A DNA stretch of 64,000 nucleotides, taken from contig CAZAEH010000001.1 of the NCBI GenBank assembly GCA_964484255.1, positions 68,674 through 132,673 of the forward strand. The letters are read 5' to 3'. A program made the position numbers and the translations under genes. A model generated the notes under the pieces. The model ran no database searches. It worked only from the letters and a program-made list of their open reading frames with translations, and was not told where the DNA came from. This DNA comes from an uncultured Planctomycetia bacterium (lineage in GTDB: Bacteria > Omnitrophota > Gorgyraeia > Pluralincolimonadales > Pluralincolimonadaceae). Positions within the stretch are counted from its first letter, which is position 1. Each line of letters opens with the position of its first letter. This document shows, one piece after another, positions 1-64,000 of this stretch.

Positions 1-465
1 TTCCTTCCATTCCGGGGTAAGGGTTATAGGCCCTATGGAAGCGGTGTCGGTGTCGGCGTATTCGCCGGTTATGCCGCCAAGCTTGACCTCAGCGAGGGTC
101 TCTCCGCCCTTGCCGCCGCGAGCCCAGAATACGAGCTTGGTAGCGCCGGTAAGGTCAAAACCGCCCGGTTTGGTTCCCCAGTTATTGGCCGGGTTCTGCC
201 AGTAGATACCGCACCAGCCGGCGCCCTGTTTCTGCTCGCCGGTGGAAGTTATCTTGATACAGTTCGTCCCGCTGTGCGGGTTCTCTTTCCAGCCCGTATC
301 AAGCTTAAGATCACCGTAATCGCCCATCCAACCCGAAGGTATATAATGGTTGTCACGGGAAGACCTGTCGCTGTATACGTTGAACTTCTTGAACTCGGCG
401 TATGAGAGGCTCGTAACGCCGGCCATCACGGTTAAAAGCACTGCTAATACAACCAACTTCTTCAT
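1..465 (-). CDS. Secreted CBM-like beta-sandwich protein, tandem paralog copy 1. Partial: N-terminal 155 codons and start codon present, 3' end beyond window start.
   Basis: Nucleotides 1-465 are identical to 1307-1771 (copy 3). ATG at 465-463 is preceded by AAAGAGGAGG RBS. Signal peptide. Confidence 0.8.
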   Translation of the reverse strand, partial: MKKLVVLAVLLTVMAGVTSLSYAEFKKFNVYSDRSSRDNHYIPSGWMGDYGDLKLDTGWKENPHSGTNCIKITSTGEQKQGAGWCGIYWQNPANNWGTKPGGFDLTGATKLVFWARGGKGGETLAEVKLGGITGEYADTDTASIGPITLTPEWKE

Positions 466-489
466 CTCTTCCTCCTCTTTAAGCCCATG

Positions 490-1080
490 TTATTCGTAGC
501 TTATGTCATCCAGATATATAATAAAACCGTCCGGGTTCGAAGAGGTATTGGCAACCCAGCAAAAACCTCCGGCTATAGAAGTAAGGTCTTTCCCGGCCAG
601 GTCTATAGTATATTCCTTCCATTCGGGAGTAAGCATTACTTCGGTCAATTCGGCGCTGTCACTGTCCCCATATTCTCCCGTAATACCGCCCATTTTGAAT
701 TCTGCAATATTCTCTCCGCCCTTGGCACCTTTAGCCCAAAATACCAGTTTCTTGGCCCCGGTAAGGTCAAAACCACCCGGCTGCGTGCCCCAGTTATTGG
801 CCGGGTTCTGCCAGTATACGCCTGCCCAGCCGGCGCCCTGTTTCTGTTCGCCGGTATAGGTCACTTTGATACAGGTAGCGCCTGAATGGGGCGCATCCTT
901 GCAACCGGTATCAACCTTTATGTCACCATAGTCTCCCATCCAGCCGGAAGGGATATAATGGTTGTCCCTCGCCGTTTTATCGGAATAAACATTGAATTTC
1001 TTGAATTCGGCATAAGCCAACGACGCGGCGCCGGAAACCACTGTAATAGCCAGCAGCATAGCTGCCACCCTTCTCATCAT
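490..1080 (-). CDS. Secreted CBM-like beta-sandwich protein, tandem paralog copy 2 (about 70% identical to copy 3)
   Basis: 196 aa ORF with signal peptide and AAGGAGG RBS. Shares the FKKFNVYSD...NHYIPSGWMGDYGD...IY(L/F)DDI motifs with 1182-1769. Confidence 0.8.
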   Translation of the reverse strand: MMRRVAAMLLAITVVSGAASLAYAEFKKFNVYSDKTARDNHYIPSGWMGDYGDIKVDTGCKDAPHSGATCIKVTYTGEQKQGAGWAGVYWQNPANNWGTQPGGFDLTGAKKLVFWAKGAKGGENIAEFKMGGITGEYGDSDSAELTEVMLTPEWKEYTIDLAGKDLTSIAGGFCWVANTSSNPDGFIIYLDDISYE

Positions 1081-1096
1081 CTGGACTGCCTCCTTT

Positions 1097-1133
1097 TAAA
1101 GAGCCGGCGCCTCTTTTTTAAAGAAGCGCCGGT
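1097..1133 (-). promoter_or_regulatory. Two mutually exclusive hairpins between paralog copies 3 and 2. One is a 13-bp stem (CCGGCGCUUCUUU/AAAGAGGCGCCGG); the alternative is AAAGAG/CUCUUU, immediately 5' of the copy 2 RBS.
   Basis: Inverted repeats read directly. A TATAAT-like box lies just upstream in minus sense. Function (terminator or attenuator) not established. Confidence 0.35.
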
Positions 1134-1181
1134 GATCTTTGCTTCTTATGGTCTTATTATACTACTTTGTTTACCTTCGGT

Positions 1182-1769
1182 CTACTCGTAATAAATATCG
1201 TCAAAGTAGATAGTGAAACCGTCCGGGTTATCCGTGGCGCTCGCTGCAAAGCAGAAGCCGCCGGATATATACGAAAGGTCCTTGCCGGTCAAGTCTATCG
1301 TGTATTCCTTCCATTCCGGGGTAAGGGTTATAGGCCCTATGGAAGCGGTGTCGGTGTCGGCGTATTCGCCGGTTATGCCGCCAAGCTTGACCTCAGCGAG
1401 GGTCTCTCCGCCCTTGCCGCCGCGAGCCCAGAATACGAGCTTGGTAGCGCCGGTAAGGTCAAAACCGCCCGGTTTGGTTCCCCAGTTATTGGCCGGGTTC
1501 TGCCAGTAGATACCGCACCAGCCGGCGCCCTGTTTCTGCTCGCCGGTGGAAGTTATCTTGATACAGTTCGTCCCGCTGTGCGGGTTCTCTTTCCAGCCCG
1601 TATCAAGCTTAAGATCACCGTAATCGCCCATCCAACCCGAAGGTATATAATGGTTGTCACGGGAAGACCTGTCGCTGTATACGTTGAACTTCTTGAACTC
1701 GGCGTATGAGAGGCTCGTAACGCCGGCCATCACGGTTAAAAGCACTGCTAATACAACCAACTTCTTCAT
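1182..1769 (-). CDS. Secreted CBM-like beta-sandwich protein, tandem paralog copy 3
   Basis: ORF with signal peptide. AAGGGGG RBS before the MKKL start. Its 5' 465 nt are identical to window positions 1-465. Confidence 0.8.
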   Translation of the reverse strand: MKKLVVLAVLLTVMAGVTSLSYAEFKKFNVYSDRSSRDNHYIPSGWMGDYGDLKLDTGWKENPHSGTNCIKITSTGEQKQGAGWCGIYWQNPANNWGTKPGGFDLTGATKLVFWARGGKGGETLAEVKLGGITGEYADTDTASIGPITLTPEWKEYTIDLTGKDLSYISGGFCFAASATDNPDGFTIYFDDIYYE

Positions 1770-1785
1770 TGCCAACCCCCTTTCG

Positions 1786-3729
1786 TTATTTTGTCCAGTT
1801 GTCTTTATACCAGAAATATGCCTTCTTCAACTTCCTGAGGAACGGGCTGTCAGAACCGTCACCCTGGCTGGCCACTCCCAGGTATTCCTCATGCAACCAA
1901 CCGTCCGGGAACGGCCCGCGGAAATTCCCCGGTATCCTCGTCTTAGCCTTATAATCCCAGCCTTCCCATTCCTGCTTGGCCGGATCAAGCTGAGGGGGAG
2001 GACCGGCTTTCCACCACTCGTCCACCCACTCGAAACATACACCGCCAAGAGCATTACCAAACCCCGAACCCGCCATGTTGTACTCGATATCTTCCCAATT
2101 GCCCTTATGATACTGGGCCTGGAGTTCTTCGCCTTTTTCGGGATTGTCCTTAAGATATGACGGGCAACCGTATTCCGTTATTATCGAAGGCCTTCCCGTA
2201 AGATCCCTTACGTCTTCCCAGTAAGTCCTGCCGAAACCGTTAGGGCCGCGGTAGACGTTCGCCCCAAAAACATCCACATCGGGGCAATACTTCGCGAAAT
2301 AGTTCAGGTAGACCGTCTCGCCGTTGCAGATAGCCACCGGATGGTTTGGATCTATGGATTTTATCATCTTTGCGACTTCGTTGACGAACGCGTAATAAGC
2401 ATCGGGCTGGAGTTTAGCGCGGCATCCCATACCCGGCTCGACTTCCGGGGTCCCCGGGTAACCGTAGTTATTCTCATTGCCCAATACCCACATAAGGATG
2501 TACGGCTCATCCTTATACTCCATGACCACCTGTCTAACGCTCTCCATCATCTTCTTCTGCTGCGCCGGATCGGAGTAATCCGTGCCGCTGTACCAGTCCG
2601 CTCCGGATCCCACGGCATACATTCCGAGGAAATCCCCCATCAGGTACATAAAACCATAGTTCTCGTATCCGTCTTTAAGCAGGTCTTTGCTGGTAGAATG
2701 ATGATAAAGGCGTATTGTATTAACGCCCATCTCCTTCATAAGCTGGAAATCCCCGACCGCCTTCTCATCTGCATCCTGCTTGTTGTTTTTGTTGGCATCT
2801 ACATAAGCGTCATAGGGACCATCCGCTTTCCCGTTCTTGTTGAAATCAGCCGTCATCCAGTCGGTCTGGACATTCAGCGTGCCGTTGTCAGGGGTAAGCC
2901 CTATCTTGTTAGGCGAATATGCCATAGCCTTCATCGGGAACGGCTTTCCGTCCACCAACAGCTGCCAGTGTCCGTTCTCATATTTAACCAGCTTTACATG
3001 GCTACCGCCTGCCGAACTGATAACTTTAAGCTTGGAGAGATCCGTTTTAGGCGGTATTACCTCGTTCGGTTTGACTTTAACTAGCCTTCCGGGGTTGATT
3101 ATGAATTTGTCGTTCGAAATTTCGTTATCGAAGGAATTCTCTACGATTATTTTGGCGTCCTCAAGCCTGATACCGAGCTCCGGATGCATCCTGGTAAGAT
3201 ATTCGATCTCATTCAGCGACATTTTCGAGATGTAGAGCGGGGTATGCCAGAATGTCCAGCCTACCGACTTGGGAAAATTGACAAGGACGGCATAATGGGC
3301 CTTTATAGCCTGCGTGATATAACCTGCCTTGGCAAGGGCCACGGCCGTATAATGCTGCTTTACCCCGGGCTCATCGCTTGCAACAGCCCATTTATAAAAA
3401 GCAAGCGTCTGGTCGTCATTATTGACGAATTCCCATTGGTTGCCTGCGAGTCTCCCGGCGGCCTGCACTTCCCTGTAACCCGGGTCCTTATATACGCTGG
3501 TATTTGGATATATCCCCTCGCCTACTGCCGCGGCCAGGCCTTTCCTGTCCTTTATCGAATATTTGTAGTTCTCGGTGCCGACATTGCTGAATTCACCGTA
3601 TTTGGAGTAGTCAACGATCTCTTCGGTACCGGGGTCGAAAAGCGGCGTCAATACCGCAGGATATGAATTGGCGGAAGAAGCTAAAAACGTGATTATTGAC
3701 ACGGACAAAAGGATTTCCTTAAACCTCAT
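1786..3729 (-). CDS. Secreted glycoside hydrolase, clan GH-A TIM barrel (GH2/GH5-like)
   Basis: WVLGNENNYG acid/base-type motif and ITEYGC nucleophile-type motif. N-terminal signal peptide. Start chosen at MRFKEILL. Confidence 0.7.
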   Translation of the reverse strand: MRFKEILLSVSIITFLASSANSYPAVLTPLFDPGTEEIVDYSKYGEFSNVGTENYKYSIKDRKGLAAAVGEGIYPNTSVYKDPGYREVQAAGRLAGNQWEFVNNDDQTLAFYKWAVASDEPGVKQHYTAVALAKAGYITQAIKAHYAVLVNFPKSVGWTFWHTPLYISKMSLNEIEYLTRMHPELGIRLEDAKIIVENSFDNEISNDKFIINPGRLVKVKPNEVIPPKTDLSKLKVISSAGGSHVKLVKYENGHWQLLVDGKPFPMKAMAYSPNKIGLTPDNGTLNVQTDWMTADFNKNGKADGPYDAYVDANKNNKQDADEKAVGDFQLMKEMGVNTIRLYHHSTSKDLLKDGYENYGFMYLMGDFLGMYAVGSGADWYSGTDYSDPAQQKKMMESVRQVVMEYKDEPYILMWVLGNENNYGYPGTPEVEPGMGCRAKLQPDAYYAFVNEVAKMIKSIDPNHPVAICNGETVYLNYFAKYCPDVDVFGANVYRGPNGFGRTYWEDVRDLTGRPSIITEYGCPSYLKDNPEKGEELQAQYHKGNWEDIEYNMAGSGFGNALGGVCFEWVDEWWKAGPPPQLDPAKQEWEGWDYKAKTRIPGNFRGPFPDGWLHEEYLGVASQGDGSDSPFLRKLKKAYFWYKDNWTK

Positions 3730-3825
3730 GTGGGGCCTCCTAAAGATAGCGTTAATATGTGATCTTAACATATCCTAAGCACCTATATAATTATACAGTT
3801 TGAACGGCCAAAATCAATATAAGAC

Positions 3826-6800
3826 TCATTGCCCGCCGGCAAGGACCGCCCTGCCCCAATGCTTAGAGACGCGGTCGTTATCCTCTGAACCGTTCCATAT
3901 AAGCCGGCATTCCCTGTTCCCTGTACCATCGGCATCATCGACAGCCAAGTCCAGGCCAAGTTCCCTGCCGTTTGAGAAGTCGGCAAGCCCGAAGTTAGAC
4001 AGTGAGATCCTCGCCTCAAGAATGTAACCCGAATCCGTCTTCCTTGTTTTTATCTCGGAATCGCGGGGCGGCGAGTTGCGGACCCCTCCGTTCGCCTGTC
4101 CAAATATCCACATACGCTCATTGGCGCCGAAAGCTACCTGAAAATCGCTGGCTGAATAGCCATCCTTTGCAAGAAGGTCCGGGTCCAGGCTCAAAAAAAG
4201 TTCCAGGGCATCGCCATTGCACAGGTTGTAATTATACTTATTATTTACCATCGGCATATCATCTTTAATGTCGGCGAGCACATAAAGATTGTTCCTGTCC
4301 CAAAGCAGCCTGACCTTGCCGGAGAGGTCTTTGTCACCGTTGTAATCTCCGGTTCTCAGGATGGGCTTGCCCTTCATTGAACTGTCGATCGATATGACAG
4401 CGGCGGTATTCCAGGCATCATCCGCTAAACCGTCTATTTTTATTCCGGAAGCCGTATAACGCAGTTCATATGGGAATAACTGGGAAACTCTGACCTTGGA
4501 CTTGAATTTATCCTTCAACGCTTTATTCTCCGACACATTTATATACTTAAGAGCAAACGCCCTTTTCCCGCCTGACATCCTTGCCGCTGCCGATATCAGG
4601 AACATCGTATCATCGATATTGTACGGAAGGGTAAAAGAAGTTTTATATGCGCCCCGACCGTTGAAATTGACACTGTATGATTTTGATATGTTATTGTTTA
4701 TGTCCCTGATGATATAATCCAGGCCCAAGACGGCCGGGCTTCCCTTCTTCCTCTTCAAGAAAAAAGATAACTTTGGCTTCTGGCCTGCCGTATACTCTTT
4801 CCTGTCCGTCCTTATCTCCAGGACGGATAAACCATCATAGGGGCTGTCCCCGGAAAACCTTGCATAATGCGGCCAAAAATCCCTGAATATTACGCTCACG
4901 GCCGCGGTGTGACCTGCAACGTATACCCCCGAAGCACCTGCCGCTATCATTTCTGAAAGACTATTAGCCCCTGCTTCCCCTTCCCCCATGTCTACTATCA
5001 AAGGAACACCCTTTGAAAAGGAATTCTTGAACCAGTTCACATAATCCCCCGCGTTTTCGTTTGCCGCGGCTCCGCCGGAGGGGAATCCTATGCCTGCTAT
5101 ACCGTTTACCTGCGGCGACGGAGGGCAGCCGCATCCCTCGCTATACTCAATTGATATAAATCTTTCGGGGTCGGCATGATCCGGAATAACAGGGGATGAA
5201 CAAGAAGTGACGTAATAAAGGATATTCTCGTGCCTGCGCGACCAGACCGCCACTTCATCAGCGTATTTAGTGTCCTTAACATCGAGAGGCTGTACCACCA
5301 TGAGACCGAACTTGCCTGCAATAATAAGATCGCGCTCTGAAAACGGCAACTTGGCCCTTATCGTATTAAAACCCGCTCGTTTGATACGGGACATGTCATC
5401 TTCAACGGCACCTGACGGCTCGTATATCTTTCCTTTCACAAAAAATCTTTCCCCATCCACATATATCCAATCCCCTTTTACCGCAACCCTTTCCTTCCTG
5501 GATACCGGCTTATTTGAGGAAAAAGCTATATCGAGAGATATTACGTCGCTTTCCATGCCGTCAGTGTATACTGCGCTGACCCCGTATTTATGCATCTTCG
5601 CACCGGGTCCAACGTCTTCTGAATAGAACGGGCTTGCGGTAGCGGCTATACGTATACTGTCACGATATACGTTAAAACCTGAAAGAAAAGGATGGCTCGA
5701 GAGGTCCCAATACAGGTAGGCCTTGCCATTTGAAGAGTACCCTCCAAAGGCCTTGGCACTGGAGTGTTTTATCTCTTTCCAATACGCCAAGCGCAGGTCA
5801 TCCAAACGCGTTCCTTTTGGGCCCCTGAAAGAAACAGATCTTATTCCTTTTTGCCCAAAAACGCCGTCGCCTCCTTTTACTCCGTCGGGATTCACTCTTT
5901 CAAAAAGGTCAAAATCGTAATAAAATTTCTTTGGCCCGGACCATACAACCTTTACGCGGGGAGTGCTGTAAAGTTCGCCATCGTTGTCTGTAACGACCAG
6001 GGCACATTCTTCTCCGGAAGAATTACCTTCAACAATAAAAGATGTCCCGCTCGCCTCCGACCAGTCTTTTGGGGCGGGGTACTCTATATCCCTGCCACCG
6101 GGCATATCCACCTTCCATAAAAAACAACCGGCGGGAGGTTCGTATTCTCCCGCCAGTTTTATTTTATCTATCTTATTGTCCGATATCAGGCTTATTTCGT
6201 CAAATATGAGCTTTGAGTTCCTTGCCCCCTTTACCGCGATGGCCAGCGCTTTTACCTCTTCCAGCCTCATAGATCTGTTCCCCGGACCTCCATCGGCATC
6301 AAAAAGGTCAAGCTTGAACCCGGAAAGGTCAAATACGACCTGTCTCCACCCTGTCCAATCGACCTTAACCCACTGTGAGCGCCATATATCATCGCTGCCA
6401 TTCTTGAACTTCACGGATACATCGTCTCCCGAAGCATCCCCTAACACATACATAGAAACTGCCTTGAAATCCTTCCAATTAAGGGGAGCGGGAAACTCTT
6501 TCTGTATCTTTATATAGCCGGAACCTGAGGAAGGCCTGTAAGACAAGCCTATGGAAGACCTGCCCGGGTTGAGAGATTCCGTCTCATTAGTGATCTCATA
6601 TGCTGCGGAGTTCACCGATACCTTCCGGTCCAAATGTTCGAAACCCTCTAATAACACTTTCGATCCTCCCGAAGTGTCTGGGTCAGCATAACTCGGAACC
6701 TGAATGACCAGCATTAAAGCTATACAGAAAATTTTGAACAAAACTCTTCCTATACCATTTTCACATTTTATAACAGAGGACTTTATAAAATAGGTATATA

Positions 6801-6840
6801 AGGTATTGTTAATAAGTAGGTTGTTTATATGATGCCACAT
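3826..6840 (-). CDS. Large multidomain secreted glycoside hydrolase: N-terminal CBM-like domain, central TIM-barrel GH-like region, C-terminal CBM9-like domain
   Basis: 1004 aa ORF. Domain-level similarity only. Start codon uncertain (possibly non-ATG near the hydrophobic signal segment). Confidence 0.6.
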   Translation of the reverse strand: MWHHINNLLINNTLYTYFIKSSVIKCENGIGRVLFKIFCIALMLVIQVPSYADPDTSGGSKVLLEGFEHLDRKVSVNSAAYEITNETESLNPGRSSIGLSYRPSSGSGYIKIQKEFPAPLNWKDFKAVSMYVLGDASGDDVSVKFKNGSDDIWRSQWVKVDWTGWRQVVFDLSGFKLDLFDADGGPGNRSMRLEEVKALAIAVKGARNSKLIFDEISLISDNKIDKIKLAGEYEPPAGCFLWKVDMPGGRDIEYPAPKDWSEASGTSFIVEGNSSGEECALVVTDNDGELYSTPRVKVVWSGPKKFYYDFDLFERVNPDGVKGGDGVFGQKGIRSVSFRGPKGTRLDDLRLAYWKEIKHSSAKAFGGYSSNGKAYLYWDLSSHPFLSGFNVYRDSIRIAATASPFYSEDVGPGAKMHKYGVSAVYTDGMESDVISLDIAFSSNKPVSRKERVAVKGDWIYVDGERFFVKGKIYEPSGAVEDDMSRIKRAGFNTIRAKLPFSERDLIIAGKFGLMVVQPLDVKDTKYADEVAVWSRRHENILYYVTSCSSPVIPDHADPERFISIEYSEGCGCPPSPQVNGIAGIGFPSGGAAANENAGDYVNWFKNSFSKGVPLIVDMGEGEAGANSLSEMIAAGASGVYVAGHTAAVSVIFRDFWPHYARFSGDSPYDGLSVLEIRTDRKEYTAGQKPKLSFFLKRKKGSPAVLGLDYIIRDINNNISKSYSVNFNGRGAYKTSFTLPYNIDDTMFLISAAARMSGGKRAFALKYINVSENKALKDKFKSKVRVSQLFPYELRYTASGIKIDGLADDAWNTAAVISIDSSMKGKPILRTGDYNGDKDLSGKVRLLWDRNNLYVLADIKDDMPMVNNKYNYNLCNGDALELFLSLDPDLLAKDGYSASDFQVAFGANERMWIFGQANGGVRNSPPRDSEIKTRKTDSGYILEARISLSNFGLADFSNGRELGLDLAVDDADGTGNRECRLIWNGSEDNDRVSKHWGRAVLAGGQ

Positions 6841-6887
6841 GAATATCGGGTTGTCAAGGGTATTTTTTTCACGTGTCGATGAGCCTT

Positions 6888-6921
6888 AATAATAAAAACG
6901 GGGCCTATTTTTCAAGGCCCC
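6888..6921 (-). terminator. Rho-independent terminator
   Basis: Minus-sense hairpin CGGGGCC-N10-GGCCCCG followed by TTTTTATTATT, directly downstream of the 6955-7290 gene. Confidence 0.7.
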
Positions 6922-6954
6922 GCAATATTCTCTCTTCCAGATACAAGATTTTAC

Positions 6955-7290
6955 TTATTCAGCTGAATATACGAACTCGGGCTTTACTATCGGCTCATAG
7001 CCTTCCGGTATCGGGAACGGGAACGTTACAGCTTCATAGATACCCGCGCCTGTACGGACAAGACCCAAACCTAAACCCTTGATCGTTCCGACTGTCAGGC
7101 CGGTGAATACGTTATTGGCCTTGCTCTCGTCTACTATGCCCTTAGGGATCTCAAGCCAGCCGGTAAAGGTATTTACCACGCCGCGGCCGAGCTTCTTGAA
7201 GGCATCCTGTGCATATGTAGGAGCGCTTACGGTCAAAAGACCGACCACAACCAATACCAGTATAGTCATCGTCAGGAATCTGCTCTTCAT
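6955..7290 (-). CDS. Small secreted protein, resembles the exosortase-associated TIGR04073-like family (KLGRG...TFPFP)
   Basis: Signal peptide followed by a Gly-rich conserved pattern. Family assignment is from memory and not verified. Confidence 0.5.
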   Translation of the reverse strand: MKSRFLTMTILVLVVVGLLTVSAPTYAQDAFKKLGRGVVNTFTGWLEIPKGIVDESKANNVFTGLTVGTIKGLGLGLVRTGAGIYEAVTFPFPIPEGYEPIVKPEFVYSAE

Positions 7291-7360
7291 CGACACTTCC
7301 CCCTTTCTTTTGCGATAAGTATACAAGACCGGTGACTTTTTGTCAAGCAAAATTGAACCT

Positions 7361-8365
7361 TCATGAGATAAGGTTCCTGGGTTTTCCCTCCTGGAAACCT
7401 ATTATATTGTCCGCGGTGGTCTCGAGTATGCGCTGCACGGCTTCCTTTGAATTAAAAGCTATATGCGGCGTTATGACCACGTCATCACGCTTCATGAGGA
7501 TATGGTTCCTTATAAGAGCCTTCATTTTATCCGCCGGGAAATCCTTAGAGAGCAGCTCCCTCTCTTCTTTTATAAGGTCCTCTCCCTCCAGCACGTCCAG
7601 CCCGGCTCCGCCTAATATTCCGTCATCCAGGGCCCGCACAAGGGCATCCGGCTCTATCAATCCGCCCCTGGCGGTATTGATAACAAGAGCGCCCTTCTTT
7701 ATTGTCTTGATATTGCCCATGTTTATCAGATGGCGGGTCTTCTCGTTATACGGGACATGGAGAGTTATGATATCCGAATTAGCCAGCAGTTCATCTAACT
7801 GCGCATATTTGAACATCATTATCTCCTCGAGGAAGGAGTCCCTTTTTGTATCGAAAACCAGGACGTTCATCCCGAAACCCTTGGCCATCCTGACAACATG
7901 TAATCCTATATGCCCGGCCCCTATTACCCCTATTGTCTTGCCCTTCAGGTCAAAACCCATGAGACCCTCGAGGTTGAAGTCGCCCTTGGCGGTACGCACG
8001 TAGGCCTTATGGATGTTCCTGGAAAGAGAAAGTATAAGGGCAAAGGTATGCTCGGCTACCGTCGCCTCACCGTAAGAAGGGACATTAGAGACCTTTATCT
8101 CCCTATCCCTGCAAGCATTTAGGTCTATGTGGTCAAAACCCGTCGAACGGGTAGCTATGAACTTAAGGGCCGGCATGAGCCGGAGAACCTCCGGGCTGAC
8201 CCTGTCATGGACAAAAACGGATATTATTTCGCTCTCCTTGAATTTCGAGGCGGTATCCGGCTTCAGCCCGTTACGGCAAAAGAATACCTCGGAAGGTATC
8301 CTGAGCAGGGGTGAAAGATAGTCTTTTTCCCAGTCTTCGATGCCGAATACGGTAACGGCCTTCAT
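7361..8365 (-). CDS. D-isomer-specific 2-hydroxyacid dehydrogenase (D-lactate / phosphoglycerate dehydrogenase family)
   Basis: NAD-binding GVIGAGHIG motif, length 334 aa. Confidence 0.85.
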   Translation of the reverse strand: MKAVTVFGIEDWEKDYLSPLLRIPSEVFFCRNGLKPDTASKFKESEIISVFVHDRVSPEVLRLMPALKFIATRSTGFDHIDLNACRDREIKVSNVPSYGEATVAEHTFALILSLSRNIHKAYVRTAKGDFNLEGLMGFDLKGKTIGVIGAGHIGLHVVRMAKGFGMNVLVFDTKRDSFLEEIMMFKYAQLDELLANSDIITLHVPYNEKTRHLINMGNIKTIKKGALVINTARGGLIEPDALVRALDDGILGGAGLDVLEGEDLIKEERELLSKDFPADKMKALIRNHILMKRDDVVITPHIAFNSKEAVQRILETTADNIIGFQEGKPRNLIS

Positions 8366-8386
8366 TGGCGCTTCTCCTATCGGGTC

Positions 8387-8623
8387 TTAAACAGACTCTA
8401 CCCTCTCTATTTCCGGTATGGCTTCCTTTATAGCGCGCTGGACACCCATCTGCAGGGTCATCTGAGACATCGGGCAGCAACCGCACGCGCCTTTCAGCTT
8501 CACCTTGACTACTTTGTCGACGACATCAACGAGTTCGATGTCCCCGCCATCCGCCTGGAGCATCGGGCGTATTTTTTCCAACGCTTCCTGGACCTTCACT
8601 TTCAGTTCATTTGTTTCGGCCAT
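8387..8623 (-). CDS. NifU-like (Nfu) Fe-S cluster assembly domain protein
   Basis: 78 aa with GACGCCPMS motif typical of the NifU C-terminal domain. Confidence 0.75.
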   Translation of the reverse strand: MAETNELKVKVQEALEKIRPMLQADGGDIELVDVVDKVVKVKLKGACGCCPMSQMTLQMGVQRAIKEAIPEIERVESV

Positions 8624-8635
8624 CTTTATCCTCCT

Positions 8636-8950
8636 TTACCTGTTTGGGAACAACTCTTCAACTTGTTTATAATACCCGCTTACAGTTTCGAGCGATTTCG
8701 AAAAAGCGATCCACATCAGGACAGTAACCAGTAATGCCGCCAATGTTATGTTGATCTTTTTCGTCCTGCTGTAGTTAGGGTTGAACCAAACCATCGGCAG
8801 CGCAAAAGGCCCGACGCACAGGAAGGCAATGACGAAGGCATACGTCTTAAAATACCACTTGCGCTGGACCCTGTTGAGGAACTCGCCGCAATGCTTGCAT
8901 TTTATCGCGTCGTCCTGTATCTCCTCCGCGCAATACGGGCACTTCTTCAT
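8636..8950 (-). CDS. Zinc-ribbon membrane protein, hypothetical
   Basis: CPYC...CKHC zinc ribbon followed by two hydrophobic segments. Confidence 0.5.
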
Positions 8951-8951
8951 G

Positions 8952-9113
8952 TTACCTCTTTTCCAAAAGGCCTATGACCCTGTCGAGCTGTCCCGAGATC
9001 TTCTTCAACATGTCGATCTGTTCGCGCTGGACCCTCTCCTGTTTCTCCTGCATCACTTTGGCTTCCCCGGCTATCTTGGACAAGTCGCCCAATTTGTTAA
9101 GGTCGAACATCAT
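8952..9113 (-). CDS. Small coiled-coil hypothetical protein
   Basis: AAGGAGAAATG RBS. Overlaps the queH stop codon by 4 nt. No homology recognised. Confidence 0.35.
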
Positions 9114-9658
9114 TTCTCCTTTTTGCTGTATACGCAACCGCAGTAGTTTTGGCGGTAAAGCCCCGCCTCTTTTGACATGTCAACCGACTTTTTGAATCCG
9201 CTGTCCTTCTTGAAATCGGCGGTGTAGAACTTTAGCATATACATATCGGCTATCTCGGCGCCGAGCACGTTTATCTTCCCCGCATCCTTGTGCGGGCTGA
9301 CACTCAGCGTCGTGGCGAAATACTCAAAACCGTTGGTCGCGGCGAACTGTGCCGTCCTGCCGAGCCTCATCCTGTAGCATACCTCGCAACGGTTCCCGCC
9401 TTCGGGTTCGTCCTGCAGTCCCGATGTTGCCCTGAACCACGCCTCGGATTCATACGGCGCCTTATAGAAGTTAAGGCCTATCTTCGCGGCATATCTTTCC
9501 GCATCATCGAGCCGCGCCCGGTACTCCTCCTCCGGATGGATGTTCGGGTTGTAGAAGAACAGCTCCACATTGAACTCATCCTTCAGGACTTCTACCGGGT
9601 AGGTGCAGCAAGGCGCGCAGCAGACATGCAACAGTAATCTCGGTTTATTAGCAACCAC
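9110..9658 (-). CDS. queH: Epoxyqueuosine reductase QueH (DUF208)
   Basis: LLLHVCCAPC motif and overall conservation. Confidence 0.85.
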   Translation of the reverse strand: MVANKPRLLLHVCCAPCCTYPVEVLKDEFNVELFFYNPNIHPEEEYRARLDDAERYAAKIGLNFYKAPYESEAWFRATSGLQDEPEGGNRCEVCYRMRLGRTAQFAATNGFEYFATTLSVSPHKDAGKINVLGAEIADMYMLKFYTADFKKDSGFKKSVDMSKEAGLYRQNYCGCVYSKKEK

Positions 9659-9758
9659 GGGGATATTCTATTACTTTAAAGGGGAAAACTCAACCTGAAA
9701 CGAACGCTTGCTTGACCTGCGTTTCCGCGCCAAAGAAAATTTCAGGCTGGCCCGGCCG

Positions 9759-10532
9759 TCAGATCTTTTTACCGATATAAAAAACATATCCGTAATACTG
9801 CTTGTATTTTGAATACAGCTCGGCTTCATGCTTCATGTACCCGACAAAAGTCTCCGCAGTTTTATTTCCGGCGTTATCTTCCAAAAATGCTTTTTGTACC
9901 GCTTTTTGCGGGATAAAATATGTGTCCGTCCAGCATTCTTCAGGCAATATAAAAGCGGCGACAAGGCTATAACCGGTTTTTTGCATTATTGAGATATTAT
10001 GCCCTATTGTACCCATTTCAGGGACAGCATCGACCCAAAACTTCTCGATCTCAGCGGGCCGTTCATCGGTAAACCATGACTCATACGTTAGAGCGATATA
10101 GCCGCCTTTTTTCAGGAAGCCTTTCCAATAGTTCAGGCCCTTTTGAAAACCTATATTGGCGATAGCTCCTTCAGACCATATAACGTCGAATTTTTCATTC
10201 TGGAACGGTAAATTGTCCATTGAACCGACGATGCCTTTTACCCTGTCCTGCAAACCGAGCTTTTCGGCATTTGCGTTAAACTTCGCGATAAAACCGGGAA
10301 ATAGGTCAAGCCCGGTAATTGTCCCTTTTGTGTGTTGCGCAAGGACCATAGTCTGGCCGCCCGTTCCGCAAGCAAGGTCCGCGATCTCCAATTCATCTGA
10401 AAAATTGTCGATAAAACTTAACGCCCTGACAGTGGATTCGACGCTGCCGGGACCCTGCCGCTCCAGCCTTCCGAAATAATCACAAATTAACTTTGGATCA
10501 AAATCGTGAATTAACGCTTCGTCATTTTCCAA
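9759..10532 (-). CDS. Class I SAM-dependent methyltransferase
   Basis: [10 protein letters not shown] motif I. Confidence 0.8.
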
Positions 10533-10595
10533 TACATTTCTCCATCAAATTAGCCGGTATTTCGTATAAATTCACGCTTTAATGGCCCGGCGTTA

Positions 10596-11150
10596 CTATG
10601 TCTTCGCTCCTAAATAGAAGACCATGTTGTCGGACGGCCGGACTAAGATGATCTCGACCGCTGAGGGGTATGTGCTATGGAAACAGGCGCTCCAAAGATA
10701 TATGAACATCTTATCAGATCGGATCTCGTCTTCCTTCGGGAACCACGAGATCTTCTCCCAACGCGAGTATCCTACAACAAAATCGACAGCCTTGCTTATA
10801 ATCTCGGGCAATTGATCTCCGCGATACCAGCTGACGCAAAATTCGTTTGGACCGGGCGTTAGCTCTGCGGGATCAACGTGGCTGATCTTGATGGCAAAGG
10901 CATCAAGATGATCGCCTGTGAATGATCGAGGAGATCGATAGCTGTAGATCACCTTCTCAATGCGGTCATCTCCCAGGTTGCACCAGTTCAACACAAAACG
11001 GACATCCTCGTTCTTTACGGAGTTGATCTCTTCCTTATTACCGAATTGCATCTGGTATATGATGAGTCCGGAGAGCAAGAGAACGCCGAGGAGAGAGATT
11101 ATTCCCCATGCGAGAAGAAGCCGTTTTACTACAGAGGTGATCTTTTTCAT
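10596..11150 (-). CDS. Membrane-anchored hypothetical protein
   Basis: N-terminal TM helix. No recognised domain. Confidence 0.5.
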   Translation of the reverse strand: MKKITSVVKRLLLAWGIISLLGVLLLSGLIIYQMQFGNKEEINSVKNEDVRFVLNWCNLGDDRIEKVIYSYRSPRSFTGDHLDAFAIKISHVDPAELTPGPNEFCVSWYRGDQLPEIISKAVDFVVGYSRWEKISWFPKEDEIRSDKMFIYLWSACFHSTYPSAVEIILVRPSDNMVFYLGAKT

Positions 11151-11160
11151 TTCATCTGTT

Positions 11161-11466
11161 CACCTTTCTTTTTTATGTTTTTTCAATAACTCGCTAACTA
11201 AAATACCGTCAATAGTCATACCCTGAATATTGCAATCAACTATCTTAACGTTCGACATATCAACCTTCCGGAAGGTGCTGTCGCACAACATAGCTTCCTC
11301 AATATCGCTAAGATTGATATTATGGAACTTCGCTTTACTTAAAGTTCATATCATTAAAATCGGCTCCGGAAAGGTTTACATCGTGGAATTCGGATCCGGA
11401 AATATCCGCATGATCAGCCAGGTGCTTTCCGCATTTAATCGTCGGTTCCATTTTATTGTTTCTCAT
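11161..11466 (-). pseudogene. Pentapeptide-repeat protein gene interrupted by a frameshift and in-frame TAA
   Basis: Frame A reads MRNNKMEPTIKCGKHLADHADISGSEFHDVNLSGADFNDMNFK then stops. Frame A+1 continues with AKFHNINLSDIEEAMLCDSTFRKVDMSNVKIVDCNIQGMTIDGILVSELLKKHKKER. The A(D/N)(L/F)xx repeats continue across the break. Confidence 0.6.
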
Positions 11467-11470
11467 ATTT

Positions 11471-11752
11471 CTATTTTCCTCCTGTAAAGGCCACGATTAT
11501 TACGACAACCGCCGGCAAGAAGAGAAGCAACCAGCCGCCAAAGGCGACAAAGCGTCCAGGGGTTTTTCCGGTGATTGCACCTCGTCCGAACCCGACGCCC
11601 GTATAGGCACCCATGGCATCGCTGAACCAGATACAGGCTAATGGGAGGATCAAGAAGATAGCAACACGCCAAGTCAATTCCGGACCATTGGTAAAATATG
11701 CAACCACCAGATACCCAAGGGCAATGATTCCAGAGATAACCTTGCTTTTCAT
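11471..11752 (-). CDS. Small membrane protein (about 94 aa, 3 TM), cassette-like gene 1
   Basis: ORF with RBS. AT-rich. Lies directly after repeat E1. Followed 4 nt later by the pentapeptide pseudogene. Confidence 0.55.
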   Translation of the reverse strand: MKSKVISGIIALGYLVVAYFTNGPELTWRVAIFLILPLACIWFSDAMGAYTGVGFGRGAITGKTPGRFVAFGGWLLLFLPAVVVIIVAFTGGK

Positions 11753-11760
11753 TTTTCTAT

Positions 11761-11841
11761 CTCTAACTCTAACGATTGAGCTCAGCAAGTGCGACATAAA
11801 AACAGGATGCCGACGTAATCCGCTGAAGTGAAATGTTAGAA
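11761..11841 (-). repeat. attC-like imperfect palindromic repeat E1 (inverse-core TTCTAAC overlapping the gene 2 stop codon ... core GTTAGAG)
   Basis: Pairs with E2 over most of its length (about 70 of 80 bp by eye). R and L boxes are separated by unpaired spacers and one arm carries an extra base. Confidence 0.55.
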
Positions 11842-12225
11842 GTTCATTTTTTCCGAGTACCATTCATAAATGTATATTGTAATGATAATAGCTGCTAAAA
11901 ATAACGGTGCCTCACCTAGGAAATTAGCTATTCCTGTTACTGCAATCCATTTAAAAAATACTAAAGACAAAAGCCCTAATACGTTTCCTGCGGCAAAGCA
12001 AAAAAACCCTACGATTGATTTATAAAACAGGGCGATGTTCCCAACAAATGTCAATATTAGAGCTACGAATAGCATTATAATACCTACGATATTCGCTGTT
12101 CCTTTCCCCATTTCATATACTTCCGCAGGAACAGCAAATCTACTAAAAAAAGGATAAATAATCGCTGCTATTAAAAGAACTAAATGTGATACTAATAAAT
12201 AATTAAAATATTTTTTTAAACTCAT
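11836..12225 (-). CDS. Small membrane protein (129 aa, 4 TM), cassette-like gene 2
   Basis: ORF with AGGAGAGAA RBS. AT-rich. The TAA stop lies inside the E1 inverse-core. Confidence 0.6.
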   Translation of the reverse strand: MSLKKYFNYLLVSHLVLLIAAIIYPFFSRFAVPAEVYEMGKGTANIVGIIMLFVALILTFVGNIALFYKSIVGFFCFAAGNVLGLLSLVFFKWIAVTGIANFLGEAPLFLAAIIITIYIYEWYSEKMNF

Positions 12226-12234
12226 TTCTCTCCT

Positions 12235-12309
12235 TCTAACGTTTGAACTCAGCGGGTGGACCCTTATAAACAGGACGCCGGGACAGTCCGCTGGAATAAA
12301 ATGTTAAAT
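12235..12309 (-). repeat. attC-like imperfect palindromic repeat E2 (inverse-core ATTTAAC ... core GTTAGAA)
   Basis: Starts 3 nt after the gene 3 TAG stop. Ends 9 nt before the gene 2 ATG. Same architecture as E1. Confidence 0.55.
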
Positions 12310-12312
12310 GTT

Positions 12313-12588
12313 CTATTTCTGTTTTATTAATTTATTTTTCACGATGACTAATATTGCTGCCACCGATAACGAGAAAATAATATCTATTAATAAATTTGGC
12401 GCTATAAAAGTACTTGAGAGCTCAGTATCTGTAGTAAAATCTATTACGGTATCGTAATAAATAAACGGAAATCCAAGACTGATTGAATTGATTGGGTGTT
12501 TTGTTATACTGTATATAATCTCGCCTACCAAAAGGACCGATGATAGCACCAATACTTGGATTATTGCTTTTGTTATATTGTTTTTCAT
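12313..12588 (-). CDS. Small membrane protein (91 aa, 2 TM), cassette-like gene 3
   Basis: ORF starting MKNNITK. AT-rich. Confidence 0.5.
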   Translation of the reverse strand: MKNNITKAIIQVLVLSSVLLVGEIIYSITKHPINSISLGFPFIYYDTVIDFTTDTELSSTFIAPNLLIDIIFSLSVAAILVIVKNKLIKQK

Positions 12589-12600
12589 ATTAATCTTCCC

Positions 12601-12660
12601 ATAATGATTGAACTCAGCGGGTGCGAGCAATACGAACTCCGCCGGAGTAAAATGCTAAAC
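12601..12660 (-). repeat. Degenerate attC-like repeat E3, directly after the TolC operon
   Basis: Aligns to E1 and E2 (TTTAGCATTTTACTCCGGCGGA...CACCCGCTGAGTTCAA). Terminal core positions are decayed. Confidence 0.45.
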
Positions 12661-12721
12661 TTTATTTTTGGATTAAGTCCTTAACTCAAAGTTTACATTG
12701 GGGTTAGGTGTTTGTAAAGGG

Positions 12722-14050
12722 CTATTTCATGCCTTGCGAGATGATACCCACGGACTTTTCGTACTTGGCGCGGGAGGTGAGGTAATCCGATATCGCGGAA
12801 GCACGGTTCTGTTTTGCGGAAACAAGCTGGGTCTCGGCGTCGGTCACTTCAATTATGGAACCGAGGCCCTCTTCGTAGCGCGCGTTCGCGATCTCAAGGT
12901 TCTCGGAGGACTGCTGCAGCAGCTTACCCGTAACATCAAACCTCTCCTTCGCTTCCCCTAGGCCGAGCACCGCGTCCTGGACCTCGAGGGTTATCCTTAA
13001 GGACTCGTCTTCTATGGCGTATTGCGCCATCTTGAGGCTCGCCTGCGCGGCCTCGACCTGAGACTTCGTCCTGAAACCGTCAAACCACGGGAAATTCACC
13101 GAGATACCGGCATTCCAGCTCTTGACGTTGCCGACACCCTCGGTATCGGTATCGCTGACCTGCTGCGCGCCGGCCGCCGAGACGGTAGGCCAGTTGCCTT
13201 TCTTCTTGACCTCGAGGTCCGCCTGCGCCGCGCGCGCCTGCGCCTGCAGCTTGACGAGCTCTACACGGTTGTCCATGGCCGTCTTTAGCGCCTTGGCAAG
13301 ATTTATCTCCTGCGATTCCGGCATGCCGTATTCCTCCACCGCGAAATCAGAGCTGTCCTTGTTGCCCATTACGTTATTCAGCGACGCCTTGGTGAGCTTG
13401 TAATCTTTTTCCGCGGTAACAAGGCTGAGCTTAGCATTGGAGACCTCGACTTCTGCTTTGGTGACATCATATCTCTGCCTGTAACCGACCTCAAAAAACC
13501 CTTCGGCCCTTTCCAAGTGCACCTGAGACTGCTTAAGGTCCTCCCTCGCGACAGCAAGCATCAGCTGAGCCCTTAATACGGCATAATAGGCCTTCCTGGC
13601 CTCGAGTATCGTGTTCTCCTGCGCCTCAAGGAAAGCGCACTGCGCCGAGGTAAGGTTCTCTTTAGCGAGCTTTATGCTGTTGAGTGTCTTGCCGAAATCC
13701 CATATCAGCTGGCTTACCCCTGTGGATTCCTGCGCGATATTGTAACGCTTGGCAAACCCTCCCATAGAGACCATCGCCTCGCTGTCCGGCCCGAGCGTTA
13801 CCTTGGAGGTATCATAATGTGTATACCCTCCCGAGGTGGATACCTGAGGCATATATGCCGATTTTGCCGTCCCGACCATTGCCTTATAGAAATCCGAATT
13901 CCCCGCGGCTTCCTTAAGTTTCGGGTTGTTGGCAAGCGACGCCTTTACGCAGTCGTTAAGGGTCAAGACGGGTATTTCTTCCGGATAGCCCCAGGGCGCA
14001 GCCGCCAGCACAAGCGTCAATATGACTATTATCTTACGTATAAGTGACAT
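12722..14050 (-). CDS. TolC-family outer-membrane efflux protein
   Basis: Signal peptide and coiled-coil-rich OEP repeats. Last gene of the efflux operon. Confidence 0.8.
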   Translation of the reverse strand: MSLIRKIIVILTLVLAAAPWGYPEEIPVLTLNDCVKASLANNPKLKEAAGNSDFYKAMVGTAKSAYMPQVSTSGGYTHYDTSKVTLGPDSEAMVSMGGFAKRYNIAQESTGVSQLIWDFGKTLNSIKLAKENLTSAQCAFLEAQENTILEARKAYYAVLRAQLMLAVAREDLKQSQVHLERAEGFFEVGYRQRYDVTKAEVEVSNAKLSLVTAEKDYKLTKASLNNVMGNKDSSDFAVEEYGMPESQEINLAKALKTAMDNRVELVKLQAQARAAQADLEVKKKGNWPTVSAAGAQQVSDTDTEGVGNVKSWNAGISVNFPWFDGFRTKSQVEAAQASLKMAQYAIEDESLRITLEVQDAVLGLGEAKERFDVTGKLLQQSSENLEIANARYEEGLGSIIEVTDAETQLVSAKQNRASAISDYLTSRAKYEKSVGIISQGMK

Positions 14051-15162
14051 CACATAGTCCTCTTGAATGTCAGTGTTGCAAGGAAAAGCATGAGCGCCGT
14101 AAAACATGCCAGGAACAGCAGGTCGCCCCTGACCGCGGCGAAACCCGTGCCTTTCAATATCAAGGACTTAAGCGCGTGGACCGCGTAGGCCTCAGGGTTG
14201 ACCGCCGCAAAAGCCCTGAGCCAGCCCGGCAGGCTCTCTATAGGATAAACCGCGCCGCTCGGGAAATAGAATATTACGTTCAGGAAGCCTATGGTGACAC
14301 CGACAATACGCGGATGGTCCGCCCTTCCCAGGACCATGAATATCATGCTAAGAAGGCCAAGCGCCGTAAGCACTATGGTAAATACCAGCAGCGCAAATGA
14401 CATCAGGCCGCCGGCAAGTTTTATCCCCGTTATGAACATACCTCCCATCATGACAAGAAAAGACATTATGGTCGTAATAAAAACACCGCTTATTATAGTC
14501 CCGACGACTATATCCATCCTGGTAAGCGGCGTCGACAGGTAGCTCTCATGTATGCCGAGGAACTTGTCCATCACGATGCTGAAAGCCCCCGTGAAAGTGG
14601 TCCCCATAAATATCGCCATGACTATTATGCCGGGCACCAGTGACGCGTCATAATCGATCTTCTTGTAAAGTTCCACAGCCCTGAACTGCGTCTTCGCCAG
14701 CGTCAAGCGCACAGAGATATACTCCGACTTCAGGTAGTTCATGGCGCGTGAGACGGCGCTGGATACCCCCGCGGCGGAAATGCTGTCGGTATTATCGAGG
14801 AAAAGTCCTATCTGGGGATTCACGTCCTTGACGACATCCTCGCTGAAGCGCGGCGGAATAATCAAGGCCCCCTTGTAAAAACCATTCTTAACCGCCTCTA
14901 TCGCGGCCTTCTGGTCGGTCATCTTTGTTATGTCGAGCGTGCGCGGGCCGTCCCTTAACGCCTGCAGGAGCTCAGTGACGCGCCTGGCATAGGGGCCGTT
15001 ATCCTGGTCGATGATGACAACGGGTATGTGCTTGAGCTCGCCCTGGAAAGAGTTGCCCATTATAATAAGGTAGACCAAGGGCATGAGGATGCTCGCTATT
15101 ATCACTATCGGGTTACGCGAGAACCTCCTAAGGTCCCTCTCTGTTATGGCTAACGCTCTCAT
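14050..15162 (-). CDS. ABC-2 type transporter permease
   Basis: 6 TM helices after a large N-terminal periplasmic loop. Adjacent to an ATPase. Confidence 0.8.
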   Translation of the reverse strand: MRALAITERDLRRFSRNPIVIIASILMPLVYLIIMGNSFQGELKHIPVVIIDQDNGPYARRVTELLQALRDGPRTLDITKMTDQKAAIEAVKNGFYKGALIIPPRFSEDVVKDVNPQIGLFLDNTDSISAAGVSSAVSRAMNYLKSEYISVRLTLAKTQFRAVELYKKIDYDASLVPGIIVMAIFMGTTFTGAFSIVMDKFLGIHESYLSTPLTRMDIVVGTIISGVFITTIMSFLVMMGGMFITGIKLAGGLMSFALLVFTIVLTALGLLSMIFMVLGRADHPRIVGVTIGFLNVIFYFPSGAVYPIESLPGWLRAFAAVNPEAYAVHALKSLILKGTGFAAVRGDLLFLACFTALMLFLATLTFKRTM

Positions 15163-16169
15163 ACGCGCGCTCCCGGCATCTGTTTCGGCGCCCCGGCCCC
15201 GGAGAAGAAGTTCACCTTCTGGGCCTCTGTCTCCCTTATCGTCTTGCCCGTGTAGTGTATAAAGACATCCTCCAGGGATTGCTCGTGTATAGCAAGATAA
15301 TCGATCGAGACGTTCATCTTCCTGAGTTCTTCGATTATCACCGGCATCGATTTGGCCGCATCCTCGACATAGACCCTTATGGCCTCGTCCTTCTCGGTAA
15401 TGTTCTTGACGAAAGGCATCGCTTTAAGCTTCGCGTCGGCCTCGGGCGATAAATTGCCCAATGTCATTTCGATGATATCGAACCCGCCGATGCTCCTCTT
15501 GAGGTTGGACGGAGAATCGAGCACTACTATCTTGCCGTAATCGACAATGGCTATCCTGTCGCATAGTACATCGGCCTCGTCCATGTAATGCGTGGTTATG
15601 AAAATGGTCAGTTTCGTCTCCCGGCGGATCTTCTGCAGGAGTTCCCATATGACACGGCGCGACTGCGGGTCAAGGCCGGTCGTGGGTTCATCAAGGAAGA
15701 GTATATACGGCTTGTGTATCAGGCCGCGGGCTATCTCAAGGCGGCGCCTCATGCCTCCCGAATACGTCGCCACGAGGTCCTTCGCCCTGGCCGTCAAGCC
15801 TACAGTCTCCAGGAGGTATTTCATGCTCTCTTGGCGCTGTTTTTTCGGGATGTCGAAATACTTGCCGTAAATATCAAGGTTCTCCCACGCGGTAAGGTCG
15901 AGGTCGGAGGTCATCGCCTGCGAGACTACGCCTATATTCCTCCTGACATGCGCCGGGCGCTTGACGACATCGATACCCCTGATACTCGCCTGCCCGGAAG
16001 TCGGCCTCACAAGGCACGTAAGGATCCTGTTCAGGGTCGTCTTACCGGCCCCATTGGGGCCTAAAAGGCCGAAGATCTCGCCCTCGTCGACGTTGAAACT
16101 TACGTCGTTGACGGCGATGACCGACGGGTACTTCTTTACTATATTATGCGCTTCTACCGCGTATGCCAT
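15159..16169 (-). CDS. ABC transporter ATP-binding protein
   Basis: Walker A GPNGAGKTT and Walker B LDEPTTGLD motifs. Confidence 0.9.
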   Translation of the reverse strand: MAYAVEAHNIVKKYPSVIAVNDVSFNVDEGEIFGLLGPNGAGKTTLNRILTCLVRPTSGQASIRGIDVVKRPAHVRRNIGVVSQAMTSDLDLTAWENLDIYGKYFDIPKKQRQESMKYLLETVGLTARAKDLVATYSGGMRRRLEIARGLIHKPYILFLDEPTTGLDPQSRRVIWELLQKIRRETKLTIFITTHYMDEADVLCDRIAIVDYGKIVVLDSPSNLKRSIGGFDIIEMTLGNLSPEADAKLKAMPFVKNITEKDEAIRVYVEDAAKSMPVIIEELRKMNVSIDYLAIHEQSLEDVFIHYTGKTIRETEAQKVNFFSGAGAPKQMPGARV

Positions 16170-16173
16170 ATTC

Positions 16174-17088
16174 TTATTCTTTGAACTCGACGGTTGCGGT
16201 CATGCCTTGCTTGAGCACGCCTTTCGGTTCGTCTATCTTCGTCTTTACCCTGTAAGTCTTTATGTCCTGCCTGCCGCGTTTTACGTCCCTCTGTGTCGCG
16301 AACTCGCCTTCGCTGTTTATCTCGGTAACGCGACCTTTGAATTCCTGTCCGGGGAGCGAATCCACCCGTATGCTTACGATGTCACCCAACTTTATCCTGG
16401 AAACAGCCGTCTCCTCGACATCCACGCGTACCCATATATCTGACAGGTCAACTATTGTAAGTATCGTGGAGCCGATCGAGGCCATCTCGCCGGGTTCATA
16501 TGCCCGGAGCGTCACTGCTCCGGAGAGCGTAGAATCTATCACCGTGTCCTCAAGATTTGTCTTTGCCACCTTGAGCGCGGCCTTCGACTGCTTTACGCTC
16601 GCTTCGGCGAGGGATTTTTGCGCCTCGGCGCCGTTCAAGTCGGCAACGGCGGTATCGTAGGCCGTCTTGGCCTTGTCCACGTCGTTCTGGGCGACAAGTT
16701 TCTTTTCCAGCAGTTTGCTGTTGCGGTCGAGGTCACGTTTAGTGTCCTCGATGCGTACCTTTACCTTTTCTATATCGGCCGCCGCGGTCAGCACATTCGC
16801 CCTTGCCACATCAAGATTTGCTTCGGCCTGTTCAAACTCGGCCTTTCTCTTCCGGTCATCGAGCACAATCGCCACTTCGCCGGCCTTGGCATAATCACCT
16901 TCACGGAACCTGACTTCGCTTATCCTTTCGGATATCTTTGGCGCCAGGTTCACCTCCGTGGCCTCTACGATCCCCGTAGTCTTGAATATCCCTTTCGGCA
17001 GGCGACGCGGCATTATGTAAAGAACTCCTGCGGCCAATACGGAAAGGGCCGCCAAAAGGATGATCACTTTTTTCAAATGTTTCTTCAT
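16174..17088 (-). CDS. HlyD-family membrane fusion (periplasmic adaptor) protein
   Basis: N-terminal TM helix, coiled coil, beta-barrel and lipoyl motifs. Confidence 0.8.
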   Translation of the reverse strand: MKKHLKKVIILLAALSVLAAGVLYIMPRRLPKGIFKTTGIVEATEVNLAPKISERISEVRFREGDYAKAGEVAIVLDDRKRKAEFEQAEANLDVARANVLTAAADIEKVKVRIEDTKRDLDRNSKLLEKKLVAQNDVDKAKTAYDTAVADLNGAEAQKSLAEASVKQSKAALKVAKTNLEDTVIDSTLSGAVTLRAYEPGEMASIGSTILTIVDLSDIWVRVDVEETAVSRIKLGDIVSIRVDSLPGQEFKGRVTEINSEGEFATQRDVKRGRQDIKTYRVKTKIDEPKGVLKQGMTATVEFKE

Positions 17089-17675
17089 TTCAAGAGGCCT
17101 CCTAATAATATCTTCCTGATATTCTCCTTTACCTGCTGCCCCGTATACGAGACTTCGCCGAGAAGTATCGGTATCAACGCTATCTGCATCATTCCTATGA
17201 TATTGTATGAAGTCACCCTGGGATCCATTTTTTTGAAAACCCCTTTATCTATACCGTCACTTATAATACCTTCTATTATCTCCGCGTACGGCATAATACC
17301 GAATTTGAGGCCGTGCCTGATCATCAGCGGCTTTCCGCCCGTCTTATTGAACAATATCCTGAAGAAACTGCCGCCGGACGTCGCGAACTTCACGTGCAAT
17401 TCTATAAGACGCTCGAGCTTGTCTTTCGGGGAATCTATTCCGGAGAGGCTCGTAACAACATTTTTCCTGAACTCCGCGGCCTTCTCCTTGATCATGTTTA
17501 TGTAAAGCTCTTCCTTACTCCTGAAATAATGGTATATTATGCCTTCGGATACCCCGGCCTGGCTAGATATCTGCTGGGTCGTGGCGTTGTCAAAACCCTC
17601 CCTCGCGGTGATGGAAAGCATCGCCTCTATTATCTTCTGCCTGGTATCTGTCTGTACTGCCGCCGCTTGAGTCAT
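17085..17675 (-). CDS. TetR/AcrR family transcriptional regulator
   Basis: HTH motif TQQISSQAGVSEGIIYHYFRSKEELY. Start placed at MTQAAAV with a GGAGAAAC RBS. Confidence 0.85.
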   Translation of the reverse strand: MTQAAAVQTDTRQKIIEAMLSITAREGFDNATTQQISSQAGVSEGIIYHYFRSKEELYINMIKEKAAEFRKNVVTSLSGIDSPKDKLERLIELHVKFATSGGSFFRILFNKTGGKPLMIRHGLKFGIMPYAEIIEGIISDGIDKGVFKKMDPRVTSYNIIGMMQIALIPILLGEVSYTGQQVKENIRKILLGGLLK

Positions 17676-17685
17676 GTTTCTCCTA

Positions 17686-17705
17686 TTGAGTGAGCACTCA
17701 CTCAA
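17686..17705. promoter_or_regulatory. Perfect palindrome TTGAGTGAG-CA-CTCACTCAA, candidate TetR operator
   Basis: 9-bp arms, located 10 bp upstream of the tetR start at the head of the efflux operon. Confidence 0.55.
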
Positions 17706-17763
17706 TATGGTAGTATACAGCTTCAACCTATGTTTGTCAAGATGTTATTTACTTTATGGGAGA

Positions 17764-18444
17764 TCAGCCTATCCAGAGCCCCTCAAGCCGCACCTGGTAA
17801 CCTTCGGCGGTACGGTTAAGGTAGTTGATAAGGCCGCTGTGCCTCCATTGCAGCATGCACATGCGGGGCTGGAAATAATACCGCGCGCCGATCTTAAGCT
17901 CCCGGCGCGTCTCGGTTATCATCCCCTCATATCCTTCCGCTATATAATAGCCGAGGTCCTTATACCCTTTCTGCCTGGGATTAAGGGGACCTGTTACGCA
18001 CCATACCATCACGCCGGTGCGCTTGTCTACGCTCATGGCTATACCGCAATGGGTTATGGGGCAGCCGCAGGAGATACCCAGCGGACGGCCTATAAGCACG
18101 TCGCCTACCTGCACGTCGAGTTCACGCGTTATCATCGGATTATGCGGTATGATTATCTCCCTCGGGCCCGGGTCTTCCTTGAAATGCTCCAGGAAAAAGT
18201 CAAAATCCCTGCCGAGCGAGTCCTTCCATGCCGTCCCGGCCGAAGGCAACCTCTCGGGGTCCTTGCCCGCGGACAAGGTATTATCGGATAAATGTATGCA
18301 CCTTTTTAGGAGATCCGGTTTTTTCTCCAGCTGCTCCGAGAGTTCGTTACACGTCTTATACCCGCAAGCCCCGCAATTAAGCGAAGGCAGTTCAAACTTG
18401 CTTTCCTTCATCTTATTCTCCCCTGTAGAATGTCTGTTCTTCAA
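17764..18444 (-). CDS. Fe-S cluster-binding protein (RnfB-like C-x2-C-x4-C-x16-C N-terminal domain) with an uncharacterised C-terminal Cys-rich domain
   Basis: LNCGACGYKTC...C pattern and CGCPITHC motif. Confidence 0.6.
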   Translation of the reverse strand: MKNRHSTGENKMKESKFELPSLNCGACGYKTCNELSEQLEKKPDLLKRCIHLSDNTLSAGKDPERLPSAGTAWKDSLGRDFDFFLEHFKEDPGPREIIIPHNPMITRELDVQVGDVLIGRPLGISCGCPITHCGIAMSVDKRTGVMVWCVTGPLNPRQKGYKDLGYYIAEGYEGMITETRRELKIGARYYFQPRMCMLQWRHSGLINYLNRTAEGYQVRLEGLWIG

Positions 18445-19114
18445 GTGGCCTTACTACGCCAAAGTGTGATTGCCAGCCTATGTCCTTCTTGCCAACACAA
18501 ATAGTGCACGTCCCTACCGGAGGGTTGCCTCGCAACATCAGGTTGTCTCCGGCATCGGGCATCTCCTCCACCCTCCTGACAAGCGCATCTATACCTATAC
18601 CTCTAAGAGCGTCCACTTCTTTTATCCAGACTTTGGGCGCGGCCTCCATTATCCTGGCGCGGAAAACCTCCCTCTCCGCCTGTGATATAAGATCTATCTT
18701 GGTGACTACCGCTATATCGGACAGGCTCAACATGGGGCCGACCTTCCTTGGCAGGTTCATTCCGCTTGTGGCCTCAAGCACCACTATCCCCAACCCTCCG
18801 TCCGCATAAGGGGAACAGCGCAGGCAAAGTCCGGCCGTCTCCACTATAAGGAATTCGCATCCTGCGCGCTTCGCCCACTGCATCGCATCTCCCAGCACCA
18901 TTACATTGCAGTGGTCCGGGCAAAGTTCTCCCGAGTAGGTCTTCTTGGTCGGTATACCGAACTCCTTGGCGAGGATTTCGTCCTCATCCGCGTACTGGAC
19001 ATCTATCTTTAAATAAGCTACGGTTTTACCGTCCGCCAGGAGCTTACGGATAACGTGCCTTAAAACGGATGTCTTGCCCGTCGTGGCGGTACCCGCGCAA
19101 ATGATCAGTTTCAT
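18413..19114 (-). CDS. P-loop NTPase of the SIMIBI/G3E type (HypB/UreG/MobB-like) with several Cys pairs
   Basis: Walker A CAGTATTGKTS, VETAG and TKIDL motifs. CPDHC, CLRC and CTIC motifs. Confidence 0.6.
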   Translation of the reverse strand: MKLIICAGTATTGKTSVLRHVIRKLLADGKTVAYLKIDVQYADEDEILAKEFGIPTKKTYSGELCPDHCNVMVLGDAMQWAKRAGCEFLIVETAGLCLRCSPYADGGLGIVVLEATSGMNLPRKVGPMLSLSDIAVVTKIDLISQAEREVFRARIMEAAPKVWIKEVDALRGIGIDALVRRVEEMPDAGDNLMLRGNPPVGTCTICVGKKDIGWQSHFGVVRPLEEQTFYRGE

Positions 19115-19896
19115 ATGGCCACCTCCAGGTCTTCGTCCATCAATTGGTCTCCCACGCGTATTTTTTCGCGCAGCTTATGCATGATATCGTCGACTATGCG
19201 GATCTTCTTAGATAACGTCCTCTCTTCCTCGTTCGATCTCAGGACTTTTACCATCATGCCTTTCCGCATCACTATGCGGATGTCTGAAAGCAGCGCTATA
19301 TACGGGTCATGGGTCACAAATATGAATATCTTCCTGTATTTCCTGAGTAAATCCAAGGCGTGGGTGCGGTGGATACCGGCATTCTCTATTTCGTCGAGCA
19401 GTATTATCGGCGAATTGCCGATAACGACCGCGTCGGCTATGAGCAGGGCGCGTGTCTGGCCGCCCGAAAGCTCGGTCATGCGGGAATCCCTGGATATCGG
19501 TTCGCCCGTAAGCTGATTGGCGAACGCAAGGGTCTCAGAAACTATTCCTTCGGCCTGTACCGTGCTCGAACTGCGTATCCCCGCATGTATGGTCAGAAAA
19601 TCATGCACGGGAAGGTCGGAAAGGAAGTTCGTATGCTGCGTTATGGCGGCTACCGGGTTCCTTGACGGGTCTTCCCTGTACTCCTGCAATGGCGCAACAC
19701 CGTTTACCAGGACCTTGCGTTTTGTCGGGGTAAAACCGTCCGCGAACAACTGTATCTCATTGATCAGGGTGGTCTTTCCCGATCCGGTTGGGCCCACGAT
19801 ACTTATAACGTCCCCCATCCTGAACTTGACCGAACGGACAGGCTCCTCTTCCCCGCTCCTGCCGTTACCTCCAATAATACTTATCTCTTCTATCAT
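19111..19896 (-). CDS. Soluble ABC-type ATPase with no cognate permease
   Basis: GPTGSGKTT, LSGGQ, ILLLDE and THD motifs. Confidence 0.75.
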   Translation of the reverse strand: MIEEISIIGGNGRSGEEEPVRSVKFRMGDVISIVGPTGSGKTTLINEIQLFADGFTPTKRKVLVNGVAPLQEYREDPSRNPVAAITQHTNFLSDLPVHDFLTIHAGIRSSSTVQAEGIVSETLAFANQLTGEPISRDSRMTELSGGQTRALLIADAVVIGNSPIILLDEIENAGIHRTHALDLLRKYRKIFIFVTHDPYIALLSDIRIVMRKGMMVKVLRSNEEERTLSKKIRIVDDIMHKLREKIRVGDQLMDEDLEVAI

Positions 19897-19944
19897 TTTA
19901 CCCCCTTTTCCTATTGTATTAGTAGGATAACAATCTAAAAAAAA

Positions 19945-20349
19945 TCAGACCAAGTCCTTAAGGGTCGTCTTCTCGAGTTTTACGGATATATAGTCCCTGA
20001 TCTCCTTCATGAGTTTCGTAAGCTTCTTCTCCTTCTCTATTATGGTAGGCTTGTAGAAATGCACGCTTACCGAATCCACCGGAGCAAGCGGCCCGTCAAA
20101 AAGCCTTATGACCTGGGCTACGGTTATCTGCCCGGGTTTTCTTGCCAGCTTGTAGCCGCCCTTTTGCCCCTTCGAACTCGACACCAGCCCTGCCCTTAAC
20201 ATGGTATGCATTATATGCTCCATGTACTTGAACGGCAGTTTTTGTTCCTCGGTTATTCTGGAAAGCGGGATAAGTTCCCCGTTCGCCGAGTGACGGCTGA
20301 GGTACAAAAGAGCAAGCAAAGCATATTCACTGTGCGTAGTAAGTCTCAT
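19945..20349 (-). CDS. Rrf2 (BadM/IscR/NsrR) family transcriptional regulator
   Basis: Typical Rrf2 N-terminal wHTH (MRLTTHSEYALLALLYL...). Confidence 0.85.
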   Translation of the reverse strand: MRLTTHSEYALLALLYLSRHSANGELIPLSRITEEQKLPFKYMEHIMHTMLRAGLVSSSKGQKGGYKLARKPGQITVAQVIRLFDGPLAPVDSVSVHFYKPTIIEKEKKLTKLMKEIRDYISVKLEKTTLKDLV

Positions 20350-20370
20350 TACCTACCTTCCTTGTATGGA

Positions 20371-20425
20371 TTATATTATGGCGAAGAAAGGCCTGTCAAC
20401 AAAAATCGTTCATTATTTGAACGAT
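20371..20425 (-). promoter_or_regulatory. Sigma70-like promoter (TTGACA-N18-TATAAT) for the Rrf2 operon, preceded by palindrome ATCGTTCA-N5-TGAACGAT
   Basis: Read in minus sense. The palindrome overlaps the stop codon of the upstream oxidoreductase gene and is followed by TTTTT, so it may also act as a terminator. Confidence 0.5.
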
Positions 20426-20988
20426 ATGGTATCCAGCTCCCGAAGCATCTTTTCCCGTTCGTCGCTGGAGACCGCTGGGACTGCATGGAAGAACTTATGG
20501 AGGGTTACTTTGATCCCGCAAAGGCTGAAAATCCCTATATCCATGGTCTTGGCCAGGGCATCCTTAAACCCGTTATCCCTGTAATCTTCTTCTGTGCCGC
20601 CTGTCGTGTTTATTATGACCGCTCTCTTATCCGTAAAGAGGCCCTTAAGGCCGTTTTTATCCGAAGTGTAGGCAAAGCCGTAGGAGAAGACTCTGTCGAT
20701 ATAGCCCTTCAATACCGCCGGCTGCCCGAACCACCAGATAGGATGGATAAAAATAATCGTCTCACAAGCCCTTATATAGTCCTGTTCCTTCCTGATGTCT
20801 TCCGGAGTCTTGCCCGCCTTAAAAGCAACGAGATCGGCGCCTTTAAGAACCGGGTCGAACCCGAAGGCATATAGGTCCCTTGTCTCGACTTCATTGCCTT
20901 CGCTCTTCAGCTTAGTTTCAATCTTTTCTTTGATGGCATGGTTGAAACTTTTAGGGTTAGGATGAGCATAAATTATAAGGTATTTCAA
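20413..20988 (-). CDS. NAD(P)H-dependent oxidoreductase, flavodoxin-like fold (NQO1/KefF-like)
   Basis: MKYLIIYAHPNPKSFNHA N-terminus. Confidence 0.8.
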   Translation of the reverse strand: MKYLIIYAHPNPKSFNHAIKEKIETKLKSEGNEVETRDLYAFGFDPVLKGADLVAFKAGKTPEDIRKEQDYIRACETIIFIHPIWWFGQPAVLKGYIDRVFSYGFAYTSDKNGLKGLFTDKRAVIINTTGGTEEDYRDNGFKDALAKTMDIGIFSLCGIKVTLHKFFHAVPAVSSDEREKMLRELDTISFK

Positions 20989-22382
20989 TTCATATCCTCC
21001 TTCCCGAATACCTCGAACTCATATAGTGAATATCCGTACTTAGTGCTGCGCTCCGTTCCATACATACGCACATATCTTCCCGTGGCGTTAAGGCCGGTTA
21101 TCTCTTCGGTGCTGCCTGCGCCTTTTTCCGTGGAATATACCGTCATCCATTCTTTAGCATCATCGGAGACCTGTATCTTATACGCCTTGCCCGAGGCAGT
21201 CTCCCATTCCAGGCGTATCGCTTCTATGTCACACGGCTTGCCCAGGTCCACATACATCCATTGCGGATCGAAGAACTCGGATGACCACCTGCTGTTCATA
21301 TCGCCATCGGTAGCATAATTCGCCGGCATGGATTCGTTCTCCGACGAGGAAGCCACAGCCTCTTTGCCCCTCGAAATAAGCTTGGGGGCATCGGGATCCG
21401 TGACAAAATCCGCCGATATTTTCTTATGCTTCGTCATTATTATCCGTGCCGGGTTCCCTGCCCCAAGCGAAGGATCTCCCTGCCAGCCTGCGAACTTATA
21501 GCCTATCTTCGGGACCGCGGTAAGCTTCACTTTCTCTCCCTTGCCGTATCTGGGTAGGCGGGGATCAACACATATCTTACCATTCCCGGATGACGTCATC
21601 AGAAAATATGTCCCGGGTATTTCCTTGGCATAGACACGGACATAATCTATCTCGTGGTACTGGGGAAAAACAGTCGTGGCATCGGGATTTCCGGGCATTA
21701 TCCCTCCCACCGCGGTGTTAAGGATTATGTAAAAGGGCTCTTTCGGGACGTTGCGGGATACGGAAGACCTTTCCACGCCGTCTATATACCAGCGGAGCTC
21801 TTCCTCATCCCACTCAAGGGCAAAGACATGGAAATCCCGGGTATAGTCCGGACCGGAGTATACTTTGGTGTCATACCTGTTATGCGGCCATACGCCGTAA
21901 TGGTTGGTCATGTGTATAACGTTCGGCTTGTTCCCTACCAGTTCCATTATGTCTATCTCCGGAGGCCAGGAACCGCGTTCAGGCATCATCCAATGCGCCG
22001 GCCATAGGCCCTTGGTCCCGGGCAACTTGGCCCTCACCTCCACCCTGCCGTACTGGAAGGTAAACCTGCCCTTTGTCTCAACCAACCCCGACGTATAAGG
22101 ACGCCCTCCCATGCGCTGCTTAGCGCTCTTCAATATCAGCTTGCCGTCCTTGAGATAAACGTTCTTCGGGGTATAATATTGCTGTTCGTTGTTCTTGACC
22201 AACGCCGCGTCTTCAACATACCATTTGGACTTGTCGATCCTGTCCCCGTTAAATTCATCGCTCCAGATAAGGTACCAGCCCTTTATGCCGGGAGCAGCTG
22301 CCTTATTCTGGACAGCCGATTCTGACGCTTGCGGAAGCAGCAGAGATAATAAAACAACGATGTAAGCGATCTTTTTGCGCAT
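20985..22382 (-). CDS. GH16 beta-glucanase with Ig-like repeat and C-terminal F5/8 type C (discoidin/CBM32-like) domain
   Basis: EIDIMELVG catalytic motif (ExDxxE). Discoidin-type C-terminal region. Signal peptide. Confidence 0.8.
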   Translation of the reverse strand: MRKKIAYIVVLLSLLLPQASESAVQNKAAAPGIKGWYLIWSDEFNGDRIDKSKWYVEDAALVKNNEQQYYTPKNVYLKDGKLILKSAKQRMGGRPYTSGLVETKGRFTFQYGRVEVRAKLPGTKGLWPAHWMMPERGSWPPEIDIMELVGNKPNVIHMTNHYGVWPHNRYDTKVYSGPDYTRDFHVFALEWDEEELRWYIDGVERSSVSRNVPKEPFYIILNTAVGGIMPGNPDATTVFPQYHEIDYVRVYAKEIPGTYFLMTSSGNGKICVDPRLPRYGKGEKVKLTAVPKIGYKFAGWQGDPSLGAGNPARIIMTKHKKISADFVTDPDAPKLISRGKEAVASSSENESMPANYATDGDMNSRWSSEFFDPQWMYVDLGKPCDIEAIRLEWETASGKAYKIQVSDDAKEWMTVYSTEKGAGSTEEITGLNATGRYVRMYGTERSTKYGYSLYEFEVFGKEDMN

Positions 22383-23411
22383 TTAGATTTTGAACTCCCT
22401 CAAGAACTTCGCCGATTCCTCGGGAAGAGCCACGTTTATGCTTATGCCTGAACCTATCTCAAAACCTGCGGGTGTCGTCAAACGCGGCATTATCTGTATG
22501 TGCCAATGGTAATAGGGCCCGGACGACGAATAATGCGGTGCCGATCTTATGCAATAATTATAATCGGGGTTATTCATGCCGTGGTAGAACTTCTCAAGGA
22601 CATCATGCAATATTTGCGACAGGGGCTCTATATCATCCGGCTGCAGGTCTGCAAAAGTCGTCTGGTGCTCCAGGGGAACTATCCATGTCTCATAGGGAAA
22701 TACCGGCGCATACGGGACAAAGGCTACAAATTTCTCATTCTGCATAACAAGCCTTTCCTTATCGGCCAGTTCCGCTTTGACCATATCACAGAATACGCAC
22801 CTGCCCAACTCCTCGTAGTACCTCTGGGCTTCCATAAGGGCATATCGCATATGTAAAGGAACAAGGGAAGCAGCCACGATCTGTGAATGCGGGTGGACCT
22901 GGGAAGCTCCGGCCCTCCCTCCGTTATTACGGAATATTATAACGAGTTTATATGCAGGGTCCCAGTCAAGTACCATGTATCTCTCCTGGTAGGCCCTTAT
23001 TATCCTTGAGACCTCCTCTATACTCATAGTTGCTATGGTCTTATTATGTATGGGGCTTTCTACCACGACCTCATGCTTGCCTATTCCCTCCATGTGCAGG
23101 TACATGCCCGATTTATGCCTTTTGACTTCAATAGAATCACCTGCTTGCGGCGGAACAAGGGCAGGGAATTTATTCGGTATTACCTTTACATGCCAGCCTT
23201 TTCCCCCCGGCTTAGTGCCGGGGGCGCGCAAAGAGAATATTTCCTCGTCACCGGGTTTTTCGTTGCCTTCGCAGAAAGGGCACTTAGGGTCATAGGCGGG
23301 ATGTTCGATGGCCGTCTCGACGGACTTTTTGAAATCCTCGGGTCTCTTGGCGCGCTCTGTAGCAATTATAACCCATCTTTTAGTCGCAGGATTTTCCCTT
23401 ATCTCCGGCAT
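22383..23411 (-). CDS. galT: Galactose-1-phosphate uridylyltransferase
   Basis: CPFC zinc motif and HPHSQI active-site motif. Confidence 0.8.
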   Translation of the reverse strand: MPEIRENPATKRWVIIATERAKRPEDFKKSVETAIEHPAYDPKCPFCEGNEKPGDEEIFSLRAPGTKPGGKGWHVKVIPNKFPALVPPQAGDSIEVKRHKSGMYLHMEGIGKHEVVVESPIHNKTIATMSIEEVSRIIRAYQERYMVLDWDPAYKLVIIFRNNGGRAGASQVHPHSQIVAASLVPLHMRYALMEAQRYYEELGRCVFCDMVKAELADKERLVMQNEKFVAFVPYAPVFPYETWIVPLEHQTTFADLQPDDIEPLSQILHDVLEKFYHGMNNPDYNYCIRSAPHYSSSGPYYHWHIQIMPRLTTPAGFEIGSGISINVALPEESAKFLREFKI

Positions 23412-24329
23412 CTACTTTTCTCCTTTTTCCCTGATCAATAAAGAAGCTATTACGGATAAAAAAAGGGTGCCGAATACAGCCGCTAAAGATATAGTTATGG
23501 GTATTTCGTAAAAATTGGACATAAGCATTTTTATTCCCACGAAACACAATATAACCGATATACCTATTTTAAGGAACCTGAACAGTCCCATCATTCCGGA
23601 GATCACGAAAAACAACGAACGCAGACCCAGTATGGCAAATATGTTGGAGGTATACACGATGAAAGGGTCGGTGGTTATTGCCAGGACGGCAGGTATTGAG
23701 TCCATCGCGAATATAACATCGCTTGACTCGATAAGGAGCAGCGCAATGAATAATGGGGTCGCCGACCATAGGCCAGCATGTGATATAAAGAAACGGTCGC
23801 CGTGGTAATCCGTGCTGACCCGGAAGAACTTCCTGAAAAGGCGCAGGACGGGATTCTTTTCGGGATCGAACTTCTCTTCCCTGCGAAAGGCAAGTTTCCA
23901 TGCTGTAAATATCAACAGGGCGCCGAAAACATAGATTATCCAGTCAAAAGCCCTGAAGAGCCCGACTCCAACCGTAATGAACAGGGCCCTCATTATTATC
24001 GCGCCCAGTATCCCCCATTTGAGCACCCTCGGCTGGTAAGAGTCCGGTATCCTGAAGTACTCGAATATCATTATGAACACGAAGAGGTTGTCCACACTCA
24101 GGGATTCTTCTATTACATATCCCGTCAGGAATTCGAGGGCTTTTGTTCTGCCGAGCAGGAGATATATCCCCGCGCAGAAGAGCAGTGCTGCAGAGACCCA
24201 GACAGCCACCCACGCAAGGGCTTCTTTTAACCTGACGGCATGGGACTTCCTGTTGAGGACAAAAAGATCGAAATACATCATGGCCGATACCACCGCGGTG
24301 AATATAACCCAAAGCTCTGCCCTGACCAT
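23412..24329 (-). CDS. TerC family integral membrane protein
   Basis: Multi-TM protein with TerC-type conserved acidic motifs. Confidence 0.7.
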   Translation of the reverse strand: MVRAELWVIFTAVVSAMMYFDLFVLNRKSHAVRLKEALAWVAVWVSAALLFCAGIYLLLGRTKALEFLTGYVIEESLSVDNLFVFIMIFEYFRIPDSYQPRVLKWGILGAIIMRALFITVGVGLFRAFDWIIYVFGALLIFTAWKLAFRREEKFDPEKNPVLRLFRKFFRVSTDYHGDRFFISHAGLWSATPLFIALLLIESSDVIFAMDSIPAVLAITTDPFIVYTSNIFAILGLRSLFFVISGMMGLFRFLKIGISVILCFVGIKMLMSNFYEIPITISLAAVFGTLFLSVIASLLIREKGEK

Positions 24330-25097
24330 CTATTTGTCCTGTCTCCCCGAACAAGCGGGGCAGTTTTTGTCAGTCAATACCCTAAGCAACTTGAAGTTCC
24401 CGGTCTTTGCGTCGTATCTCAATAATTTCCCCGATAAAGTCTCGCCAATACCCGTAAGGAATTTGAGCGCTTCAGTAGCCTGTATGGCCCCGATAGAACC
24501 CGGGACAGAGCCCAATAACCCGGCCTCTTCGGGAGGCAGTACCATGCCCGGTGCAGGAGGTTTGGGAAAAATACAGCGATAACAAGGGCCTTTACCCGGG
24601 ACCACAACGGTAACCTGGCCTTCCCACCTGTATACCCCTCCCATCACAACGGGTTTGCCGGACTTAACACATGTATCATTGACAAGGTATTTGGTGGCAA
24701 AATTATCCGAACATTCGATCACGATATCATAATCCTTAATGATGCTACCTATGTTCCTGCCATCCAGGCGGACATTATAAGTGGTAAATTTTACGTCGGG
24801 ATTAAGTGATGAGAGCCTTTTGTAAGCAAGCGTTACCTTGGGGGCCCCCGTTTCATCGAAGGAATACAGGACTTGCCTGTGGAGATTGGAAAGATCGAGA
24901 TCATCAGAGTCCACCAGACCTATCCTTCCGACCCCGCACGATGTCAGGTATAGGGCTACAGGGGAACCCAGCCCTCCGACCCCAACAATAAGCGCGGATG
25001 AAGACAATAGCTTAGACTGGCCCTGCCTGCCTATATCAGAAAAATTGATATGTCTCCTGTATCTCTCAACCTGGTCCGCCGAAAGTTCAGGTGACAT
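24330..25097 (-). CDS. MoeB/ThiF-family E1-like adenylyltransferase
   Basis: GVGGLGSPVALYLTSCGVG nucleotide-binding motif. C-terminal CxxC. Confidence 0.85.
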   Translation of the reverse strand: MSPELSADQVERYRRHINFSDIGRQGQSKLLSSSALIVGVGGLGSPVALYLTSCGVGRIGLVDSDDLDLSNLHRQVLYSFDETGAPKVTLAYKRLSSLNPDVKFTTYNVRLDGRNIGSIIKDYDIVIECSDNFATKYLVNDTCVKSGKPVVMGGVYRWEGQVTVVVPGKGPCYRCIFPKPPAPGMVLPPEEAGLLGSVPGSIGAIQATEALKFLTGIGETLSGKLLRYDAKTGNFKLLRVLTDKNCPACSGRQDK

Positions 25098-25485
25098 CTA
25101 CGACCTCCTCGCTTACCGAACCGGATGCTATCTTGAACGAACGAATCTCGGGCATTTTATCGGCTAAAGATATTATAAGATAAGAACAGCCGGCATGGGC
25201 GGAAAGTTTTATGTCCAGCAAAGAAGGATAGGCCCGGGTATGCGGATGTGAGTGGTATATGCCCACCATCTCAAAACCGTCGGATCTTATCCGCTTCTGG
25301 ACCTCAAACTGTTCCCCGGCGGAAAATGAGTACCTGTCCTCCGCTTTTTCGGCATTTGTCATCCTATATAACTTGAAGACCTTACCGTCCCTACCTGCTA
25401 ATATACCGCACGCCTCGTTCGGGAAGGAACCCCTGGCATGCCGGATGATATCATCCAAGTGGGCCCCGCTCAATGAAAGTTTCAT
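25087..25485 (-). CDS. JAMM/MPN+ (Mov34) metalloprotease
   Basis: HSHPHTRAYPSLLD JAMM motif. Start taken at MKLSLSG. The longer ORF would overlap the PiT gene. Confidence 0.75.
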   Translation of the reverse strand: MKLSLSGAHLDDIIRHARGSFPNEACGILAGRDGKVFKLYRMTNAEKAEDRYSFSAGEQFEVQKRIRSDGFEMVGIYHSHPHTRAYPSLLDIKLSAHAGCSYLIISLADKMPEIRSFKIASGSVSEEVVDVT

Positions 25486-26456
25486 TTCAGCACTACGCCA
25501 AGAATACGTAATAGGGAGTAGGTCAACATCGAGGACAAGAACGGTACTACGACCCATATAAGGGCGATCTTGATGAAGTGGTGCCGCTTCAGGCTCTGTA
25601 TTATTCCCATATCGGCACAGCGCAGACCGATAAGACCGGAGGTTACGGTAACAGACACCGACAACGGAATTCCGTTCATCGAGGCTGTCAATAATGCCAC
25701 AGCGCATATCAGTTCTATGACAATAGCCCTGACCAGCCCGATCTCCCCCATCTCCTTTTCGCCCTTTTCGAGAGCGCTTTTACCGAAGATCAGGGCACCG
25801 GCAGCGATACCAAGGCCTCCCAGGAGCAGGGACCACTCCCTCCCCGCAAATCCTGCCGCTACTACCGGGGCCATCGCTTTCCCGACGCCATTCGCCCCTC
25901 CGGCAAAAGCCACAAAACATCCGGAAAAAGTCAATAAGGCGCCTAGAAAACCTTTTATCCTATCCTCGTCCTTGAGATACCTGAAATACCCCGCCGGTTT
26001 GGATACAAGAATCCGTCCGGCAAAAAAAGCTATGCCAAAAACCGCTATAGGGGATATAAACCACCATTCGAGGACATCGACGAACTTCTCGGTGTTCAGG
26101 GTCTCAAAATATATACCGGTAGCTGCTATTGAGGAGACTATGGCGTATGAGGTTGGTATCGGGACCTTGAACAGGTTGGATACGAAATCAAAAGCCGCAG
26201 CCACAGCCATGACAACGAAGACCACATAGAACACGGACTTGAATGTCCTGGCAGGCACAACGCCGTCGCTCAGGGTCTTGAGAACGGGCAAACCGGAAAT
26301 TATAGCTCCAAGGATGACGAAGATCGCAATGAGGGCAACAGCCTCTTTTTTCGTACGGACACCGGTCCTGTATGCGGCTTCCATTTCCGCCGCCGCATTG
26401 TTGGCGCCCACGTTCATCGCGAGGAATATGGCAATAAGGACCGTCAGGAACATCAT
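25482..26456 (-). CDS. PiT-family inorganic phosphate transporter
   Basis: NVGANNAA (GANDVAN-like) motif. Multi-TM protein. Confidence 0.7.
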   Translation of the reverse strand: MMFLTVLIAIFLAMNVGANNAAAEMEAAYRTGVRTKKEAVALIAIFVILGAIISGLPVLKTLSDGVVPARTFKSVFYVVFVVMAVAAAFDFVSNLFKVPIPTSYAIVSSIAATGIYFETLNTEKFVDVLEWWFISPIAVFGIAFFAGRILVSKPAGYFRYLKDEDRIKGFLGALLTFSGCFVAFAGGANGVGKAMAPVVAAGFAGREWSLLLGGLGIAAGALIFGKSALEKGEKEMGEIGLVRAIVIELICAVALLTASMNGIPLSVSVTVTSGLIGLRCADMGIIQSLKRHHFIKIALIWVVVPFLSSMLTYSLLRILGVVLK

Positions 26457-26469
26457 CGCGCCTTAAACC

Positions 26470-26811
26470 TCATTCGCCGGACCTGACCAGGTATTTGCCG
26501 TCGAAATACAGGTACTGTGTCTTCGTGAGGTATCCCTCATCGACCGGAAGTTGATTATAACGCCCGTAATAAGTCCATCTTTCCCTGGCATTCTTCCACT
26601 TGCCGGTATCGTCATATTCCTTTAGGTCGGGTTCACCCCACTGTGCCAACACCTGGTCTTTTGTAAGGCCAGGCCTTAACATCGACGTACCAAAAGGATG
26701 CTGTATTATCTTTTTCGGTGAGGGAGGGTCTATGCCGGCGCAGCCTGTTATAACGATCAGAACCGACAACAATACAAGGAATGCGGTGATCCTTCCCGAC
26801 GAATTTGGCAT
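26470..26811 (-). CDS. Lipoprotein, hypothetical
   Basis: Signal peptide with ITGCAG lipobox. Confidence 0.5.
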   Translation of the reverse strand: MPNSSGRITAFLVLLSVLIVITGCAGIDPPSPKKIIQHPFGTSMLRPGLTKDQVLAQWGEPDLKEYDDTGKWKNARERWTYYGRYNQLPVDEGYLTKTQYLYFDGKYLVRSGE

Positions 26812-26814
26812 TTA

Positions 26815-27603
26815 TTACCTCCGTTTCTTTAGGATGAGGTTTGTCCTAATTTGCTTGATATTATAGGCCCCTTTACTGCCAAAGTCAAAATTATAAAACC
26901 TGCGGATAAGCTCAAAAGACCCCTGCCTCTCAACAATACCGCAAAATTCATCCTCCTCAAGCAATCTGGTAACGGCCCTGGAAACCAGCGTGCGGGGCTC
27001 CCGCACGCCGCTTACTTTGAAGATCAGCTCGTCCTCAAAGGTCCTGACCACAGGATCGAACGTTTCTCCGTGCTGAAGATATCTGGCTTCTACCGTCGTT
27101 CCTCCCCTCTCCTGTGTCCAGGAGACGTCCTCCCATTCGACCGGGGATCCGGCAACAGGCATCCATAAGTCAATAAAGTAGATACCGCCCTTATCCAGGG
27201 ATCCTGAAACGGCACCAAGGTGGCTCGATATGTCCTCATCCGTAAGCATATACCTGAACGAATCCAGCATACAAATGGCAAAAGAATATTTTCCGGGAAT
27301 GGCGAATCTCTTCATGTCAGAGACCCTGCATTCTGCGGCCAGGCTCCCTGCAGCCGAACACTTCTTGACATATGCGGCCATCTCGGACGATCTGTCTATC
27401 CCGCAGGCTTCGTAGCCGCGTCTGGCGAACTCCCTTAAATGGATGCCGGTTCCGCAGGCTATGTCGAGTATGCGTCGGCTTTTCCCTGAGGAAAACTTCG
27501 CGGCGCATGCTTCTATAAAATCGCATTCGCCGGTGCGTCCCCAGTCGTAGGCTATATCACAATATTCCGGGTAGGAGTACGCATCCTTCATCCCAATCCG
27601 CAC
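26815..27603 (-). CDS. Class I SAM-dependent methyltransferase
   Basis: ILDIACGTGIH motif. Confidence 0.75.
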   Translation of the reverse strand: MRIGMKDAYSYPEYCDIAYDWGRTGECDFIEACAAKFSSGKSRRILDIACGTGIHLREFARRGYEACGIDRSSEMAAYVKKCSAAGSLAAECRVSDMKRFAIPGKYSFAICMLDSFRYMLTDEDISSHLGAVSGSLDKGGIYFIDLWMPVAGSPVEWEDVSWTQERGGTTVEARYLQHGETFDPVVRTFEDELIFKVSGVREPRTLVSRAVTRLLEEDEFCGIVERQGSFELIRRFYNFDFGSKGAYNIKQIRTNLILKKRR

Positions 27604-28574
27604 CTTTCCAGGGAAACGTTGAACAACCTGTTTATCATGGCTTCATAACTTATACATTCCAGCTCGGCTACCATCCCGAAATAATCATCCTTTGCGAGCG
27701 AAGGCAGCGGGTTGGCCTCAAGCAGGTATATCTTCCTGCCTTTCCGTGAGACGCGAAAATCGAACCTGGCGAAATCACGGCATTCCAGCGCCCCAAAAGC
27801 CGCCAGGGCCCTCTGCTGTATATCGCGTTCCAGGTCCCGGTCCATATCCAGAAGCTTACGATAGGAAAGGCATCCAGCGCGTTCGTTTTTGTCGAACACA
27901 TGACAGCTTAAGCCTGACTTTTCCTCAAGATGCCTTTGCACTACGGGCAGGGCCGAAATGTGCCCGTTCCCTAATACTCCGGCGGTAAATTCCCATCCGT
28001 CTATGAATTCCTCTACAATTGCCGGTTGCTTGTACCTTTCGCAAATGAATAGGACCCTTTTCTTCAAACCCTTAAGATCAGTCACAACCGACCCGGCGGA
28101 TATGCCCTTGGCAGAACCCTCATACCTGGGTTTGACTATAAGGGGAAATTTCATTCCGTGCAACGGCCCTATCTCCCTTTCCTCCTCGTACCCAAAGAAG
28201 GAGGGTGTCAGGATCCCGTGATAACTTAAAATTTTTTTCGTCATTATCTTGTCCAACGCAACGGAAAGAGTAAGGGCATCCGGACCGGTATAGGGTATAC
28301 GAACGAGATCCAAAAGTACGGGAACTTCGGATTCACGGTCCCTGCCCGATGTCCCTTCGGCTATGTTAAATACTATATCGCAATCCAGCCTTCCAAGCAT
28401 AGCCAGGAGATCGCGGGAAGAACCTATCCTTATTACATCGTGGCCGCCGTATTTAAGGGCTGATTCTATGGAAAGGATCGTATCGGGGTCGTCGTGTTCG
28501 GCCCAGATATCGGGAGGACAACCGCGCGGGGCTTTGTTCTTCAGGTCAAAGGTGAATCCCGTCAGCAAGGGCAT
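27588..28574 (-). CDS. ATP-grasp enzyme, D-alanine--D-alanine ligase family
   Basis: KPRYEGSAKGIS ATP-grasp motif and Ddl-like organisation. Confidence 0.7.
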   Translation of the reverse strand: MPLLTGFTFDLKNKAPRGCPPDIWAEHDDPDTILSIESALKYGGHDVIRIGSSRDLLAMLGRLDCDIVFNIAEGTSGRDRESEVPVLLDLVRIPYTGPDALTLSVALDKIMTKKILSYHGILTPSFFGYEEEREIGPLHGMKFPLIVKPRYEGSAKGISAGSVVTDLKGLKKRVLFICERYKQPAIVEEFIDGWEFTAGVLGNGHISALPVVQRHLEEKSGLSCHVFDKNERAGCLSYRKLLDMDRDLERDIQQRALAAFGALECRDFARFDFRVSRKGRKIYLLEANPLPSLAKDDYFGMVAELECISYEAMINRLFNVSLERCGLG

Positions 28575-29332
28575 TACCTCATCAATTCTATCTCTATTGA
28601 GTTGCTCCTGGGCAGGTAAGAAACGGTGGCATAAACGCGTTTTTGCGCCTTCAATACAAGGTTTATCTTCTCTCCCGGGCGCAGCATCGAGTACTTCCTT
28701 ATCACGTTCTCGACAAAATCTTTCAGGTCTTTTTCCGTCGTCGGGACAAAAGACAGGTCCAAGGTAGCGTAAGGCATGTCCTTCGCAAGGATCACTTCAT
28801 CAACCTTGAACTGTCCGTGATACAAGACCGCCTGCTGCAGGGAATCCCTTATGGCGCCAAGGTCATAGTATACGATATTATCCCTTTGCTGGAGGATCAA
28901 AAAAGACGCGGCTATGACTATGACAACGGACGATATTACCGCGGCCTGGAATATCCTCCTCCCCTTGAGTTTCTCTATCCGTATCCTCTCTTCCAGCCTC
29001 ATGCGTGCTCTCATCGCCGCCATATCGAGCTCAAGGCTTTCCCTGTCGGGGGCGATCTTAATTGTACGTCCAACCCCCATTGCAGACCTGACCCTCTCCT
29101 CTTCTTCCTTGTCCTTGAGGAGCCTGTCATGCTGCTCTTTAGCTTCCGCCTCTATCTTGGCTTCTTCTATGAAGAGCTGCATGACTTCCCGCCTGACTTT
29201 TGCCTCGATCTTGGATTTATCTTCTTCCATGCTGATTTTTCCGGATAAAATAAAAGGGCGGCCTGCAGAGTCCGTGCCATCATAGCCCTGCTCCAAGCCG
29301 CCCATAGGTATATCTGAAGCCTTTGACTCCAA
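28574..29332 (-). CDS. Membrane-anchored coiled-coil hypothetical protein
   Basis: ORF with Glu/Lys-rich coiled coil followed by a TM helix. Confidence 0.45.
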   Translation of the reverse strand: MESKASDIPMGGLEQGYDGTDSAGRPFILSGKISMEEDKSKIEAKVRREVMQLFIEEAKIEAEAKEQHDRLLKDKEEEERVRSAMGVGRTIKIAPDRESLELDMAAMRARMRLEERIRIEKLKGRRIFQAAVISSVVIVIAASFLILQQRDNIVYYDLGAIRDSLQQAVLYHGQFKVDEVILAKDMPYATLDLSFVPTTEKDLKDFVENVIRKYSMLRPGEKINLVLKAQKRVYATVSYLPRSNSIEIELMR

Positions 29333-29342
29333 AAACTATTCC

Positions 29343-29924
29343 TTACTTGACGAAAGCTATATCGTCAATATAGATTGTGCCTTGTTTCTTCGCAGAACAG
29401 GTCATATCATCGAAGACTATTACGAATTCGGTCATCGATGTCAGGTCCGTAAGACCCGCGAACTGGTTAACCGGTATCATCACTTCTTTCCAGTCCGAAG
29501 TAATATCGGTAAGCATATACCTGCCCACTTCCCCCTTTGAATTCTTTAGCTCAAGCTTGACCTTGGGTGAGAACCCGGCAACCGCATCACCCTTTATCCA
29601 GAAGCTCAGCTTATCATACTGGGAGATGTCCTGGCTCTTCAATTTCATCCAAAAACCGTTATAAGCGGGGTTCGGGGAATCCACATCGTAATCCAACTGT
29701 ATAGCAAAACCCGAAGACCCGTTCTTCTCCCCGGAGTTGAAATTCATCTTACAACCCTGGGTCTGGTCAGCTTCATCCTTGTTCCAGGCGCCAAAATCCC
29801 CGCCGATGTTATTCGGTTTATCGCCCGTATTGAAATCTGCTATTACCAGAGTTGCCGCCGATACCTGCCCGGCAAATAGTAAAGCTACCGCAGAAGCGGC
29901 CAGAAAAGAAAATAAGTTCTTCAT
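29343..29924 (-). CDS. Secreted CBM-like beta-sandwich protein, family B paralog
   Basis: Signal peptide. KPNNIGGDFG...DSPNPAYNGFWMKL...IYIDDIAF motifs shared with 39319-39999 and with the N-terminus of 34956-36890. Confidence 0.75.
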   Translation of the reverse strand: MKNLFSFLAASAVALLFAGQVSAATLVIADFNTGDKPNNIGGDFGAWNKDEADQTQGCKMNFNSGEKNGSSGFAIQLDYDVDSPNPAYNGFWMKLKSQDISQYDKLSFWIKGDAVAGFSPKVKLELKNSKGEVGRYMLTDITSDWKEVMIPVNQFAGLTDLTSMTEFVIVFDDMTCSAKKQGTIYIDDIAFVK

Positions 29925-30005
29925 TTGACCCTCATCCCCTTTCTGCTTTTAAAAGCATGGATATAAGTCTACCTCAATCACAGGCTTATTTCAAGGGCAA
30001 ATAGA

Positions 30006-32381
30006 TCACTTTCCAAGCATCACTTCGACCAGATGTATCTTTTTGTCCTTTAAGGCAGGGATAACATTCCCTTTTATATTTTTACCGTCAAGTTTCACCT
30101 CCCTGACCCCGAAAGAAACGTGGTCCGGGTCGGATACTATTATCTTATAAACCGCGCCGCGGAATTTCCTGGTCATCTCAAAACCGCCCCACGATCCCGG
30201 TATACACGGGTCTACAAGCAAGCCTTCCAAGACGGGCCTGATGCCTAATATCCAGTTGGTACCGGACCTGTAAAGCCAGGCTGCCGAACCTGTATACCAT
30301 GTCCAGCTTCCCCTGCCGTAATTGACCGAATCAGGACCGTCCGAATTCCCAGGCGTAACGTAAGGCTCGGCCTTGTAATGGTCGATGTCCTTACTCCTGT
30401 TGGGCGGGCATATCTTGCTGTACAAGTCAAAGGCCAGTTCAGGGTTCTTCATGAGCGCTTCCGCTATGACCGCCCATGTAGCTGCATGGGTATATACACC
30501 CCCGTTCTCCCTTACGCCTGACGCATAACGGCTTATATAACCTATTTTATCATTCGGTTCATGGAAAGCAGGATAAAGCAATATAGCGCCATAATCCCTG
30601 TATATGTATTTCCTGCAGGATTCCAGGGCTTTCTTTATCCGGTCTTCGGTCCCTGTACCCGCCATTACGGCCCATATCTGCGCGTTAAGGAAGATCTTGC
30701 CTTCCTTGCATTTCGAGCTGCCGACAAGAGAACCGTCATCGCATGTGGCGCGCCAATACCACTGGCCATCCCAGGCATGCTTATTGATGGCATTCTTGAG
30801 CTCGTCGTACTTCTTTAAATACCTCCTGGAATCGGATCTCCTGTTAACCTTCTTGCTGGAAAGGACTTCTTCCGCCCACCTCTTGATGATATAGGCGAAG
30901 AAATGCGCCATCCATATCGACTCACCTTTAAAACCAATCCCGACGAAATTCATGCCGTCATTCCAGTCGCCTTCACCTATCAGGGGAAGGCCCCTCTTCG
31001 AGAACCTTGACATGACCTTTTTTAACGACCGTTCACAATGCTCTAAAAGCGTGGCGCTGCCGCCGTCCGCGAACTTGACCTTTTCTTTGAGTATCTTATA
31101 ATCGGCGGTCTCTTCTATATAACTTATGGTCACAAAGACCAGCCACAAGAGGTCGTCGACCTTCTTTGTCCTCGGCCCCCATTCGGCCAGCGTATGCCAC
31201 CAGTGGTAGACCGTGCCGTCCTTGAACTGGTGCGCTGCGTGAAGAAGTATCTGTTTCTTTGTCAGCGATGTGTCAAGGGGCAGGAAAACCTGGCTGTCTT
31301 GCAACTGGTCCCTGAAGCCGTAGGCCCCGCTGGATTGGTAATATGCACAACGGGCCCAGATCCTTCCTGATATGGCCTGGTACTTAAGCCAGGTGTTGGT
31401 CATCAGGTTCATCGCATCATCCGGAGTATTTACAGTAAGGCCTGAAAGCAGATCGTCCCAGTATTTCCTGACCTCGGCTAGGGCGGAATCGGAGTTCTTT
31501 ACATCAAAATACTTCTTTATCAGTTTGGCATCTTTGGCTTTTCCCTGGCTCATACCGAGCATAAATACTATCTCTTTCGCTTCACCCGGTTCAAGCGAGA
31601 TGTTGACCTGGAAGCTGGCTATGGAATCATTCCATCTGCCCGTGGTATTGGTTAGTATACCTTTCTCCACAGCTTCGGGATCGGCAAGGGTCCTATACAT
31701 TCCTATGAAATTCTCCTTGTCGCCTTCATAATATTCGGGTTCTATCGACGACGCGAAGAAAGCGGTACACGGCCACTCGCTCAGGACCTGCCCCTGAAGC
31801 ATGAGCTGCTTCCTCTTGGTGCCGTAAAGTGCATGCGTATCCTTATCGTATTCCGTCCCAATGAACGTCCTGTGGAACTCCCTGTGATTATCATCCTTAT
31901 TCCCGAGCAGCCATTCAAAATAGGTAAAAAGGGACAGTGACCTGGCTGCGGCGGATTCATTCTTTAATGTGACCTTCCAAAGCTCGATCTGCTCTCCTCT
32001 CGGGACGAACATGGTGACACATGCATCTATACCCTTGTATACGGACAGTAGCTTCGTATAGCCCAAACCATGCCTGCATTCATACCTGTCAAAATCAGGG
32101 CATACGGGCTTCCAGCCGAGGGACCAATGTTCTCCGGTATCCCTGTCTTTTACGTAGATGTATTTGCCCCACTCGTCCCTTACCAGGTCCTGCTCCCAAC
32201 GCGTTATCCTCGCAAGATTGGAGTTCTCCCACCAGGAGAAACCCGATCCTGTCTGCGAAACAGCAAACGCATAAGACCCGTTCGAGACCACATTTACCCA
32301 TGGGCGAGGAGTATCCGGCCTGGTTATGACATATTCTTTCCCGTCATCGGTAAAATAACCGTATTCAGTCTGGAATTTCAT
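30006..32381 (-). CDS. GH94 glycoside phosphorylase (cellobiose/cellodextrin/laminaribiose phosphorylase-like)
   Basis: N-terminus YGYFTDDGKEYVITRPDTPRPWVN typical of cellobiose phosphorylase. Length 791 aa. Confidence 0.75.
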   Translation of the reverse strand: MKFQTEYGYFTDDGKEYVITRPDTPRPWVNVVSNGSYAFAVSQTGSGFSWWENSNLARITRWEQDLVRDEWGKYIYVKDRDTGEHWSLGWKPVCPDFDRYECRHGLGYTKLLSVYKGIDACVTMFVPRGEQIELWKVTLKNESAAARSLSLFTYFEWLLGNKDDNHREFHRTFIGTEYDKDTHALYGTKRKQLMLQGQVLSEWPCTAFFASSIEPEYYEGDKENFIGMYRTLADPEAVEKGILTNTTGRWNDSIASFQVNISLEPGEAKEIVFMLGMSQGKAKDAKLIKKYFDVKNSDSALAEVRKYWDDLLSGLTVNTPDDAMNLMTNTWLKYQAISGRIWARCAYYQSSGAYGFRDQLQDSQVFLPLDTSLTKKQILLHAAHQFKDGTVYHWWHTLAEWGPRTKKVDDLLWLVFVTISYIEETADYKILKEKVKFADGGSATLLEHCERSLKKVMSRFSKRGLPLIGEGDWNDGMNFVGIGFKGESIWMAHFFAYIIKRWAEEVLSSKKVNRRSDSRRYLKKYDELKNAINKHAWDGQWYWRATCDDGSLVGSSKCKEGKIFLNAQIWAVMAGTGTEDRIKKALESCRKYIYRDYGAILLYPAFHEPNDKIGYISRYASGVRENGGVYTHAATWAVIAEALMKNPELAFDLYSKICPPNRSKDIDHYKAEPYVTPGNSDGPDSVNYGRGSWTWYTGSAAWLYRSGTNWILGIRPVLEGLLVDPCIPGSWGGFEMTRKFRGAVYKIIVSDPDHVSFGVREVKLDGKNIKGNVIPALKDKKIHLVEVMLGK

Positions 32382-32390
32382 CTTACTGTA

Positions 32391-33689
32391 TTAATTCCCC
32401 TCCTTGAATAACTCGTCGGCCTTGGGCACGATCGCATCTACGGCGTCCTTAACGGACTTAAGCCCGTTAAACATCAGGTCGAATTCGGGATATATATAAA
32501 GGTCCCTTATCTCCCTCCATTTCGGGCTGAATGGATCATACACCGTCATCTTTACGGCATCATTAAGCATCTTTTTGTTGAGCGGCACTTTATTGCTTAA
32601 GGCAAAATGCTCGCCTTCCGCTATCTTCTTGTTGGCAGGCTGCGCCAGTCCGGATTCGGCAAGCATTATCTGCCCGTCATCGCCGCTTAAGGCCTTAAGG
32701 ACTTCCCATGCCTCCTTGGGATATTTCGTGGAATTCAGGATGCCGTAACCGGTGCCTCCCGTGGCGAATTTCCTTATACCTGTCGGGCCTTTCGGGAACA
32801 TGGCTACATCCCAGTCGAAATCCTTTATTTTCCTTACAATAGGGGTCTCCCATATGCCGGAATGGAACATGGCAACCCTCTGCATCATGAACATCTGTAT
32901 TACACCGAGACCCTGGTTGCGGAAAGTGCTGGAAGTAGGCGATACCTTATATTTCTGCGAAAGATCTACCAGGAACTGCAGCCCGCCCATTGATGCCTGC
33001 GAACCCAAAAGGCATTTCTTCGGATGCTTGATATCATCGGCTATTTTACCGCCGTTGCATAATACAAAATTCGGCCACATGTCGCTGTAAAAACCGTACT
33101 GTATGACCTTGCCGTCCTTATCATACTTTGTAAGCTTCTTGGCCATTTCTAAAAGGTCATCCCAGTTCCAGTCATCGGTAGGATAGGCGACACCTGCCTC
33201 ATCCAGCAGTTTCTTGTTGTAATAAATACACGCCATCGGAGCGGTGTCCCTGGGTATGGCCAGGACTTTCCCGTTAACCGTATACCTATCGACCACCTCC
33301 GGGAAGAAATCCCCAAGGTTAAAAGTGGAGTCTTTTTCCATGTAGGGGTTTAAGTCGAGAAAGACATCCTTATCGGCAAAGGATACGAACATATTGACTT
33401 CCGCCGCGATAATATCCGGGGCGGCCCTGCCCGCTATCTCGGTAAGTATTTTACTGACATAACTTCCGAACGGTATATGTTCCAGCTTCACCTGGATATC
33501 AGGATGCGTCTTTTGCCAGTTATTTATGGTAGCGGTTATGATCTCGATCTCTTCTGGACTGCCCCAGAAAGCGACTTTGATAGGTACCTTTTTAGGTTTT
33601 CCTCCAACCTCCTGCTGGCCGCATCCCGCCAACTGCAGGACAAAGGCAAGGATGATAACACATGCCAATAACTTCGCCGGTCCTTTCAT
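32391..33689 (-). CDS. ABC transporter sugar-binding protein (family 1 extracellular solute-binding protein), lipoprotein
   Basis: Signal peptide and lipobox LAGCGQ. No adjacent permease genes. Confidence 0.75.
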   Translation of the reverse strand: MKGPAKLLACVIILAFVLQLAGCGQQEVGGKPKKVPIKVAFWGSPEEIEIITATINNWQKTHPDIQVKLEHIPFGSYVSKILTEIAGRAAPDIIAAEVNMFVSFADKDVFLDLNPYMEKDSTFNLGDFFPEVVDRYTVNGKVLAIPRDTAPMACIYYNKKLLDEAGVAYPTDDWNWDDLLEMAKKLTKYDKDGKVIQYGFYSDMWPNFVLCNGGKIADDIKHPKKCLLGSQASMGGLQFLVDLSQKYKVSPTSSTFRNQGLGVIQMFMMQRVAMFHSGIWETPIVRKIKDFDWDVAMFPKGPTGIRKFATGGTGYGILNSTKYPKEAWEVLKALSGDDGQIMLAESGLAQPANKKIAEGEHFALSNKVPLNKKMLNDAVKMTVYDPFSPKWREIRDLYIYPEFDLMFNGLKSVKDAVDAIVPKADELFKEGN

Positions 33690-33707
33690 CGCAAAGCCTC
33701 CTGTTTT

Positions 33708-34943
33708 TTATGCGTTCATAAATATCCTCTGCAAGACAAGGCAGGCAGAGCCCATGGAAACCGCATTGTGCCCAAGCCTTGCAGGGACTATCCTCAGGTT
33801 CCTGATATTCTCCTCCCTCGACCAGGAATGGATCGTCCTCTTCACGGAATCCATGAGGACCGATCCGGCCTGTTCGACCCCGCCGCCTATGACAACGACT
33901 TCCGGGTTAAGGAGGTTGACCAGGAACGCTATCTTCTTTCCCAACTGCTTTCCGGCATTTTCAAGAAGCTCCATAGCCAATTTGTCTCCAGCCTTGGATG
34001 CTTCTATCGCAGTGCCTAAATTTATTTTTCCCGGATCCCCCCCGGCTAATTCGAATATCCGCGACTTGGAACCCCTGTTAAAAGCTTCCCTGGCAGAATA
34101 TGCCACACCGAGGTCTATCTCCCACGTACCGAGGTTCAAAGACTCCGTGCGTCTTGACCCGGAATCGGATTCGGCAGCGTTAAATATGCCTACCTCTCCG
34201 GCTGAACCATTAGAGCCCCGGTATATCTGCCCGTTTATTATAAGTCCGCAACCTACGCCTGTATACATATATATCATATCGTTTATATCGGACTCGAAAC
34301 CGAACCAGCGCTCTCCGAAAACGGCGCAAGCGGCATCGTGCTCGACAAGAGTGGGGATATCGAATTCTTTCTCGAATATGTCCTTTAAAGATACGCCGGA
34401 TATTGATACCATGGATAGCCCCATTGCTCCCAACCATCTTATCGTCTGGCCTTCCACGTCTATTACCCCCGGTACCCCTATCCCGAGGCCTTTTACCTTG
34501 TCAGGCTCTATCTTGGATTTATTGAGTACTTCTTCGACGGTCTCCACGAGCTTGTCTATTATCGCCTCGCTGTTATCTGCCGGCCTGTCTTTTTTAACCT
34601 CGCAAATTACCTGCATCTTCGGGTCCACGAGAATGCCGACGATGTTCAGCGCGGTCAAGCCTACCCCTATTATGTAGCCGAACTTGGGATTGAGCTCAAC
34701 AAGCGTCGGGCGCCTTCCTCCCGTAGAAACGTCAAAACCCTTCTCCACCACAAGGCCGTTGGCTATGAACTCGTTTATGTAATTGGAGATCGTTACGATA
34801 TTGAGGCCTGTTTGCCTCGATATCTCGGTACGCGATATGGGCCCGTGCTTTACCACGAGCTCAAGTATTGACAGGTTCTTCCTCTGCTTATCGGAAAGGA
34901 CCCTGTCGATTGCCAATGCATTCTTGGTACTCGAATTTCTCAT
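33708..34943 (-). CDS. ROK-family transcriptional regulator (N-terminal HTH plus sugar-kinase-like domain)
   Basis: HTH at N-terminus. ROK glycine-rich and Cys/His motifs. Confidence 0.8.
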   Translation of the reverse strand: MRNSSTKNALAIDRVLSDKQRKNLSILELVVKHGPISRTEISRQTGLNIVTISNYINEFIANGLVVEKGFDVSTGGRRPTLVELNPKFGYIIGVGLTALNIVGILVDPKMQVICEVKKDRPADNSEAIIDKLVETVEEVLNKSKIEPDKVKGLGIGVPGVIDVEGQTIRWLGAMGLSMVSISGVSLKDIFEKEFDIPTLVEHDAACAVFGERWFGFESDINDMIYMYTGVGCGLIINGQIYRGSNGSAGEVGIFNAAESDSGSRRTESLNLGTWEIDLGVAYSAREAFNRGSKSRIFELAGGDPGKINLGTAIEASKAGDKLAMELLENAGKQLGKKIAFLVNLLNPEVVVIGGGVEQAGSVLMDSVKRTIHSWSREENIRNLRIVPARLGHNAVSMGSACLVLQRIFMNA

Positions 34944-34955
34944 ATTGCCGGCCCC

Positions 34956-36890
34956 TTATTCAAAAAAATTCTCGTTCAACAATCTCTCTGTCTTAACGGC
35001 AATAGGATCCTTGCGGAACCTTTGCCTTATCGCCCCATTATTCAGGTAGTTATCTATTGAAGGTAATATCATGCCCTGATCAAGGGCGAGGTATTTATAC
35101 GATACCTTCCCGCTCTTGACATTAACGGAGTCGTACAACCCGTATTCCCCGTACATATTAAAATAAAAAAGCATCCTTCTTATGTTCGATATCGCCTCTT
35201 CAGGGACAAACGCAAGGGAAAGGAAAACGACATGCGGCGTGATAACACCTTCATCCTTATAGCCCTTGAAGCCTATGCCCGCTACGCCGTACTCCGTGTA
35301 GCCTCCGTAATTTCCGTCAGGTGTGGAACACGGGGAAAATCCCCAAGCTTTATAACCCTTTTTATCCGCAAAAGCTATATGGGCGCGTGCGCCTTTCAGG
35401 TCATTAAGGCCAAGTCCTTTGGGTGCCAGCTCCTTCTCCTCCACCATAAGAGAAGGCATAAGGAACTCGAAAAGGCTCCCTCCCCAGCTCGGGACGATCT
35501 TTTCCCCCTCATAAATGTAATATCCCTGGAAATACTCTACCCTGTCTTTTTTGACCATCTTCCCTTCCGGCTTCTGGGACTGCCAATCTACTTCGGGCGG
35601 GAACGTCCTGGCCATCTTATACCAGTGCTCCTTCGGGACATCGCCCTTTCCGATAGCTATAAGGCTGGTAAACCTGGCCTCACCGTTAAGCTGACCGTAG
35701 TTATATGGCGAATATTTCCCTGTATCCCTGTCGTAACCAAGGTTCAACTGCCCCAGTTCCTTGTTGTAGAGAGCGGAAAAATCCATTTCCTTTAATATAG
35801 AAGAGCAGCGCCGGCCAAGTTCCTTCTCAAAAGCCTGCCTTGCTATCACAAGGCCCCCGGCAAGCCAACCGTTATCCACGGACGAGATATACCTGCGGGT
35901 TACATGAAGGTTAGTGGTGGAATGGTAATTGTCCCATAAGCCGTGCCAACGGGGCATCTTCTCGATGATATCAAGTGTATCGGATATACGCTTGACAGCA
36001 TCTTCGCGCGTGATAAACCCGAGGTCAAAAGCGGAAACTACATTTATGAAATACAGGCCGGTATTCGTCGGGGAAGTGTAATCACCCACCTGCCTTTCCG
36101 GCGCCATACCTATCCAATCAAGCGGAAGGTGGCTTCTCTTGTCCACAACATTATCGAAAAAACCCCACGTATCCTTTGCTATACCCATAAGCATTTCTCT
36201 GTCCGCGCTGGTCAATAATACCTGCCTGCGCTCATCATCCGTCACCTTACCCGGATAGCGGTTGATATTATCCTTCAAACCGCTGAAAAAAAGCTCCTGT
36301 CCCCCGTAGAAGGCTATGTCGTCCAGGTATATCTTGCCGCTTATCACATTAGGTTCGCCCTTGAACAGAAAGGTAAGCCTTGCAAGTTTATTAAGGTCAA
36401 CCGACGGAAATCTGTCCATAGGGACCTTTATCTCCTGCCAGTCCGTTGTGGCCTTGACCATCGGGGAAATATCCGTCTGCTTGCTTGCGCCGTAAGAATC
36501 TTCCAGGGCTATCCACAACTTTTCGGAACCTTCGGCACCTTTCATCCAAAATGATATGCCATTTGCCGCGCTTATATCTATATCGTTAAGGCCTGTAGAC
36601 CAGGAAGCCTGGTCGCCTTTTGGAATATAGAACTCCAGTTCCAGTGAATAACCTTTTTCCCCGTGCCTTACCTTATTGCTGTACGCAGCCTGCAGGAAAG
36701 CCGGTTTTTTACACTCGAGGGAAGGGGCGCCGTCTATCTCGTTAGGGTCCTTACCGTCGTTAAAATGATCTATCACCTTGATATCGGATCCGGCGGGTAT
36801 CCTGGCACAGGCGCTATCCTGGGCCTTGCATGGAAAGGGAAAAATGCAGAAAACAAAAATAACCGTAAATATATGACGCAAAGATACCAT
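34956..36890 (-). CDS. Secreted protein: N-terminal CBM-like domain fused to a DUF3131/glucoamylase-like (alpha/alpha)6 domain, putative beta-glucan hydrolase
   Basis: Domain resemblance only. The catalytic family is not certain. Confidence 0.55.
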   Translation of the reverse strand: MVSLRHIFTVIFVFCIFPFPCKAQDSACARIPAGSDIKVIDHFNDGKDPNEIDGAPSLECKKPAFLQAAYSNKVRHGEKGYSLELEFYIPKGDQASWSTGLNDIDISAANGISFWMKGAEGSEKLWIALEDSYGASKQTDISPMVKATTDWQEIKVPMDRFPSVDLNKLARLTFLFKGEPNVISGKIYLDDIAFYGGQELFFSGLKDNINRYPGKVTDDERRQVLLTSADREMLMGIAKDTWGFFDNVVDKRSHLPLDWIGMAPERQVGDYTSPTNTGLYFINVVSAFDLGFITREDAVKRISDTLDIIEKMPRWHGLWDNYHSTTNLHVTRRYISSVDNGWLAGGLVIARQAFEKELGRRCSSILKEMDFSALYNKELGQLNLGYDRDTGKYSPYNYGQLNGEARFTSLIAIGKGDVPKEHWYKMARTFPPEVDWQSQKPEGKMVKKDRVEYFQGYYIYEGEKIVPSWGGSLFEFLMPSLMVEEKELAPKGLGLNDLKGARAHIAFADKKGYKAWGFSPCSTPDGNYGGYTEYGVAGIGFKGYKDEGVITPHVVFLSLAFVPEEAISNIRRMLFYFNMYGEYGLYDSVNVKSGKVSYKYLALDQGMILPSIDNYLNNGAIRQRFRKDPIAVKTERLLNENFFE

Positions 36891-36894
36891 GATA

Positions 36895-39312
36895 TTATCC
36901 CAGATTGATCTTCAGGAGCACCGGACCTTCGTCGCTGTGCTTGAAGGGTATTATGGCCTCGCCGGACTTGTAGGAAAACTCGAGTTTCTTGCCGTCGGCG
37001 AATACTTGCTTGGGCTTCTTTTTAAAAGCAACCGTCAACTCACCTTCCGACCTCGGGTAACCGTGAAGTTCCATGTATACGGAACCGCCTTTTTCGAAAG
37101 CGCTCAAGACCTGCGATGTAGAAAAGATCATCCTGGCATCCGCTGCGCGGGAACCCTGGACAGGAACGCCTACAGGTATAAGCAACCCGCTCAAGGGCGC
37201 TACCGTCATCTCCTTCCCGTAAGGCATCTTCTTCTCTGTCCCGGAAACGGGATCGGCATAAGTTATATATCCGGATTCGGGCGTCCTGTAATAATTCGCT
37301 ATGAAAAGAAAGGCGTGCCCGTTTCCGAAAAACTCCTGTACAGTAAGCCTGCCGTTGGTCGACAGCGCATTCCCCCTGATATCGTCCATCTTCAGGATAC
37401 GCGAATAGGCCTCTATATTTTCCTGTACCGAATACCCGAACGCTGTCCCAAGCACCAAGGCCCAGCCGCTGCCGAAATGCTTTACAAAACCGCAAACGCT
37501 GTCATCGGCAAGGAGCGCTACCGGCTCGGCGGTCGACTCGTTGAAGACCTGCACCGGATTCAATACTGCCATCTCTTTCACATCAAAAAATTCTATGGTG
37601 GGCATGCGCGGGGATACCTCTTGCGCCTCCCCGATCTTGAGCGACTGCTTGATTATCTCACACGGTCTCATGGAAAGGTCATACTTCGGGACCCTTGGCA
37701 ATATAACAAGATGTCCTCCCCCCAAAACGTAATTAGAAAGGACCTTCTGGGATTCGGCGTCCATATATTCCAGCGACATGACCCAAGCCTGCTTATATTC
37801 CGACAGGTCCTTTGTTTTGACCAGCTCAAGGTCAAGTATGTCATAATCGCAATTGAGCATTTTAAGGACCTTGGCCATCCCCTCATAGAGTATATTATCT
37901 CTTATAGCCTTAGGGTTATAACTGAGTCCGATCTTTGGAAGATCGTACGAATCGACCAGTTCTGTACAATAATACGGCTTGTAAAAGAGCAGGGCCACTT
38001 TGGATCTCGCCTTCGCCTTACAGGTGAGTGTCCCGAAGGTCGATGCAAGTTTCCCGAACCTGCGTATTACCGGATAGAGCGGCGACTCCCTTCCTTCCCA
38101 ATCCAGGGGGGTCTGCCAATAAAAGGTCGGCCCGACGGCGGATTTGCCTTTCGGGTTCTTGCCCTGGGAGAACATGTAAAAATTCATGCCTGCGGCGCCG
38201 TAAGCCATGGACGACCTGTAGAACAGTTCGAGTTCATCCGGATACGTAACGACGTTATGCTCCCTGGTCCCCGCCTGCATTTCCGCTACAAATACGGGGC
38301 CCTTATTACCCTGCATGGCGCGGGCAAACTGCTGGATAATGGATACATCATGGAAATTCCTGTAAGAGACATTCTCAGGTATATGGTCTACGGCCAACAT
38401 TATCTTAGGATAGAGTTTGGCTACGTCCTGGTACATGGTTATATTCAGAGGAAACTCCACGGAACGACCCCATACCCATCCGGGAAGATTGTGCGTGAAA
38501 GGTACGGTAACCCCCCTCCTGGAAGCTTCTTTGCTGAGGTATTCAAGATATATGGCATAATAAAAGCGCCAAAACATGTGCCAATCTATGTCAGCAGCCA
38601 GTTCGGAAAGCTTGGATATGCTGCCTGAGGGCGCCGCGGCAGAAGAAAAACTCTTATACTTAGTCTTGTATATTGCATTGAGCCTGTTGATCTTCTTGTA
38701 TTTATCGGAAAGGAATTTCCTGTAATAATCCAGAGCTACGGGATTATAATCGGCTTCCTTGTCCAGCCATGTAAATACACCTATCTCATTGCAAACCTGC
38801 ATTGCGATTATTATACCGTTGGGTTTATTTATGCAGTTATTCCTGACTATCTCAAGAACCCTGTCATACCAGAGCTTCGCGTACTTAAGGTAAACAGGAT
38901 GCATCAGGGTAACACGAGCGTGCCCGAACGGCTTTCCTTCCTTGTTCAGTGAAAGTATCTCGGGGTGCGTGGAAAGAAGCCACTGCGGTAATCCGTGGTC
39001 CATGTATTCCGCCAGAATATACGGACCCGGCTTGACTATAAGCTGAAGGCCGTTCTTCTTGCATAACTCGATAAAGCCGAGAAGGTTCCTTTGTGGATTG
39101 GTGTGCCCGGAAAAATCGAACTTTCCCTCTTCATACTCATGCCAATCCCACGGAATATACGTACTTACCGTATTAAGATTGGCAGCTTTGGCCTTTTTAA
39201 GGTGGGACGGCCAGTTCTCGGGTTTTATCCTGAAATAATGTATCTCACCCGAATAGATATAGGTATCTTCCTGGCCCAGTTTGAAGCTGTTTTCGGTGAA
39301 CTTAAAATCCAT
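36895..39312 (-). CDS. GH35-family beta-galactosidase
   Basis: GEIHYFRI...NTVSTYIPWDWHE...KPGPYILAEY conserved GH35 pattern. Confidence 0.75.
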   Translation of the reverse strand: MDFKFTENSFKLGQEDTYIYSGEIHYFRIKPENWPSHLKKAKAANLNTVSTYIPWDWHEYEEGKFDFSGHTNPQRNLLGFIELCKKNGLQLIVKPGPYILAEYMDHGLPQWLLSTHPEILSLNKEGKPFGHARVTLMHPVYLKYAKLWYDRVLEIVRNNCINKPNGIIIAMQVCNEIGVFTWLDKEADYNPVALDYYRKFLSDKYKKINRLNAIYKTKYKSFSSAAAPSGSISKLSELAADIDWHMFWRFYYAIYLEYLSKEASRRGVTVPFTHNLPGWVWGRSVEFPLNITMYQDVAKLYPKIMLAVDHIPENVSYRNFHDVSIIQQFARAMQGNKGPVFVAEMQAGTREHNVVTYPDELELFYRSSMAYGAAGMNFYMFSQGKNPKGKSAVGPTFYWQTPLDWEGRESPLYPVIRRFGKLASTFGTLTCKAKARSKVALLFYKPYYCTELVDSYDLPKIGLSYNPKAIRDNILYEGMAKVLKMLNCDYDILDLELVKTKDLSEYKQAWVMSLEYMDAESQKVLSNYVLGGGHLVILPRVPKYDLSMRPCEIIKQSLKIGEAQEVSPRMPTIEFFDVKEMAVLNPVQVFNESTAEPVALLADDSVCGFVKHFGSGWALVLGTAFGYSVQENIEAYSRILKMDDIRGNALSTNGRLTVQEFFGNGHAFLFIANYYRTPESGYITYADPVSGTEKKMPYGKEMTVAPLSGLLIPVGVPVQGSRAADARMIFSTSQVLSAFEKGGSVYMELHGYPRSEGELTVAFKKKPKQVFADGKKLEFSYKSGEAIIPFKHSDEGPVLLKINLG

Positions 39313-39318
39313 TATGGC

Positions 39319-39999
39319 TTAGTCTCTCGCAAAACCTATGTTATCCAAATAGATGGCGCCGGTTTTCGGCCTTGAGACAGAATCCTCGAAGACAACAGTG
39401 AACTCGGTCAGCTTACTAAAATCATTCATGCCCTGGAAACTCGAAAAAGGGACCTCTATCGGAGCCCAGGTACCGCTTATCTGGGTAATATACGCCTTGC
39501 CCGTCTCTCCTTGGGCATTCTTAAGTTCTATCTTTACCTTCTGCGGATATCCTTTGGCATCATCGCCTTTTATATACATTACCAGCTTATCATAGGCCGA
39601 AGCGTCAATATCTTTCAATTTCATCCAAAATCCATTATATGCAGGGTTTGGCGAATCCACGTCATAATCCAGTTCCAGGCAAAAACCGTCTTTCCCGTAT
39701 TTCTGGTCCGGATTAAGGGTCATCCTGGCACCTTGGGTCGTATCCCCGGGGTCTTTGTCCCAGGAACCAAAATCCCCTCCTATATTGTTAGGTTTGGTCC
39801 CTGAATCAAAATCGGATATTATTATTTCCTTACGGACCTCTTCGCAAACTACTTCAGGGATCTCTTCTCGAACTTCGGGTTTCGGAACTTCTATAGGCGC
39901 TGCGGGTTCAGGAGCGGGTGCTTCGGGCTTTTTTTGCGAACAGCCGATAACGGCCAGGGAAAGCACTAAGGCGCTAAGGACAAAAAAGCTTCTCCTCAT
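39319..39999 (-). CDS. CBM-like beta-sandwich lipoprotein, family B paralog
   Basis: Lipobox VIGCSQ. Same motifs as 29343-29924. Confidence 0.75.
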   Translation of the reverse strand: MRRSFFVLSALVLSLAVIGCSQKKPEAPAPEPAAPIEVPKPEVREEIPEVVCEEVRKEIIISDFDSGTKPNNIGGDFGSWDKDPGDTTQGARMTLNPDQKYGKDGFCLELDYDVDSPNPAYNGFWMKLKDIDASAYDKLVMYIKGDDAKGYPQKVKIELKNAQGETGKAYITQISGTWAPIEVPFSSFQGMNDFSKLTEFTVVFEDSVSRPKTGAIYLDNIGFARD

Positions 40000-40107
40000 A
40001 GATCTTTCGCTCCTTTTTTGCTACGATTTCAAAAATATGGCTAACTTACAAAAATCTTTTTACGATTATATTATAAAACCTTATTAAAGTCAACCTTAAA
40101 ATAAGCT

Positions 40108-40836
40108 TTATTTCCCCTTTTCCAATTCATCGGTAAGTATTATAGCTTCCGCTATTTGCCGCATGGTCTTGCGGAGGCTCATGGCCTGCTTCTGTATCCT
40201 CCTAAAAGCATCTTCCTCGCTAAGACCCTTACGCATAAGTATCCCTTTTGCCCTCTCCACGATCTTCCTGGTCTCGAGCTCTTCCTGGATTATCTTTGAT
40301 TTTACCATCAGCTGGGCGTTCTCAATGGCCACCGCCGCCTGGTTCGCCACAGCGGTAAGAACATTGGTCTCGGTCTTGGTGAACTTGTGGGGCGCGGAAG
40401 TATAGACATTCAATACGCCTATGACCTTTCCCTTGACGGACATGGGCACAGACAGAAGGGAGCAGATCTTCTCTTTTCTTGCTATCTCCCTGTTGATGTA
40501 TCTTTCATCTTCGCGAACGTCGGAAGCGACTATAGGTTTTCCGTCCTTAGCCACCATCCCGGCGATACCTTCGCCTATTTTTATGTTGGGCTTCTTATTG
40601 TATGCCTCACTTACGCTCTGGGTAGCGCGGATTACCAGTTCGCCTTTCTGCTCATCAACGAGCATGAGCGAGCATATGTTGGAATCCATAAGCTCGGCAG
40701 TGACCATGACAATAAGCTTGAGTATGTCTTCAAGATAAAGGTTAGAGGTTATCGTCTGGCTTATCTTGGAGAGGGCTTCTATGTGCCTCTCATAAGCCGA
40801 CGGCTTCTGTGCCCTTGCCGCAGGTTTTCGCTTCAT
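40108..40836 (-). CDS. GAF plus ANTAR domain RNA-binding antitermination regulator
   Basis: C-terminal ANTAR motif IVERAKGILMRKGLSEEDAFRRIQKQAMSLRKTMRQIAEAI. Confidence 0.8.
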   Translation of the reverse strand: MKRKPAARAQKPSAYERHIEALSKISQTITSNLYLEDILKLIVMVTAELMDSNICSLMLVDEQKGELVIRATQSVSEAYNKKPNIKIGEGIAGMVAKDGKPIVASDVREDERYINREIARKEKICSLLSVPMSVKGKVIGVLNVYTSAPHKFTKTETNVLTAVANQAAVAIENAQLMVKSKIIQEELETRKIVERAKGILMRKGLSEEDAFRRIQKQAMSLRKTMRQIAEAIILTDELEKGK

Positions 40837-42173
40837 AGTATAGACAGGTACTCCTTTATTTCATAGTCCGTAACCCGGGCCCTGTATTTGTCCCACTCTA
40901 TCTTCTTGTTCTCGATAAACGTGGTAAAGGCATGGTCCCCGAGAGCTTTCTTTACGACAGAACTCTTCTCGGTCTCGAGGATAGCCTCATACAAATCACC
41001 CGGGAGCGGACGTATTCCCCTCTTGGCCCTCTCGTCCGGAGTGAGCTCAAAAACATTCTCTTCTGTAGGGGGGATCAATTCATAGTTCTTTTCGATACCT
41101 TCAAGCCCGGCGGCAAGCATCACGCTGAAGGCAAGATACGGATTGCAGGCCGGGTCCGGCGAACGGTACTCCACGCGCGTTGCCTTTTCTTTCCCAACCT
41201 TGTATTCAGGTATCCTGACAAGCGTGGAACGGTTCTTCTTCGCCCAAGCTATATAAACAGGTGCTTCATAACCCGGCACAAGCCTCTTGTATGAATTGAC
41301 CCATTGGCTTGTAACCGCAGTTATCTCGCGCGAATGTTTGAGAAGTCCCGCGATATAGGACTTGGCGATCTTAGAAAGATGGAATTTATCCTTGGCGTCA
41401 AAGAAGGCGTTCTTGTCTCCCTTGAACAACGACTGGTGGACATGCATACCGGAACCGTTCATGCCAAAAACGGGTTTCGGCATAAAGGTCGCATATACGC
41501 CAAAACGTTGGGCAACTTCCTTTACTACTACACGGTAAGTCATGGCGGCATCGGCCATAGTCAGGGCATCGGTATACCTGAGGTCTATCTCATGCTGGCT
41601 GGGAGATACCTCGTGATGGCTGTATTCCACGCCGATCCCCATCGCCTCAAGCATCAGAACGGTATCGCGCCTCAGGTCGGCGGCCGGATCGGGCGGGATC
41701 AGGTCGAAATACCCGCCGGCATCGAGCGGTTCCGTCCCGTTGTTGTCCTTGAAATAAAAGAATTCCAGCTCCGGGCCCACGTAGAAGGTAAACCCAAGCT
41801 TTGCGGCGCGTTTCAGGTTCTGCTTGAGGATATACCTCGGGTCTCCGGTGAACGGGGTCCCGTCAGGCCTGACAATATCGCAAAACATCCTGGCAACCGC
41901 AAACTCATCCTTCGGTCTCCACGGAAGCAGGACAAAGGTGCTCGGATCGGGCCTGGCCATCATGTCCGACTCATCTATGCGCGCGAAACCTTCTATCGAA
42001 GAACCGTCAAAACCCATACCCTCTTCAAGGGCCCCTTCAAGTTCCTCGACGGTTATGGCGAAGGATTTGACAAAACCCAGGATATCCGTGAACCAGAGCC
42101 TGATGAACTTCACGTTGGCCTCTTTGGCCATCTTCAACACATATTCCTTGTCCTTGACTATTCTTGCTGGCAT
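40833..42173 (-). CDS. glnA: Glutamine synthetase type I
   Basis: 446 aa. Conserved GS N- and C-domain motifs. Confidence 0.9.
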   Translation of the reverse strand: MPARIVKDKEYVLKMAKEANVKFIRLWFTDILGFVKSFAITVEELEGALEEGMGFDGSSIEGFARIDESDMMARPDPSTFVLLPWRPKDEFAVARMFCDIVRPDGTPFTGDPRYILKQNLKRAAKLGFTFYVGPELEFFYFKDNNGTEPLDAGGYFDLIPPDPAADLRRDTVLMLEAMGIGVEYSHHEVSPSQHEIDLRYTDALTMADAAMTYRVVVKEVAQRFGVYATFMPKPVFGMNGSGMHVHQSLFKGDKNAFFDAKDKFHLSKIAKSYIAGLLKHSREITAVTSQWVNSYKRLVPGYEAPVYIAWAKKNRSTLVRIPEYKVGKEKATRVEYRSPDPACNPYLAFSVMLAAGLEGIEKNYELIPPTEENVFELTPDERAKRGIRPLPGDLYEAILETEKSSVVKKALGDHAFTTFIENKKIEWDKYRARVTDYEIKEYLSIL

Positions 42174-42187
42174 TTTACGTCTCCTTT

Positions 42188-43906
42188 TTAATATCTGTTG
42201 GTTATCGGGATGCGGCGGTCCCTGCCGAAAGCCTTCGGGGTTATCTTGACACCCGGGGGGCTCTGGCGTCTCTTGTATTCGTTCTTGTCGACCATATTAA
42301 TGACCTTCTTTACCACTTTCGGGTCAAAACGCTGGGCGACTATCTCATTCGCGGACCTGTCCTCTTCCACATAAAGCTTGAGTATGGCATCGAGAAGGTG
42401 ATACGGCGGCAGGGAATCCTGGTCCTTTTGGTTTGGCCTGAGTTCGGCCGTAGGAGGCCTCTTGATGGTAGTAACCGGTATTATCTCTTTCCTTGCCACG
42501 GCATTCCTGTACTCCGCAAGCTGGTAGACGGTCATCTTCGGCACGTCTTTCAACACCGCAAACCCTCCGGCCATGTCCCCGTAAAGAGTGCAATATCCGG
42601 TGGACATTTCACTCTTGTTGCCGGTGGTAAGCACCAGCCAATCGAATTTATTTGATAAGGCCATCAGCATGTTGCCGCGTATCCTGGCCTGTAGGTTCTC
42701 CTCCGCTATATTAGGTTTCGCATCCTTGAATTCTTTTTTAAGGAGCCTCATATACGACTGGTATAATACATTTATTGGGATAGTTATGACTTTAAGTCCC
42801 AGGTGCTTGGCAACAGCTATTGCATCGGCGCGGGTCTCTTCCTTCGTATACATCGAGGGCATGGTAACTGCAGCTACATTGTCTTTCCCCATTGCATCGG
42901 CGGCTATGCACGCTACAAGAGCGGAATCTATGCCTCCGCTGACACCGAGAACAGCTTTCTTAAAACCGTTCTTCAGGACATAATCCCTTGTACCGGCCAC
43001 CAGGGCCTTGTAGATCTCTTCTACGCTGCCGAGTTTCTCGGTCCTGTGCGGAGGGAACGGAGGGCGGATCTTGACCTCACACCTCTTGAGGGACAGTTCC
43101 CTGGTCTTATACGCCAGGGCACCATTCTTCTTTTTCGGTGCTTTCCTGTATTTGAGATATTCTTCCGCGTTGAGGTCAAAAAGAACTATATCTTCCTCAA
43201 ATTGCTTACCCCTGGCAAGAACGGACCCTTTCCAGCCTATTATCATGCTTCCGCCGTCAAAAACCAGTTCATCCTGTCCGCCCACAAGGTTATTATAGAA
43301 TATTATGGAAGCGGTCTCGCGAGCTCGTTCGACCAGCATGTTCTCGCGTTCCTGCAGCTTGCCCGAATGATACGGGGAAGCTGATATATTTATGATCACC
43401 TGGGCGCCCATCTCCATGGCCGCGAAATTGGCCGGCCCTGCGCCTTCCCATATGTCTTCGCATATATTTACGCCTATCTTAAGCCCCTCCAGCTTGAAAG
43501 CGAATGTCTCGTTCCCGGCATTAAAATAGCGTTTTTCGTCAAAAACACCGTAATTCGGTAGGAGTATCTTATGGTATATATGGAGCAGTTCTTTATCGCG
43601 TATAAGAGCGGCCGAATTGTAGATGCCATCCTTGCCCTTATCAAGACAACCGACTATTACTATTATATTATCCGCTTTATGCGCTATATCATTGAGGGCC
43701 TTCATGGCGTCATCTACGAATTGGGGCTTCAAAAGCAGGTCTTCGGGAGGATACCCTGTCAATGCCAGTTCAGGTAGGATAACCACGTCGCAACCCAATG
43801 ATCTTGCGTCACTTATGGATTTAATGATCTTTTCCTTATTACCCTGAAGGTCGCCCACGGTAGGGTTTACCTGGGCCATGGCAAAGCGGATCGGGTCCAT
43901 TTTCAC
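42188..43906 (-). CDS. nadE: Glutamine-dependent NAD+ synthetase (N-terminal CN-hydrolase domain)
   Basis: 572 aa. Nitrilase domain plus the GVSGGIDS PP-loop. Confidence 0.9.
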   Translation of the reverse strand: MKMDPIRFAMAQVNPTVGDLQGNKEKIIKSISDARSLGCDVVILPELALTGYPPEDLLLKPQFVDDAMKALNDIAHKADNIIVIVGCLDKGKDGIYNSAALIRDKELLHIYHKILLPNYGVFDEKRYFNAGNETFAFKLEGLKIGVNICEDIWEGAGPANFAAMEMGAQVIINISASPYHSGKLQERENMLVERARETASIIFYNNLVGGQDELVFDGGSMIIGWKGSVLARGKQFEEDIVLFDLNAEEYLKYRKAPKKKNGALAYKTRELSLKRCEVKIRPPFPPHRTEKLGSVEEIYKALVAGTRDYVLKNGFKKAVLGVSGGIDSALVACIAADAMGKDNVAAVTMPSMYTKEETRADAIAVAKHLGLKVITIPINVLYQSYMRLLKKEFKDAKPNIAEENLQARIRGNMLMALSNKFDWLVLTTGNKSEMSTGYCTLYGDMAGGFAVLKDVPKMTVYQLAEYRNAVARKEIIPVTTIKRPPTAELRPNQKDQDSLPPYHLLDAILKLYVEEDRSANEIVAQRFDPKVVKKVINMVDKNEYKRRQSPPGVKITPKAFGRDRRIPITNRY

Positions 43907-43961
43907 CTCTCTAATTTGGCCTTTTATTATACCAAAAAAGCGCTAAAAAGCAAGTAAAGAA

Positions 43962-43975
43962 ATTCTGTTGATTTT
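43962..43975. promoter_or_regulatory. Perfect 14-bp palindrome TTTTGGTACCAAAA in the divergent promoter region
   Basis: Lies between the nadE start and the plus-strand gene. ACCAAAAA occurs three times nearby. Confidence 0.3.
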
Positions 43976-44016
43976 GGTACCAAAAACGTATAAAATCACC
44001 AAAAAGGGACATTCTC

Positions 44017-44766
44017 ATGAAAAAAATCATTATTTTGTCTGTTGTATCGATACTCTTCAGCGCAAATCTTTGGGCGGATACTTTAATTTTCAAATCGGGT
44101 AAGACCGTAGACGGGGATATCAAGTCTATTACCGGCAATACCGTCACTATGGATATATACGGGGTCACCGAAATGACCTACGACCTTTCCGAGATTGAAT
44201 CGATCAATGGAAAACCGATAATGGCAGAAGATGTTGAAAGTGCTCCTGCGCAGTTGAAAGAGCCGCAGTCCAAAATCGCTATAGACCACGAGCAAAAGTT
44301 CTCCCAGGAATCGCAAACGGTAACCGCTGCGGATACTGCAGCATTCTTAGCGATCTTTCTTGGCATAATTCTGGCGATCTTGCTGTTCTTCCATGTCTTC
44401 TTTGCTTTATGCCTTCAATTAATAGCCATAAAGACCTGCACACAGCCGTCTTGGTTGGCGTGGATACCGGTAGCAAACCTGTTCCTTATGTGTAAAATAG
44501 GCGGTTTAAGCTATTTTTGGCTGCTCGCTTTATTTGTGCCGTTCCTGAACCTGGTCGTCACTATCTACATGTGGTGCAGGATATCCGAGGCAAGGGGTAA
44601 ACCGGGGATTTTGTCGCTGCTGTTACTTGTGCCTATAGCAAACCTTATATTTGTCGTATATTTGGCCTTCTCCGGGAGTAAAAAAGGGACGGTCCCGTCA
44701 CCTGTTAAAGGTGAGGAGCCAGCAAGCCCTTATCAGAACCGCCCCTATAACCCGCCTCTCGAATAA
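44017..44766 (+). CDS. Hypothetical membrane protein with signal peptide (the only convincing plus-strand gene)
   Basis: Long ORF in a gap between minus-strand genes. Hydrophobic C-terminal half. Confidence 0.5.
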   Translation: MKKIIILSVVSILFSANLWADTLIFKSGKTVDGDIKSITGNTVTMDIYGVTEMTYDLSEIESINGKPIMAEDVESAPAQLKEPQSKIAIDHEQKFSQESQTVTAADTAAFLAIFLGIILAILLFFHVFFALCLQLIAIKTCTQPSWLAWIPVANLFLMCKIGGLSYFWLLALFVPFLNLVVTIYMWCRISEARGKPGILSLLLLVPIANLIFVVYLAFSGSKKGTVPSPVKGEEPASPYQNRPYNPPLE

Positions 44767-44769
44767 CTA

Positions 44770-46272
44770 TCAGATATCGAAGTAAAGGTAGAACTCGTAG
44801 GGATGCGGACGCATCCTGACGGCATCTATCTCCTTCTTCCTCTTGTATTCGATCCAGATGTCTATTACGTCCTTGGTAAATACGCCGCCCTTGAGCAGGT
44901 AATCGTGGTCCGCCTCAAGCGCATCGATGGAGCGGCGCAGCGATGACGGGACGGTCGGTATCTTAGACATCTCTTCCTCTCCCAGCTCAAAGAGGTCCTT
45001 ATCGGTAGGCTTGCCCGGATCGATCTTGTTCTGGATACCGTCCAAACCGGCCATGAGCATGGCAGCAAACGCTATATAACCGTTGCATGACGGGTCCGGC
45101 GGCCTGAACTCGATCCTCTTGGATTTCGGGCTGTCGCTGTACATAGGTATACGTACTGCGGCGGAACGGTTACGGGCCGAATAGACAAGGTTAACAGGCG
45201 CTTCGTAGCCCGGGACAAGCCTCTTATAAGAGTTCGTGGTCGGGGCGCAGAATGCCATAAGGCTATTCGCGTGCTTGAGCAGCCCGCCGATGTAATACTT
45301 GGCGGTCTGGCTCAGGAGCGCGTAGCCGTTCTTGTCATAAAACAGGTTAACGCCGTTCTTCCACAAACTCTGGTGGCAATGCATACCGGAACCGTTATCT
45401 GCAAAGAGCGGCTTCGGCATGAAAGTAGCTACCATCCCGGCTTTCCTGGCCATATTCTTGATTATGTACTTGTACATAAGCAGGCTGTCGGCCATCTTAG
45501 TGAGTTTATCGAACTTTATGTCGATTTCGCACTGTCCGGCGGTAGCAACCTCATGATGATGGACCTCAATGTTGACACCGGCTTCCTTCATCTTGAGTAT
45601 CATCCTGCTCCTCAGGTCCTGCAAGGTGTCATGCGGCGGAACGGGGAAGTATCCTTCCTTGTAACGGATCTTGTATCCGAGGTTCGGCTCTTCTTTGCGT
45701 CCGGTATTCCAGTCACCTTCGTTGGAATCCACGAAATAATAGCCTGAATTCTCGTTCTGGTCGAAACGCACGTCATTAAAAAGGAAGAACTCGGCTTCCG
45801 GCCCAAAATAGATACTGTCGGCTATTCCGGTATCCTTGAGGTACTTCTCTGCTTTCCTCGCTATGTAACGCGGATCGCGCGAATACGGCTTGCGTGTAAG
45901 CGGGTCATAGATGTCGCATAGTATGCTGACCGTCGGCACCTCACAAACAGGATCGATCACTGCGCTCGTCGGGTCCGGGATAAGGATCATGTCGGATTCC
46001 TGTATCTTCTGGAAACCGCGTATCGAGGAACCGTCGAAACCTATACCATCGACCCATATGGAGTGGGTGATATCGTCCATCTCCTTGATCTCTGAAGCGG
46101 GTATGGTAAAATGCTGCCAAAGACCGGGAAGGTCGTTGAACTTCAGGTCGACCATCTTGATGTCTTTTTCCTTGATCAACTTTATCACGTCGCGGGCGGC
46201 TTTCTCATTGAACGAGCCGTTCGCCAACGGATTGGCTGTCTTGACTTCCTTCACTTCCTTCTTCTTTGCCAT
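44770..46272 (-). CDS. Glutamine synthetase, second copy (500 aa form)
   Basis: GS catalytic motifs. Paralog of 40833-42173. Confidence 0.85.
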
Positions 46273-46318
46273 GCTGGCTTCCTCCTTTTATTTTGTGCAA
46301 AAAGTATACAACCCTATT

Positions 46319-46348
46319 GTTAAATCCATATTACAGGAATGTTAAATC
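46319..46348 (-). promoter_or_regulatory. Direct repeat GATTTAAC(A) x2 with 22-bp spacing upstream of the GS gene
   Basis: Minus sense: GATTTAACA-N13-GGATTTAACA, 47-76 nt upstream of the ATG. Confidence 0.5.
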
Positions 46349-46361
46349 TCCGGGGATGGTT

Positions 46362-46709
46362 TTACCCTATTGCCGGACAGCCTTTCTCGCCCGTCCTTAT
46401 CCTGATGCACTCGGGCATCTCCAGGACAAAGATCTTCCCGTCGCCTACATGTCCCGTGCGGGCGCCTTCCAGTATTGCGTCTACGGCAGGTTTAACGAAA
46501 TCGTCGTTGACGGCGATCTCAAGCTTCACCTTCTTGAGAAGGCTGCCTGCCTCTTTATGGCTCCTGTAAACCTCTGAAATGCCTTTCTGGCGGCCTCGGC
46601 CCATGACCGGAGTGACGGTCACAAGATGTATCTCCTTCTCCTCGAGCCTGGTAAGCACTTCATCGAGCCGGTCAGGCTGCACAATGGCAATTAAATATTT
46701 CATTATCAT
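46362..46709 (-). CDS. glnK: P-II nitrogen regulatory protein
   Basis: Conserved P-II fold sequence. Confidence 0.9.
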   Translation of the reverse strand: MIMKYLIAIVQPDRLDEVLTRLEEKEIHLVTVTPVMGRGRQKGISEVYRSHKEAGSLLKKVKLEIAVNDDFVKPAVDAILEGARTGHVGDGKIFVLEMPECIRIRTGEKGCPAIG

Positions 46710-46715
46710 CCCTCC

Positions 46716-48074
46716 TTAATCTAATACCGTGTAACCGGCTTCGCGATGCTGGGTCAAGTCAAGCCCTATCTTCTCATCCTGTTCGCTGGCGCGCACACCC
46801 ATGACCGCATCCAATACCTTTAGCAGGACAAATGTCACCACGAACGAATAAACAGCCGTAATCATAACCGCTTTGAATTGTATAAAGAACTGGGCGGGAT
46901 TACCGTAGAAAAGGCCGTCTGCCCCGGCGGGATTGACCGCCTTCGTGGCCCAAAGCCCAGTCGCAAGCGCTCCCCATATTCCCCCCACTCCATGGACGCC
47001 AAAGGCATCAAGTGAATCGTCGTAGCCGAATTTCACTTTCAGGACCGCGACAGATATATAACAAAACACCGAGACACCTATACCTATCCAAATAGCGCCT
47101 ACCGGATTCACAAAACCAGACGCAGGGGTTATAGCTACCAAGCCGCCAACCGCTCCGGTTATAATGCCCAAAACGGTAGACCGGGAATTGAATATCCAGT
47201 CAAGCATGGCCCACGTAAGCCCGGCTGCAGCGGCGGCGATATGCGTGACCACAAAAGCATTAGTTGCCAAAGCACCCGAACCCAGAGCGCTGCCTCCGTT
47301 GAAACCGAACCACCCGAACCAGAGCAATCCCGCGCCAAGAACGGCAAAAGGAAGATTGTGCGGCGGCGATATCTTGTGGGGATAGCCCTGCCTCTTGCCC
47401 AGCACCAGCGCGCTGGCAAGCGCCGCTATACCGGCGTTAATATGCACAACGGTGCCTCCGGCAAAATCGAGCGCTCCGTCAGCCCTGAGGAACCCTCCCG
47501 CGCCCCATACCCAATGGCAAACCGGGTCATAGACTATAGTAGCCCACAATACTGAAAATATGCAGAAGGTCGAGAATTTCATCCTTTCGGCAAAAGCTCC
47601 CAGGATAAGGGCCGGGGTTATGATAGCGAACATGGCTTGGAATATCATGAACGCCTGATGAGGGACCGTCGCGGCATAAACCGGGTTAGGCTCAAGGCCG
47701 ACATTCTTCAGGCCGAACCACCCTAATCCCCCTATTATCCCTTTGATGTCCGGACCAAATGAAAGGGAATACCCGAACAGCACCCATTGTATGGTTATTA
47801 TGCACATGAGCATGAAACACTGCATCAGTATGGACAGGATGTTCTTCCTTCGGACAAGCCCTCCATAGAAAAAAGCCAGTGCAGGCGTCATGACCAGGAC
47901 AAGGGCTGCCGAAGTCAGCAACCATGCGGTATCCCCTGTATCAACCTGGGCTAATTCCGCGGGCGCAGTCGCGGAAGGCGCGGTCTCCTCTGCCGCAACG
48001 ACCGTTGCTATCACAGTAAAAAGCAGGAATGCAGCAAAGAACCAGAACGGCGGACTTTTCAAGACTTTCGCCAT
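46716..48074 (-). CDS. amt: Ammonium transporter
   Basis: Amt family conserved TM motifs. Confidence 0.9.
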   Translation of the reverse strand: MAKVLKSPPFWFFAAFLLFTVIATVVAAEETAPSATAPAELAQVDTGDTAWLLTSAALVLVMTPALAFFYGGLVRRKNILSILMQCFMLMCIITIQWVLFGYSLSFGPDIKGIIGGLGWFGLKNVGLEPNPVYAATVPHQAFMIFQAMFAIITPALILGAFAERMKFSTFCIFSVLWATIVYDPVCHWVWGAGGFLRADGALDFAGGTVVHINAGIAALASALVLGKRQGYPHKISPPHNLPFAVLGAGLLWFGWFGFNGGSALGSGALATNAFVVTHIAAAAAGLTWAMLDWIFNSRSTVLGIITGAVGGLVAITPASGFVNPVGAIWIGIGVSVFCYISVAVLKVKFGYDDSLDAFGVHGVGGIWGALATGLWATKAVNPAGADGLFYGNPAQFFIQFKAVMITAVYSFVVTFVLLKVLDAVMGVRASEQDEKIGLDLTQHREAGYTVLD

Positions 48075-48124
48075 TTACCTCTCCTTTCCTTTTGCCTCAA
48101 TTGTGTATCCAACTAACATAAATC

Positions 48125-48149
48125 GGGCATAAAAAATCATTTTATGCCC
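48125..48149 (-). terminator. Hairpin GGGCATAAAA-N5-TTTTATGCCC at the end of the glnK-HTH transcript
   Basis: 10-bp perfect stem overlapping the HTH gene stop codon. Only a weak U-tract follows, so it could instead be a regulator site in the amt promoter. Confidence 0.4.
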
Positions 48150-48316
48150 AGCCTCTCCTTTACAACGCCCGCATACACCTTGTTTATGCGGTTGGTCTTG
48201 AACCAGCGTTCCAGGGTCGACGGCTGAATGTCGACCCTTTTCGCCAGATCATAGAGAGTATAGCCTTTGTCTTCCTTCAGCCTGCGTATCTTCTCTATCA
48301 GTTCCTTGTCGAACAT
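48138..48316 (-). CDS. Small helix-turn-helix DNA-binding protein (59 aa)
   Basis: Missed by the 60-aa ORF cutoff. MFDKELIEKIRRLKEDKGYTLYDLAKRVDIQPSTLERWF looks like an XRE-type HTH. Starts 4 nt after the glnK stop. Confidence 0.5.
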
Positions 48317-48319
48317 GGC

Positions 48320-48664
48320 CTAAATCGCGCCCTCGCCTTTCTCTCCGGTGCGTATCCTGATAGTATCTTCGACGGGATATATGAATATCTTCCCGTCCCC
48401 TATCTCTCCGGTCCTGGCTATGCCCGATATGGCCTTTACTAACTTCTCGACATCGCCATCCTTGACGACGATCTCGATCTTGATCTTCGGAAGGAAATTC
48501 ACCTTGTATTCCCTTCCCCTGAACTGCTCCGAGAGCCCCTTCTGGCGGCCATGCCCCTCGATGTGTGTTATCATCATTCCGGGATAGCCGAACTTATCCA
48601 GGGCCTCGGTGATCTCCTCAAGCTTCTCGACTCGAACAACCGCTTCTATTTTTTTCATTTTCAC
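48320..48664 (-). CDS. glnK: P-II nitrogen regulatory protein, second copy
   Basis: Conserved P-II sequence. Confidence 0.9.
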   Translation of the reverse strand: MKMKKIEAVVRVEKLEEITEALDKFGYPGMMITHIEGHGRQKGLSEQFRGREYKVNFLPKIKIEIVVKDGDVEKLVKAISGIARTGEIGDGKIFIYPVEDTIRIRTGEKGEGAI

Positions 48665-48672
48665 GGCCCTCT

Positions 48673-50040
48673 TTAATTACTGTACGTATAGAAATTAGGA
48701 TAAGCGGGAGTCCCGTGCTCGGGGATATCCAGGCCCTTGAGCTCTTCGTTCGGGGAAACCCTTATACCGAACATCTTATCCATTAACTTAAAGCCTGCAA
48801 AACCGAGTATGAACGCCCATGAAACGCATACGGCAGCGCCTATGAGCTGGGCGACCAACTGCCCGGAACCGCCTCCGTAAAACAGCCCTTTAACAAAGGG
48901 TTCGGAAGTTGAGCCCAAGCCGTAAGTACCGTCGGCAAAAAGCCCGACGCTTATAAGGCCCCAAACGCCGTTTATGCCATGGACGCTTACCGCGCCGACA
49001 GGATCATCAACGCCGCGGTTTTCCCAGAAGTAGACACCGATGACCACCAGTGCACCGGCTATAGCGCCTATAACGACGGCCGCCCATGCCTCTACCCATG
49101 CGCATGGCGCAGTAATGGCCACGAGGCCGGCCAGGCAACCGTTAAGCATCATGCCGACATCCCACTTCTTCGTCTTCATGAAAACAAGCAACAAGGCGAC
49201 AGCTGCGCCTGCGGCAGCGGCAAGGTTCGTGTTGACCGCGATCACCGCTATCCTCAACTGATGGGCTGAGAACGTGGACCCGGGGTTGAACCCGAACCAT
49301 CCGAACCAAAGGATAAAGGTACCGAGCGCCGCAAGAGTCATACTGTGGCCCGGTATAGCCTTCGGCTTCCTGTTCTTATCGAACTTCCCGAAACGCGGCC
49401 CCAGGACTATTGCGCCGGCAAGACCTACGAAACCGCCTATAGTGTGGACGACTCCGGAACCGGCAAAATCAACGTGGCCGACGCCGAAAGGCAGTTTAGA
49501 AAGCCAGCCGCCGCCCCAGACCCAGTGTCCGTACAACGGATATATAAGGGCGGTTACCAGGATACTGTAAAGGAAATAGGCCTTGAACTTTAGCCTTTCA
49601 GCTACAGCACCCGAGACTATGGTCGCTGCCGTTCCGGCAAATACCAGCTGCCAGAAGAACATAAGGTAACGGCCTACATCATAGTTATCGCCGTGGAGAA
49701 ACCATCCGGAAGTACCTATTATGCCGTTGTAATCATTACCCATCATGAACGCAAACCCGAAAGCCATGAAGATAAGCGAAGCCAAGGTAAAGTCTATCGT
49801 GTTCTTCGCCATGAGGTTCGTCGCGTTCTTGGCCCTGCAAAACCCGGCTTCCACCATCGCGAACCCTGCCTGCATGAAGAAGACAAGGAATCCGCATACA
49901 AGAACCCACACGTAATCGACCGGTGAATTCGGGTTTTGCGCAAGGGTCTCGGCGCCGCTCGGATCCTGGGCGAACGCCATACCTGAAACCCCTATTGCTA
50001 TCGCGAATATCGCGAGCGTTAACACTAGTTTTTTAAACAT
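48673..50040 (-). CDS. amt: Ammonium transporter, second copy
   Basis: Amt family. Signal peptide. Confidence 0.9.
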   Translation of the reverse strand: MFKKLVLTLAIFAIAIGVSGMAFAQDPSGAETLAQNPNSPVDYVWVLVCGFLVFFMQAGFAMVEAGFCRAKNATNLMAKNTIDFTLASLIFMAFGFAFMMGNDYNGIIGTSGWFLHGDNYDVGRYLMFFWQLVFAGTAATIVSGAVAERLKFKAYFLYSILVTALIYPLYGHWVWGGGWLSKLPFGVGHVDFAGSGVVHTIGGFVGLAGAIVLGPRFGKFDKNRKPKAIPGHSMTLAALGTFILWFGWFGFNPGSTFSAHQLRIAVIAVNTNLAAAAGAAVALLLVFMKTKKWDVGMMLNGCLAGLVAITAPCAWVEAWAAVVIGAIAGALVVIGVYFWENRGVDDPVGAVSVHGINGVWGLISVGLFADGTYGLGSTSEPFVKGLFYGGGSGQLVAQLIGAAVCVSWAFILGFAGFKLMDKMFGIRVSPNEELKGLDIPEHGTPAYPNFYTYSN

Positions 50041-50049
50041 GGGTCACCT

Positions 50050-50829
50050 CTACTTATTATTCTTGAACAATTTGCTGAACACGTCGAAGTCTATGTCAAA
50101 CTGAACCGTAACCGTATCGGCGAGGTTCCTGTTGTTATAACGGTCGAAACCGACGAGCATCGAGACGTTGTCGGAGAACTTCCACGAACCGCCGAAGTTC
50201 CAGCAGCCGTAAGAGCTGTCCGTACCCTGGTATTCAACGCATATCCAGAGTTTGTCCGATATCTCGCTCATCGTCCTCTCCCACGCGCCGAAGAAACCGT
50301 CGTTGTCCTTATTGCCGTCCTGGTCAAGAAGGAGCTTATCGTTGCCGTAAAAATAACCGGCCGAGACCCTTCCCAGGTCAAAATCTCCGGCTTTGAACGT
50401 CTTGGCTGCTTTACCGTAGACTATGTTGTAGTTCGTTGCGTTCTTCTTTGTACCGATGTCATAAGCACCCACGGCCAAGGCGGGGAAATACTCGCCGAAA
50501 GCGCCTTCCGGGATGCCGCCCTTCGCGTTGAAATACATCGGATAATCATCCAGGTCCCCCAACCCGGTCTTGTGATCAAAACCAGCCTCGATGTTGAATT
50601 TCTCGAACGGCAGGACACCGACCGTAAGACCTTCGTTTGTGACCGTGGACGGCCTGTCACCGGCTGAATCTCTTCCGGTAGGAAGGTACATGTCACCTGT
50701 TATGTGCATTACACCGTAAGCCTGGACATCGGTAGACGGGGCCCAGATATGCGTAGTGGCTGTTGCAAAAACCAGGGAAGGAACCCACAATAACGAAACT
50801 AGAACTAATGAACTCGCCAGCTTTCTCAT
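50050..50829 (-). CDS. Secreted putative outer-membrane porin-like protein, first gene of the amt-glnK operon
   Basis: Signal peptide MRKLASSLVLVSLLWVPSLVFA. Beta-rich, Gly/Tyr/Phe-rich sequence. AAAAGGAGG RBS. Confidence 0.5.
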   Translation of the reverse strand: MRKLASSLVLVSLLWVPSLVFATATTHIWAPSTDVQAYGVMHITGDMYLPTGRDSAGDRPSTVTNEGLTVGVLPFEKFNIEAGFDHKTGLGDLDDYPMYFNAKGGIPEGAFGEYFPALAVGAYDIGTKKNATNYNIVYGKAAKTFKAGDFDLGRVSAGYFYGNDKLLLDQDGNKDNDGFFGAWERTMSEISDKLWICVEYQGTDSSYGCWNFGGSWKFSDNVSMLVGFDRYNNRNLADTVTVQFDIDFDVFSKLFKNNK

Positions 50830-51076
50830 TTTACTGCCTCCTTTTAACGTAAAATCAACTTCGGGTTTTATAGATCGCCTTGATCTTCGATGACCTATCG
50901 ACTCCGATGTCGTCAAACGTTTCCGAACCGGCCCTGCATATCGGGCAGTTCTTAGGGGGCGCCGTACGTTGTGTGATGTATCCACACTTAGCGCACCGGT
51001 ACTTACTTGCTGGCTCTTTCCCTTTCACAAGCGACTCCCGTTTCTATTGTTTACACAAAAGAGTATACGGATGGAT

Positions 51077-51106
51077 GTTAAATCTGTGTTACGCGTAGGT
51101 TAAATC
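51077..51106 (-). promoter_or_regulatory. Direct repeat GATTTAAC x2 with 22-bp spacing in the long leader/promoter region of the porin-amt-glnK operon
   Basis: Same motif and spacing as at 46319-46348. Lies 33 nt downstream of the response-regulator stop. Confidence 0.5.
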
Positions 51107-51138
51107 TCGATTAATTTCAGGAGGGATATCGGAAGGGA

Positions 51139-51822
51139 TTATGCGATGAATTTGTATCCGATATTGCGGACTGTCTCTATAAAGGTATGCCTGCGGTCTT
51201 CTATCTTGCTGCGCAAACGGCGGATATGAACATCTACCGTCCTGGTCCCGCCGTAATAGTCATAGCCCCAGATCTTGTCCAGGAGCTGGTCGCGGGAATA
51301 TACGCGGCCCTTGTTGGAGGCAAGGAACTTGAGGAGTTCATATTCCTTGAAGGTCAATTCAAGCTTGCTTCCGCTCAGGGTCACCTCATACTTGGATACA
51401 TCTATTATGAGGTCCCCGGCCTTTATCATGTCTTCCGAATCGGTAGGTATGGCCTTCTTGAGAAGCACCCTTACCCTGATAACCAGCTCGGAGGGATTAA
51501 AAGGCTCGAATATAAAATCCCCTATAGCAGGTATATTATCGAGGACCTGCATTCCGTCAGCGGGCAGGACAGCAAATAGGAGTGTCTCCTTAAGGAACCT
51601 GTCTTTCTTGAAGGCGCGATAAGCTGATTGGGCGTCAAATACTTTCGGTGAGGTGAAATCCAGGATGATCATATCCGGACGGCGGCTGAGGGCTTCCTCG
51701 TATGCTGCCTTTACGTCAACGGTCTCATCCGAGAAATGCACCCGATAATCCGATTCCTTAAGCGCTTTCCTCGCGCGTTTAAGGCCTTCATCTTCCGAGC
51801 CTAAGAGCAGGATACCGCTCAT
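51139..51822 (-). CDS. OmpR/PhoB-family response regulator (orphan, no adjacent histidine kinase)
   Basis: REC domain plus C-terminal winged-helix (trans_reg_C) domain. Confidence 0.85.
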   Translation of the reverse strand: MSGILLLGSEDEGLKRARKALKESDYRVHFSDETVDVKAAYEEALSRRPDMIILDFTSPKVFDAQSAYRAFKKDRFLKETLLFAVLPADGMQVLDNIPAIGDFIFEPFNPSELVIRVRVLLKKAIPTDSEDMIKAGDLIIDVSKYEVTLSGSKLELTFKEYELLKFLASNKGRVYSRDQLLDKIWGYDYYGGTRTVDVHIRRLRSKIEDRRHTFIETVRNIGYKFIA

Positions 51823-51823
51823 T

Positions 51824-52630
51824 TTATTTTATGGCCGTTACGGTGATGCCCTTTCCATCGGCAATCCGCACGGTCTCCTCCTTGTCTATGATCAGGGTCT
51901 TCTTTGCTTCTATGGCGATACAACCGGCCTTCGCTTCCGCCATCGAGGCTATAGTCTGCGGACCTATCACGGGCAGGTCAAATTTCATACTCTGTTTCGG
52001 ACGCGCAACTTTCACGACCGTACCCCCCGGGCCTGCAAGCCTTCCGCCGCGCTTTATCATGGCATCGGTGCCTTCGATATCCTCGACTGCTATGACAGCC
52101 TTGTCCTTGATAAACACCGAAAGGCCTATATCCATCCCGGCGATCTCTTTGGCTATTGAAACACCGAACCTTATATCATCCTCCTGGGCCGGGGAAGGTT
52201 TCATGGAAGTCAACAAGCCCGCTGACGGAAGCAGATCCTCAAGGAAAAGGGTTGAATCGAGCAACTCGATACCGGAAGACCTCAGCGTAGATGTTATCAT
52301 GGATAGGAGGGTATCGTCCTTCCTGTCGAGGGCCTTTACCAAGATAGATTTCATCAGTCCGTCTATTTTAAGGGCCTCGTTGAATATCCTGGATTTAGTT
52401 ATGCCCCCGGCCATAACAGCTTTCTTTACGCCCTCCGCCTTGAAAAAATCGAGAACTTTCGAAAGTTCTCCCAGGCTTACCCAGCGGAACCTATCGGCAA
52501 GGGTTTCAACTTCAGGTTTCGTCTCGCCCTCTATGCCTACCGCCACAATGCTATAACCTTTGGCCCTTGCGGCGCGGGCGAAAATAAGGGGAAAATCACT
52601 TTTACCTGCGATCAAACCTATTGTGTCCAT
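51824..52630 (-). CDS. lpxI: UDP-2,3-diacylglucosamine hydrolase LpxI (DUF1009)
   Basis: Conserved LpxI family sequence. Located in the lpx cluster. Confidence 0.8.
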   Translation of the reverse strand: MDTIGLIAGKSDFPLIFARAARAKGYSIVAVGIEGETKPEVETLADRFRWVSLGELSKVLDFFKAEGVKKAVMAGGITKSRIFNEALKIDGLMKSILVKALDRKDDTLLSMITSTLRSSGIELLDSTLFLEDLLPSAGLLTSMKPSPAQEDDIRFGVSIAKEIAGMDIGLSVFIKDKAVIAVEDIEGTDAMIKRGGRLAGPGGTVVKVARPKQSMKFDLPVIGPQTIASMAEAKAGCIAIEAKKTLIIDKEETVRIADGKGITVTAIK

Positions 52631-52636
52631 ATTTCT

Positions 52637-53407
52637 CTATTTAGCGATACCGCGTTCCGAAGCAGCGACAAATTCGACAAGATAATCGACTTCAGGACAT
52701 TTCGGGACCTCCGACCTTATCTCCTCCAAGGCATGGGATACGGTAAGTCCGGAATTGAAGAGCAACTTGAAAGCCTTTTTGAGGGCATTGCGGGACTCCT
52801 GCGGGACCTTGGCCCTTTCGAGGCCGACCGTATTAAGTCCGTATATCTTCAGGGGATGCCCGTCGCTCATCGAATAAGGCACTACATCCTGGGTCACTTT
52901 TGAGCATCCGCCTATTATGGAAAGCTTACCTATACGCACGAACTGATGGACTCCGGTAAGCCCCCCGATATCGGCCCTTTCCTCCACGATAACGTACCCG
53001 GCGAAAGTCCCGCAATTGGCTATTATCGCCCTGTCATTGATCACGCAATCGTGGGCCACATGGCAATATGCCATCAAAAGTACATTATTACCGATGACCG
53101 TGGACGAATCCTTATCGGTGCCCATGTTAACCGTAACGTATTCGCGGATTATATTGTTATCGCCGATCTTGACGTAACTCTTCTCACCCTTGAACTTGAG
53201 GTCCTGGGTTATGGAGCCGATTACCGCGCCCGTAAATATCCTGTTGTTCTTTCCTATAGTCGTATAGCCGTCTATGAGCGCATGGGCTCCCACGATCGTC
53301 CCCTCGCCTATCTTCACATCGGGTCCGATAATAGCATAAGGGCCGACTTCGATCGAGTCGGCCAATTCTGCCTTTTTATCCACTACCGCTGTAGGATGTA
53401 TCTTCAT
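52637..53407 (-). CDS. lpxA: Acyl-ACP--UDP-N-acetylglucosamine O-acyltransferase
   Basis: Hexapeptide repeats and LpxA N-terminus. Confidence 0.9.
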   Translation of the reverse strand: MKIHPTAVVDKKAELADSIEVGPYAIIGPDVKIGEGTIVGAHALIDGYTTIGKNNRIFTGAVIGSITQDLKFKGEKSYVKIGDNNIIREYVTVNMGTDKDSSTVIGNNVLLMAYCHVAHDCVINDRAIIANCGTFAGYVIVEERADIGGLTGVHQFVRIGKLSIIGGCSKVTQDVVPYSMSDGHPLKIYGLNTVGLERAKVPQESRNALKKAFKLLFNSGLTVSHALEEIRSEVPKCPEVDYLVEFVAASERGIAK

Positions 53408-53422
53408 CGTCTATATTCCGAA

Positions 53423-54754
53423 CTACTCCGACGCTTCTTCCCCGCCTACAAGTGCGAACATCAGTTCGCCCTCGGCGACTACCTTGCCGTCCACGCTGGC
53501 AACAGCCCTTACCTGAACGGTCTTCGACCTCAATTTAAGCACCTCTGTCTCAAGGATAAGCTGATCGCCGGGCACTACCGCCTTGCGGAACTTGACCTTA
53601 TCCATAGACATGAAGAAAGCGTATTTCCCCTTATTGTCCCTTTTGTTAAGCATCATGACACCGGCAACCTGCGCCAGAGCTTCCATGATAAGCACGCCGG
53701 GCATGATGGGCATATCCGGGAAATGCCCGGGAAAATAGAATTCGTTCATGGTCACGTTCTTTATCCCTACCGCCCTCTTGTCCTCTTCCAACTCTATGAC
53801 CCTGTCCACTAAAAGGAAGGGATAGCGGTGGGGAAGGATCTTCTTTATGTCGTTTATGTCCAAGGGAGTGCCTACTATGCCAGGGCCCTTGCTTTCCATG
53901 GCGCCCGCACGCATACGTTCCTGCTGCTGCCTGATCTTCTGGAGAAGCCTTATGTTAAGCGGATGCCCGGATTTTACGGCTATAACGTGGCCTTTAAGCG
54001 CCATACCGAGAAGGTAAAGGTCGCCTATGAGATCTGATATCTTGTGACGGGCGAATTCGTCATCGAATTTCAACTTGTTCTTTATTACGCCGTCCTTTCC
54101 TACGACAAGCGTATTGTCGAAATTCGCTCCCTTGCCCAGCCCTTGTGTCCTGAGCGCCTCGGCTTCCGCTTCGAGGCAGAACGTCCTGGTGGGCGCTATT
54201 TCTTTCTCGTACGTCTCGGGATTGATAACTACTGAAACATACTGCGACCTTAGCATCGGGTGGTCATAGCTCAACATATAGGATATCTTAAACTCAGAGT
54301 CGGGCAGTATAGCGAGTACGGTATCGTCCTCTTCCAGCCATATAGGTTCTTTTACCGTAAAGGATTTTCTCTGCTCCGCCTGGTGCTCTATACCCGCCTT
54401 CTTGACCAGCTCCACAAAAGAGGCGGCCGATCCGTCAAGCCCGGGTATCTCGGGACCGTTGATCTCTATAATTATGTTATCGATAGCCATGCCGCTTAAT
54501 GCGGACATGAGGTGCTCGATCGTATGTATCTCGGCACCCTCAAAAGCCAACGACGTCCTCCTGAGCTTACGGCTGGACTCCATGACATTAGCTATATTAG
54601 CTTTTATCACGGGTTCACCCGGCAGGTCTACGCGCACGAAACTTATTCCCGCATTCTGCTCGGCAGGAAGCAGCCTCATCCGGGTTTTGGCGCCCGTATG
54701 GAGCCCTACACCTTCTATCTCAACCGCGCTTTTTATCGTCAGCTGTTGTTCCAT
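53423..54754 (-). CDS. lpxC-fabZ: Bifunctional UDP-3-O-acyl-GlcNAc deacetylase / 3-hydroxyacyl-ACP dehydratase (LpxC-FabZ fusion)
   Basis: 443 aa with an N-terminal LpxC and a C-terminal FabZ hot-dog domain. Confidence 0.9.
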
Positions 54755-55805
54755 CTGATATTTTGTTCTCCAACTGGTTTATTTTTTCCTTTAGCTTCTT
54801 TATATCTTCGGCTATCTGGGGAAGACGTGAAATAAAAGCATTAAGCTTCTTAGCCTCATCATGCGGTTTAGCCGGGTAACCTGATACGCATATATTTGCG
54901 GGAACAGGTTTTGTCACACCGGCCTGGGCCGCAAGGATCGCATTGTCTCCGACAGTTATATGGCCCACGAGCCCCGCCTGCCCGGCTATGGTAACGTTCT
55001 TGCCTATTACGGTAGAGCCGGATATGCCGGCCTGGGCTATTATTATCGAATTCTCGCCTATGATGACGTTATGCGCTATCTGGACAAGGTTGTCGATCTT
55101 GGTGCCGCGGCCGATAACCGTCTTGCCAAAACGCGCCCTGTCTATGGTCACGTTGGCGCCTATCTCAACATCGTCTTCTATTACCACCGTCCCTATTTGC
55201 GGGATCTTATGGTGTTCGCCGTTAACGGTGGCAAACCCAAAGCCGTCGCTTCCGACGCATGTCCCGGAATGCACTATTACCCTGTCGCCGACAACGACGT
55301 TCTCCCTCAGCACTACATTGGGATATATCAGGCAATCGCACCCGACCTTCGCATTATATCCTATATAAGAGCCGGAATAAATTATAGTCCTGTCGCCGAT
55401 TACAGCGCCGTCATCTATAACGGCATAGGCTTGTACGGCTATATCCCGCCCGAGTTTTACATTCTTTCCTATTACCGCCGCGGGATGTATACCGGAAGGA
55501 TACTGCTGGCTATTAGGCAGAAGCATGGAAATTATCTTCGAAAAAGCCAGCGAAGGATTATCGGTCCTTATTATCGGTTTCGGGGCAGTATTTATCTCCC
55601 GGGACGTTATAACGGCAGCCGCTTTCGTTATCTCCATAAGCGGCGCATAACGCGGGTTGGCCAGAAAAGAAAGGTCTCCCTCTTCTGCCTCTCTTATGCC
55701 GCTTATGCCTGTTATGACTATGCCGCTGTCGCCTACTACTTCGCCGTCTATTAACTGCGCAATCTCTTTAAGGGTCTTGCGCATAGAAGGACCTTCCTCG
55801 GACAC
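54720..55805 (-). CDS. lpxD: UDP-3-O-acylglucosamine N-acyltransferase
   Basis: Left-handed beta-helix hexapeptide repeats and LpxD N-terminal domain. Confidence 0.9.
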
Positions 55806-55808
55806 CGC

Positions 55809-56336
55809 TTATTTCTTTCCCTTCACCATATATTTGTCGTTCAGGATCTTGAGCACTCGATCCGTCAGGTCATCGCTGGCGTTGCCGTAAAGGACCATCC
55901 TGGAATCGATGATATATTTGTAGCCTTCTTTCTTGCCTATATCATCTACGACTTCCTTGATCTCCTTAAATATGGCACGGGCCATATCATCGCGCTCTTT
56001 CCTGAGGGCTTCCCTTGAATCCCTGTCAAACTCGCCCAATTTCTTTATCTTATCGTCGACAACAGCTTGCTTCTTGGCCCTGTCCTTGTCCGAAGCAAGG
56101 TCTGCTTCGTCCTTAAGTTTCTTTATCTCGGTGACGAGCTTGTCCCTTTCGCCCTGCTTAGCGGTTCCCTTGGCCTCGAGCTGCTTGTCGAAGTCCTTGG
56201 TCTTGTTATATTCATCAAAGACCTTGGCAAAATCCATATAACCGATCTTTTCCGCTGCGGCAAAAACTGAATTCGCAGCCGCAAAAGATACGGTCATAAA
56301 TAGCGCTATGACCAAAAACCTTGAAACTGCTTTCAT
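55809..56336 (-). CDS. skp: OmpH/Skp periplasmic chaperone
   Basis: Signal peptide and coiled-coil Skp-like sequence downstream of bamA. Confidence 0.85.
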   Translation of the reverse strand: MKAVSRFLVIALFMTVSFAAANSVFAAAEKIGYMDFAKVFDEYNKTKDFDKQLEAKGTAKQGERDKLVTEIKKLKDEADLASDKDRAKKQAVVDDKIKKLGEFDRDSREALRKERDDMARAIFKEIKEVVDDIGKKEGYKYIIDSRMVLYGNASDDLTDRVLKILNDKYMVKGKK

Positions 56337-56353
56337 TTTTTTCTCCTTTCTAG

Positions 56354-58723
56354 TTAAAAAGCCCTGCTCAGACTGAAATGGAACCGGCCCTTCTTCTTTT
56401 CCCCCGGGTCAGTCTTGAGCGGAAAACCGTAATCCAGCTTGACCGGACCGACGGGTGTCTTGACCCTTACGCCGGCGCCCGTCGAATATTTGTAACCCCC
56501 CTGCCCGAAATCGCCTTCTTTTTCCCAGACATTACCGGCATCAAAAAATACGGCGCCTTTCAAAAACTCAATTACCGGGAATGTATATTCCGCGCTCGCC
56601 ACTATCATGGCCTCGCCGCCCAACGGATCATTGGTAGCGGGGTCTTTAGGACCAAGCCCTCTTTCCTTGTAACCGCGGACCGAATCTGCGCCGCCGGCAA
56701 AGAACCTTTCATATATCGGGACACCGTCAGAATCCCCGAAAGCGCCTACCGCACCCAACCGCGTGCTGAGTTCCAAGACTTGCTTATTTATCGGAGAAAA
56801 ATAGACGGAAGCCGATCCGTACCATTTCAGGAAATCTTTATCGCCCTGCAGCGGACCGCCTGCTCCTTCCACAGAACCGTAGAGCAGGTAACCCTTGGTC
56901 GGGCTGAAATTAGAATCCCTTGTATCCCTGGTAAGGCCCAGGAGAAGGCTCGAGATATTATTAGTCCCCGCCTCTTTCTTAAGGTCATTGGTGGCACCAT
57001 CGTCGACGTTGGATATCCTTACCTCTTCCAGCCTGTAAGTAAGGTCGGCCCTATCGAAATCATCGAACTCTTTGCCGAACCTTAGGTCCGCGCCTCTCCT
57101 GCGCTCATCGTAACCGTAACCCGTGCTGCTCGATGACAACCTCGTGTTCTGGTATATGTCAAAACCGAACAGGTAGGGGTAATCGAATATCCATGGATCG
57201 GTCCAGCTTAACTGGTAGTCCCTCCTGGATGTACCGACCTCGGCCCTTAACACAAGCTGTTGCCCGCCGCCCGTAAAGGTAGGCCAATTCATAATGTCAA
57301 AATTGCGCTGGGTAACTTGGACGAAACCAACGAGTTTATCCACCGTCGAGAAGCCGCCGCCGAAAGAGAATTCGCCGGTCTTCGTCTCCTTGACATCGAC
57401 AAGCAGGTTGGCCTTGTTAGGCTCCGGGGTCTTCTCGGTATCAAAGGTTATATCCTCGAAATAGCCCAGATTATAAAGACGCTCCTTGGAACGCTGCAAT
57501 TTTTCTCCGCTGAAAGGCTGTCCCGGGCGAAGCCTCAGTTCCCTCCTTATTACCTTGTCCTTAGTGCGGACGTTGCCGCGGATATCTATCCTGCCGACAA
57601 AGGTCAGCTCGTTCTCGGTTATCGAATATTTAACATCTATATTGCCGCTGGCAGGGTCGATCGCCGTATCCGTCTTGACCACCGCATATATATAACCCTT
57701 GTCGAAATAAAGGCCTTGTATGGCATCGGCATCTTCCCTTAGGCCGTTCCTGCTGAAAGCCTTGCCGACGGTCATTTTAAGAGCTTTGCGGATATCTTTT
57801 TCCGATATAACGGCATTGCCGGATATGCCTATGGAATTGACCAGGTATTGCTTGCCTTCATCTATCTTTATATTTATAAAAAGGAACTTGCCCTCATCGT
57901 CATACTTTAATTCCGGTTCCATCTTGGCATCAAGATAACCGTTATCACCGTAGAAAGCCCTTAATTTATCCAGGTCGGAATCGAAAGCGTCCTCGTTGAA
58001 AATACCTGACCTGAAGAACCACCAGGCAGTCTTTGTGGACATGAGCCTTAACAATACATCCGACTTGAAAGCTTTGTTCCCTTCGAAAGTTATCTTGCGT
58101 ATCTTGACCCTCTTGCCTTCCTCTATCATGATGGTAACCACGGCCCTGTTGGTCGTCGGATCAAGCCTGATAGCGTAATCTATCTTTGAATGCGTATATC
58201 CCTTCCTGTAATACATCTCCCTGATGGCCCTTATCCCTTCTTTGAGCTGCCTCTCGTCAAGGATCTCATCGGGTTTTATCTTGAGCTCTTTCTTAAGCCT
58301 TTCATCACGAAAGGCCTTGTTGCCCGCAAAGACTATCTGGCCTATAGGGGGTTTTTCCGTAACGATAAAAACCACTTCTATGCCATCGGCAAATTCCTTT
58401 ACTTCCGCTTTCACGTCCGAGAAATATCCGAGGCCGTATATGCGTTTTATGTCCTCGTCAACCGTGGTCTTCTTGTAGGCCTCCTGAGGCTTTGTCTTGA
58501 CCTTGGAAAGGACCAGGGATGATGATACGGTCTTGTTCCCGACTATAAGTACACTTTTGACGCTCTTTTCCACAGGTACAGACGCAGTGGAAGGCGCGGG
58601 TTGGTCCGCGGCGGCCGGTTCAACGGCAACCTCTGGCGCGGCAGGGGTCTCCTCCGAGAAAACGGGTCCTATAACCCCAAGGGTAAGCAGAATGGCCAGG
58701 AATATTCTAGGGAAGATCTTCAT
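56354..58723 (-). CDS. bamA: Outer membrane protein assembly factor BamA
   Basis: 789 aa with POTRA repeats and a C-terminal beta-barrel. Confidence 0.9.
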   Translation of the reverse strand: MKIFPRIFLAILLTLGVIGPVFSEETPAAPEVAVEPAAADQPAPSTASVPVEKSVKSVLIVGNKTVSSSLVLSKVKTKPQEAYKKTTVDEDIKRIYGLGYFSDVKAEVKEFADGIEVVFIVTEKPPIGQIVFAGNKAFRDERLKKELKIKPDEILDERQLKEGIRAIREMYYRKGYTHSKIDYAIRLDPTTNRAVVTIMIEEGKRVKIRKITFEGNKAFKSDVLLRLMSTKTAWWFFRSGIFNEDAFDSDLDKLRAFYGDNGYLDAKMEPELKYDDEGKFLFINIKIDEGKQYLVNSIGISGNAVISEKDIRKALKMTVGKAFSRNGLREDADAIQGLYFDKGYIYAVVKTDTAIDPASGNIDVKYSITENELTFVGRIDIRGNVRTKDKVIRRELRLRPGQPFSGEKLQRSKERLYNLGYFEDITFDTEKTPEPNKANLLVDVKETKTGEFSFGGGFSTVDKLVGFVQVTQRNFDIMNWPTFTGGGQQLVLRAEVGTSRRDYQLSWTDPWIFDYPYLFGFDIYQNTRLSSSSTGYGYDERRRGADLRFGKEFDDFDRADLTYRLEEVRISNVDDGATNDLKKEAGTNNISSLLLGLTRDTRDSNFSPTKGYLLYGSVEGAGGPLQGDKDFLKWYGSASVYFSPINKQVLELSTRLGAVGAFGDSDGVPIYERFFAGGADSVRGYKERGLGPKDPATNDPLGGEAMIVASAEYTFPVIEFLKGAVFFDAGNVWEKEGDFGQGGYKYSTGAGVRVKTPVGPVKLDYGFPLKTDPGEKKKGRFHFSLSRAF

Positions 58724-58788
58724 AAAATCCTCATTTAAAGAATTAATTTAACATACGCATAACATAAAGTAAAGCAAATTGTAACGAC

Positions 58789-60153
58789 CTAATAACCTTC
58801 CTGTCTCACGGAAAGATTTTCGAATCTCGTCGATTCTTTGATGAACGCCAGTTTTATGGGCCCCGTCGGACCGTTACGTTGTTTCGCGACCATCAGCTCT
58901 GCGACACCCCTGTTCTCTTCCGTAGGAGTATAGAACTCTTCCCTGAACAAAAGCAGCACAAGGTCGGCATCCTGCTCGATGGCGCCCGATTCCCTAAGGT
59001 CCGCAAGCTGCGGCCTTTTATCGTCCCTTCCCTCCGGCTTTCTTGAAAGCTGGCTTACCGCTATAAGAGGCACATTTATCTCTTTTGCCAGGGCCTTAAG
59101 GGACCTCGATATGTCCGCTATCTCCTGCTGCCTGCCTTCGGAACGCATCGAAGGGCTCTCCATCAGCTGGAGGTAATCTACTATGATAAGCTTAAGGTCG
59201 TGTTGAGACTTCAGCCTCCTGGCTTTCCCCCTCAACTCAAGGGCGGAAAGCGCCGAGGTATCGTCTATGAATATAGGCGCCTCTGAGAATTTTCCCGCAG
59301 CATTGACAAGGTGTGGCCAGTCGGATTGCGAAAGAAAACCCGTCCTTACACGGCTGGCGTCCACCCTTGCGTGGGAACAAAGCATCCTCTGCGCCAACGA
59401 TTCCTTTGACATTTCAAGGCTGAATATAGCCACGGGCTGCTTAAGGACTATACCTGCGTGCTCGGCTATGCAGCAAGCAAGGGCACTCTTGCCCATCGAA
59501 GGTCTGCCTGCCACGACTATAAGCTCTCCCTCGTGCAAACCGGATGTCATTTTATCGAAATCATCGAACCCTGTCGCCAGGCCCGTTATATTGGTCTTCC
59601 TCTGGTAAAGGGAATCTATCGTCTCTATAGAATCTTTTATTATCTCTTTAAGCGAAACGAAACCTCCTTCTATCTTCTTGGAGGATATTTCGAATATAAG
59701 CCTCTCCGCCTTGTCTAGAAGCTCCCTGGCATCATCCTGCCCGTCATACGCTTCCGATAATATGGTAGTAGCGGTAGCTATTAGGCTCCTCAGCATGCTC
59801 TTGTCCTTGACTATCTTGGCATAGTGCCGGACATTTGCTGCGGTAGGGACGAACGTGCTGAGCGAGGTCAGGTAATTTATGCCGCCTACATTTTCCAACT
59901 CGCCTTTTTTCCTGAGTTCTTCCGCGAGAGTAACAAGGTCCACGGCCTTGCTATTGCTGTAAAGGCCGACCATGGCCCTGAATATAAGACGGTGGGCCTG
60001 TTTGTAGAAGGCGTCCTCCGAAAGTATCTCGAAAGCATGGGATATAGCTTCTTCCTCTATAAGCATAGAGCAAAGGACCGCCATTTCCGCGTCTAGGTTC
60101 TGCGGAGGGAGTTTCTCTAAGGCGATATCCTTGCCTTCCTTGCCCTGGGCCAT
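58789..60153 (-). CDS. dnaB: Replicative DNA helicase
   Basis: Walker A GRPSMGKS and DnaB-family motifs. Confidence 0.95.
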   Translation of the reverse strand: MAQGKEGKDIALEKLPPQNLDAEMAVLCSMLIEEEAISHAFEILSEDAFYKQAHRLIFRAMVGLYSNSKAVDLVTLAEELRKKGELENVGGINYLTSLSTFVPTAANVRHYAKIVKDKSMLRSLIATATTILSEAYDGQDDARELLDKAERLIFEISSKKIEGGFVSLKEIIKDSIETIDSLYQRKTNITGLATGFDDFDKMTSGLHEGELIVVAGRPSMGKSALACCIAEHAGIVLKQPVAIFSLEMSKESLAQRMLCSHARVDASRVRTGFLSQSDWPHLVNAAGKFSEAPIFIDDTSALSALELRGKARRLKSQHDLKLIIVDYLQLMESPSMRSEGRQQEIADISRSLKALAKEINVPLIAVSQLSRKPEGRDDKRPQLADLRESGAIEQDADLVLLLFREEFYTPTEENRGVAELMVAKQRNGPTGPIKLAFIKESTRFENLSVRQEGY

Positions 60154-60154
60154 C

Positions 60155-60604
60155 TTATTTTTTGACCACCCAAAGTTTGAGAGAAGCGTTTATATCAGGA
60201 TGCAGCTTGACAGGCACCTGGAATATGCCTATCTGGGTTATATGCTCCTTCAGGTCTATCTTCTTCTTGTCCACGGATATACCTTCGGCTTCCATCGCCT
60301 TGTGTATATCCGCGCTTGTAACGGAACCGAAAAGCTTGTCGTCCTTGCCCGCTTCCATCGCAATGGTTATCGATGCCTTCGATATGGCATCCGCAAGCTT
60401 CAAGGCTTCCTGCCTTTCCTTCTCAAGCGCTTCCTGCCGCAATTTCTTATTGGCTTCCGCTACCTTTATGTTCTGTTCGGTCGCCGGAAGCGCCAAACTG
60501 CGGGGAAACAGGTAGTTCCTTATGTAACCGTCGCTGGCCGATACAACATCCCCGGATTTCCCGAGGCCGGCGACATCTTTCAACAATATGACCTTTGCGG
60601 ACAT
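60155..60604 (-). CDS. rplI: 50S ribosomal protein L9
   Basis: Conserved sequence. Confidence 0.9.
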   Translation of the reverse strand: MSAKVILLKDVAGLGKSGDVVSASDGYIRNYLFPRSLALPATEQNIKVAEANKKLRQEALEKERQEALKLADAISKASITIAMEAGKDDKLFGSVTSADIHKAMEAEGISVDKKKIDLKEHITQIGIFQVPVKLHPDINASLKLWVVKK

Positions 60605-60636
60605 CGTATAAACCCCTTATATTTTTGTGTATCCTG

Positions 60637-60867
60637 TTAAACGGATGTGTAAGGAATAAACGCAGCCAGCCGGGCCTTTTTTATTGCCTTTGCCAGCATG
60701 CGCTGGTGCTTTGCGCAATTCCCGGATATCCTTGACGGTATTATCTTGCCGCGCTCGGTTATGAACTTGGCCAGTTTTACCGTATCCTTATAGTCGATCG
60801 CGTTTATCTTCTCGCTGCAAAACTTGCATACCTTTTTCCTGAAAACCCTCTTCTCTCTTCTTTCCAT
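60637..60867 (-). CDS. rpsR: 30S ribosomal protein S18
   Basis: Conserved sequence. Confidence 0.9.
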
Positions 60868-60909
60868 TTCGCTCCTGTCTTCTCCTGTTTGGATTTTATC
60901 TCTATTCGA

Positions 60910-61326
60910 TTAAAACGGTACGCCCTCGTCCTGAGGACCGCCCTGGTGAACATCGGGCGTCTCCGCGTCCGGGGCCGGCAGGTCCTGTTTACTGCCCTTG
61001 GTCTTTCCGAGGAATTGCACCCTTTCGGCTATTACCTCGACCGTAGAGCGCTTTTCGCCCTGGGGCGTCTCCCAGCTCCTGCTCTGTATCCTGCCTTCAA
61101 CGAAGACCGGGCTGCCCTTAGAAAGGTACTCGCCGCAGGTCTCGGCCATCTTTGCCCAGACAACAACCCTTATGTATGACACTTCTTCCTTCTTCTCTCC
61201 CTGCTGCGTATAGACCCTGTTCACTGCTATCGTGAACGTAGTAACAGCGCTGCCACTCGGTATATAACGCAACTCCGGGTCACGGGTAAGGTTACCTATG
61301 AGAAAAACCTTGTTCAGGCTTGCCAT
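60910..61326 (-). CDS. ssb: Single-stranded DNA-binding protein
   Basis: OB-fold N-terminus and acidic C-terminal tail ending DVP(F). Confidence 0.9.
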   Translation of the reverse strand: MASLNKVFLIGNLTRDPELRYIPSGSAVTTFTIAVNRVYTQQGEKKEEVSYIRVVVWAKMAETCGEYLSKGSPVFVEGRIQSRSWETPQGEKRSTVEVIAERVQFLGKTKGSKQDLPAPDAETPDVHQGGPQDEGVPF

Positions 61327-61337
61327 AACGAATTCTC

Positions 61338-61634
61338 CTATGCTGCTTCGTTAATGAATACCACTGTCCTTAATATAGACTCGTTTATTTTATAGGTCTT
61401 TTCCATGGAAGCTATTGCTGAAGCCTCCGCGGTGAAATATACCAGAAGGTACCGGCCTTTCTTCTCTTTCTTTATAGTGTAAGCCAGATCGCGGGTCCCA
61501 AGGTCTTCTTTCGCGTCAACCTTTCCCCCGTTCTTGGCTATGACATCTAATATAGAAGTTGTAAGCTTGCCGTTCTCCTCATCGGTAAGGTTCGGTTTAA
61601 GTATGAACAGACCTTCGTATTTCTTCATCTTCAT
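61338..61634 (-). CDS. rpsF: 30S ribosomal protein S6
   Basis: Conserved sequence. Confidence 0.9.
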   Translation of the reverse strand: MKMKKYEGLFILKPNLTDEENGKLTTSILDVIAKNGGKVDAKEDLGTRDLAYTIKKEKKGRYLLVYFTAEASAIASMEKTYKINESILRTVVFINEAA

Positions 61635-62221
61635 TCCTTTCTATTCTTTGCGTTGAACAGATTTGCAGCGCTTTCGGCGCCGTTCCTGATCCATGTTTCG
61701 CAGCATTCCGCTGCGGTCTCTACTATGCACTCAAGCTCTTCGGCCTCTTTCCTTGAGAAAACCGAGAGGACATATCCGCTCAACTGCGGACCTTCCACTT
61801 CCCTGCCGGCATCTTTCCTGCCTATGCCGACACGCAGCCTAACGAAATCCGTGCTCCCCAGGGATTCTATAATAGAAGCCAGGCCGTTATGTCCGCCGGC
61901 TGATCCTGTCCGGCGCAACCTTATCACGCCGAGGGACAGGTTCACATCGTCGCATACCACAAGTATCTCTCCCGGCATTACTTTATTTCTGGCGGAGAAA
62001 GCCTTGACGGCTTGCCCCGACCTGTTCATATATGTCTGCGGCAGGATGATCGCCACGTCTTCTCCCGCTACCCTGCCTTTACCTGCTATCGAATCGTATG
62101 CCTTGGTCCGTAACCTTATCCCGTGCTTCGCGGCCAATGCCTCAGCGACCATGAATCCTACATTATGCCGCGTTGCCTCGTACTTGCCTCCGGGATTGCC
62201 CAAGCCTACGATCAATTTCAT
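61631..62221 (-). CDS. pth: Peptidyl-tRNA hydrolase
   Basis: MKLIVGLGNPG...HNVGF motifs. Confidence 0.95.
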   Translation of the reverse strand: MKLIVGLGNPGGKYEATRHNVGFMVAEALAAKHGIRLRTKAYDSIAGKGRVAGEDVAIILPQTYMNRSGQAVKAFSARNKVMPGEILVVCDDVNLSLGVIRLRRTGSAGGHNGLASIIESLGSTDFVRLRVGIGRKDAGREVEGPQLSGYVLSVFSRKEAEELECIVETAAECCETWIRNGAESAANLFNAKNRKE

Positions 62222-62230
62222 AGGACCGTA

Positions 62231-62932
62231 TTATTCCTTCTTCTCCTTAGCCTTGGCCTTGGCTTCTTCCTCGGCAGCTATCTCCTCGGGTTTCTTCTGC
62301 TTTAATACTTCGGGTTCGGAAGGCGCGGTTTCGGCTTCAGCAGCAACCTCCTCAGGCTTGATCTCCACCGGCTTCTCGACCGCAAATATCCTCACCTCAG
62401 GATCGTTGAGTATCTTTACGCCATTAGGAGATACTATGTCCCTGACGAATAAAGCATCACCTATCTTTAAGCCGCTTACATCAACCTCGAGTTTTTCAGG
62501 TATAGCGGTAGGCAAGCACTCGACCTGTATCTCCCAGAGGAGATGTTCCAAAACGCCTCCATCCTGCTTGACACCGATAGACTCACCCTTAGGAGCAAGA
62601 GGAACGTCGACCTTTATCTCTTCCGTAAGTGATATCTCGTTGAAGTCGATATGGAGCATGTTCCCGCTCAAGGGATCATGCTGTATCTCCTTGATTATAC
62701 ATGTCTTGGATTTCGCCTTGTCATCCCCTTCTATCTTAAGGTTGATAAGGGCATTTTCTCCGGCGGATGTATGGAGAGCTAATTCCATAGCTTTCCTGTT
62801 AAGGTAGATCGGCATGGCATTTTCGCCTTTGCGATAGACGATAGCCGGTATTATGCCTTTTTCGCGTTCATGTTTTACCGCAGATTTTCCCAGCTCTTTC
62901 CTGACCCTGGCTTCCAGTTTTACCTGTTCCAT
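62231..62932 (-). CDS. rplY: 50S ribosomal protein L25 / general stress protein Ctc
   Basis: L25 N-terminal domain and charged C-terminal tail. Confidence 0.85.
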   Translation of the reverse strand: MEQVKLEARVRKELGKSAVKHEREKGIIPAIVYRKGENAMPIYLNRKAMELALHTSAGENALINLKIEGDDKAKSKTCIIKEIQHDPLSGNMLHIDFNEISLTEEIKVDVPLAPKGESIGVKQDGGVLEHLLWEIQVECLPTAIPEKLEVDVSGLKIGDALFVRDIVSPNGVKILNDPEVRIFAVEKPVEIKPEEVAAEAETAPSEPEVLKQKKPEEIAAEEEAKAKAKEKKE

Positions 62933-62982
62933 TTCTTCTTTTTCCTTTCTGAATGAGCTCCCTTACGGAGCATATCATTAAT

Positions 62983-63939
62983 TTACTGGTACACCTTATC
63001 GAACAATATGCTTATCGATTGTTCGTTGTGTATCCTTGTTATCGCCTGCCCGAGAAGAGGTCCGACCGACAAGACCTTTATCTGCGGTATCATCTTCTCT
63101 TTGGGTATAGGTATGGTATCGGTCACTATAAGCTCTTCAAGCTCGGAATTCCGTATCCTTTCTATGGCAGGCCCTGACAATACAGGGTGGGTAGCTGCCG
63201 CGAAGACCTTCCTGGCACCGGCTTTCTTAAGCGCCGCAACCGCTTCTACTAGCGTACCTGCGGTGGCAACCAGATCATCGATAAGGCAAACATTCTTGCC
63301 TCTTACTTCACCCATTATATTCATCACTTCCGCCTGCTTGTCGCTTATTCGCCTCTTGTCGACAACGGCAAGCCCGGTCTTAAATTTCTTGGCATATGCC
63401 CGGGCCATCTTTATTCCGCCGACATCGGGCGAGACTACCACAAGGTTAGGCAGGTGCTTCTTCTCAAAATACTTCATGAACGTGTTAACGGCAAAAAGGT
63501 TATCCAGGGGGATATCAAAGAACCCCTGTATCTGCCCGGCATGCAGATCCATCGTCAGGACCCTGCTGGCACCGGCAACCGTTATAAGGTTGGCAACAAG
63601 CTTTGCCGTTATAGGTACCCTGGGACGGTCTTTCCTGTCCTGCCTGCTGTATCCGTAATACGGCATTACCGCGGTTATGCGGCGCGCCGAAGAACGCTTT
63701 ATCGCATCTATCATGATCAAGAGCTCCATCAGGTTGTCGTTACCCGGGGAACAGGTAGGCTGGACGATAAACACATCCTTGCCCCTGACGTCCTCTTCGA
63801 TCTTTATCCTTATCTCACCGTCGTTGAACCTGTCAACAGAAGCATTACCCAAGGGGACCTTCAGGTAGTTGCAAATCTTCTTCGCGAGAGCACGATTGGC
63901 ATTTCCCGAAAATACGAGCAGGTTCCCGTTTATTTTCAT
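62983..63939 (-). CDS. prs: Ribose-phosphate pyrophosphokinase
   Basis: PRPP synthetase motifs. Confidence 0.95.
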   Translation of the reverse strand: MKINGNLLVFSGNANRALAKKICNYLKVPLGNASVDRFNDGEIRIKIEEDVRGKDVFIVQPTCSPGNDNLMELLIMIDAIKRSSARRITAVMPYYGYSRQDRKDRPRVPITAKLVANLITVAGASRVLTMDLHAGQIQGFFDIPLDNLFAVNTFMKYFEKKHLPNLVVVSPDVGGIKMARAYAKKFKTGLAVVDKRRISDKQAEVMNIMGEVRGKNVCLIDDLVATAGTLVEAVAALKKAGARKVFAAATHPVLSGPAIERIRNSELEELIVTDTIPIPKEKMIPQIKVLSVGPLLGQAITRIHNEQSISILFDKVYQ

Positions 63940-64000
63940 CTTTTACCCTTTTTGTTTTTTGATGCTTCCAATATCCTTGCCGGTATGCCTACGGCGGTCC

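Follow-up and report, generated by a model that had tools for sequence, protein, structure and literature searches.

Three repeats behind a tolC-like gene as probable attC sites of a chromosomal integron lacking its integrase in an Omnitrophota-like bacterium

Genes and repeats behind tolC

The window, by which we mean the whole 64-kb stretch of DNA analyzed here, carries a run of genes between a tolC-like outer-membrane gene and queH that is punctuated by three related repeats. The initial annotation had correctly placed this island directly after the TolC operon but had confined it to 11161-12700; comparison with a 99% identical sister strain (contig L131) shows that the variable island is larger, covering 9702-12721. 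From the tolC side, and with the spans of the repeats (copies A, B, and C) measured core to core, the features are as follows.

12668-12721, minus strand: putative attI-side remnant of 54 nt, directly after the tolC stop codon
12718-12690, cassette-directed: promoter-like site TTTACA-17-TAAACT (candidate Pc), within the attI-side remnant
12599-12660, minus strand: copy A, probable attC site of 62 nt, short subfamily, decayed cores (5' GTTTAGC, 3' ATTATGG)
12313-12588, minus strand: cassette 1 gene, 91 aa, two hydrophobic segments, no family match
12234-12309, minus strand: copy B, probable attC site of 76 nt, intact (5' core ATTTAAC, 3' core GTTAGAA)
11836-12225, minus strand: cassette 2 gene, 129 aa, about four hydrophobic segments, no family match
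11767-11841, minus strand: copy C, probable attC site of 75 nt (5' core TTCTAAC, 3' core GTTAGAG)
11471-11752, minus strand: gene for a 93-aa hydrophobic protein, after copy C and with no attC of its own
11160-11466, minus strand: pentapeptide-repeat pseudogene with a +1 frameshift, Pfam PF00805 on the N-terminal part
10596-11150, minus strand: gene for a 184-aa protein with one N-terminal hydrophobic segment, no family match, absent from L131
9759-10532, minus strand: gene for a class I SAM-dependent methyltransferase of 257 aa (Pfam Methyltransf_25/11/31), absent from L131
9695-9701, minus strand: distal array boundary, a 3' half-site GTTTCAG, where sequence in common with L131 resumes

Both conserved halves of the repeat match at only three places in the 64 kb, against none expected in shuffles, and a covariance model of the repeat family, run with filters off, found no fourth copy in the window. 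The three copies are packed within 900 nt on one strand. Each lies between the stop codon of one gene and the start of the next, as the initial annotation had described: the stop codon (TAA) that closes the 129-aa gene falls inside TTCTAAC, and the end of GTTAGA is followed by the next ATG after 9 nt in copy B and 18 nt in copy C. The RYYYAAC and GTTRRR cores that had been proposed for all three are present in copies B and C but not in copy A.

The three small proteins are indeed hydrophobic, with two to four membrane-span-like segments, and mutually unrelated. The AT-richness ascribed to the island's genes applies to cassettes 1 and 2 (GC of 0.30 and 0.32) and to the pentapeptide pseudogene (0.38), but not to the 93-aa gene (0.51). 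The reading frame of the pseudogene goes on in frame +1, and two independent contigs (L001 and L002) carry the very same frameshift. Of the island proteins, only the methyltransferase and the pentapeptide repeat matched a Pfam or NCBIfam family, and among the fetched arrays homologues were found only in contigs of the same strain.

Cores, junctions, and structure of the repeat family

An attC is a recombination site that folds as a single strand; through it the integron integrase takes gene cassettes out or puts them in, crossing over between the G and the TT of the 3' core. The repeats belong to a family of 242 elements in 121 sources (metagenome contigs; the window's own genome was not among the species-representative genomes scanned), in which they form arrays on one strand, with up to 10 elements at a locus, and separate small unrelated open reading frames, toxin-antitoxin pairs, and a methylase. 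Family-wide, 232 of 234 3' cores contain GTT and 204 of 214 5' cores contain AAC. Copy B is typical of the family (72.5 bits, E 1.9e-21, with copy B itself in the training alignment of the model) and copy C scored 63.9 bits. Copy A, at 41.6 bits, lies near the bottom of the family range; it has the sole ATT among the 234 3' cores and one of only three AGC among the 214 5' cores. Because it shows neither core motif, we classed it as decayed.

The cores obey a rule that connects neighbors. At 89 of 114 junctions all four variable bases of the 5' core xxxxAAC are exactly reverse-complementary to those of the GTTxxxx that ends the element before it, while an element's own 3' core matches its own 5' core in only 14 of 206 cases (7%), compared with 5.6% for random pairs. 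In one array (L003) the rule holds at 10 of 10 junctions, and there it forecast the cores of one attC before the family model detected it. Within the window it is satisfied from B to C, TTCTAAC being the exact reverse complement of GTTAGAA, and fails from A to B, where the 3' core of copy A and the 5' core of copy B disagree. Cores that match those of the neighbor are the mark of circularizable cassettes joined at G|TT.

This statistic bears directly on whether the repeats could be species-specific REP/MITE-like intergenic palindromes unrelated to integrons, either spreading or kept for mRNA stability or nucleoid structure. They are imperfect palindromes, they are intergenic, and their fold energies are weak, all of which such elements would share. 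Terminal inverted repeats, though, would pair an element's two ends with each other, the opposite of the observed 78% match to the neighbor versus 7% to the element's own other end. There are, moreover, just three copies in 64 kb, in one cluster and on one strand; arrays of the family adjoin integron integrases; and the family model detects canonical attC sites. We therefore consider a REP/MITE origin highly improbable.

Structure in the family alignment follows the attC layout. The L-box helix is 96.5% paired, and its stem, ACT-C-CAGCGG-A / CCGCTG-AGT, contains two bulges of one base each (columns 16 and 23), which occur on the 5' arm only. Paired R and L boxes with unpaired spacers had been read correctly from the three copies, but the spacers measure 5 and 6 nt, not 5 to 7, and show no conserved pairing, and the stem is longer than CAGCGG/CCGCTG; likewise, the extra unpaired bases are confined to one arm, but there are two of them rather than one. 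Double compensatory changes are common, with counts of 14, 59, and 11 at three stem pairs outside the L box, and none of the shuffled or slid controls reached the family's pairing and covariation values. Elements are between 48 and 120 nt long (median, 75), with the center varying and the pairing kept. The one-sided bulges that a fold check had been expected to reveal are present in this alignment, but fold energies of the three single copies were weak and no better than those of shuffles (z of -0.1 to -1.7, DNA and RNA folding), so folding alone could not decide the attC question.

A riboswitch-like leader or attenuator, a structured RNA common to the downstream small membrane-protein genes and controlling them, would fit the position of the repeats, each of which ends 9 to 18 nt before a start codon. 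It would also fit the G-U wobbles that L-box changes create on the gene-sense strand in copies A and C; in copy C, two G-T wobbles on that strand are A-C mismatches on the opposite one. Three wobbles on one strand, however, would arise with a 1-in-8 chance, and the RNA folds no better than shuffles. Rfam gave nothing relevant on the region at E values up to 10, nor on the whole window at gathering thresholds. Elsewhere the same element precedes and follows all kinds of genes, and the GTT and AAC cores and the rule of complementarity between neighbors have no RNA rationale. A leader function as the explanation of the repeats is accordingly very hard to credit. Both of these readings, which the initial annotation had kept as alternatives, are rejected.

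The attC reading was further supported by a reciprocal test, in which a covariance model trained on this family alone was applied to canonical sites. The model found the aadA1 attC of In2 on R100 end to end (49.9 bits, E 2.6e-14, 19/19 pairs) and the dfrA1 attC (18.3 bits, E 0.0015), both exactly at their annotated positions. The aadA1 attC (59-base element), from a class 1 integron of plasmid R100, has the same block layout and spacing as the window's family: a 7-nt 5' core, a 5-nt spacer, a 6-nt spacer, and two bulged bases at matching positions of the L-box arm. Its 3' core is GTTAGAT, and its score is about that of the family's short subfamily. The two differ in L-box sequence (GTTCAAGCCGA/CGGCTTAAC in aadA1 against ACTCCAGCGGA/CCGCTGAGT in the family), and the aadA1 site, which has been tested experimentally, is part of an integron that is mobile and carries an integrase. 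As attC sites, the window's copies would be predicted to be recombined by an integron integrase as folded bottom strands.

An integrase-bearing relative and the origin of the array

Integrases matching TIGR02249 lie beside arrays of the same family at at least five loci (L053, L046, L102, L029, and L124), with scores of 381 to 463 bits against a cutoff of 265. The window itself encodes no tyrosine recombinase: tblastn with two IntI proteins gave no match in the 64 kb at E values up to 1e-3, in agreement with the initial annotation. A complete integron would have intI, attI, and a cassette promoter next to its array; in the window, neither intI nor an attI core (of the ...ACGAATTCGTATATTATAT|GTTA type) is present. 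A CALIN (cluster of attC sites lacking an integron integrase), as defined by Cury et al. 2016 (Nucleic Acids Res 44:4539, PMC4889954), consists of two or more clustered attC sites and has no integrase gene close by. The window's array, with at least two attC on one strand and no intI within 4 kb or in the 64 kb, is of this already known kind, and its cassettes, like those of CALIN, have no database homologues. The integrase-less array of attC sites put forward from the sequence was thus borne out by the junction rule, a covarying L box with one-sided bulges, the variable length of the center, and reciprocal attC detection. It is also backed by the integrases near arrays of the same family and, as described below, by a relative whose complete integron occupies the same site and by different cassettes in a 99% identical strain.

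In that relative (contigs L124 to L126, with a TolC 89% identical to the window's), tolC is followed by intI on the opposite strand, an attI core GTTAGCT, and at least 12 family attC. This complete integron occupies the same chromosomal site as the window's array, directly after tolC. The window's 54-nt segment is 87% identical to L124 12730-12783, which sits between intI and the attI core, and the 1,400 nt corresponding to L124 11330-12729, that is, intI and its promoter, are missing. The promoter-like site of the window aligns column for column with that of L124, suggesting that the candidate Pc may act as a promoter. Because this attI-side remnant was retained, the direction of change would be loss of intI in the window rather than gain in L124.

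Sister-strain contigs L131 and L132, which allow the comparison with related genomes that had been proposed, differ from the window in content: between flanks that are 98.7 to 99.8% identical to the window, and between the same two boundaries, they hold 765 nt with one other cassette. Identity with L131 resumes, at 99.8%, from window position 9702 downwards; the methyltransferase gene is the last of the strain-variable block. L131's sole attC ends in GTTTCAA at the position homologous to GTTTCAG, and upstream of the latter half-site the window has no recognizable attC body. The family model, with filters off, found no attC between 9700 and 11760. The 5' core expected after copy C, CTCTAAC, occurs only inside the methyltransferase reading frame, at chance frequency. 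Two inverted repeats, one after the methyltransferase gene (CCTGAAAT...GTTTCAGG) and one after the 184-aa gene, were considered as attC and rejected, as both fold weakly and lack the attC layout. The GTT boundary and the absence of the four distal genes from the 99% identical relative suggest that these too may be cassettes.

A CALIN could also have arisen without loss of intI in place, through secondary-site insertion by an integrase encoded elsewhere or through replacement of the whole locus by homologous recombination across conserved flanks. Whole-locus exchange would agree with the finding that the window and L131/L132 both lack intI, carry different variants of the attI region and entirely different cassettes, and have near-identical flanks; secondary-site insertion, like intI loss, is named as a CALIN route by Cury et al. 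2016 (PMC4889954). The 54-nt attI-side segment and the complete L124 integron at the exact site argue instead for a former integron platform, and insertion at a secondary site would not carry attI-flank sequence along. We regard these other origins as unlikely.

We conclude that the three repeats are very probably attC sites of a sedentary chromosomal integron between the tolC-like gene and queH of an Omnitrophota-like bacterium, and that the array is a CALIN probably formed by loss of intI. Under this intI-loss account, 9702-12721 would be the remains of that integron, from which a 1,400-nt deletion in the strain removed intI and its promoter. The deletion would have ended between two divergent promoters, so that the promoter-like site facing the cassettes is still present right behind tolC; the attI core, together with anything that came after it, would likewise be gone. 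Left over would be the decayed copy A, two bounded cassettes, and a four-gene block with no recognizable attC that ends at the GTT half-site. Transcription of the cassettes would probably start at the retained promoter, with further transcripts reading through from the co-oriented tolC operon. Cassette 2, flanked by the intact cores of copies B and C, is the only one that could still be excised, given an integrase from elsewhere; complete, it begins TTAGAA and runs from the TT of GTTAGAA (12239) to the G of GTTAGAG (11773). Cassette 1 would be fixed in place, as would the four-gene block.

Comparison with known integrons

Sedentary chromosomal integrons include the Vibrio cholerae superintegron with its VCR repeats and the integrons beside ilvD in Xanthomonas, in which intI is often inactivated. 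The locus shares with them a fixed chromosomal site, attC sites that are highly similar within and between arrays, many small cassettes with no annotated function, AT-rich cassettes next to flanks of higher GC, toxin-antitoxin cassettes (as in L003), and differences in content at the strain level. It differs from the Vibrio and Xanthomonas integrons in its uncultivated Omnitrophota-like host, in its tolC-queH site, and in that intI was apparently deleted outright rather than mutated. A full-text literature search found no description of integrons in Omnitrophota. Most CALIN bear no recognizable trace of an integrase, whereas here the origin can be read from the syntenic complete integron in a relative and from an attI-side piece with a promoter-like site.

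The attC sites could be recognized from sequence alone, and this recognition was confirmed; the understanding of how integrons work is unchanged. We speculate, with considerable reserve, that this lineage continues to exchange or remodel its integrase-less arrays, by flank recombination of whole loci or by an integrase from elsewhere, and that, with attC sites structurally very close to those of aadA-type resistance cassettes, uncultivated Omnitrophota of digesters and landfills could form an unrecognized cassette pool. More firmly, the results place a chromosomal integron platform, in all probability, at the tolC-queH site of an Omnitrophota-like lineage. They would also provide an unusually clear case of CALIN formation, in which a complete integron, an intI-deleted derivative that keeps its promoter region, and a sister strain holding other cassettes can be aligned base by base at one site.

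Three copies between small genes

The initial annotation had described three copies of a repeat behind a tolC-like gene, and this observation proved real: each conserved half of the element matches only the sites of copies A, B and C in 64 kb, where shuffles predict zero matches (up to 3 mismatches), and mean column identity across the copies is 75% in an alignment that includes the immediate flanks.

12722-14107, tolC-like gene; the array region follows, read on the minus strand (gene sense)
12599-12660, minus strand, attC copy A, 62 nt core to core
12234-12309, minus strand, attC copy B, 76 nt core to core
11767-11841, minus strand, attC copy C, 75 nt core to core
11160-11466, minus strand, pentapeptide-repeat gene, split by a +1 frameshift after ...DMNFK

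As proposed, all three copies are placed between one gene's stop codon and the next gene's start; TTCTAAC contains the stop (TAA) of the 129-aa gene, and the GTTAGA end precedes the next ATG by 9 nt in copy B and 18 nt in copy C. The proposed core motifs hold for B (3' core GTTAGAA) and C (5' core TTCTAAC), but not for copy A, whose ends are GTTTAGC and ATTATGG instead of the expected ..AAC and GTT... When the window was searched with a covariance model of the environmental family, the sole matches were copy A at 41.6 bits, copy B at 72.5 and copy C at 63.9. Since the model had been trained on these copies among others, their scores do not count as independent evidence, and the informative point is the absence of a fourth match. 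Typical family members score 65-92 bits and a short subfamily 52-60, placing copy A near the bottom. Single copies have weak folding energies, which count neither for nor against attC sites.

As first described, the three small proteins are hydrophobic, and none is related to another. Low GC content was confirmed for cassette 1 (the 91-aa gene unit ending in copy B; 0.30) and cassette 2 (the 129-aa gene unit ending in copy C; 0.32) relative to tolC (0.55), but not for the 93-aa gene (0.51). The reported extent of the island did not stand: comparison with contigs L131 and L132 defined a strain-variable block (9702-12721) twice that size. Among its genes are the 93-aa gene, the pentapeptide-repeat gene with the frameshift, a 184-aa gene and a methyltransferase. 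For these four genes neither the family model nor inspection of inverted repeats gave a recognisable attC. Two independent short contigs of the same strain, L001 and L002, share exactly this frameshift, which is therefore not a sequencing error in the window. Terminator-like matches are no more frequent than chance, the sole one on the array strand (10639-10620) lying inside the 184-aa gene, near the distal end.

At the window's start, bases 1-300 recur at 1305-1604 with 100% identity and at 613-912 with 72%. These repeats lie in tandem paralogous genes of ~196 aa (490-1080 and 1182-1775, minus strand), for which we found no family match; either a recent duplication or an artefact of assembly could explain the perfect 300-nt copy.

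Cassette junctions and attC structure across the family

A 22-nt degenerate pattern scanned against species-representative genomes matched one contig, L003 (binned as Planctomycetia), where ten same-strand copies are interspersed among small ORFs, a DNA methylase and two toxin-antitoxin-like pairs. A metagenome scan yielded at least 120 loci with the element, and a profile search at least 242 elements in at least 121 sources; among the matches listed, elements measure 48 to 120 nt, number at most 10 per locus and always share one strand within a locus.

For attC sites with recombination at G|TT, whatever follows the GTT of one site would belong to the next cassette and complement the 5' core of the next site, not the site's own 5' core.

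Table. Complementarity of core ends at all four variable bases (first two rows, among the matches listed)
Preceding element's 3' core versus next 5' core: 89/114 junctions (78%)
Element's own 3' core versus own 5' core: 14/206 (7%)
Random pairs: 5.6%

In a REP/MITE palindrome the two ends of one element would match each other, and the opposite was observed (7% versus 78%). Among the matches listed, 232 of 234 3' cores carry GTT and 204 of 214 5' cores carry AAC. Within the window the rule is satisfied from B to C (GTTAGAA/TTCTAAC), not from A to B. The lone failing junction in L003 implied an overlooked site with cores TTCCAAC and GTTATGG, and the covariance model later located a site (2150-2223) with exactly these cores. 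Cassette 1 (window 12599-12612) and an unrelated L003 cassette (2217-2230) have the same first 12 bases, TTATGGGAAGAT, right after the crossover point; the 5' core of copy B is not complementary to them, so the present 5' boundary of cassette 1 may not be the original one.

For structure, we aligned 147 distinct elements to a layout of 7-nt 5' core, 5-nt spacer, L-box arm ACT-C-CAGCGG-A, variable centre, CCGCTG-AGT, 6-nt spacer and 7-nt 3' core. The paired L boxes, unpaired spacers and one-arm extra bases noted initially were all recovered: pairing in the inner helix reaches 96.5%, double compensatory changes number 14, 59 and 11 at three pairs outside the L box, and no shuffled or slid control reached the observed pairing or compensation values. 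Both single-base bulges lie on the 5' arm and would be an extrahelical G and T if read on the bottom strand. Within an element's own R box, pairing at the outer three pairs is only 38-65%, in line with outer 3' bases that are part of the next cassette.

In the reverse direction, a covariance model built from the environmental family only was run over two plasmid-borne class 1 integrons. It found the aadA1 attC of In2 on plasmid R100 (L133, 3001-3060) end to end (49.9 bits, E 2.6e-14), with all 19 pairs, and the 95-nt dfrA1 attC (18.3 bits, E 0.0015), both placed exactly between annotated cassette genes, with no other significant match in 18 kb. The aadA1 site has the same spacer lengths and bulge positions as the family, and this clinical site scores about as high as the short subfamily (52-60 bits). 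The attC models of Ghaly et al. 2021 cover types from eleven taxa, Planctomycetes among them, and place the aadA1 attC in a Xanthomonadales type, so we note this resemblance as an observation only. Judged on sequence, the elements are shown to have every property of attC sites.

Integrases and the same locus in relatives

Proteins beside five arrays of the family exceed the curated cut-off (265 bits) of the integron integrase family TIGR02249.

Table. TIGR02249 scores of array-side proteins
L053: 391 bits
L046: 408 bits
L102: 381 bits
L029: 463 bits
L124: 416 bits

The window itself, as initially reported, gave no integrase match at E up to 1e-3 (tblastn, two of these integrases as queries). 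The L029 integrase (1574-2512) is co-directional with its array, not divergent. The integrase match on L080 (8138-8739) falls into two parts and possibly represents a pseudogene.

Among named homologues of the tolC-like protein, those from Candidatus Omnitrophota MAGs are closest (78-84% identity). Contigs L124-L126 (TolC 89% identical) share the upstream operon with the window and carry, 14 nt past tolC, a 438-aa integron integrase on the opposite strand; the attI core GTTAGCT comes next, and from there 12 or more attC sites of the family extend to the contig end; their first cassette satisfies the junction rule (GTTAGCT/AGCTAAC). Judged by eye, this cassette (L124 12825-13150) and L003 2844-3182 seemingly encode the same small membrane protein, MDKITKNRT..., each preceded by a GTTAGCT core; either one cassette occurs in two arrays or L003 is mis-binned. 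The L124 intI-attI gap holds back-to-back promoter-like sites (12695-12761), a perfect TTGACA-16-TATAAT toward intI and a weaker TTTACA-17-TAAACT toward the cassettes, at a position conserved, in two sequence variants, in at least eight integrons.

Immediately past the tolC stop, window 12668-12721 is 87% identical to L124 12730-12783 and retains the cassette-facing promoter-like site (12690-12718). Missing is exactly L124 11330-12729, intI plus its promoter; the conserved attI core (...ACGAATTCGTATATTATAT|GTTA) is also absent.

The presence/absence comparison called for initially shows cassette content differing between near-identical strains. L131 and L132 (TolC 99% identical) match the window at 98.7% up to the tolC stop and at 99.8% from 9702 downwards, with only 765 nt between these flanks: an attI-region variant with its own promoter-like site (TTGAAA-16-TATACT, L131 11424-11451) and a mutated core, TTTAGAA, then one 113-aa cassette and one attC ending GTTTCAA. 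At the homologous point the window has GTTTCAG (9701-9695). L127-L130 (TolC 78% identical) have tolC, a 153-aa gene and queH, without an array.

Status and origin of the array

The window thus holds an array without an integrase, at a site where a relative has a complete integron. The initial interpretation as a CALIN-type attC array was correct, given the junction rule, the covarying structure, the reverse detection of the aadA1 and dfrA1 sites and the integrases beside arrays of the family; with at least two attC sites and no integrase it is a CALIN as defined by Cury et al. 2016. The parent element is a sedentary chromosomal integron.

We infer that intI was lost through a 1.4-kb deletion with an endpoint between the two divergent promoters. 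Whole-locus exchange via the flanks, or insertion at a secondary site, is an unlikely alternative origin. After such a deletion, the surviving promoter-like site and read-through from the co-oriented tolC operon would drive expression of the cassettes. Because the cores of B and C are intact, an integrase acting in trans would still be able to excise cassette 2. Copy A is probably dead (crossover G to A, AAC to AGC), which would fix cassette 1 in place. The distal four-gene block may have lost its sites or been a multi-gene cassette.

We found no description of integrons in Omnitrophota in the literature searched. The array is not new in kind. Recognisable intI remains lie near only 15 of 279 CALIN (Cury et al. 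2016, PMC4889954), and the array is therefore of value as an illustration of a CALIN with a traceable origin.

Follow-up and report, generated by a model that had tools for sequence, protein, structure and literature searches.

The window, a 64-kb stretch of DNA from an uncultured Planctomycetia bacterium, carries an operon for an Rrf2 regulator, an ABC-type ATPase, a G3E GTPase, and a COG2000-type Fe-S protein. Judged by protein families, gene order, and sequence, this unit is the bacterial counterpart of a methanogen trio, "ATPase / Ni2+-binding GTPase / COG2000 Fe-S protein," which adjoins coenzyme M (CoM) biosynthesis genes (PMC12068725, legend of Fig. 2B) and whose role "remains unknown" according to a passage of that 2025 paper (PMC12068725). 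Purely from gene context, we infer that the trio may be the anaerobes' route to sulfite; that it is an NTP-driven metallo-redox system turning reduced sulfur into sulfite is a tentative reading, which we rate somewhat short of probable. If true, it would be the missing sulfite source for CoM, sulfonolipids, and other sulfonates in anaerobes.

A rare but conserved gene trio

All four open reading frames were found co-directional on the minus strand, where the earlier note had placed them. Their positions, counted from the first letter of the window, and those of the two domains of the Fe-S protein are:

19945-20349, minus strand: rrf2, 134 aa, PF02082 and TIGR00738
19111-19896, minus strand: ABC ATPase gene, 261 aa, PF00005
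18413-19114, minus strand: G3E GTPase gene, 233 aa, PF02492 cobW/HypB/UreG
17764-18411, minus strand: gene of the COG2000-type Fe-S protein (FeS), 215 aa, N-terminal PF04060
about 18277-18411, minus strand: N-terminal [4Fe-4S] PF04060 domain of the Fe-S protein, followed by a variable linker
17764-18231, minus strand: C-terminal Cys/His-rich beta-domain of the Fe-S protein, no classified fold

These genes form a real operon. The spacer between rrf2 and the ABC gene is 48 nt, the ABC and GTPase reading frames overlap by 4 nt (ATGA), and 1 nt separates the GTPase stop from the FeS start. We place that start at the ATG at 18411 rather than the TTG at 18444, in agreement with 2185 of 2185 homologues and with the database gene call. 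Just downstream of the module lies a separate ABC-2 efflux operon, with its own ATPase and promoter.

The module is rare: a scan of 185,579 species genomes found relatives in 239 pattern-matched stretches, and the Fe-S protein has 146 matches among 1.84 billion representative proteins. In 76 of 81 bacterial loci from over 12 phyla, the ABC, GTPase, and FeS genes lie side by side and point the same way; three of the five loci without an intact trio end at a contig end. Across Bacteria and Archaea, the trio occurs together in about 130 independent loci with frames overlapping or abutting, including divergent clades whose FeS protein shares just 27-40% identity, and all three proteins co-diverge. 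The genes thus behave as the single conserved unit that the earlier note had envisaged, and the neighbourhood search across genomes finds them linked from bacteria to methanogens. The unit also fits no isc, suf, hyp, ure, or coo operon, again as first thought: all NCBIfam equivalogs scored (HypB, UreG, MobB, RnfB, IscR, NsrR, CymR, and all ABC transporter families) are far under their cut-offs.

The encoded proteins

The soluble ABC ATPase (PF00005, 59.8 bits; cut-off 25) has intact Walker A (GPTGSGKTT), Q-loop (ITQHT), LSGGQTRAL, Walker B (ILLDEIE), and H-switch (FVTHDP) motifs, all of which are kept in bacterial and archaeal copies, and it has no conserved Cys. Identity is 57-67% across bacterial phyla and 48-60% to methanogen-type copies. 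In about 170 related loci (81 + 85 + 10), no permease or other membrane protein is conserved beside the ATPase, which upholds its description as an ATPase with no permease partner. Together with scores that do not approach those of transporter equivalogs (best 56 bits; cut-offs of at least 206), this excludes an ABC transporter. In the PDB, its nearest chains are NBDs of generic exporters; SufC is neither among the 42 best PDB matches nor among the top NCBIfam hits. We reject SufC and the SUF system, as the ATPase is not SufC-like and the loci hold no SufB/D-like gene.

The GTPase belongs to the cobW/HypB/UreG family (PF02492, 39.4 bits; cut-off 20.7) and has the G3E features, namely the P-loop GTATTGKT, the ExxG Walker B VETAG, TKID, and the metal motif CPDH. 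Its three Cys pairs are CPDHC, CLRC, and CTIC, and the invariant segments are GxxxxGKT (GTATTGKT), YSGELCPDH, ETAGLCLRCSP, TKID, and the C-terminal CTICVGK...HFGV. Identity reaches 70-80% across bacterial phyla and 54-63% to methanogen-type copies. The family score and the Cys pairs bear out a HypB/UreG-type metal-binding signature, and UreG and HypB are the best PDB sequence matches. The P-loop, ExxG Walker B, and (N/T)KxD are common to all three proteins; the Cys-Pro-x-His of the window GTPase occupies the place of CPH in UreG and of Cys-His in HypB, with a second Cys after Walker B. However, the protein is neither HypB proper (TIGR00073, 42.1 bits; cut-off 121.2) nor UreG proper (TIGR00101, 28.5 bits; cut-off 204.2): unlike these, it has an extra C-terminal CxxC tail and is always paired with an ABC ATPase, with no HypA or UreEF genes nearby. 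Neither hydrogenase nor urease genes occur in the window or related loci. The MobB-like label once given to this NTPase does not hold (PF03205, 16.5, cut-off 26.6; TIGR00176, 16.6, cut-off 76.2). To our knowledge, every characterised G3E GTPase is a metal or cofactor chaperone, which fits a metallocentre function and counts against a sulfite-forming one.

The Fe-S protein begins with a PF04060 domain (34.5 bits; cut-off 23) in which the cysteines form the pattern C13-x2-C16-x4-C21-x16-C38, as had been read from the sequence alone, and these four Cys are invariant across 35 homologues. The label "RnfB-type" is apt for this N-terminal cluster domain of ~40 residues; the rest is a distinct unclassified domain. 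RnfB itself is rejected (TIGR01944, 17.5 bits; cut-off 68.7; Fer4 domains are missing, as are rnf genes in the vicinity). RnfB and the large subunit of the corrinoid Fe-S protein share the C-x2-C-x4-C-x16-C [4Fe-4S] domain with the window protein, but the latter is without the ferredoxin repeats, membrane anchor, and Rnf partner genes of the former, and without the corrinoid domain or Acs partner genes of the corrinoid protein. For the C-terminal domain, there was no Pfam match even at E <= 10 and no PDB sequence match, and a Foldseek search with its AF2 model (pLDDT 88.5) returned nothing at E < 1e-3 in PDB or BFVD. It is a novel Cys2His2-containing beta-domain: C117, H121, C185, and H191 are nearly invariant over the whole superfamily. 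C115, C122, C138, H76, and H90 are additionally invariant in the window's clade, which thus has three invariant Cys and two invariant His more than the methanogen trio.

The regulator is an Rrf2 family member (PF02082, 110 bits, cut-off 30; TIGR00738, 116.1 bits, cut-off 73.3). Fe-S-sensing Rrf2 proteins are recognised by three conserved Cys (plus His, Asp, or Glu) and an equivalog-level score. The window protein has 0 Cys, nearly all module-linked Rrf2 proteins in other loci lack the three cluster-ligand Cys, and the scores (cut-offs in brackets) are 67 (208) for IscR, 48 (182) for NsrR, and 40 (193) for RirA, which rules out an Fe-S sensor of these types. The idea that this regulator senses Fe-S or NO status has to be given up in its cluster-based form, since a protein without cysteine cannot do so through a cluster. 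Its best specific model is CymR (82.7 bits), under the equivalog cut-off of 195. CymR is the master regulator for the metabolism of cysteine in Bacillus and Staphylococcus, a cluster-free Rrf2 protein whose partner in Bacillus is CysK; in B. subtilis, the cysteine desulfurase gene yrvO lies directly downstream of cymR. CymR and the window Rrf2 are alike in being without cluster-ligand Cys and in being linked to cysteine/sulfur genes.

Methanogen counterparts and sulfite-using enzymes

The COG2000 trio is recognised by a protein of PF04060 plus a GCPxxH...CMxxxxH beta-domain whose gene immediately follows those of an ABC ATPase and a G3E GTPase, and this is the arrangement in the window. The window Fe-S protein aligns full-length with methanogen-type proteins at 27-40% identity, and its C-domain alone matches the Methanomicrobiales-type protein P0172 at E = 3e-20. 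The methanogen trio and the window's have the same three families, gene order, and GCPxxH...CMxxxxH core, and both sets carry the JGI name "uncharacterized Fe-S cluster-containing protein" or "Predicted Fe-S protein." They differ in their company: in the window's clade, the trio usually comes with a desulfurase and an Rrf2 free of Cys, whereas the methanogen trio is found with ComA, cysteate synthase, ComDE, or MMP16.

The Methanobacterium operon runs ComA-ABC-GTPase-FeS, its stop codons overlapping the start codons, and its ComA scores 324 bits against TIGR03849 (cut-off 280). Cysteate synthase lies immediately upstream of the ABC gene, overlapping it, in 37 metagenomic loci; these upstream enzymes were identified via BLASTP (42-52% identity) to the cysteate synthases of L087 and L090, which are encoded downstream of FeS and score 505-617 bits against TIGR03844 (cut-off 325). 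ComDE and MMP16 often come after the trio in cysteate synthase loci. In a bacterium (loci L173, L174, and L090), the order is ABC-GTPase-FeS-cysteate synthase-alpha-oxoamine synthase, without CoM genes.

ComA adds sulfite. Cysteate synthase likewise adds sulfite, according to the legend of Fig. 2 in PMC12713407. The two enzymes have unrelated folds and different carbon substrates, and only the sulfite co-substrate is common to both. The sulfite source for CoM in sulfide-grown methanogens has been stated to be unclear (PMC6286981). The small siroheme sulfite reductases alSir/Fsr of methanogens and ANME serve the same physiological purpose, providing sulfite where sulfide prevails, and have been proposed to run backwards, giving sulfite for CoM (PMC6286981). 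They are unlike the trio, which has no sequence or fold relation to them, matches no siroheme-binding family, and has two NTPases. Genes for sulfite-using enzymes are absent from the window and from the 80 loci of its own clade, so the sulfite link is transferred from the clades whose FeS is 27-40% identical.

Sulfur genes beside the bacterial module

A NifS/IscS-type cysteine desulfurase is encoded in at least 55 of the 81 loci of the window's clade; its gene either separates those of the GTPase and FeS or comes right behind FeS. There is no desulfurase gene in the whole 64-kb window, where the module has its minimal form. Sporadic neighbours in the clade are CysE, a sulfate-binding protein with CysT, and a cystathionine-gamma-synthase-family enzyme, and an NTPase-less COG2000 sub-clade adjoins cysteine desulfurase and LarE.

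The bacterial module resembles SUF and ISC in combining a cysteine desulfurase, an ABC-type ATPase (SUF), and a Cys-rich protein, and its order is iscRS-like, with the Rrf2 regulator first and the desulfurase later. Unlike SUF and ISC, it is without SufB/D, IscU, or an A-type carrier, its ATPase is not SufC-like, and its Rrf2 lacks the cluster ligands of IscR. We know of no Fe-S pathway that uses a G3E GTPase, and the module has one. Altogether, the context (the desulfurase, and ComA and cysteate synthase) speaks for sulfur chemistry, more precisely that of sulfite, and not for the generic metallocentre or Fe-S insertion or repair system first suggested for these genes.

Proposed function and alternatives

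We propose that the trio would act as a sulfur-redox device yielding sulfite, or sulfite-level sulfur, from reduced sulfur. The COG2000 C-domain would take up the reduced sulfur at its Cys/His centre: bacteria would use a persulfide supplied by the NifS-type cysteine desulfurase whose gene lies within most bacterial copies, and methanogens free sulfide. The sulfur would be oxidised at this centre, with electrons leaving via the N-terminal [4Fe-4S] cluster. Sulfide oxidation with low-potential acceptors is uphill; the ABC ATPase would provide a conformational or energetic drive, and the G3E GTPase would install or gate the metal or cluster at the C-domain centre. The product would be supplied to the sulfonate-forming enzymes ComA and cysteate synthase. 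In its full form, a siroheme-independent NTP-driven system that oxidises sulfide (in bacteria, cysteine-derived persulfide) to sulfite at an active site in a new fold, matured or gated by a HypB-like GTPase, the proposal is possible but doubtful. Several points count against sulfite formation. We know of no siroheme-free enzyme for the six-electron conversion of sulfide to sulfite, and a 215-aa protein is small for such chemistry. The organisms with sulfate-uptake genes in their loci could obtain sulfite from sulfate instead, and genes for making cysteine, not cysteine-consuming ones, are the typical setting of a CymR-type repressor. Also nearby are MMP16, a CoM synthase that forms a thiol, and the sulfur transferase LarE, whose presence is just as consistent with a sulfur-donor role.

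The trio could instead, as the earlier note had it, belong to a machine for assembling or delivering Fe-S or mixed metal-sulfur clusters, in which the desulfurase would give sulfur, the [4Fe-4S] domain electrons, the C-domain a scaffold, the GTPase metal, and the ATPase a SufC/HscA-like release. Such a machine would account for the NifS-type desulfurase with Rrf2, which mirrors iscR-iscS, for a metallochaperone-type G3E GTPase that keeps the HypB/UreG ligand positions, for sequence conservation as extreme as in IscU or SufC, and for the invariant Cys and His of the C-domain. We nonetheless find it unlikely: the Rrf2 is without cluster ligands, the loci contain no gene for IscU, SufB, NifU, or an A-type carrier, the ATPase does not resemble SufC, and the module is rare. 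It also leaves unexplained why there is translational coupling to ComA and cysteate synthase, two enzymes that need no metal cluster. That coupling weighs similarly on a persulfide or sulfur relay, in which the NTPases would gate the transfer of activated sulfur to enzymes that form thiols or carry out thiolation (the COG1900 CoM synthase MMP16, a homocysteine enzyme, LarE, and other PP-loop enzymes are candidates). In its favour, loci of the Methanomicrobiales type and others have MMP16 next to the trio, the NTPase-less sub-clade is flanked by LarE and a desulfurase, LarE occurs close to the trio of Methanobacterium, and the bacterial operon itself contains a desulfurase. Yet the tight, overlapping partners are ComA and cysteate synthase, whereas MMP16 is often on the opposite strand or absent (in Methanobacterium within +/-9 kb; in bacterial L173), and COG1900 genes are absent both from the window and from all 80 main-clade loci. 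A plain persulfide relay, moreover, needs neither a metal-chaperone GTPase nor a redox cluster, and we give it only a modest chance.

Chemistry in the reverse direction, with the bacterial trio as a siroheme-independent assimilatory sulfite/persulfide reductase or a sulfite detoxification system in a cysteine-biosynthesis regulon, would suit the CymR-like repressor and the sulfate-binding protein and CysT, CysE, and cystathionine-gamma-synthase-family genes beside some copies, and reversibility has been proposed for the small archaeal sulfite reductases (PMC6286981). It appears improbable to us: a sulfite destroyer would be illogical in an operon with sulfite-requiring enzymes in sulfide-rich anaerobes, the operon's desulfurase supplies reduced sulfur that a reductase would not need, and sulfite reduction is exergonic and requires no NTP. 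That the genes are functionally unrelated neighbours, for example an ATPase for a transporter elsewhere next to a stray HypB, has almost nothing to recommend it. The efflux operon nearby might suggest as much, but it has an ATPase and promoter of its own, and the joint occurrence of the trio in both domains refutes this reading as far as computation goes.

Promoter and candidate operator

Three sequence elements flank or follow rrf2:

20405-20425, minus strand: palindrome ATCGTTCA-N5-TGAACGAT, putative terminator hairpin of the upstream Flavodoxin_2 gene
20370-20399, minus strand: sigma-70-type promoter TTGACA-18-TATAAT, 12/12 consensus positions
19908-19927, minus strand: inverted repeat TCCTACTAA-TACA-ATAGGAA in the rrf2-ABC spacer, 32 nt before the ABC start

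The strong sigma70-like promoter that had been noticed before the operon is confirmed by its full consensus match at 20399-20370; it drives rrf2 and probably the entire operon too, and an equivalent TTGACA...TATA(A/C)T promoter precedes rrf2 in many related loci. The palindrome, whose recurrence before other genes had been suggested as a check, has a single occurrence in the window and, among related loci, is conserved in the nearest relative (L006) only. Its 8-bp stem folds with -8.1 kcal/mol (z = -2.1), its loop contains the stop codon of the upstream Flavodoxin_2 gene (20413-20988), UUUUUG comes after the stem, and the terminator scan picked it up. Since the palindrome covers that stop codon and has a U-run behind it, we read it as most likely the terminator hairpin of the Flavodoxin_2 gene and not an operator.

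It is the other inverted repeat, of the type TCCTACTAA-N4-ATAGGAA, that tracks with Rrf2 across phyla. The one exact match in the window is that at 19908-19927, and near-identical elements occur in L006, L060 (Anaerolineae), and L053 and L054 (Omnitrophota). With a scoring matrix built from these sites, and with the seed loci left out of both counts, the site is present in 18 of 25 Rrf2-linked loci versus 1 of 35 without Rrf2 (Fisher p = 8e-9). This distribution makes the repeat a likely candidate for the Rrf2 operator, and the window module is probably repressed by its own Rrf2 at this putative site between rrf2 and the ATPase gene.

A compact three-gene unit behind an Rrf2 regulator

The minus strand of 17764-20425 carries four co-directional ORFs, as the earlier note had described, and Pfam and NCBIfam agree with the families assigned there. 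A gene for an Rrf2 regulator leads three others, hereafter the trio, which encode an ABC-type ATPase, a G3E GTPase and a COG2000-type Fe-S protein.

Features of the module (window positions)
20399-20370, minus strand: promoter, TTGACA-18-TATAAT, perfect
19945-20349, minus strand: Rrf2 regulator, 134 aa (Pfam and NCBIfam models above curated thresholds)
19111-19896, minus strand: ABC-type ATPase, 261 aa (ABC_tran above curated threshold)
18413-19114, minus strand: G3E GTPase, 233 aa (cobW/HypB/UreG above curated threshold)
ATG 18411 to 17764, minus strand: Fe-S protein, 215 aa (PF04060 above curated threshold)

The ATPase gene runs 4 nt into the GTPase gene, and 1 nt separates the GTPase stop from the start of the Fe-S gene. 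That start had been placed at TTG 18444; all homologues and the database gene calls move it to ATG 18411. The gene downstream encodes a TetR regulator, the first gene of an efflux operon that has a separate 11/12 promoter (17740-17712), so we end the module at 17764. This efflux operon (12722-17726, minus strand) encodes the TetR regulator, a membrane-fusion protein, an ABC ATPase, an ABC-2 permease and an outer-membrane factor; for the TetR ORF, read from TTG 17726, a start near 17675 is more probable (196 aa in database calls). The bacterium of the window is Omnitrophota-like, and the same six genes occur on a contig of 'Candidatus Omnitrophica bacterium UBA6215' with 85-97% amino-acid identity.

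Conservation across bacteria

A scan with one genome per prokaryotic species gave 239 relatives of the Fe-S protein, and we examined the best 80 of these 239 loci together with locus L005 (81 loci). The trio genes lie side by side and in the same direction in 76 of the 81, and three of the other five end at a contig edge; the linkage proposed from the window is retained in related genomes of many phyla. Carriers include Omnitrophota, Planctomycetota, Chloroflexota, Verrucomicrobiota, Acidobacteriota, Nitrospirales, Armatimonadia, Hydrogenedentota, Lentisphaerae, Bacillota, Bdellovibrionota, Thermodesulfobacteriota and Eremiobacterota, and one cultured organism, the alphaproteobacterium Pararhodospirillum oryzae. 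Conservation among the 81 loci is very high, with identities of 70-80% for the GTPase, 57-67% for the ATPase and 55-71% for the Fe-S protein. Two Fe-S genes of the window's clade, with flanks of sufficient length, have no ATPase or GTPase gene beside them (L049, an Eremiobacterota chromosome, 8001-8675; L071, 1111-1791); their ATPases and GTPases may be encoded elsewhere in those genomes.

Clustering of the ORFs in the 81 loci gave only two genes beyond the trio that are present in more than 12 loci: the upstream Rrf2 gene (36 loci) and a gene of ~390 aa between the GTPase and Fe-S genes. The latter encodes a NifS/IscS-type cysteine desulfurase (449 bits on TIGR03402, with an SSGSACS active-site loop). 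At least 55 of the 81 loci have it, within the module or directly 3' of the Fe-S gene, and so does an outgroup of 50% identity. The window, which has no desulfurase gene anywhere in its 64 kb, represents one of the short forms. Other sulfur genes near the module are CysE (serine O-acetyltransferase; five loci, above cut-off), a sulfate-binding protein with CysT (four loci, both above cut-offs) and a cystathionine-gamma-synthase-family enzyme (five loci). In one sub-clade of the Fe-S family (L086, L091-L103, L107), neighbouring ATPase and GTPase genes are absent, and the neighbours are a NifS-type cysteine desulfurase gene in divergent orientation and genes for a small HTH protein and for LarE (308 bits on TIGR00268, cut-off 150). 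The Fe-S family therefore pairs with desulfurases independently of the NTPases, and these neighbours suggest a nickel-pincer-cofactor or other thiolation context for this sub-clade.

Association with sulfite-adding enzymes in methanogens and metagenomes

More divergent relatives of the Fe-S protein (27-40% identical), which belong to Methanomicrobiales and Methanobacteriales, among others, still have ATPase and GTPase genes beside them, and JGI gives these relatives and the window's Fe-S protein the same names (e.g., 'Predicted Fe-S protein'). Their ATPases and GTPases retain 48-63% identity to those of the window, indicating that the three proteins evolved together across domains. A Methanospirillum-like locus has genes for MMP16, cysteate synthase and sulfopyruvate decarboxylase after the trio, each above its NCBIfam cut-off. 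A metagenome scan with a third clade added 80 loci; a cysteate synthase gene lies directly 5' of the ATPase gene, and overlaps it, in 37 of these, which are all the loci uncut at that point, and ComDE and MMP16 often come next. In Methanobacterium, which makes coenzyme M (CoM) by the other route, it is the gene for ComA, phosphosulfolactate synthase, that overlaps the ATPase start (324 bits on TIGR03849, cut-off 280).

ComA and cysteate synthase have unrelated folds and different carbon substrates, and what they have in common is the co-substrate sulfite. ComA takes sulfite as co-substrate. The same holds for cysteate synthase (PMC12713407). A search of the window and the 80 main-clade loci for genes of COG1900/MMP16, cysteate synthase, ComA and PAPS-reductase-like proteins gave none.

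One bacterial genome and two metagenome contigs (L173 7493-12275, L174 and L090) have a five-gene operon, preceded by a TetR gene, in the order ATPase, GTPase, Fe-S protein, cysteate synthase and alpha-oxoamine synthase, with CoM genes absent. The last gene encodes a putative acyltransferase resembling BioF, Kbl and serine palmitoyltransferase. A gene pair for cysteate synthase and alpha-oxoamine synthase starts sulfonolipid synthesis in Bacteroidota (PMC11211663, PMC9304779), and the operon resembles the first part of a capnine-type sulfonolipid pathway, here outside that phylum. Altogether, these comparisons show a genuine, ancient and self-contained unit linked to sulfur enzymes.

Further sulfur-handling genes lie close to the ComA-trio operon of Methanobacterium (L175-L177, about 12360-14160; L176, 3277-4410). 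They encode TfuA, a PP-loop protein resembling LarE (223 bits; cut-off 150) and, in one contig, a PAPS-reductase-like protein with a ferredoxin domain. We also considered MA3300-MA3303 as trio genes of M. acetivorans and ruled them out, as MA3302 is the regulator MreA.

Features of the three proteins

The ATPase has all catalytic ABC motifs and no conserved cysteine. It had been described as lacking a permease partner, and indeed none is ever encoded beside it in the related loci; nor did we find a particular likeness to any one transporter family or to SufC. The closest solved relatives of the GTPase are UreG and HypB, but it scores far below the equivalog cut-offs of both. Its motifs are constant from bacteria to methanogens (P-loop, YSGELCPDH, ETAGLCLRCSP, TKID and a C-terminal CTICVGK...HFGV), and CPDH occupies the position of the UreG CPH motif and of the HypB Cys-His ligands. 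We know of no characterised system in which a nickel-chaperone-type GTPase is paired with an ABC ATPase.

The Fe-S protein begins with the C-x2-C-x4-C-x16-C [4Fe-4S] domain common to RnfB and the corrinoid Fe-S protein, followed by a variable linker and a C-domain of 155 residues, of which ~100 are invariant within the window's clade. The C-domain has no match in Pfam at E <= 10 or in a sequence search of the PDB, and a HMMER search of 1.84 billion representative proteins gave only 146 matches, mostly fragments. C117, H121, C185 and H191 (motifs GCPxxH and CMxxxxH) are nearly invariant across divergent full-length members, which suggests a Cys2His2 metal or cluster site; the window's clade has the additional invariant residues C115, C122, C138, H76 and H90. 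An AF2 model from 35 close homologues alone was discarded (pLDDT 51), and we used a mixed alignment that included divergent members. The resulting model is beta-rich, with a pLDDT of 88.5 overall and >90 in the C-domain. Foldseek found nothing for it at E < 1e-3 in the PDB (best E 0.034, TM 0.18) or BFVD, so that, according to the model, the Fe-S protein contains a confidently predicted domain without a structural relative in these sets. Relationships to MOSC, PUA or PilZ were rejected, since they consisted of sub-threshold barrel fragments.

Possible function of the trio

Strict anaerobes living on sulfide, methanogens among them, require sulfite for the sulfonate of coenzyme M and of sulfonolipids, and where sulfide-living anaerobes obtain it is a question decades old. 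In sulfide-grown methanogens, the source has been called unclear (PMC6286981). Our tentative proposal, which we consider possible at somewhat below even chances, is that the trio converts reduced sulfur to sulfite for sulfonate-forming enzymes. The sulfur would come as persulfide from the desulfurase in bacteria and as sulfide in methanogens; it would react at the Cys/His centre of the Fe-S protein C-domain, with electrons leaving via the N-terminal cluster, the G3E GTPase loading or gating the metal and the ABC ATPase supplying the drive. NTPases would be needed because the oxidation is endergonic with low-potential acceptors. Several points weaken this proposal: the window's own clade has no adjacent sulfite-using gene, a CymR-like repressor fits cysteine synthesis over cysteine consumption, and the chemistry has, to our knowledge, no siroheme-free precedent. 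That the trio is a categorically new, NTP-driven sulfite-forming enzyme we regard as rather doubtful.

The metallocentre or Fe-S insertion or repair system of the earlier note corresponds to Fe-S or metal-sulfur cluster assembly, which we consider unlikely: the Rrf2 protein is cluster-free, no known scaffold is present and the trio is coupled to enzymes that do not require a cluster. Equally improbable is a relay of persulfide to MMP16, LarE or other thiol-forming enzymes, since ComA and cysteate synthase are the ones to which the trio is tightly coupled. The trio might also act in the reverse direction, in sulfite reduction, but this we judge to be very unlikely, and that its genes are simply unrelated neighbours is scarcely credible.

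Returning to sulfite formation, the window's trio is the bacterial form of a unit that, in other lineages, shares operons with both known sulfite-adding enzymes, and it offers a concrete candidate source of sulfite with which the old question becomes one of simple knockout and reconstitution experiments. Whether or not the sulfite idea is right, the trio is among the most conserved uncharacterised modules common to Archaea and many bacterial phyla, and we rate it as a G3E-chaperone-assisted metalloprotein system.

The component families are known except for the C-domain, and the methanogen trio has been noticed before, next to CoM genes (PMC12068725), with no member characterised. Literature searches for the bacterial cluster (desulfurase, G3E, ABC and Rrf2; PF04060) returned nothing relevant, and those for 'COG2000' no further relevant paper beyond that on the methanogen trio. 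Three things appear to be new: a bacterial form that includes desulfurase and Rrf2, the candidate Rrf2 operator, and the exchange of one sulfite-adding enzyme for another as partner.

Regulator and candidate operator

The Rrf2 regulator had been placed in a family that senses Fe-S or NO status. Such sensing is not borne out for this protein: it has no cysteine and so cannot sense Fe-S or NO in the manner of IscR or NsrR, and module-linked Rrf2 proteins elsewhere almost always lack the three cluster ligands. Its best specific model is CymR, with a score under the cut-off. The case clearly illustrates that an Rrf2 without a cluster can be linked to sulfur genes in bacteria other than Firmicutes, and it comes with a new candidate operator motif.

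The palindrome described at 20405-20425 exists and occurs just once in the window. As an operator it fares less well, being conserved no further than the nearest relative (L006) and terminator-like: the Flavodoxin_2 gene upstream has its stop codon within the palindrome, which folds into a hairpin (-8.1 kcal/mol) followed by a U-run, and we read it as the terminator of that gene. Another inverted repeat, TCCTACTAA-N4-ATAGGAA (19908-19927), lies in the 48-nt spacer between rrf2 and the ATPase gene, 32 nt 5' of the ATPase start, and a nearly identical sequence precedes the ATPase gene or rrf2 in other Omnitrophota and in one Anaerolineae genome. With a matrix built from five sites, whose loci were excluded from scoring, and sites defined as scoring above the 99th percentile of background, a site was present in 18 of the 25 Rrf2-linked loci but in only one of the 35 that lack a linked Rrf2 (Fisher p = 8e-9). 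It is likely, from this pattern of co-occurrence, to be the Rrf2 operator. We detected no sigma-70-like promoter in the rrf2-ATPase spacer, so the candidate operator may block read-through from the strong promoter upstream. A further operator candidate just 3' of the -10 box, TCCATAC-N7-GTAGG, was rejected because its frequency was not above chance.

Eleven Chloroflexota loci (L016, L017, L028, L032, L037, L044, L045, L065, L070, L079 and L080) have two tandem Rrf2 genes in place of one 5' of the ATPase gene (about 4000-5200). The first protein is cysteine-free and close to that of the window; the second is more divergent, sometimes with scattered cysteines.

Remainder of the window

The remaining window is ordinary chromosome, with DnaB, BamA, Lpx genes, two GlnA, two Amt, NadE, PRPP synthetase and many glycoside hydrolases. 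An Rfam search of the whole window gave no riboswitch or other RNA. A nitrogen-assimilation cluster occupies 40108-50040 on the minus strand.

Features of the nitrogen-assimilation cluster (window positions)
40108-40836, minus strand: GAF-ANTAR regulator
40833-42173 and 44770-46272, minus strand: two glutamine synthetases
42188-43906, minus strand: glutamine-dependent NAD synthetase
46716-48074 and 48673-50040, minus strand: two ammonium transporters

Pairs of ThiF and JAB genes are typical of sulfur-carrier (ThiS/MoaD/CysO-type) systems. Such a pair, a ThiF-family E1-like gene (24330-25097) adjoining a prokaryotic JAB-domain gene (25087-25707), lies on the minus strand 4 kb upstream of the module, a further sulfur-transfer element, which in other loci is not conserved beside the module. 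Many glycoside hydrolase and carbohydrate-binding genes (1786-6840, 20985-22382 and 29343-39999) encode GH2, GH16, GH35/42, GH94, glucoamylase-like and CBM9/11/30 proteins, together with a ROK regulator and a sugar-binding protein, and the sulfur module is placed between parts of this polysaccharide-use region.

Follow-up and report, generated by a model that had tools for sequence, protein, structure and literature searches.

The closest characterized homologue of the regulator described here is the OmpR-type GlnR of actinobacteria. Its consensus half-site is GTAAC; half-sites are separated by 6 nt and occupied by four protomers arranged head-to-tail, with b2 placed downstream of the −35 position (PMC10235972). 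The a2 site, at the −35 position, is atypical, and b1 and b2 are conserved (PMC5826061). The GlnR box has been described as gTnAc-n6-GaAAc for actinobacteria (PMC10704036 Table 2, PMC10235972) and as t/gTAAC-n6-Gc/aAAC for M. smegmatis (PMC10704036). In the box, the weak site falls at −35 and the strong one between −35 and −10. In the GlnR-RNA polymerase structure with the amtB promoter, activation occurs with b2 between the −35 and −10 positions and a2 at −35 (PMC10235972). In this study, we analyzed a 64-kb stretch of DNA (hereafter, the window) and predict a GlnR-type nitrogen operator and its regulator in Omnitrophota, an uncultivated phylum of the Gram-negative type.

Architecture of the two nitrogen promoters

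All of the features discussed below are located on the minus strand. Site 2 lies 32 nt past the stop codon of the regulator gene (51139..51822) and upstream of an operon whose first gene had previously been read as a porin. The 311-aa ORF behind that reading is a run-on. The first gene is a rubredoxin-like zinc-ribbon ORF (rbx) of 57 aa with a GTG start (50855..51028), followed by a porin-like ORF of 259 aa with a signal-peptide-like N-terminus (50050..50829), and the two are called as separate genes in every orthologous locus. The former is 62–100% identical (tblastn) to its orthologues, which are called RUBY_RBDX, and gave weak rubrerythrin-domain matches in NCBIfam, with nothing stronger; the latter is 79–87% identical to its orthologues and had no match in family searches (Pfam and NCBIfam). 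The operon continues with the ammonium transporter Amt1 (48673..50040; Pfam Ammonium_transp, E 1e-133), the PII protein GlnK1 (48320..48664; Pfam P-II), and a 59-aa HTH protein (48137..48316; HTH_26/HTH_3), with a terminator-like hairpin at the end of the HTH gene (48150-48124). A second transporter, Amt2 (46716..48074; Pfam Ammonium_transp), and a second PII protein, GlnK2 (46362..46709; Pfam P-II), are encoded before site 1. This site is located within the 89 bp that separate glnK2 (46362) from the ATG codon of glnA (46272), which encodes a type I glutamine synthetase of 500 aa (44770..46272; Pfam Gln-synt_N and Gln-synt_C; NCBIfam TIGR00653, 682 bits, over its cutoff).

The octamer GATTTAAC has four exact matches in the window, which is not an enrichment in itself (2.75 expected). 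All four are arranged in two exact GATTTAAC-N14-GATTTAAC units of 30 bp with a spacing of 22 bp, and only 2.9e-5 such pairs are expected from the base composition of the window. Both units point in the same direction as the genes downstream, in confirmation of what the earlier note had described for these two promoters. That note took the octamer pair as the repeat unit; we instead find a pentamer array in an 11-bp register (nTAAY-n6), in which a conserved GTAAY lies halfway from one octamer to the other. The general layout is TTAAC-n6-GTAAY-n6-TTAAC, and the operon promoter adds a fourth pentamer upstream.

At site 2 (TTAAT-n6-TTAAC-n6-GTAAC-n6-TTAAC), the distal pentamer TTAAT (51110..51114), equivalent to a1, is weakly conserved (TTAAT, TTAAC, GCAAT, or GAAAT in the orthologues) and follows the 11-bp phase of the remaining pentamers. 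The next is the b1 equivalent, an exact GATTTAAC (51099..51106; pentamer TTAAC at 51103-51099). The central pentamer GTAAC (51088..51092) is placed at the −35 position, as is a2, and the proximal GATTTAAC (51077..51084; pentamer at 51081-51077) corresponds to b2 between −35 and −10. Site 1 (TTAAC-n6-GTAAT-n6-TTAAC) consists of the b1 equivalent (46341..46348; pentamer at 46345-46341), the a2 equivalent GTAAT at the −35 position (46330..46334), and the b2 equivalent (46319..46326; pentamer at 46323-46319). It has no a1 pentamer upstream, where the sequence is TCCCC.

Each array is followed by TATACT, read from the sequence as the putative −10 element of the rbx-porin-amt-glnK-HTH operon (51062..51067, 9 nt past the proximal pentamer) and of glnA (46303..46308, 10 nt past it). 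The orthologues have TAtAcT/TATAAT in the former and TATACT/TACACT in the latter. Besides TATACT itself, a T-rich stretch after it is common to both regions. A sigma-70 scan detected no −35 hexamer paired with either TATACT. The sole sigma-70 call in the glnA gap (weak 9/12 match, TTAACA-18-AACAAT, 46345-46316) is composed of both TTAAC pentamers, and a usable −35 element is lacking from both promoters. The patterns of sigma-54, NtcA, TnrA, and the Pho box, including its TGTCA half-site, were absent from the promoters of the two sites.

The motif had been thought to match no known nitrogen-regulator consensus. This holds for NtcA, the MerR-type GlnR/TnrA of Bacillus, and sigma-54, but not for the OmpR-type GlnR box of actinobacteria, which the motif fits because the half-site sequence, the 11-bp phasing, and the position relative to −35 and −10 agree. 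In both systems, each promoter has three or four (t/g)TAAC half-sites in 11-bp phase, with the proximal one between −35 and −10 and a less typical one at −35, and the −10 element has no −35 partner. The targets, amt-glnK and glnA, are also common to both, with GlnR boxes found on amtB, glnA, and nas (PMC10235972, PMC5826061, PMC10704036). The differences are the host (Candidatus Omnitrophota, not Actinomycetota), the extension of the strong sites to GATTTAAC without use of the GaAAC-type b-site, and the three-site glnA promoter lacking a1, whereas a1, b1, and b2 are essential in actinobacteria.

Conservation and specificity of the motif

The footprint was derived from 19 distinct promoter sequences of Candidatus Omnitrophota, where the regulators are 72–96% identical to that of the window; the motif is thus present in the promoters of relatives. 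The central GTAA(C/T) and the proximal pentamer are invariant in 19/19 promoters, and the n6 spacers differ. The distal TTAAC (b1) is retained in 18 of the 19 and is TTAAT in the remaining one (L085). The GAT ahead of the proximal pentamer is also invariant, while that ahead of the b1 pentamer varies in the glnA-type promoters (TAT, AAT). The −10 element is conserved as TAtAcT, TATAAT, or TACACT. In a near-identical strain (L110), the differences within both sites are confined to the spacers.

A position weight matrix made from the orthologous sites gave scores of 52.2 and 48.3 bits for the two sites, compared with 7.1 bits for the next match in the window and a maximum of 10.3 bits in 20 randomized windows. 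The motif does not, therefore, occur at random positions, and a scan of 179 kb of Omnitrophota loci agreed: matches scored either 37–40 bits or at most 11 bits, and every match in the higher range preceded rbx, amt, or glnA. In an exact-pattern scan of a metagenome collection, 10 of the 27 matches were at rbx/amt/glnA-type promoters, and the other contigs had no match upstream of any recognizable gene. In these data (~240 kb of Omnitrophota sequence and the metagenome scan), the strong motif is confined to the promoters of rbx-porin-amt-glnK, a second amt-glnK, and glnA. The proposal of a nitrogen regulon is borne out in part, for these three units in the sequences scanned.

The same arrangement is found in Dehalococcoidia. 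Homologues of the regulator with 40–49% identity are followed directly by amt-amt-glnK-glnA, and the amt promoters contain four (G/T)TAAC-n6 units, n10, and a −10 hexamer. Strict arrays occur five times in 1.43 Mb of loci, 5/5 being upstream of amt or glnA.

The neighboring OmpR-family regulator

The regulator (227 aa) has a GlnR-like DNA-binding domain (DBD) and a degenerate receiver (Pfam Trans_reg_C, 101 bits; Response_reg, 12.9; GlnR_1st, 14.8). The GlnR_1st score is below the gathering score of 27, which the orthologue P0003 attains. In a PDB search with the DBD only, GlnR structures were the top matches (8hml, 122 bits; 8hig, 121; 8hih, 113), followed by VicR and RegX3 (88 bits) and PhoB (70 bits). 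The DBD is 55% identical to that of S. erythraea GlnR and ~46% identical to those of VicR/YycF, which places it moderately closer to GlnR. The identity to S. erythraea GlnR is ~44% across the C-terminal 147 residues, and the regulator aligns at full length with bona fide GlnRs. When its alignment was read against PMC10235972, the four base-contacting residues of GlnR were conserved, as were most residues of the DBD-DBD interface; the recognition-helix residues are also common to PhoB and others and are no proof of specificity. His-164 of Mtb GlnR, which is important for the beta-flap contact, is replaced with Asn. The peptide pattern with which we scanned genomes introduced a bias into the recovery of actinobacterial GlnRs.

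In a receiver-only PDB search, weak generic receivers were obtained and nothing specifically GlnR-like. In the receiver, the Asp residue and an acidic pocket at the N-terminus are retained, whereas the conserved Thr and Lys are missing; therefore, the regulator is probably not controlled by classical phosphotransfer. The network of Arg-52 and Thr-9 in GlnR has no equivalent, a further difference from GlnR, with which it shares the non-canonical receiver and the orphan status. No kinase gene adjoins the regulator gene in any orthologous locus. The regulator appears to be a distant relative of actinobacterial GlnR and is the likely binder of the motif, the best candidate for this role.

Predicted mechanism and alternative explanations

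From these comparisons, we consider it likely that both GATTTAAC pairs serve as the strong half-sites in an operator of the GlnR type, to which the adjacent regulator binds as an activator. The orphan regulator (51822..51139) would bind head-to-tail with one DBD per pentamer, placing one protomer between −35 and −10, one at −35, and one or two farther upstream. The bound protomers would recruit RNA polymerase to both promoters under nitrogen limitation, and ammonium uptake (rbx-porin-amt-glnK) and glutamine synthetase would be switched on. Actinobacterial GlnR on the amtB promoter has been solved in this mode.

The WalR/YycF and B. subtilis PhoP sites are of the TGTWAH-n5-TGTWAH type. It is conceivable, though unlikely, that the array is a true OmpR/PhoB-type operator for a response regulator whose gene lies elsewhere in the genome, such as a kinase-coupled WalR/PhoP-like protein, and that the adjacent orphan acts otherwise. 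Half-sites are alike among several OmpR-family regulators: the central (T)GTAAY resembles the WalR half-site, and the WalR/YycF and PhoP DBDs, with the RRLR-KIED motif in common, are the second closest to that of the orphan, so that its preference for GlnR is just moderate. PhoB has a near-identical recognition helix (RTVDVHIRRLR) and is the top NCBIfam match, and the direct repeats of the Pho box are likewise 11 bp apart, abut the −10 element, and substitute for −35 (class II-like). However, the scores are below the equivalog cutoffs (135 bits versus 296 for PhoB and 115 versus 340 for YycF). WalR is paired with a cognate kinase and regulates genes of the cell wall, and the strong sites here read TTTAAC instead of TGTAAC. 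A TGTCA half-site and a PhoR partner are both absent, and nitrogen genes are targeted. Two orthologues of the regulator (L086 and L087) are not adjacent to nitrogen-assimilation genes, and our view of the genome is 64 kb, in which no second OmpR-family gene is present. Regulator, site, and operon remain adjacent across Omnitrophota, and Dehalococcoidia independently show this adjacency together with an array of the same architecture; GlnR itself binds such a half-site and layout. The earlier suggestion of an OmpR/PhoB-type direct-repeat site is supported.

It is similarly improbable that the same regulator uses the array as a repressor operator, covering the −35/spacer region and turning the genes off under nitrogen excess. 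The proximal sites do overlap the core promoter, and actinobacterial GlnR is described as also repressing some genes, for example ald (PMC4140684). However, the geometry is identical to the activating one in the GlnR-RNA polymerase structure (PMC10235972), and the lack of a −35 element paired with TATACT is typical of activator-dependent promoters. In actinobacteria, amt, glnK, and glnA are activated by GlnR.

The usual targets of Cro/C1-type HTH dimers are inverted repeats, not direct repeats in 11-bp phase. The 59-aa HTH protein, also put forward as a binder, is of a DNA-binding type and its gene lies between the two sites, but it is a very unlikely candidate because the gene is missing in four loci that retain the motif (L082, L083, L085, and L089) and the phased direct repeats are unlike the usual targets. 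That the two regions are alike by chance or as a promoter-duplication remnant, for which the common TATACT and T-rich stretch could speak, can practically be dismissed: chance would give 3e-5 such pairs, another phylum has the same architecture, and the conservation pattern, with pentamers fixed while spacers differ between sites and species, already contradicts it.

Returning to the predicted GlnR-type activator, its gene adjoins its predicted targets and abuts an lpx cluster, which distinguishes it from actinobacterial GlnR. LPS genes are present in the phylum.

Organization of the region and the unit of the repeat

All genes of the region are encoded on the minus strand. The gene of the 227-aa OmpR-family regulator (51822..51139) lies downstream of lpxI and is followed by a first motif-bearing gap. 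The next genes are a 57-aa rubredoxin-like zinc-ribbon ORF with a CxxC...CxxC pattern (51028..50855), annotated as RUBY_RBDX in orthologues, and a 259-aa porin-like ORF with a signal-peptide-like N-terminus (50829..50050), which directly precedes amt, glnK, and a gene for a 59-aa Cro/C1-like HTH protein (48124-48316 region). A terminator-like hairpin with an 11-bp stem (48150-48124) follows the HTH gene. A second amt, a second glnK, and the other motif-bearing gap are located between the hairpin and glnA (46272..44770). The 311-aa "porin" ORF of the earlier note proved to be a run-on reading; the orthologous loci contain a small RUBY_RBDX gene and then a separate protein of 225-266 aa (258-266 aa in four of five loci). 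The rubredoxin-like ORF (50855-51028, minus strand) is the conserved first gene of the motif-bearing operon in all of the Omnitrophota loci. The porin-like protein has no Pfam or NCBIfam match, yet it is 79-87% conserved among relatives, and it may be an outer-membrane ammonium channel.

The octamer GATTTAAC occurs four times in the window, always on the minus strand; 2.75 matches are expected, so its count is unremarkable. The four copies are paired at a period of 22 bp (46319-46326 with 46341-46348; 51077-51084 with 51099-51106; all on the minus strand), and both pairs read GATTTAAC-N14-GATTTAAC with zero mismatches. Only 2.9e-5 exact pairs are expected in the window, against the two present. 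Therefore, the pairing is not due to chance, and the paired octamer described in the earlier note is real. On the coding strand, the upstream region of glnA contains ...gagatTTAACattcctGTAATatggatTTAACaatagggttgTATACT... and that of the operon contains ...TTAATcgagatTTAACctacgcGTAACacagatTTAACatccatccgTATACT.... The repeat unit is therefore a pentamer, nTAAY, which recurs every 11 bp, three times upstream of glnA and four times upstream of the operon. Both arrays read TTAAC-n6-GTAAY-n6-TTAAC, with an additional upstream TTAAT at the operon promoter, and lead after n9-10 to TATACT (10 nt from the last pentamer at glnA, 9 nt at the operon). The octamers are the first and third of three strong positions, with a conserved GTAAY between them; both are present as the earlier note had it, but the unit is a set of 11-bp-phased pentamers with GTAAY midway, rather than an octamer pair.

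In a weight-matrix scan, the two window sites reached 48-52 bits, whereas the background did not exceed 10, and no further site in the window rose above background. A 7.1-bit match at 58742-58775, antisense between bamA-like and dnaB-like genes, falls inside the null range. The 62-bp gap upstream of the second amt (48075-48136) is without the motif; in the orthologous locus L082, a full site (12594) was found at the equivalent position.

In a sigma-70 scan, neither TATACT was paired with a -35 hexamer, and the single call made within the glnA gap was a weak 9-of-12 match that consists of the two TTAAC pentamers themselves. Several known operator types were considered and rejected. A Pho box (CTGTCAT repeats) is excluded by the lack of TGTCA in either upstream region. 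The NtrC/sigma-54 promoter (GG-n10-GC, -24/-12), the Bacillus GlnR/TnrA site (the inverted repeat TGTNA-n7-TNACA), and the NtcA site (the palindrome GTA-n8-TAC) are all absent from 46273-46361 and 51029-51138, and the motif is a direct repeat. An Rfam scan of 44000-52500 with E values up to 1 gave no RNA family, so that known leaders and riboswitches do not account for the conserved regions.

Further downstream of glnA, at 40833-43906 (minus strand) and separated from it by a divergently oriented DUF5684 gene, lie another glutamine-synthetase-like gene (446 aa) and an ORF of 572 aa. The latter is located where the orthologous locus L081 has its glutamine-dependent NAD synthetase gene (CN_hydrolase and NAD_synthase). 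The motif is absent upstream of both the 446-aa and the 572-aa ORFs.

Conservation of the sites in Omnitrophota

The close homologues of the regulator (58-96% identity) all come from Candidatus Omnitrophota metagenome-assembled genomes. The order lpxD-lpxC/fabZ-lpxA-lpxI-regulator is kept in the eight fetched loci that include the upstream flank, and rbx-porin-amt-glnK comes next in most of the eight, followed by glnA in L081 and L082. In the window (51820-52630, minus strand) and in L081-L089, the lpxI stop codon is always adjacent to or overlapped by the regulator gene, at the end of a cluster of lpxD, an lpxC/fabZ fusion, lpxA, and lpxI. This arrangement suggests that the nitrogen regulator is co-transcribed with lipid A genes.

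A relaxed pattern, nTAAY-n6-nTAAY-n6-nTAAY, for which about 0.06 matches are expected per 64 kb, occurred in these loci only upstream of rbx, the second amt (L082), and glnA, and always in the sense orientation. An exact-pattern scan of a metagenome collection gave 27 matches, 10 of them at promoters of the rbx-operon or glnA type and the others in unrelated contigs. Both the proximal and the central pentamer are invariant among 19 distinct promoter sequences. The distal pentamer is TTAAC in 18 of these and TTAAT in L085. A GAT precedes the proximal pentamer in every promoter, while the triplet preceding the distal pentamer differs among the glnA-type promoters. The -10 element is conserved as TAtAcT, TATAAT, or TACACT, and the n6 spacers are free to vary. 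Within the sites of the near-identical strain L110, substitutions were seen only in these spacers. Weight-matrix scores in 179 kb of Omnitrophota loci are bimodal, either 37-40 bits or at most 11. Such bimodal scores and fixed pentamers mark a constrained protein-binding site that has few targets. In the loci scanned, the sites are found only upstream of rbx-porin-amt-glnK, amt-glnK, and glnA genes, and from their position we infer direct control of amt-glnK and glnA.

Some loci depart from this arrangement. The most divergent Omnitrophota locus, L088 (regulator 59% identical), contains ATAAC-n5-ATAAC-n7-TTAAC-n9-TATAAT at 10700-10760. The 22-bp distance between its outer pentamers is preserved, the pentamer between them is displaced by 1 bp, and the octamer contains one additional T (GATTTTAAC). 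In L086 (962-11394) and L087, the regulator orthologue is 64% identical and still matches Pfam Response_reg, and the amt operon after it is replaced by an Rrf2 gene and a molybdopterin oxidoreductase/Nar- or Nxr-like cluster with cytochromes; the motif is absent from this regulator locus. L083, L085, and L089 (~13640-15150) are without glnA here and encode a small Fis-type HTH_8 protein after glnK. The HTH_8 gene is followed by gltB-gltD in L083 and L089, and L085 ends within the next, unannotated gene. Since the motif is absent upstream, GOGAT may be under different control.

The regulator and its similarity to actinobacterial GlnR

The earlier note took the motif for an OmpR-type site, and this reading is right. 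The sequence, position, conservation, and specificity of the motif and the homology of the regulator are shown by the analysis. It also named the 59-aa HTH protein as a possible binder. This protein is missing from four loci that keep the motif, and therefore it is not the binder.

The regulator matches Trans_reg_C with 101 bits and Pfam Response_reg with 12.9 bits, indicating a degenerate receiver. In a search against solved structures, the top three matches were actinobacterial GlnR (8HML, 8HIH, and 8HIG). 8HML is the DNA-binding domain (DBD) of S. erythraea GlnR on DNA, and 8HIH is the M. tuberculosis GlnR transcription activation complex (PMC10235972); the entry title of 8HIG, seen in the fold search, describes a second S. 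erythraea GlnR DBD-DNA co-crystal. In a phmmer search of the PDB with the DBD only, GlnR scored 122, 121, and 113 bits, VicR and RegX3 scored 88, and PhoB scored 70. The DBD is 55% identical to that of S. erythraea GlnR. The residues that read GTAAC in the co-crystal, R186, V190, R193, and R194 in S. erythraea numbering (PMC10235972), are all kept in GGTRTVDVHIRRLR, but they are not discriminating because PhoB shares this recognition helix. Their conservation agrees with a GlnR-like specificity and is no proof of it. Most of the DBD-DBD interface residues are also conserved in an alignment read against the published complex (PMC10235972).

For the receiver, the Pfam GlnR_1st model gave 14.8 bits for the window protein, under its gathering score of 27, and 27.5 bits for P0003, one of the orthologues. 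Like GlnR, the receiver keeps the Asp and has neither the Thr nor the Lys of a typical receiver; equivalents of Arg-52 and Thr-9, which form a network with Asp-50 in the atypical, unphosphorylated GlnR receiver, are absent. A PDB search with the receiver only did not retrieve GlnR and gave weak generic receivers. An AlphaFold model (pLDDT 83) compared with the PDB by Foldseek showed the generic two-domain OmpR/PhoB fold, with a ranking that does not discriminate among family members.

No histidine kinase gene adjoins the regulator in the window or in any Omnitrophota locus viewed. Its neighbours are lpxI and the rbx operon in the window and in the seven distinct contigs L081, L082, L083, L085, L089, L110, and L111, and lpxI and the Rrf2 gene in L086 and L087; the L088 contig ends after the regulator. 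Assignment as WalR/YycF was rejected (NF040534, 115 bits against a cutoff of 340; no adjacent WalK kinase), as was assignment as PhoB (TIGR02154, 135 bits against a cutoff of 296; no TGTCA; no adjacent PhoR kinase).

The GlnR boxes of actinobacteria consist of a and b pentamers (gTnAc and GaAAc; consensus GTAAC) six bases apart (PMC10235972), and the M. smegmatis box is t/gTAAC-n6-Gc/aAAC (PMC10704036 Table 2). Four GlnR protomers bind head-to-tail around the -35 element, with b2 downstream of -35 (PMC10235972). In the amtB promoter, a2 lies at the -35 position and is atypical and dispensable, and b1 and b2 are conserved (PMC5826061). With TATACT placed at -12 to -7, the Omnitrophota pentamers are located at about -27/-23, -38/-34, and -49/-45, with -60/-56 in addition at the operon promoter. 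On this assignment, the geometry at the sequence level is the same, with three to four direct-repeat pentamers at a 6-nt spacing and the proximal site between -35 and -10. The 22-bp period pointed out in the earlier note corresponds to the b1-to-b2 distance of two 22-bp GlnR boxes. In contrast to the actinobacterial boxes, the strong sites are TTAAC extended to GATTTAAC, not GaAAC; a2 is well conserved, and a1 is weak or missing.

A GlnR-type operator is probably the most fitting description of the motif, and the gene beside it would encode a distant GlnR-like orphan regulator. It is quite probable that the regulator binds the sites, and we consider activation under nitrogen limitation rather likely.

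Occurrence outside Omnitrophota

Genome contigs were scanned with the regulator alignment. The scan was driven by the peptide patterns GG[TD]RTVDVH and RRLR[SA]KIED, so that its ranking is biased to GlnR-like proteins; it missed close Omnitrophota genomes and was used for gene context, not for family membership. Among the matches listed in this biased scan are homologues from Dehalococcoidia, Armatimonadota, and Latescibacterota (40-58% identity) and also bona fide GlnRs of actinobacteria; the latter share 58-74% identity with the S. erythraea GlnR fragment. In at least five Dehalococcoidia loci, amt(-amt)-glnK directly follows the homologue, with glnA next wherever the contig reaches. The amt promoters there read (G/T)TAAC-n6-(G/T)TAAC-n6-GTAAT-n6-(GAAAC, GTAAC or TAAAC)-n10-(-10 hexamer), and this strict array is present in four of the five loci with the homologue-amt-glnK order. 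By coordinates, a strict search of 1.43 Mb of loci gave five arrays, all immediately upstream of amt or glnA. Because the Dehalococcoidia homologues adjoin amt-glnK with such arrays, the regulator-operator pair appears to be common to several phyla. No report of GlnR in Chloroflexi, Dehalococcoides, or Omnitrophota was found in the literature searched, which is no proof that it is unreported.

To our knowledge, nitrogen regulation is uncharacterised in Candidatus Omnitrophota and most Dehalococcoidia, and we know of no use of NtrBC/sigma-54, NtcA, TnrA/GlnR, or AmtR in these groups. We slightly favour the view that GlnR-type control is old and widespread and not an actinobacterial speciality, being present in Omnitrophota, Dehalococcoidia, and probably Armatimonadota and Latescibacterota. 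Its common parts would be an OmpR-family regulator, orphan and with a decayed receiver, and an operator that takes three or four protomers head-to-tail and reaches into the -35/-10 spacer; in Omnitrophota, the half-site would have been extended to GATTTAAC, and the minimal promoter would have three sites. Rather than a new kind of system, this would be an extension of a known mechanism, the GlnR paradigm, to Chloroflexota and to uncultivated lineages of the Gram-negative type. If true, it offers a sequence-defined entry to nitrogen regulation in phyla that have no cultured representatives or genetics, and the pair could be scanned for in metagenome-assembled genomes for the prediction of nitrogen regulons. 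The activation geometry of GlnR, with a protomer between -35 and -10 and a weak -35 site, would then be conserved far outside Actinomycetota, and the divergent receivers would be a natural set for studying how orphan GlnR-type regulators sense nitrogen status.

Similar sequences were seen in two further groups of contigs. L098, L099, L100, and L109 share a near-identical AT-rich sequence, ATTTAATGTGAA(A/G)GTAAT(A/G)AAGATTTAAC, with conserved flanks; it represents either a repeated element or an intergenic region conserved in an unrelated organism, and its match to the pattern is fortuitous. The unrelated metagenome contigs L092 (~510-600), L112 (~6727-6800), and L113 (~455-540) contain at least three tandem 22-bp units of GATTTAAC-n6-GTAAC-n3. 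These look like iterons or GlnR-like arrays of other organisms, and in L112 a CopG-like small ORF lies downstream of the units.
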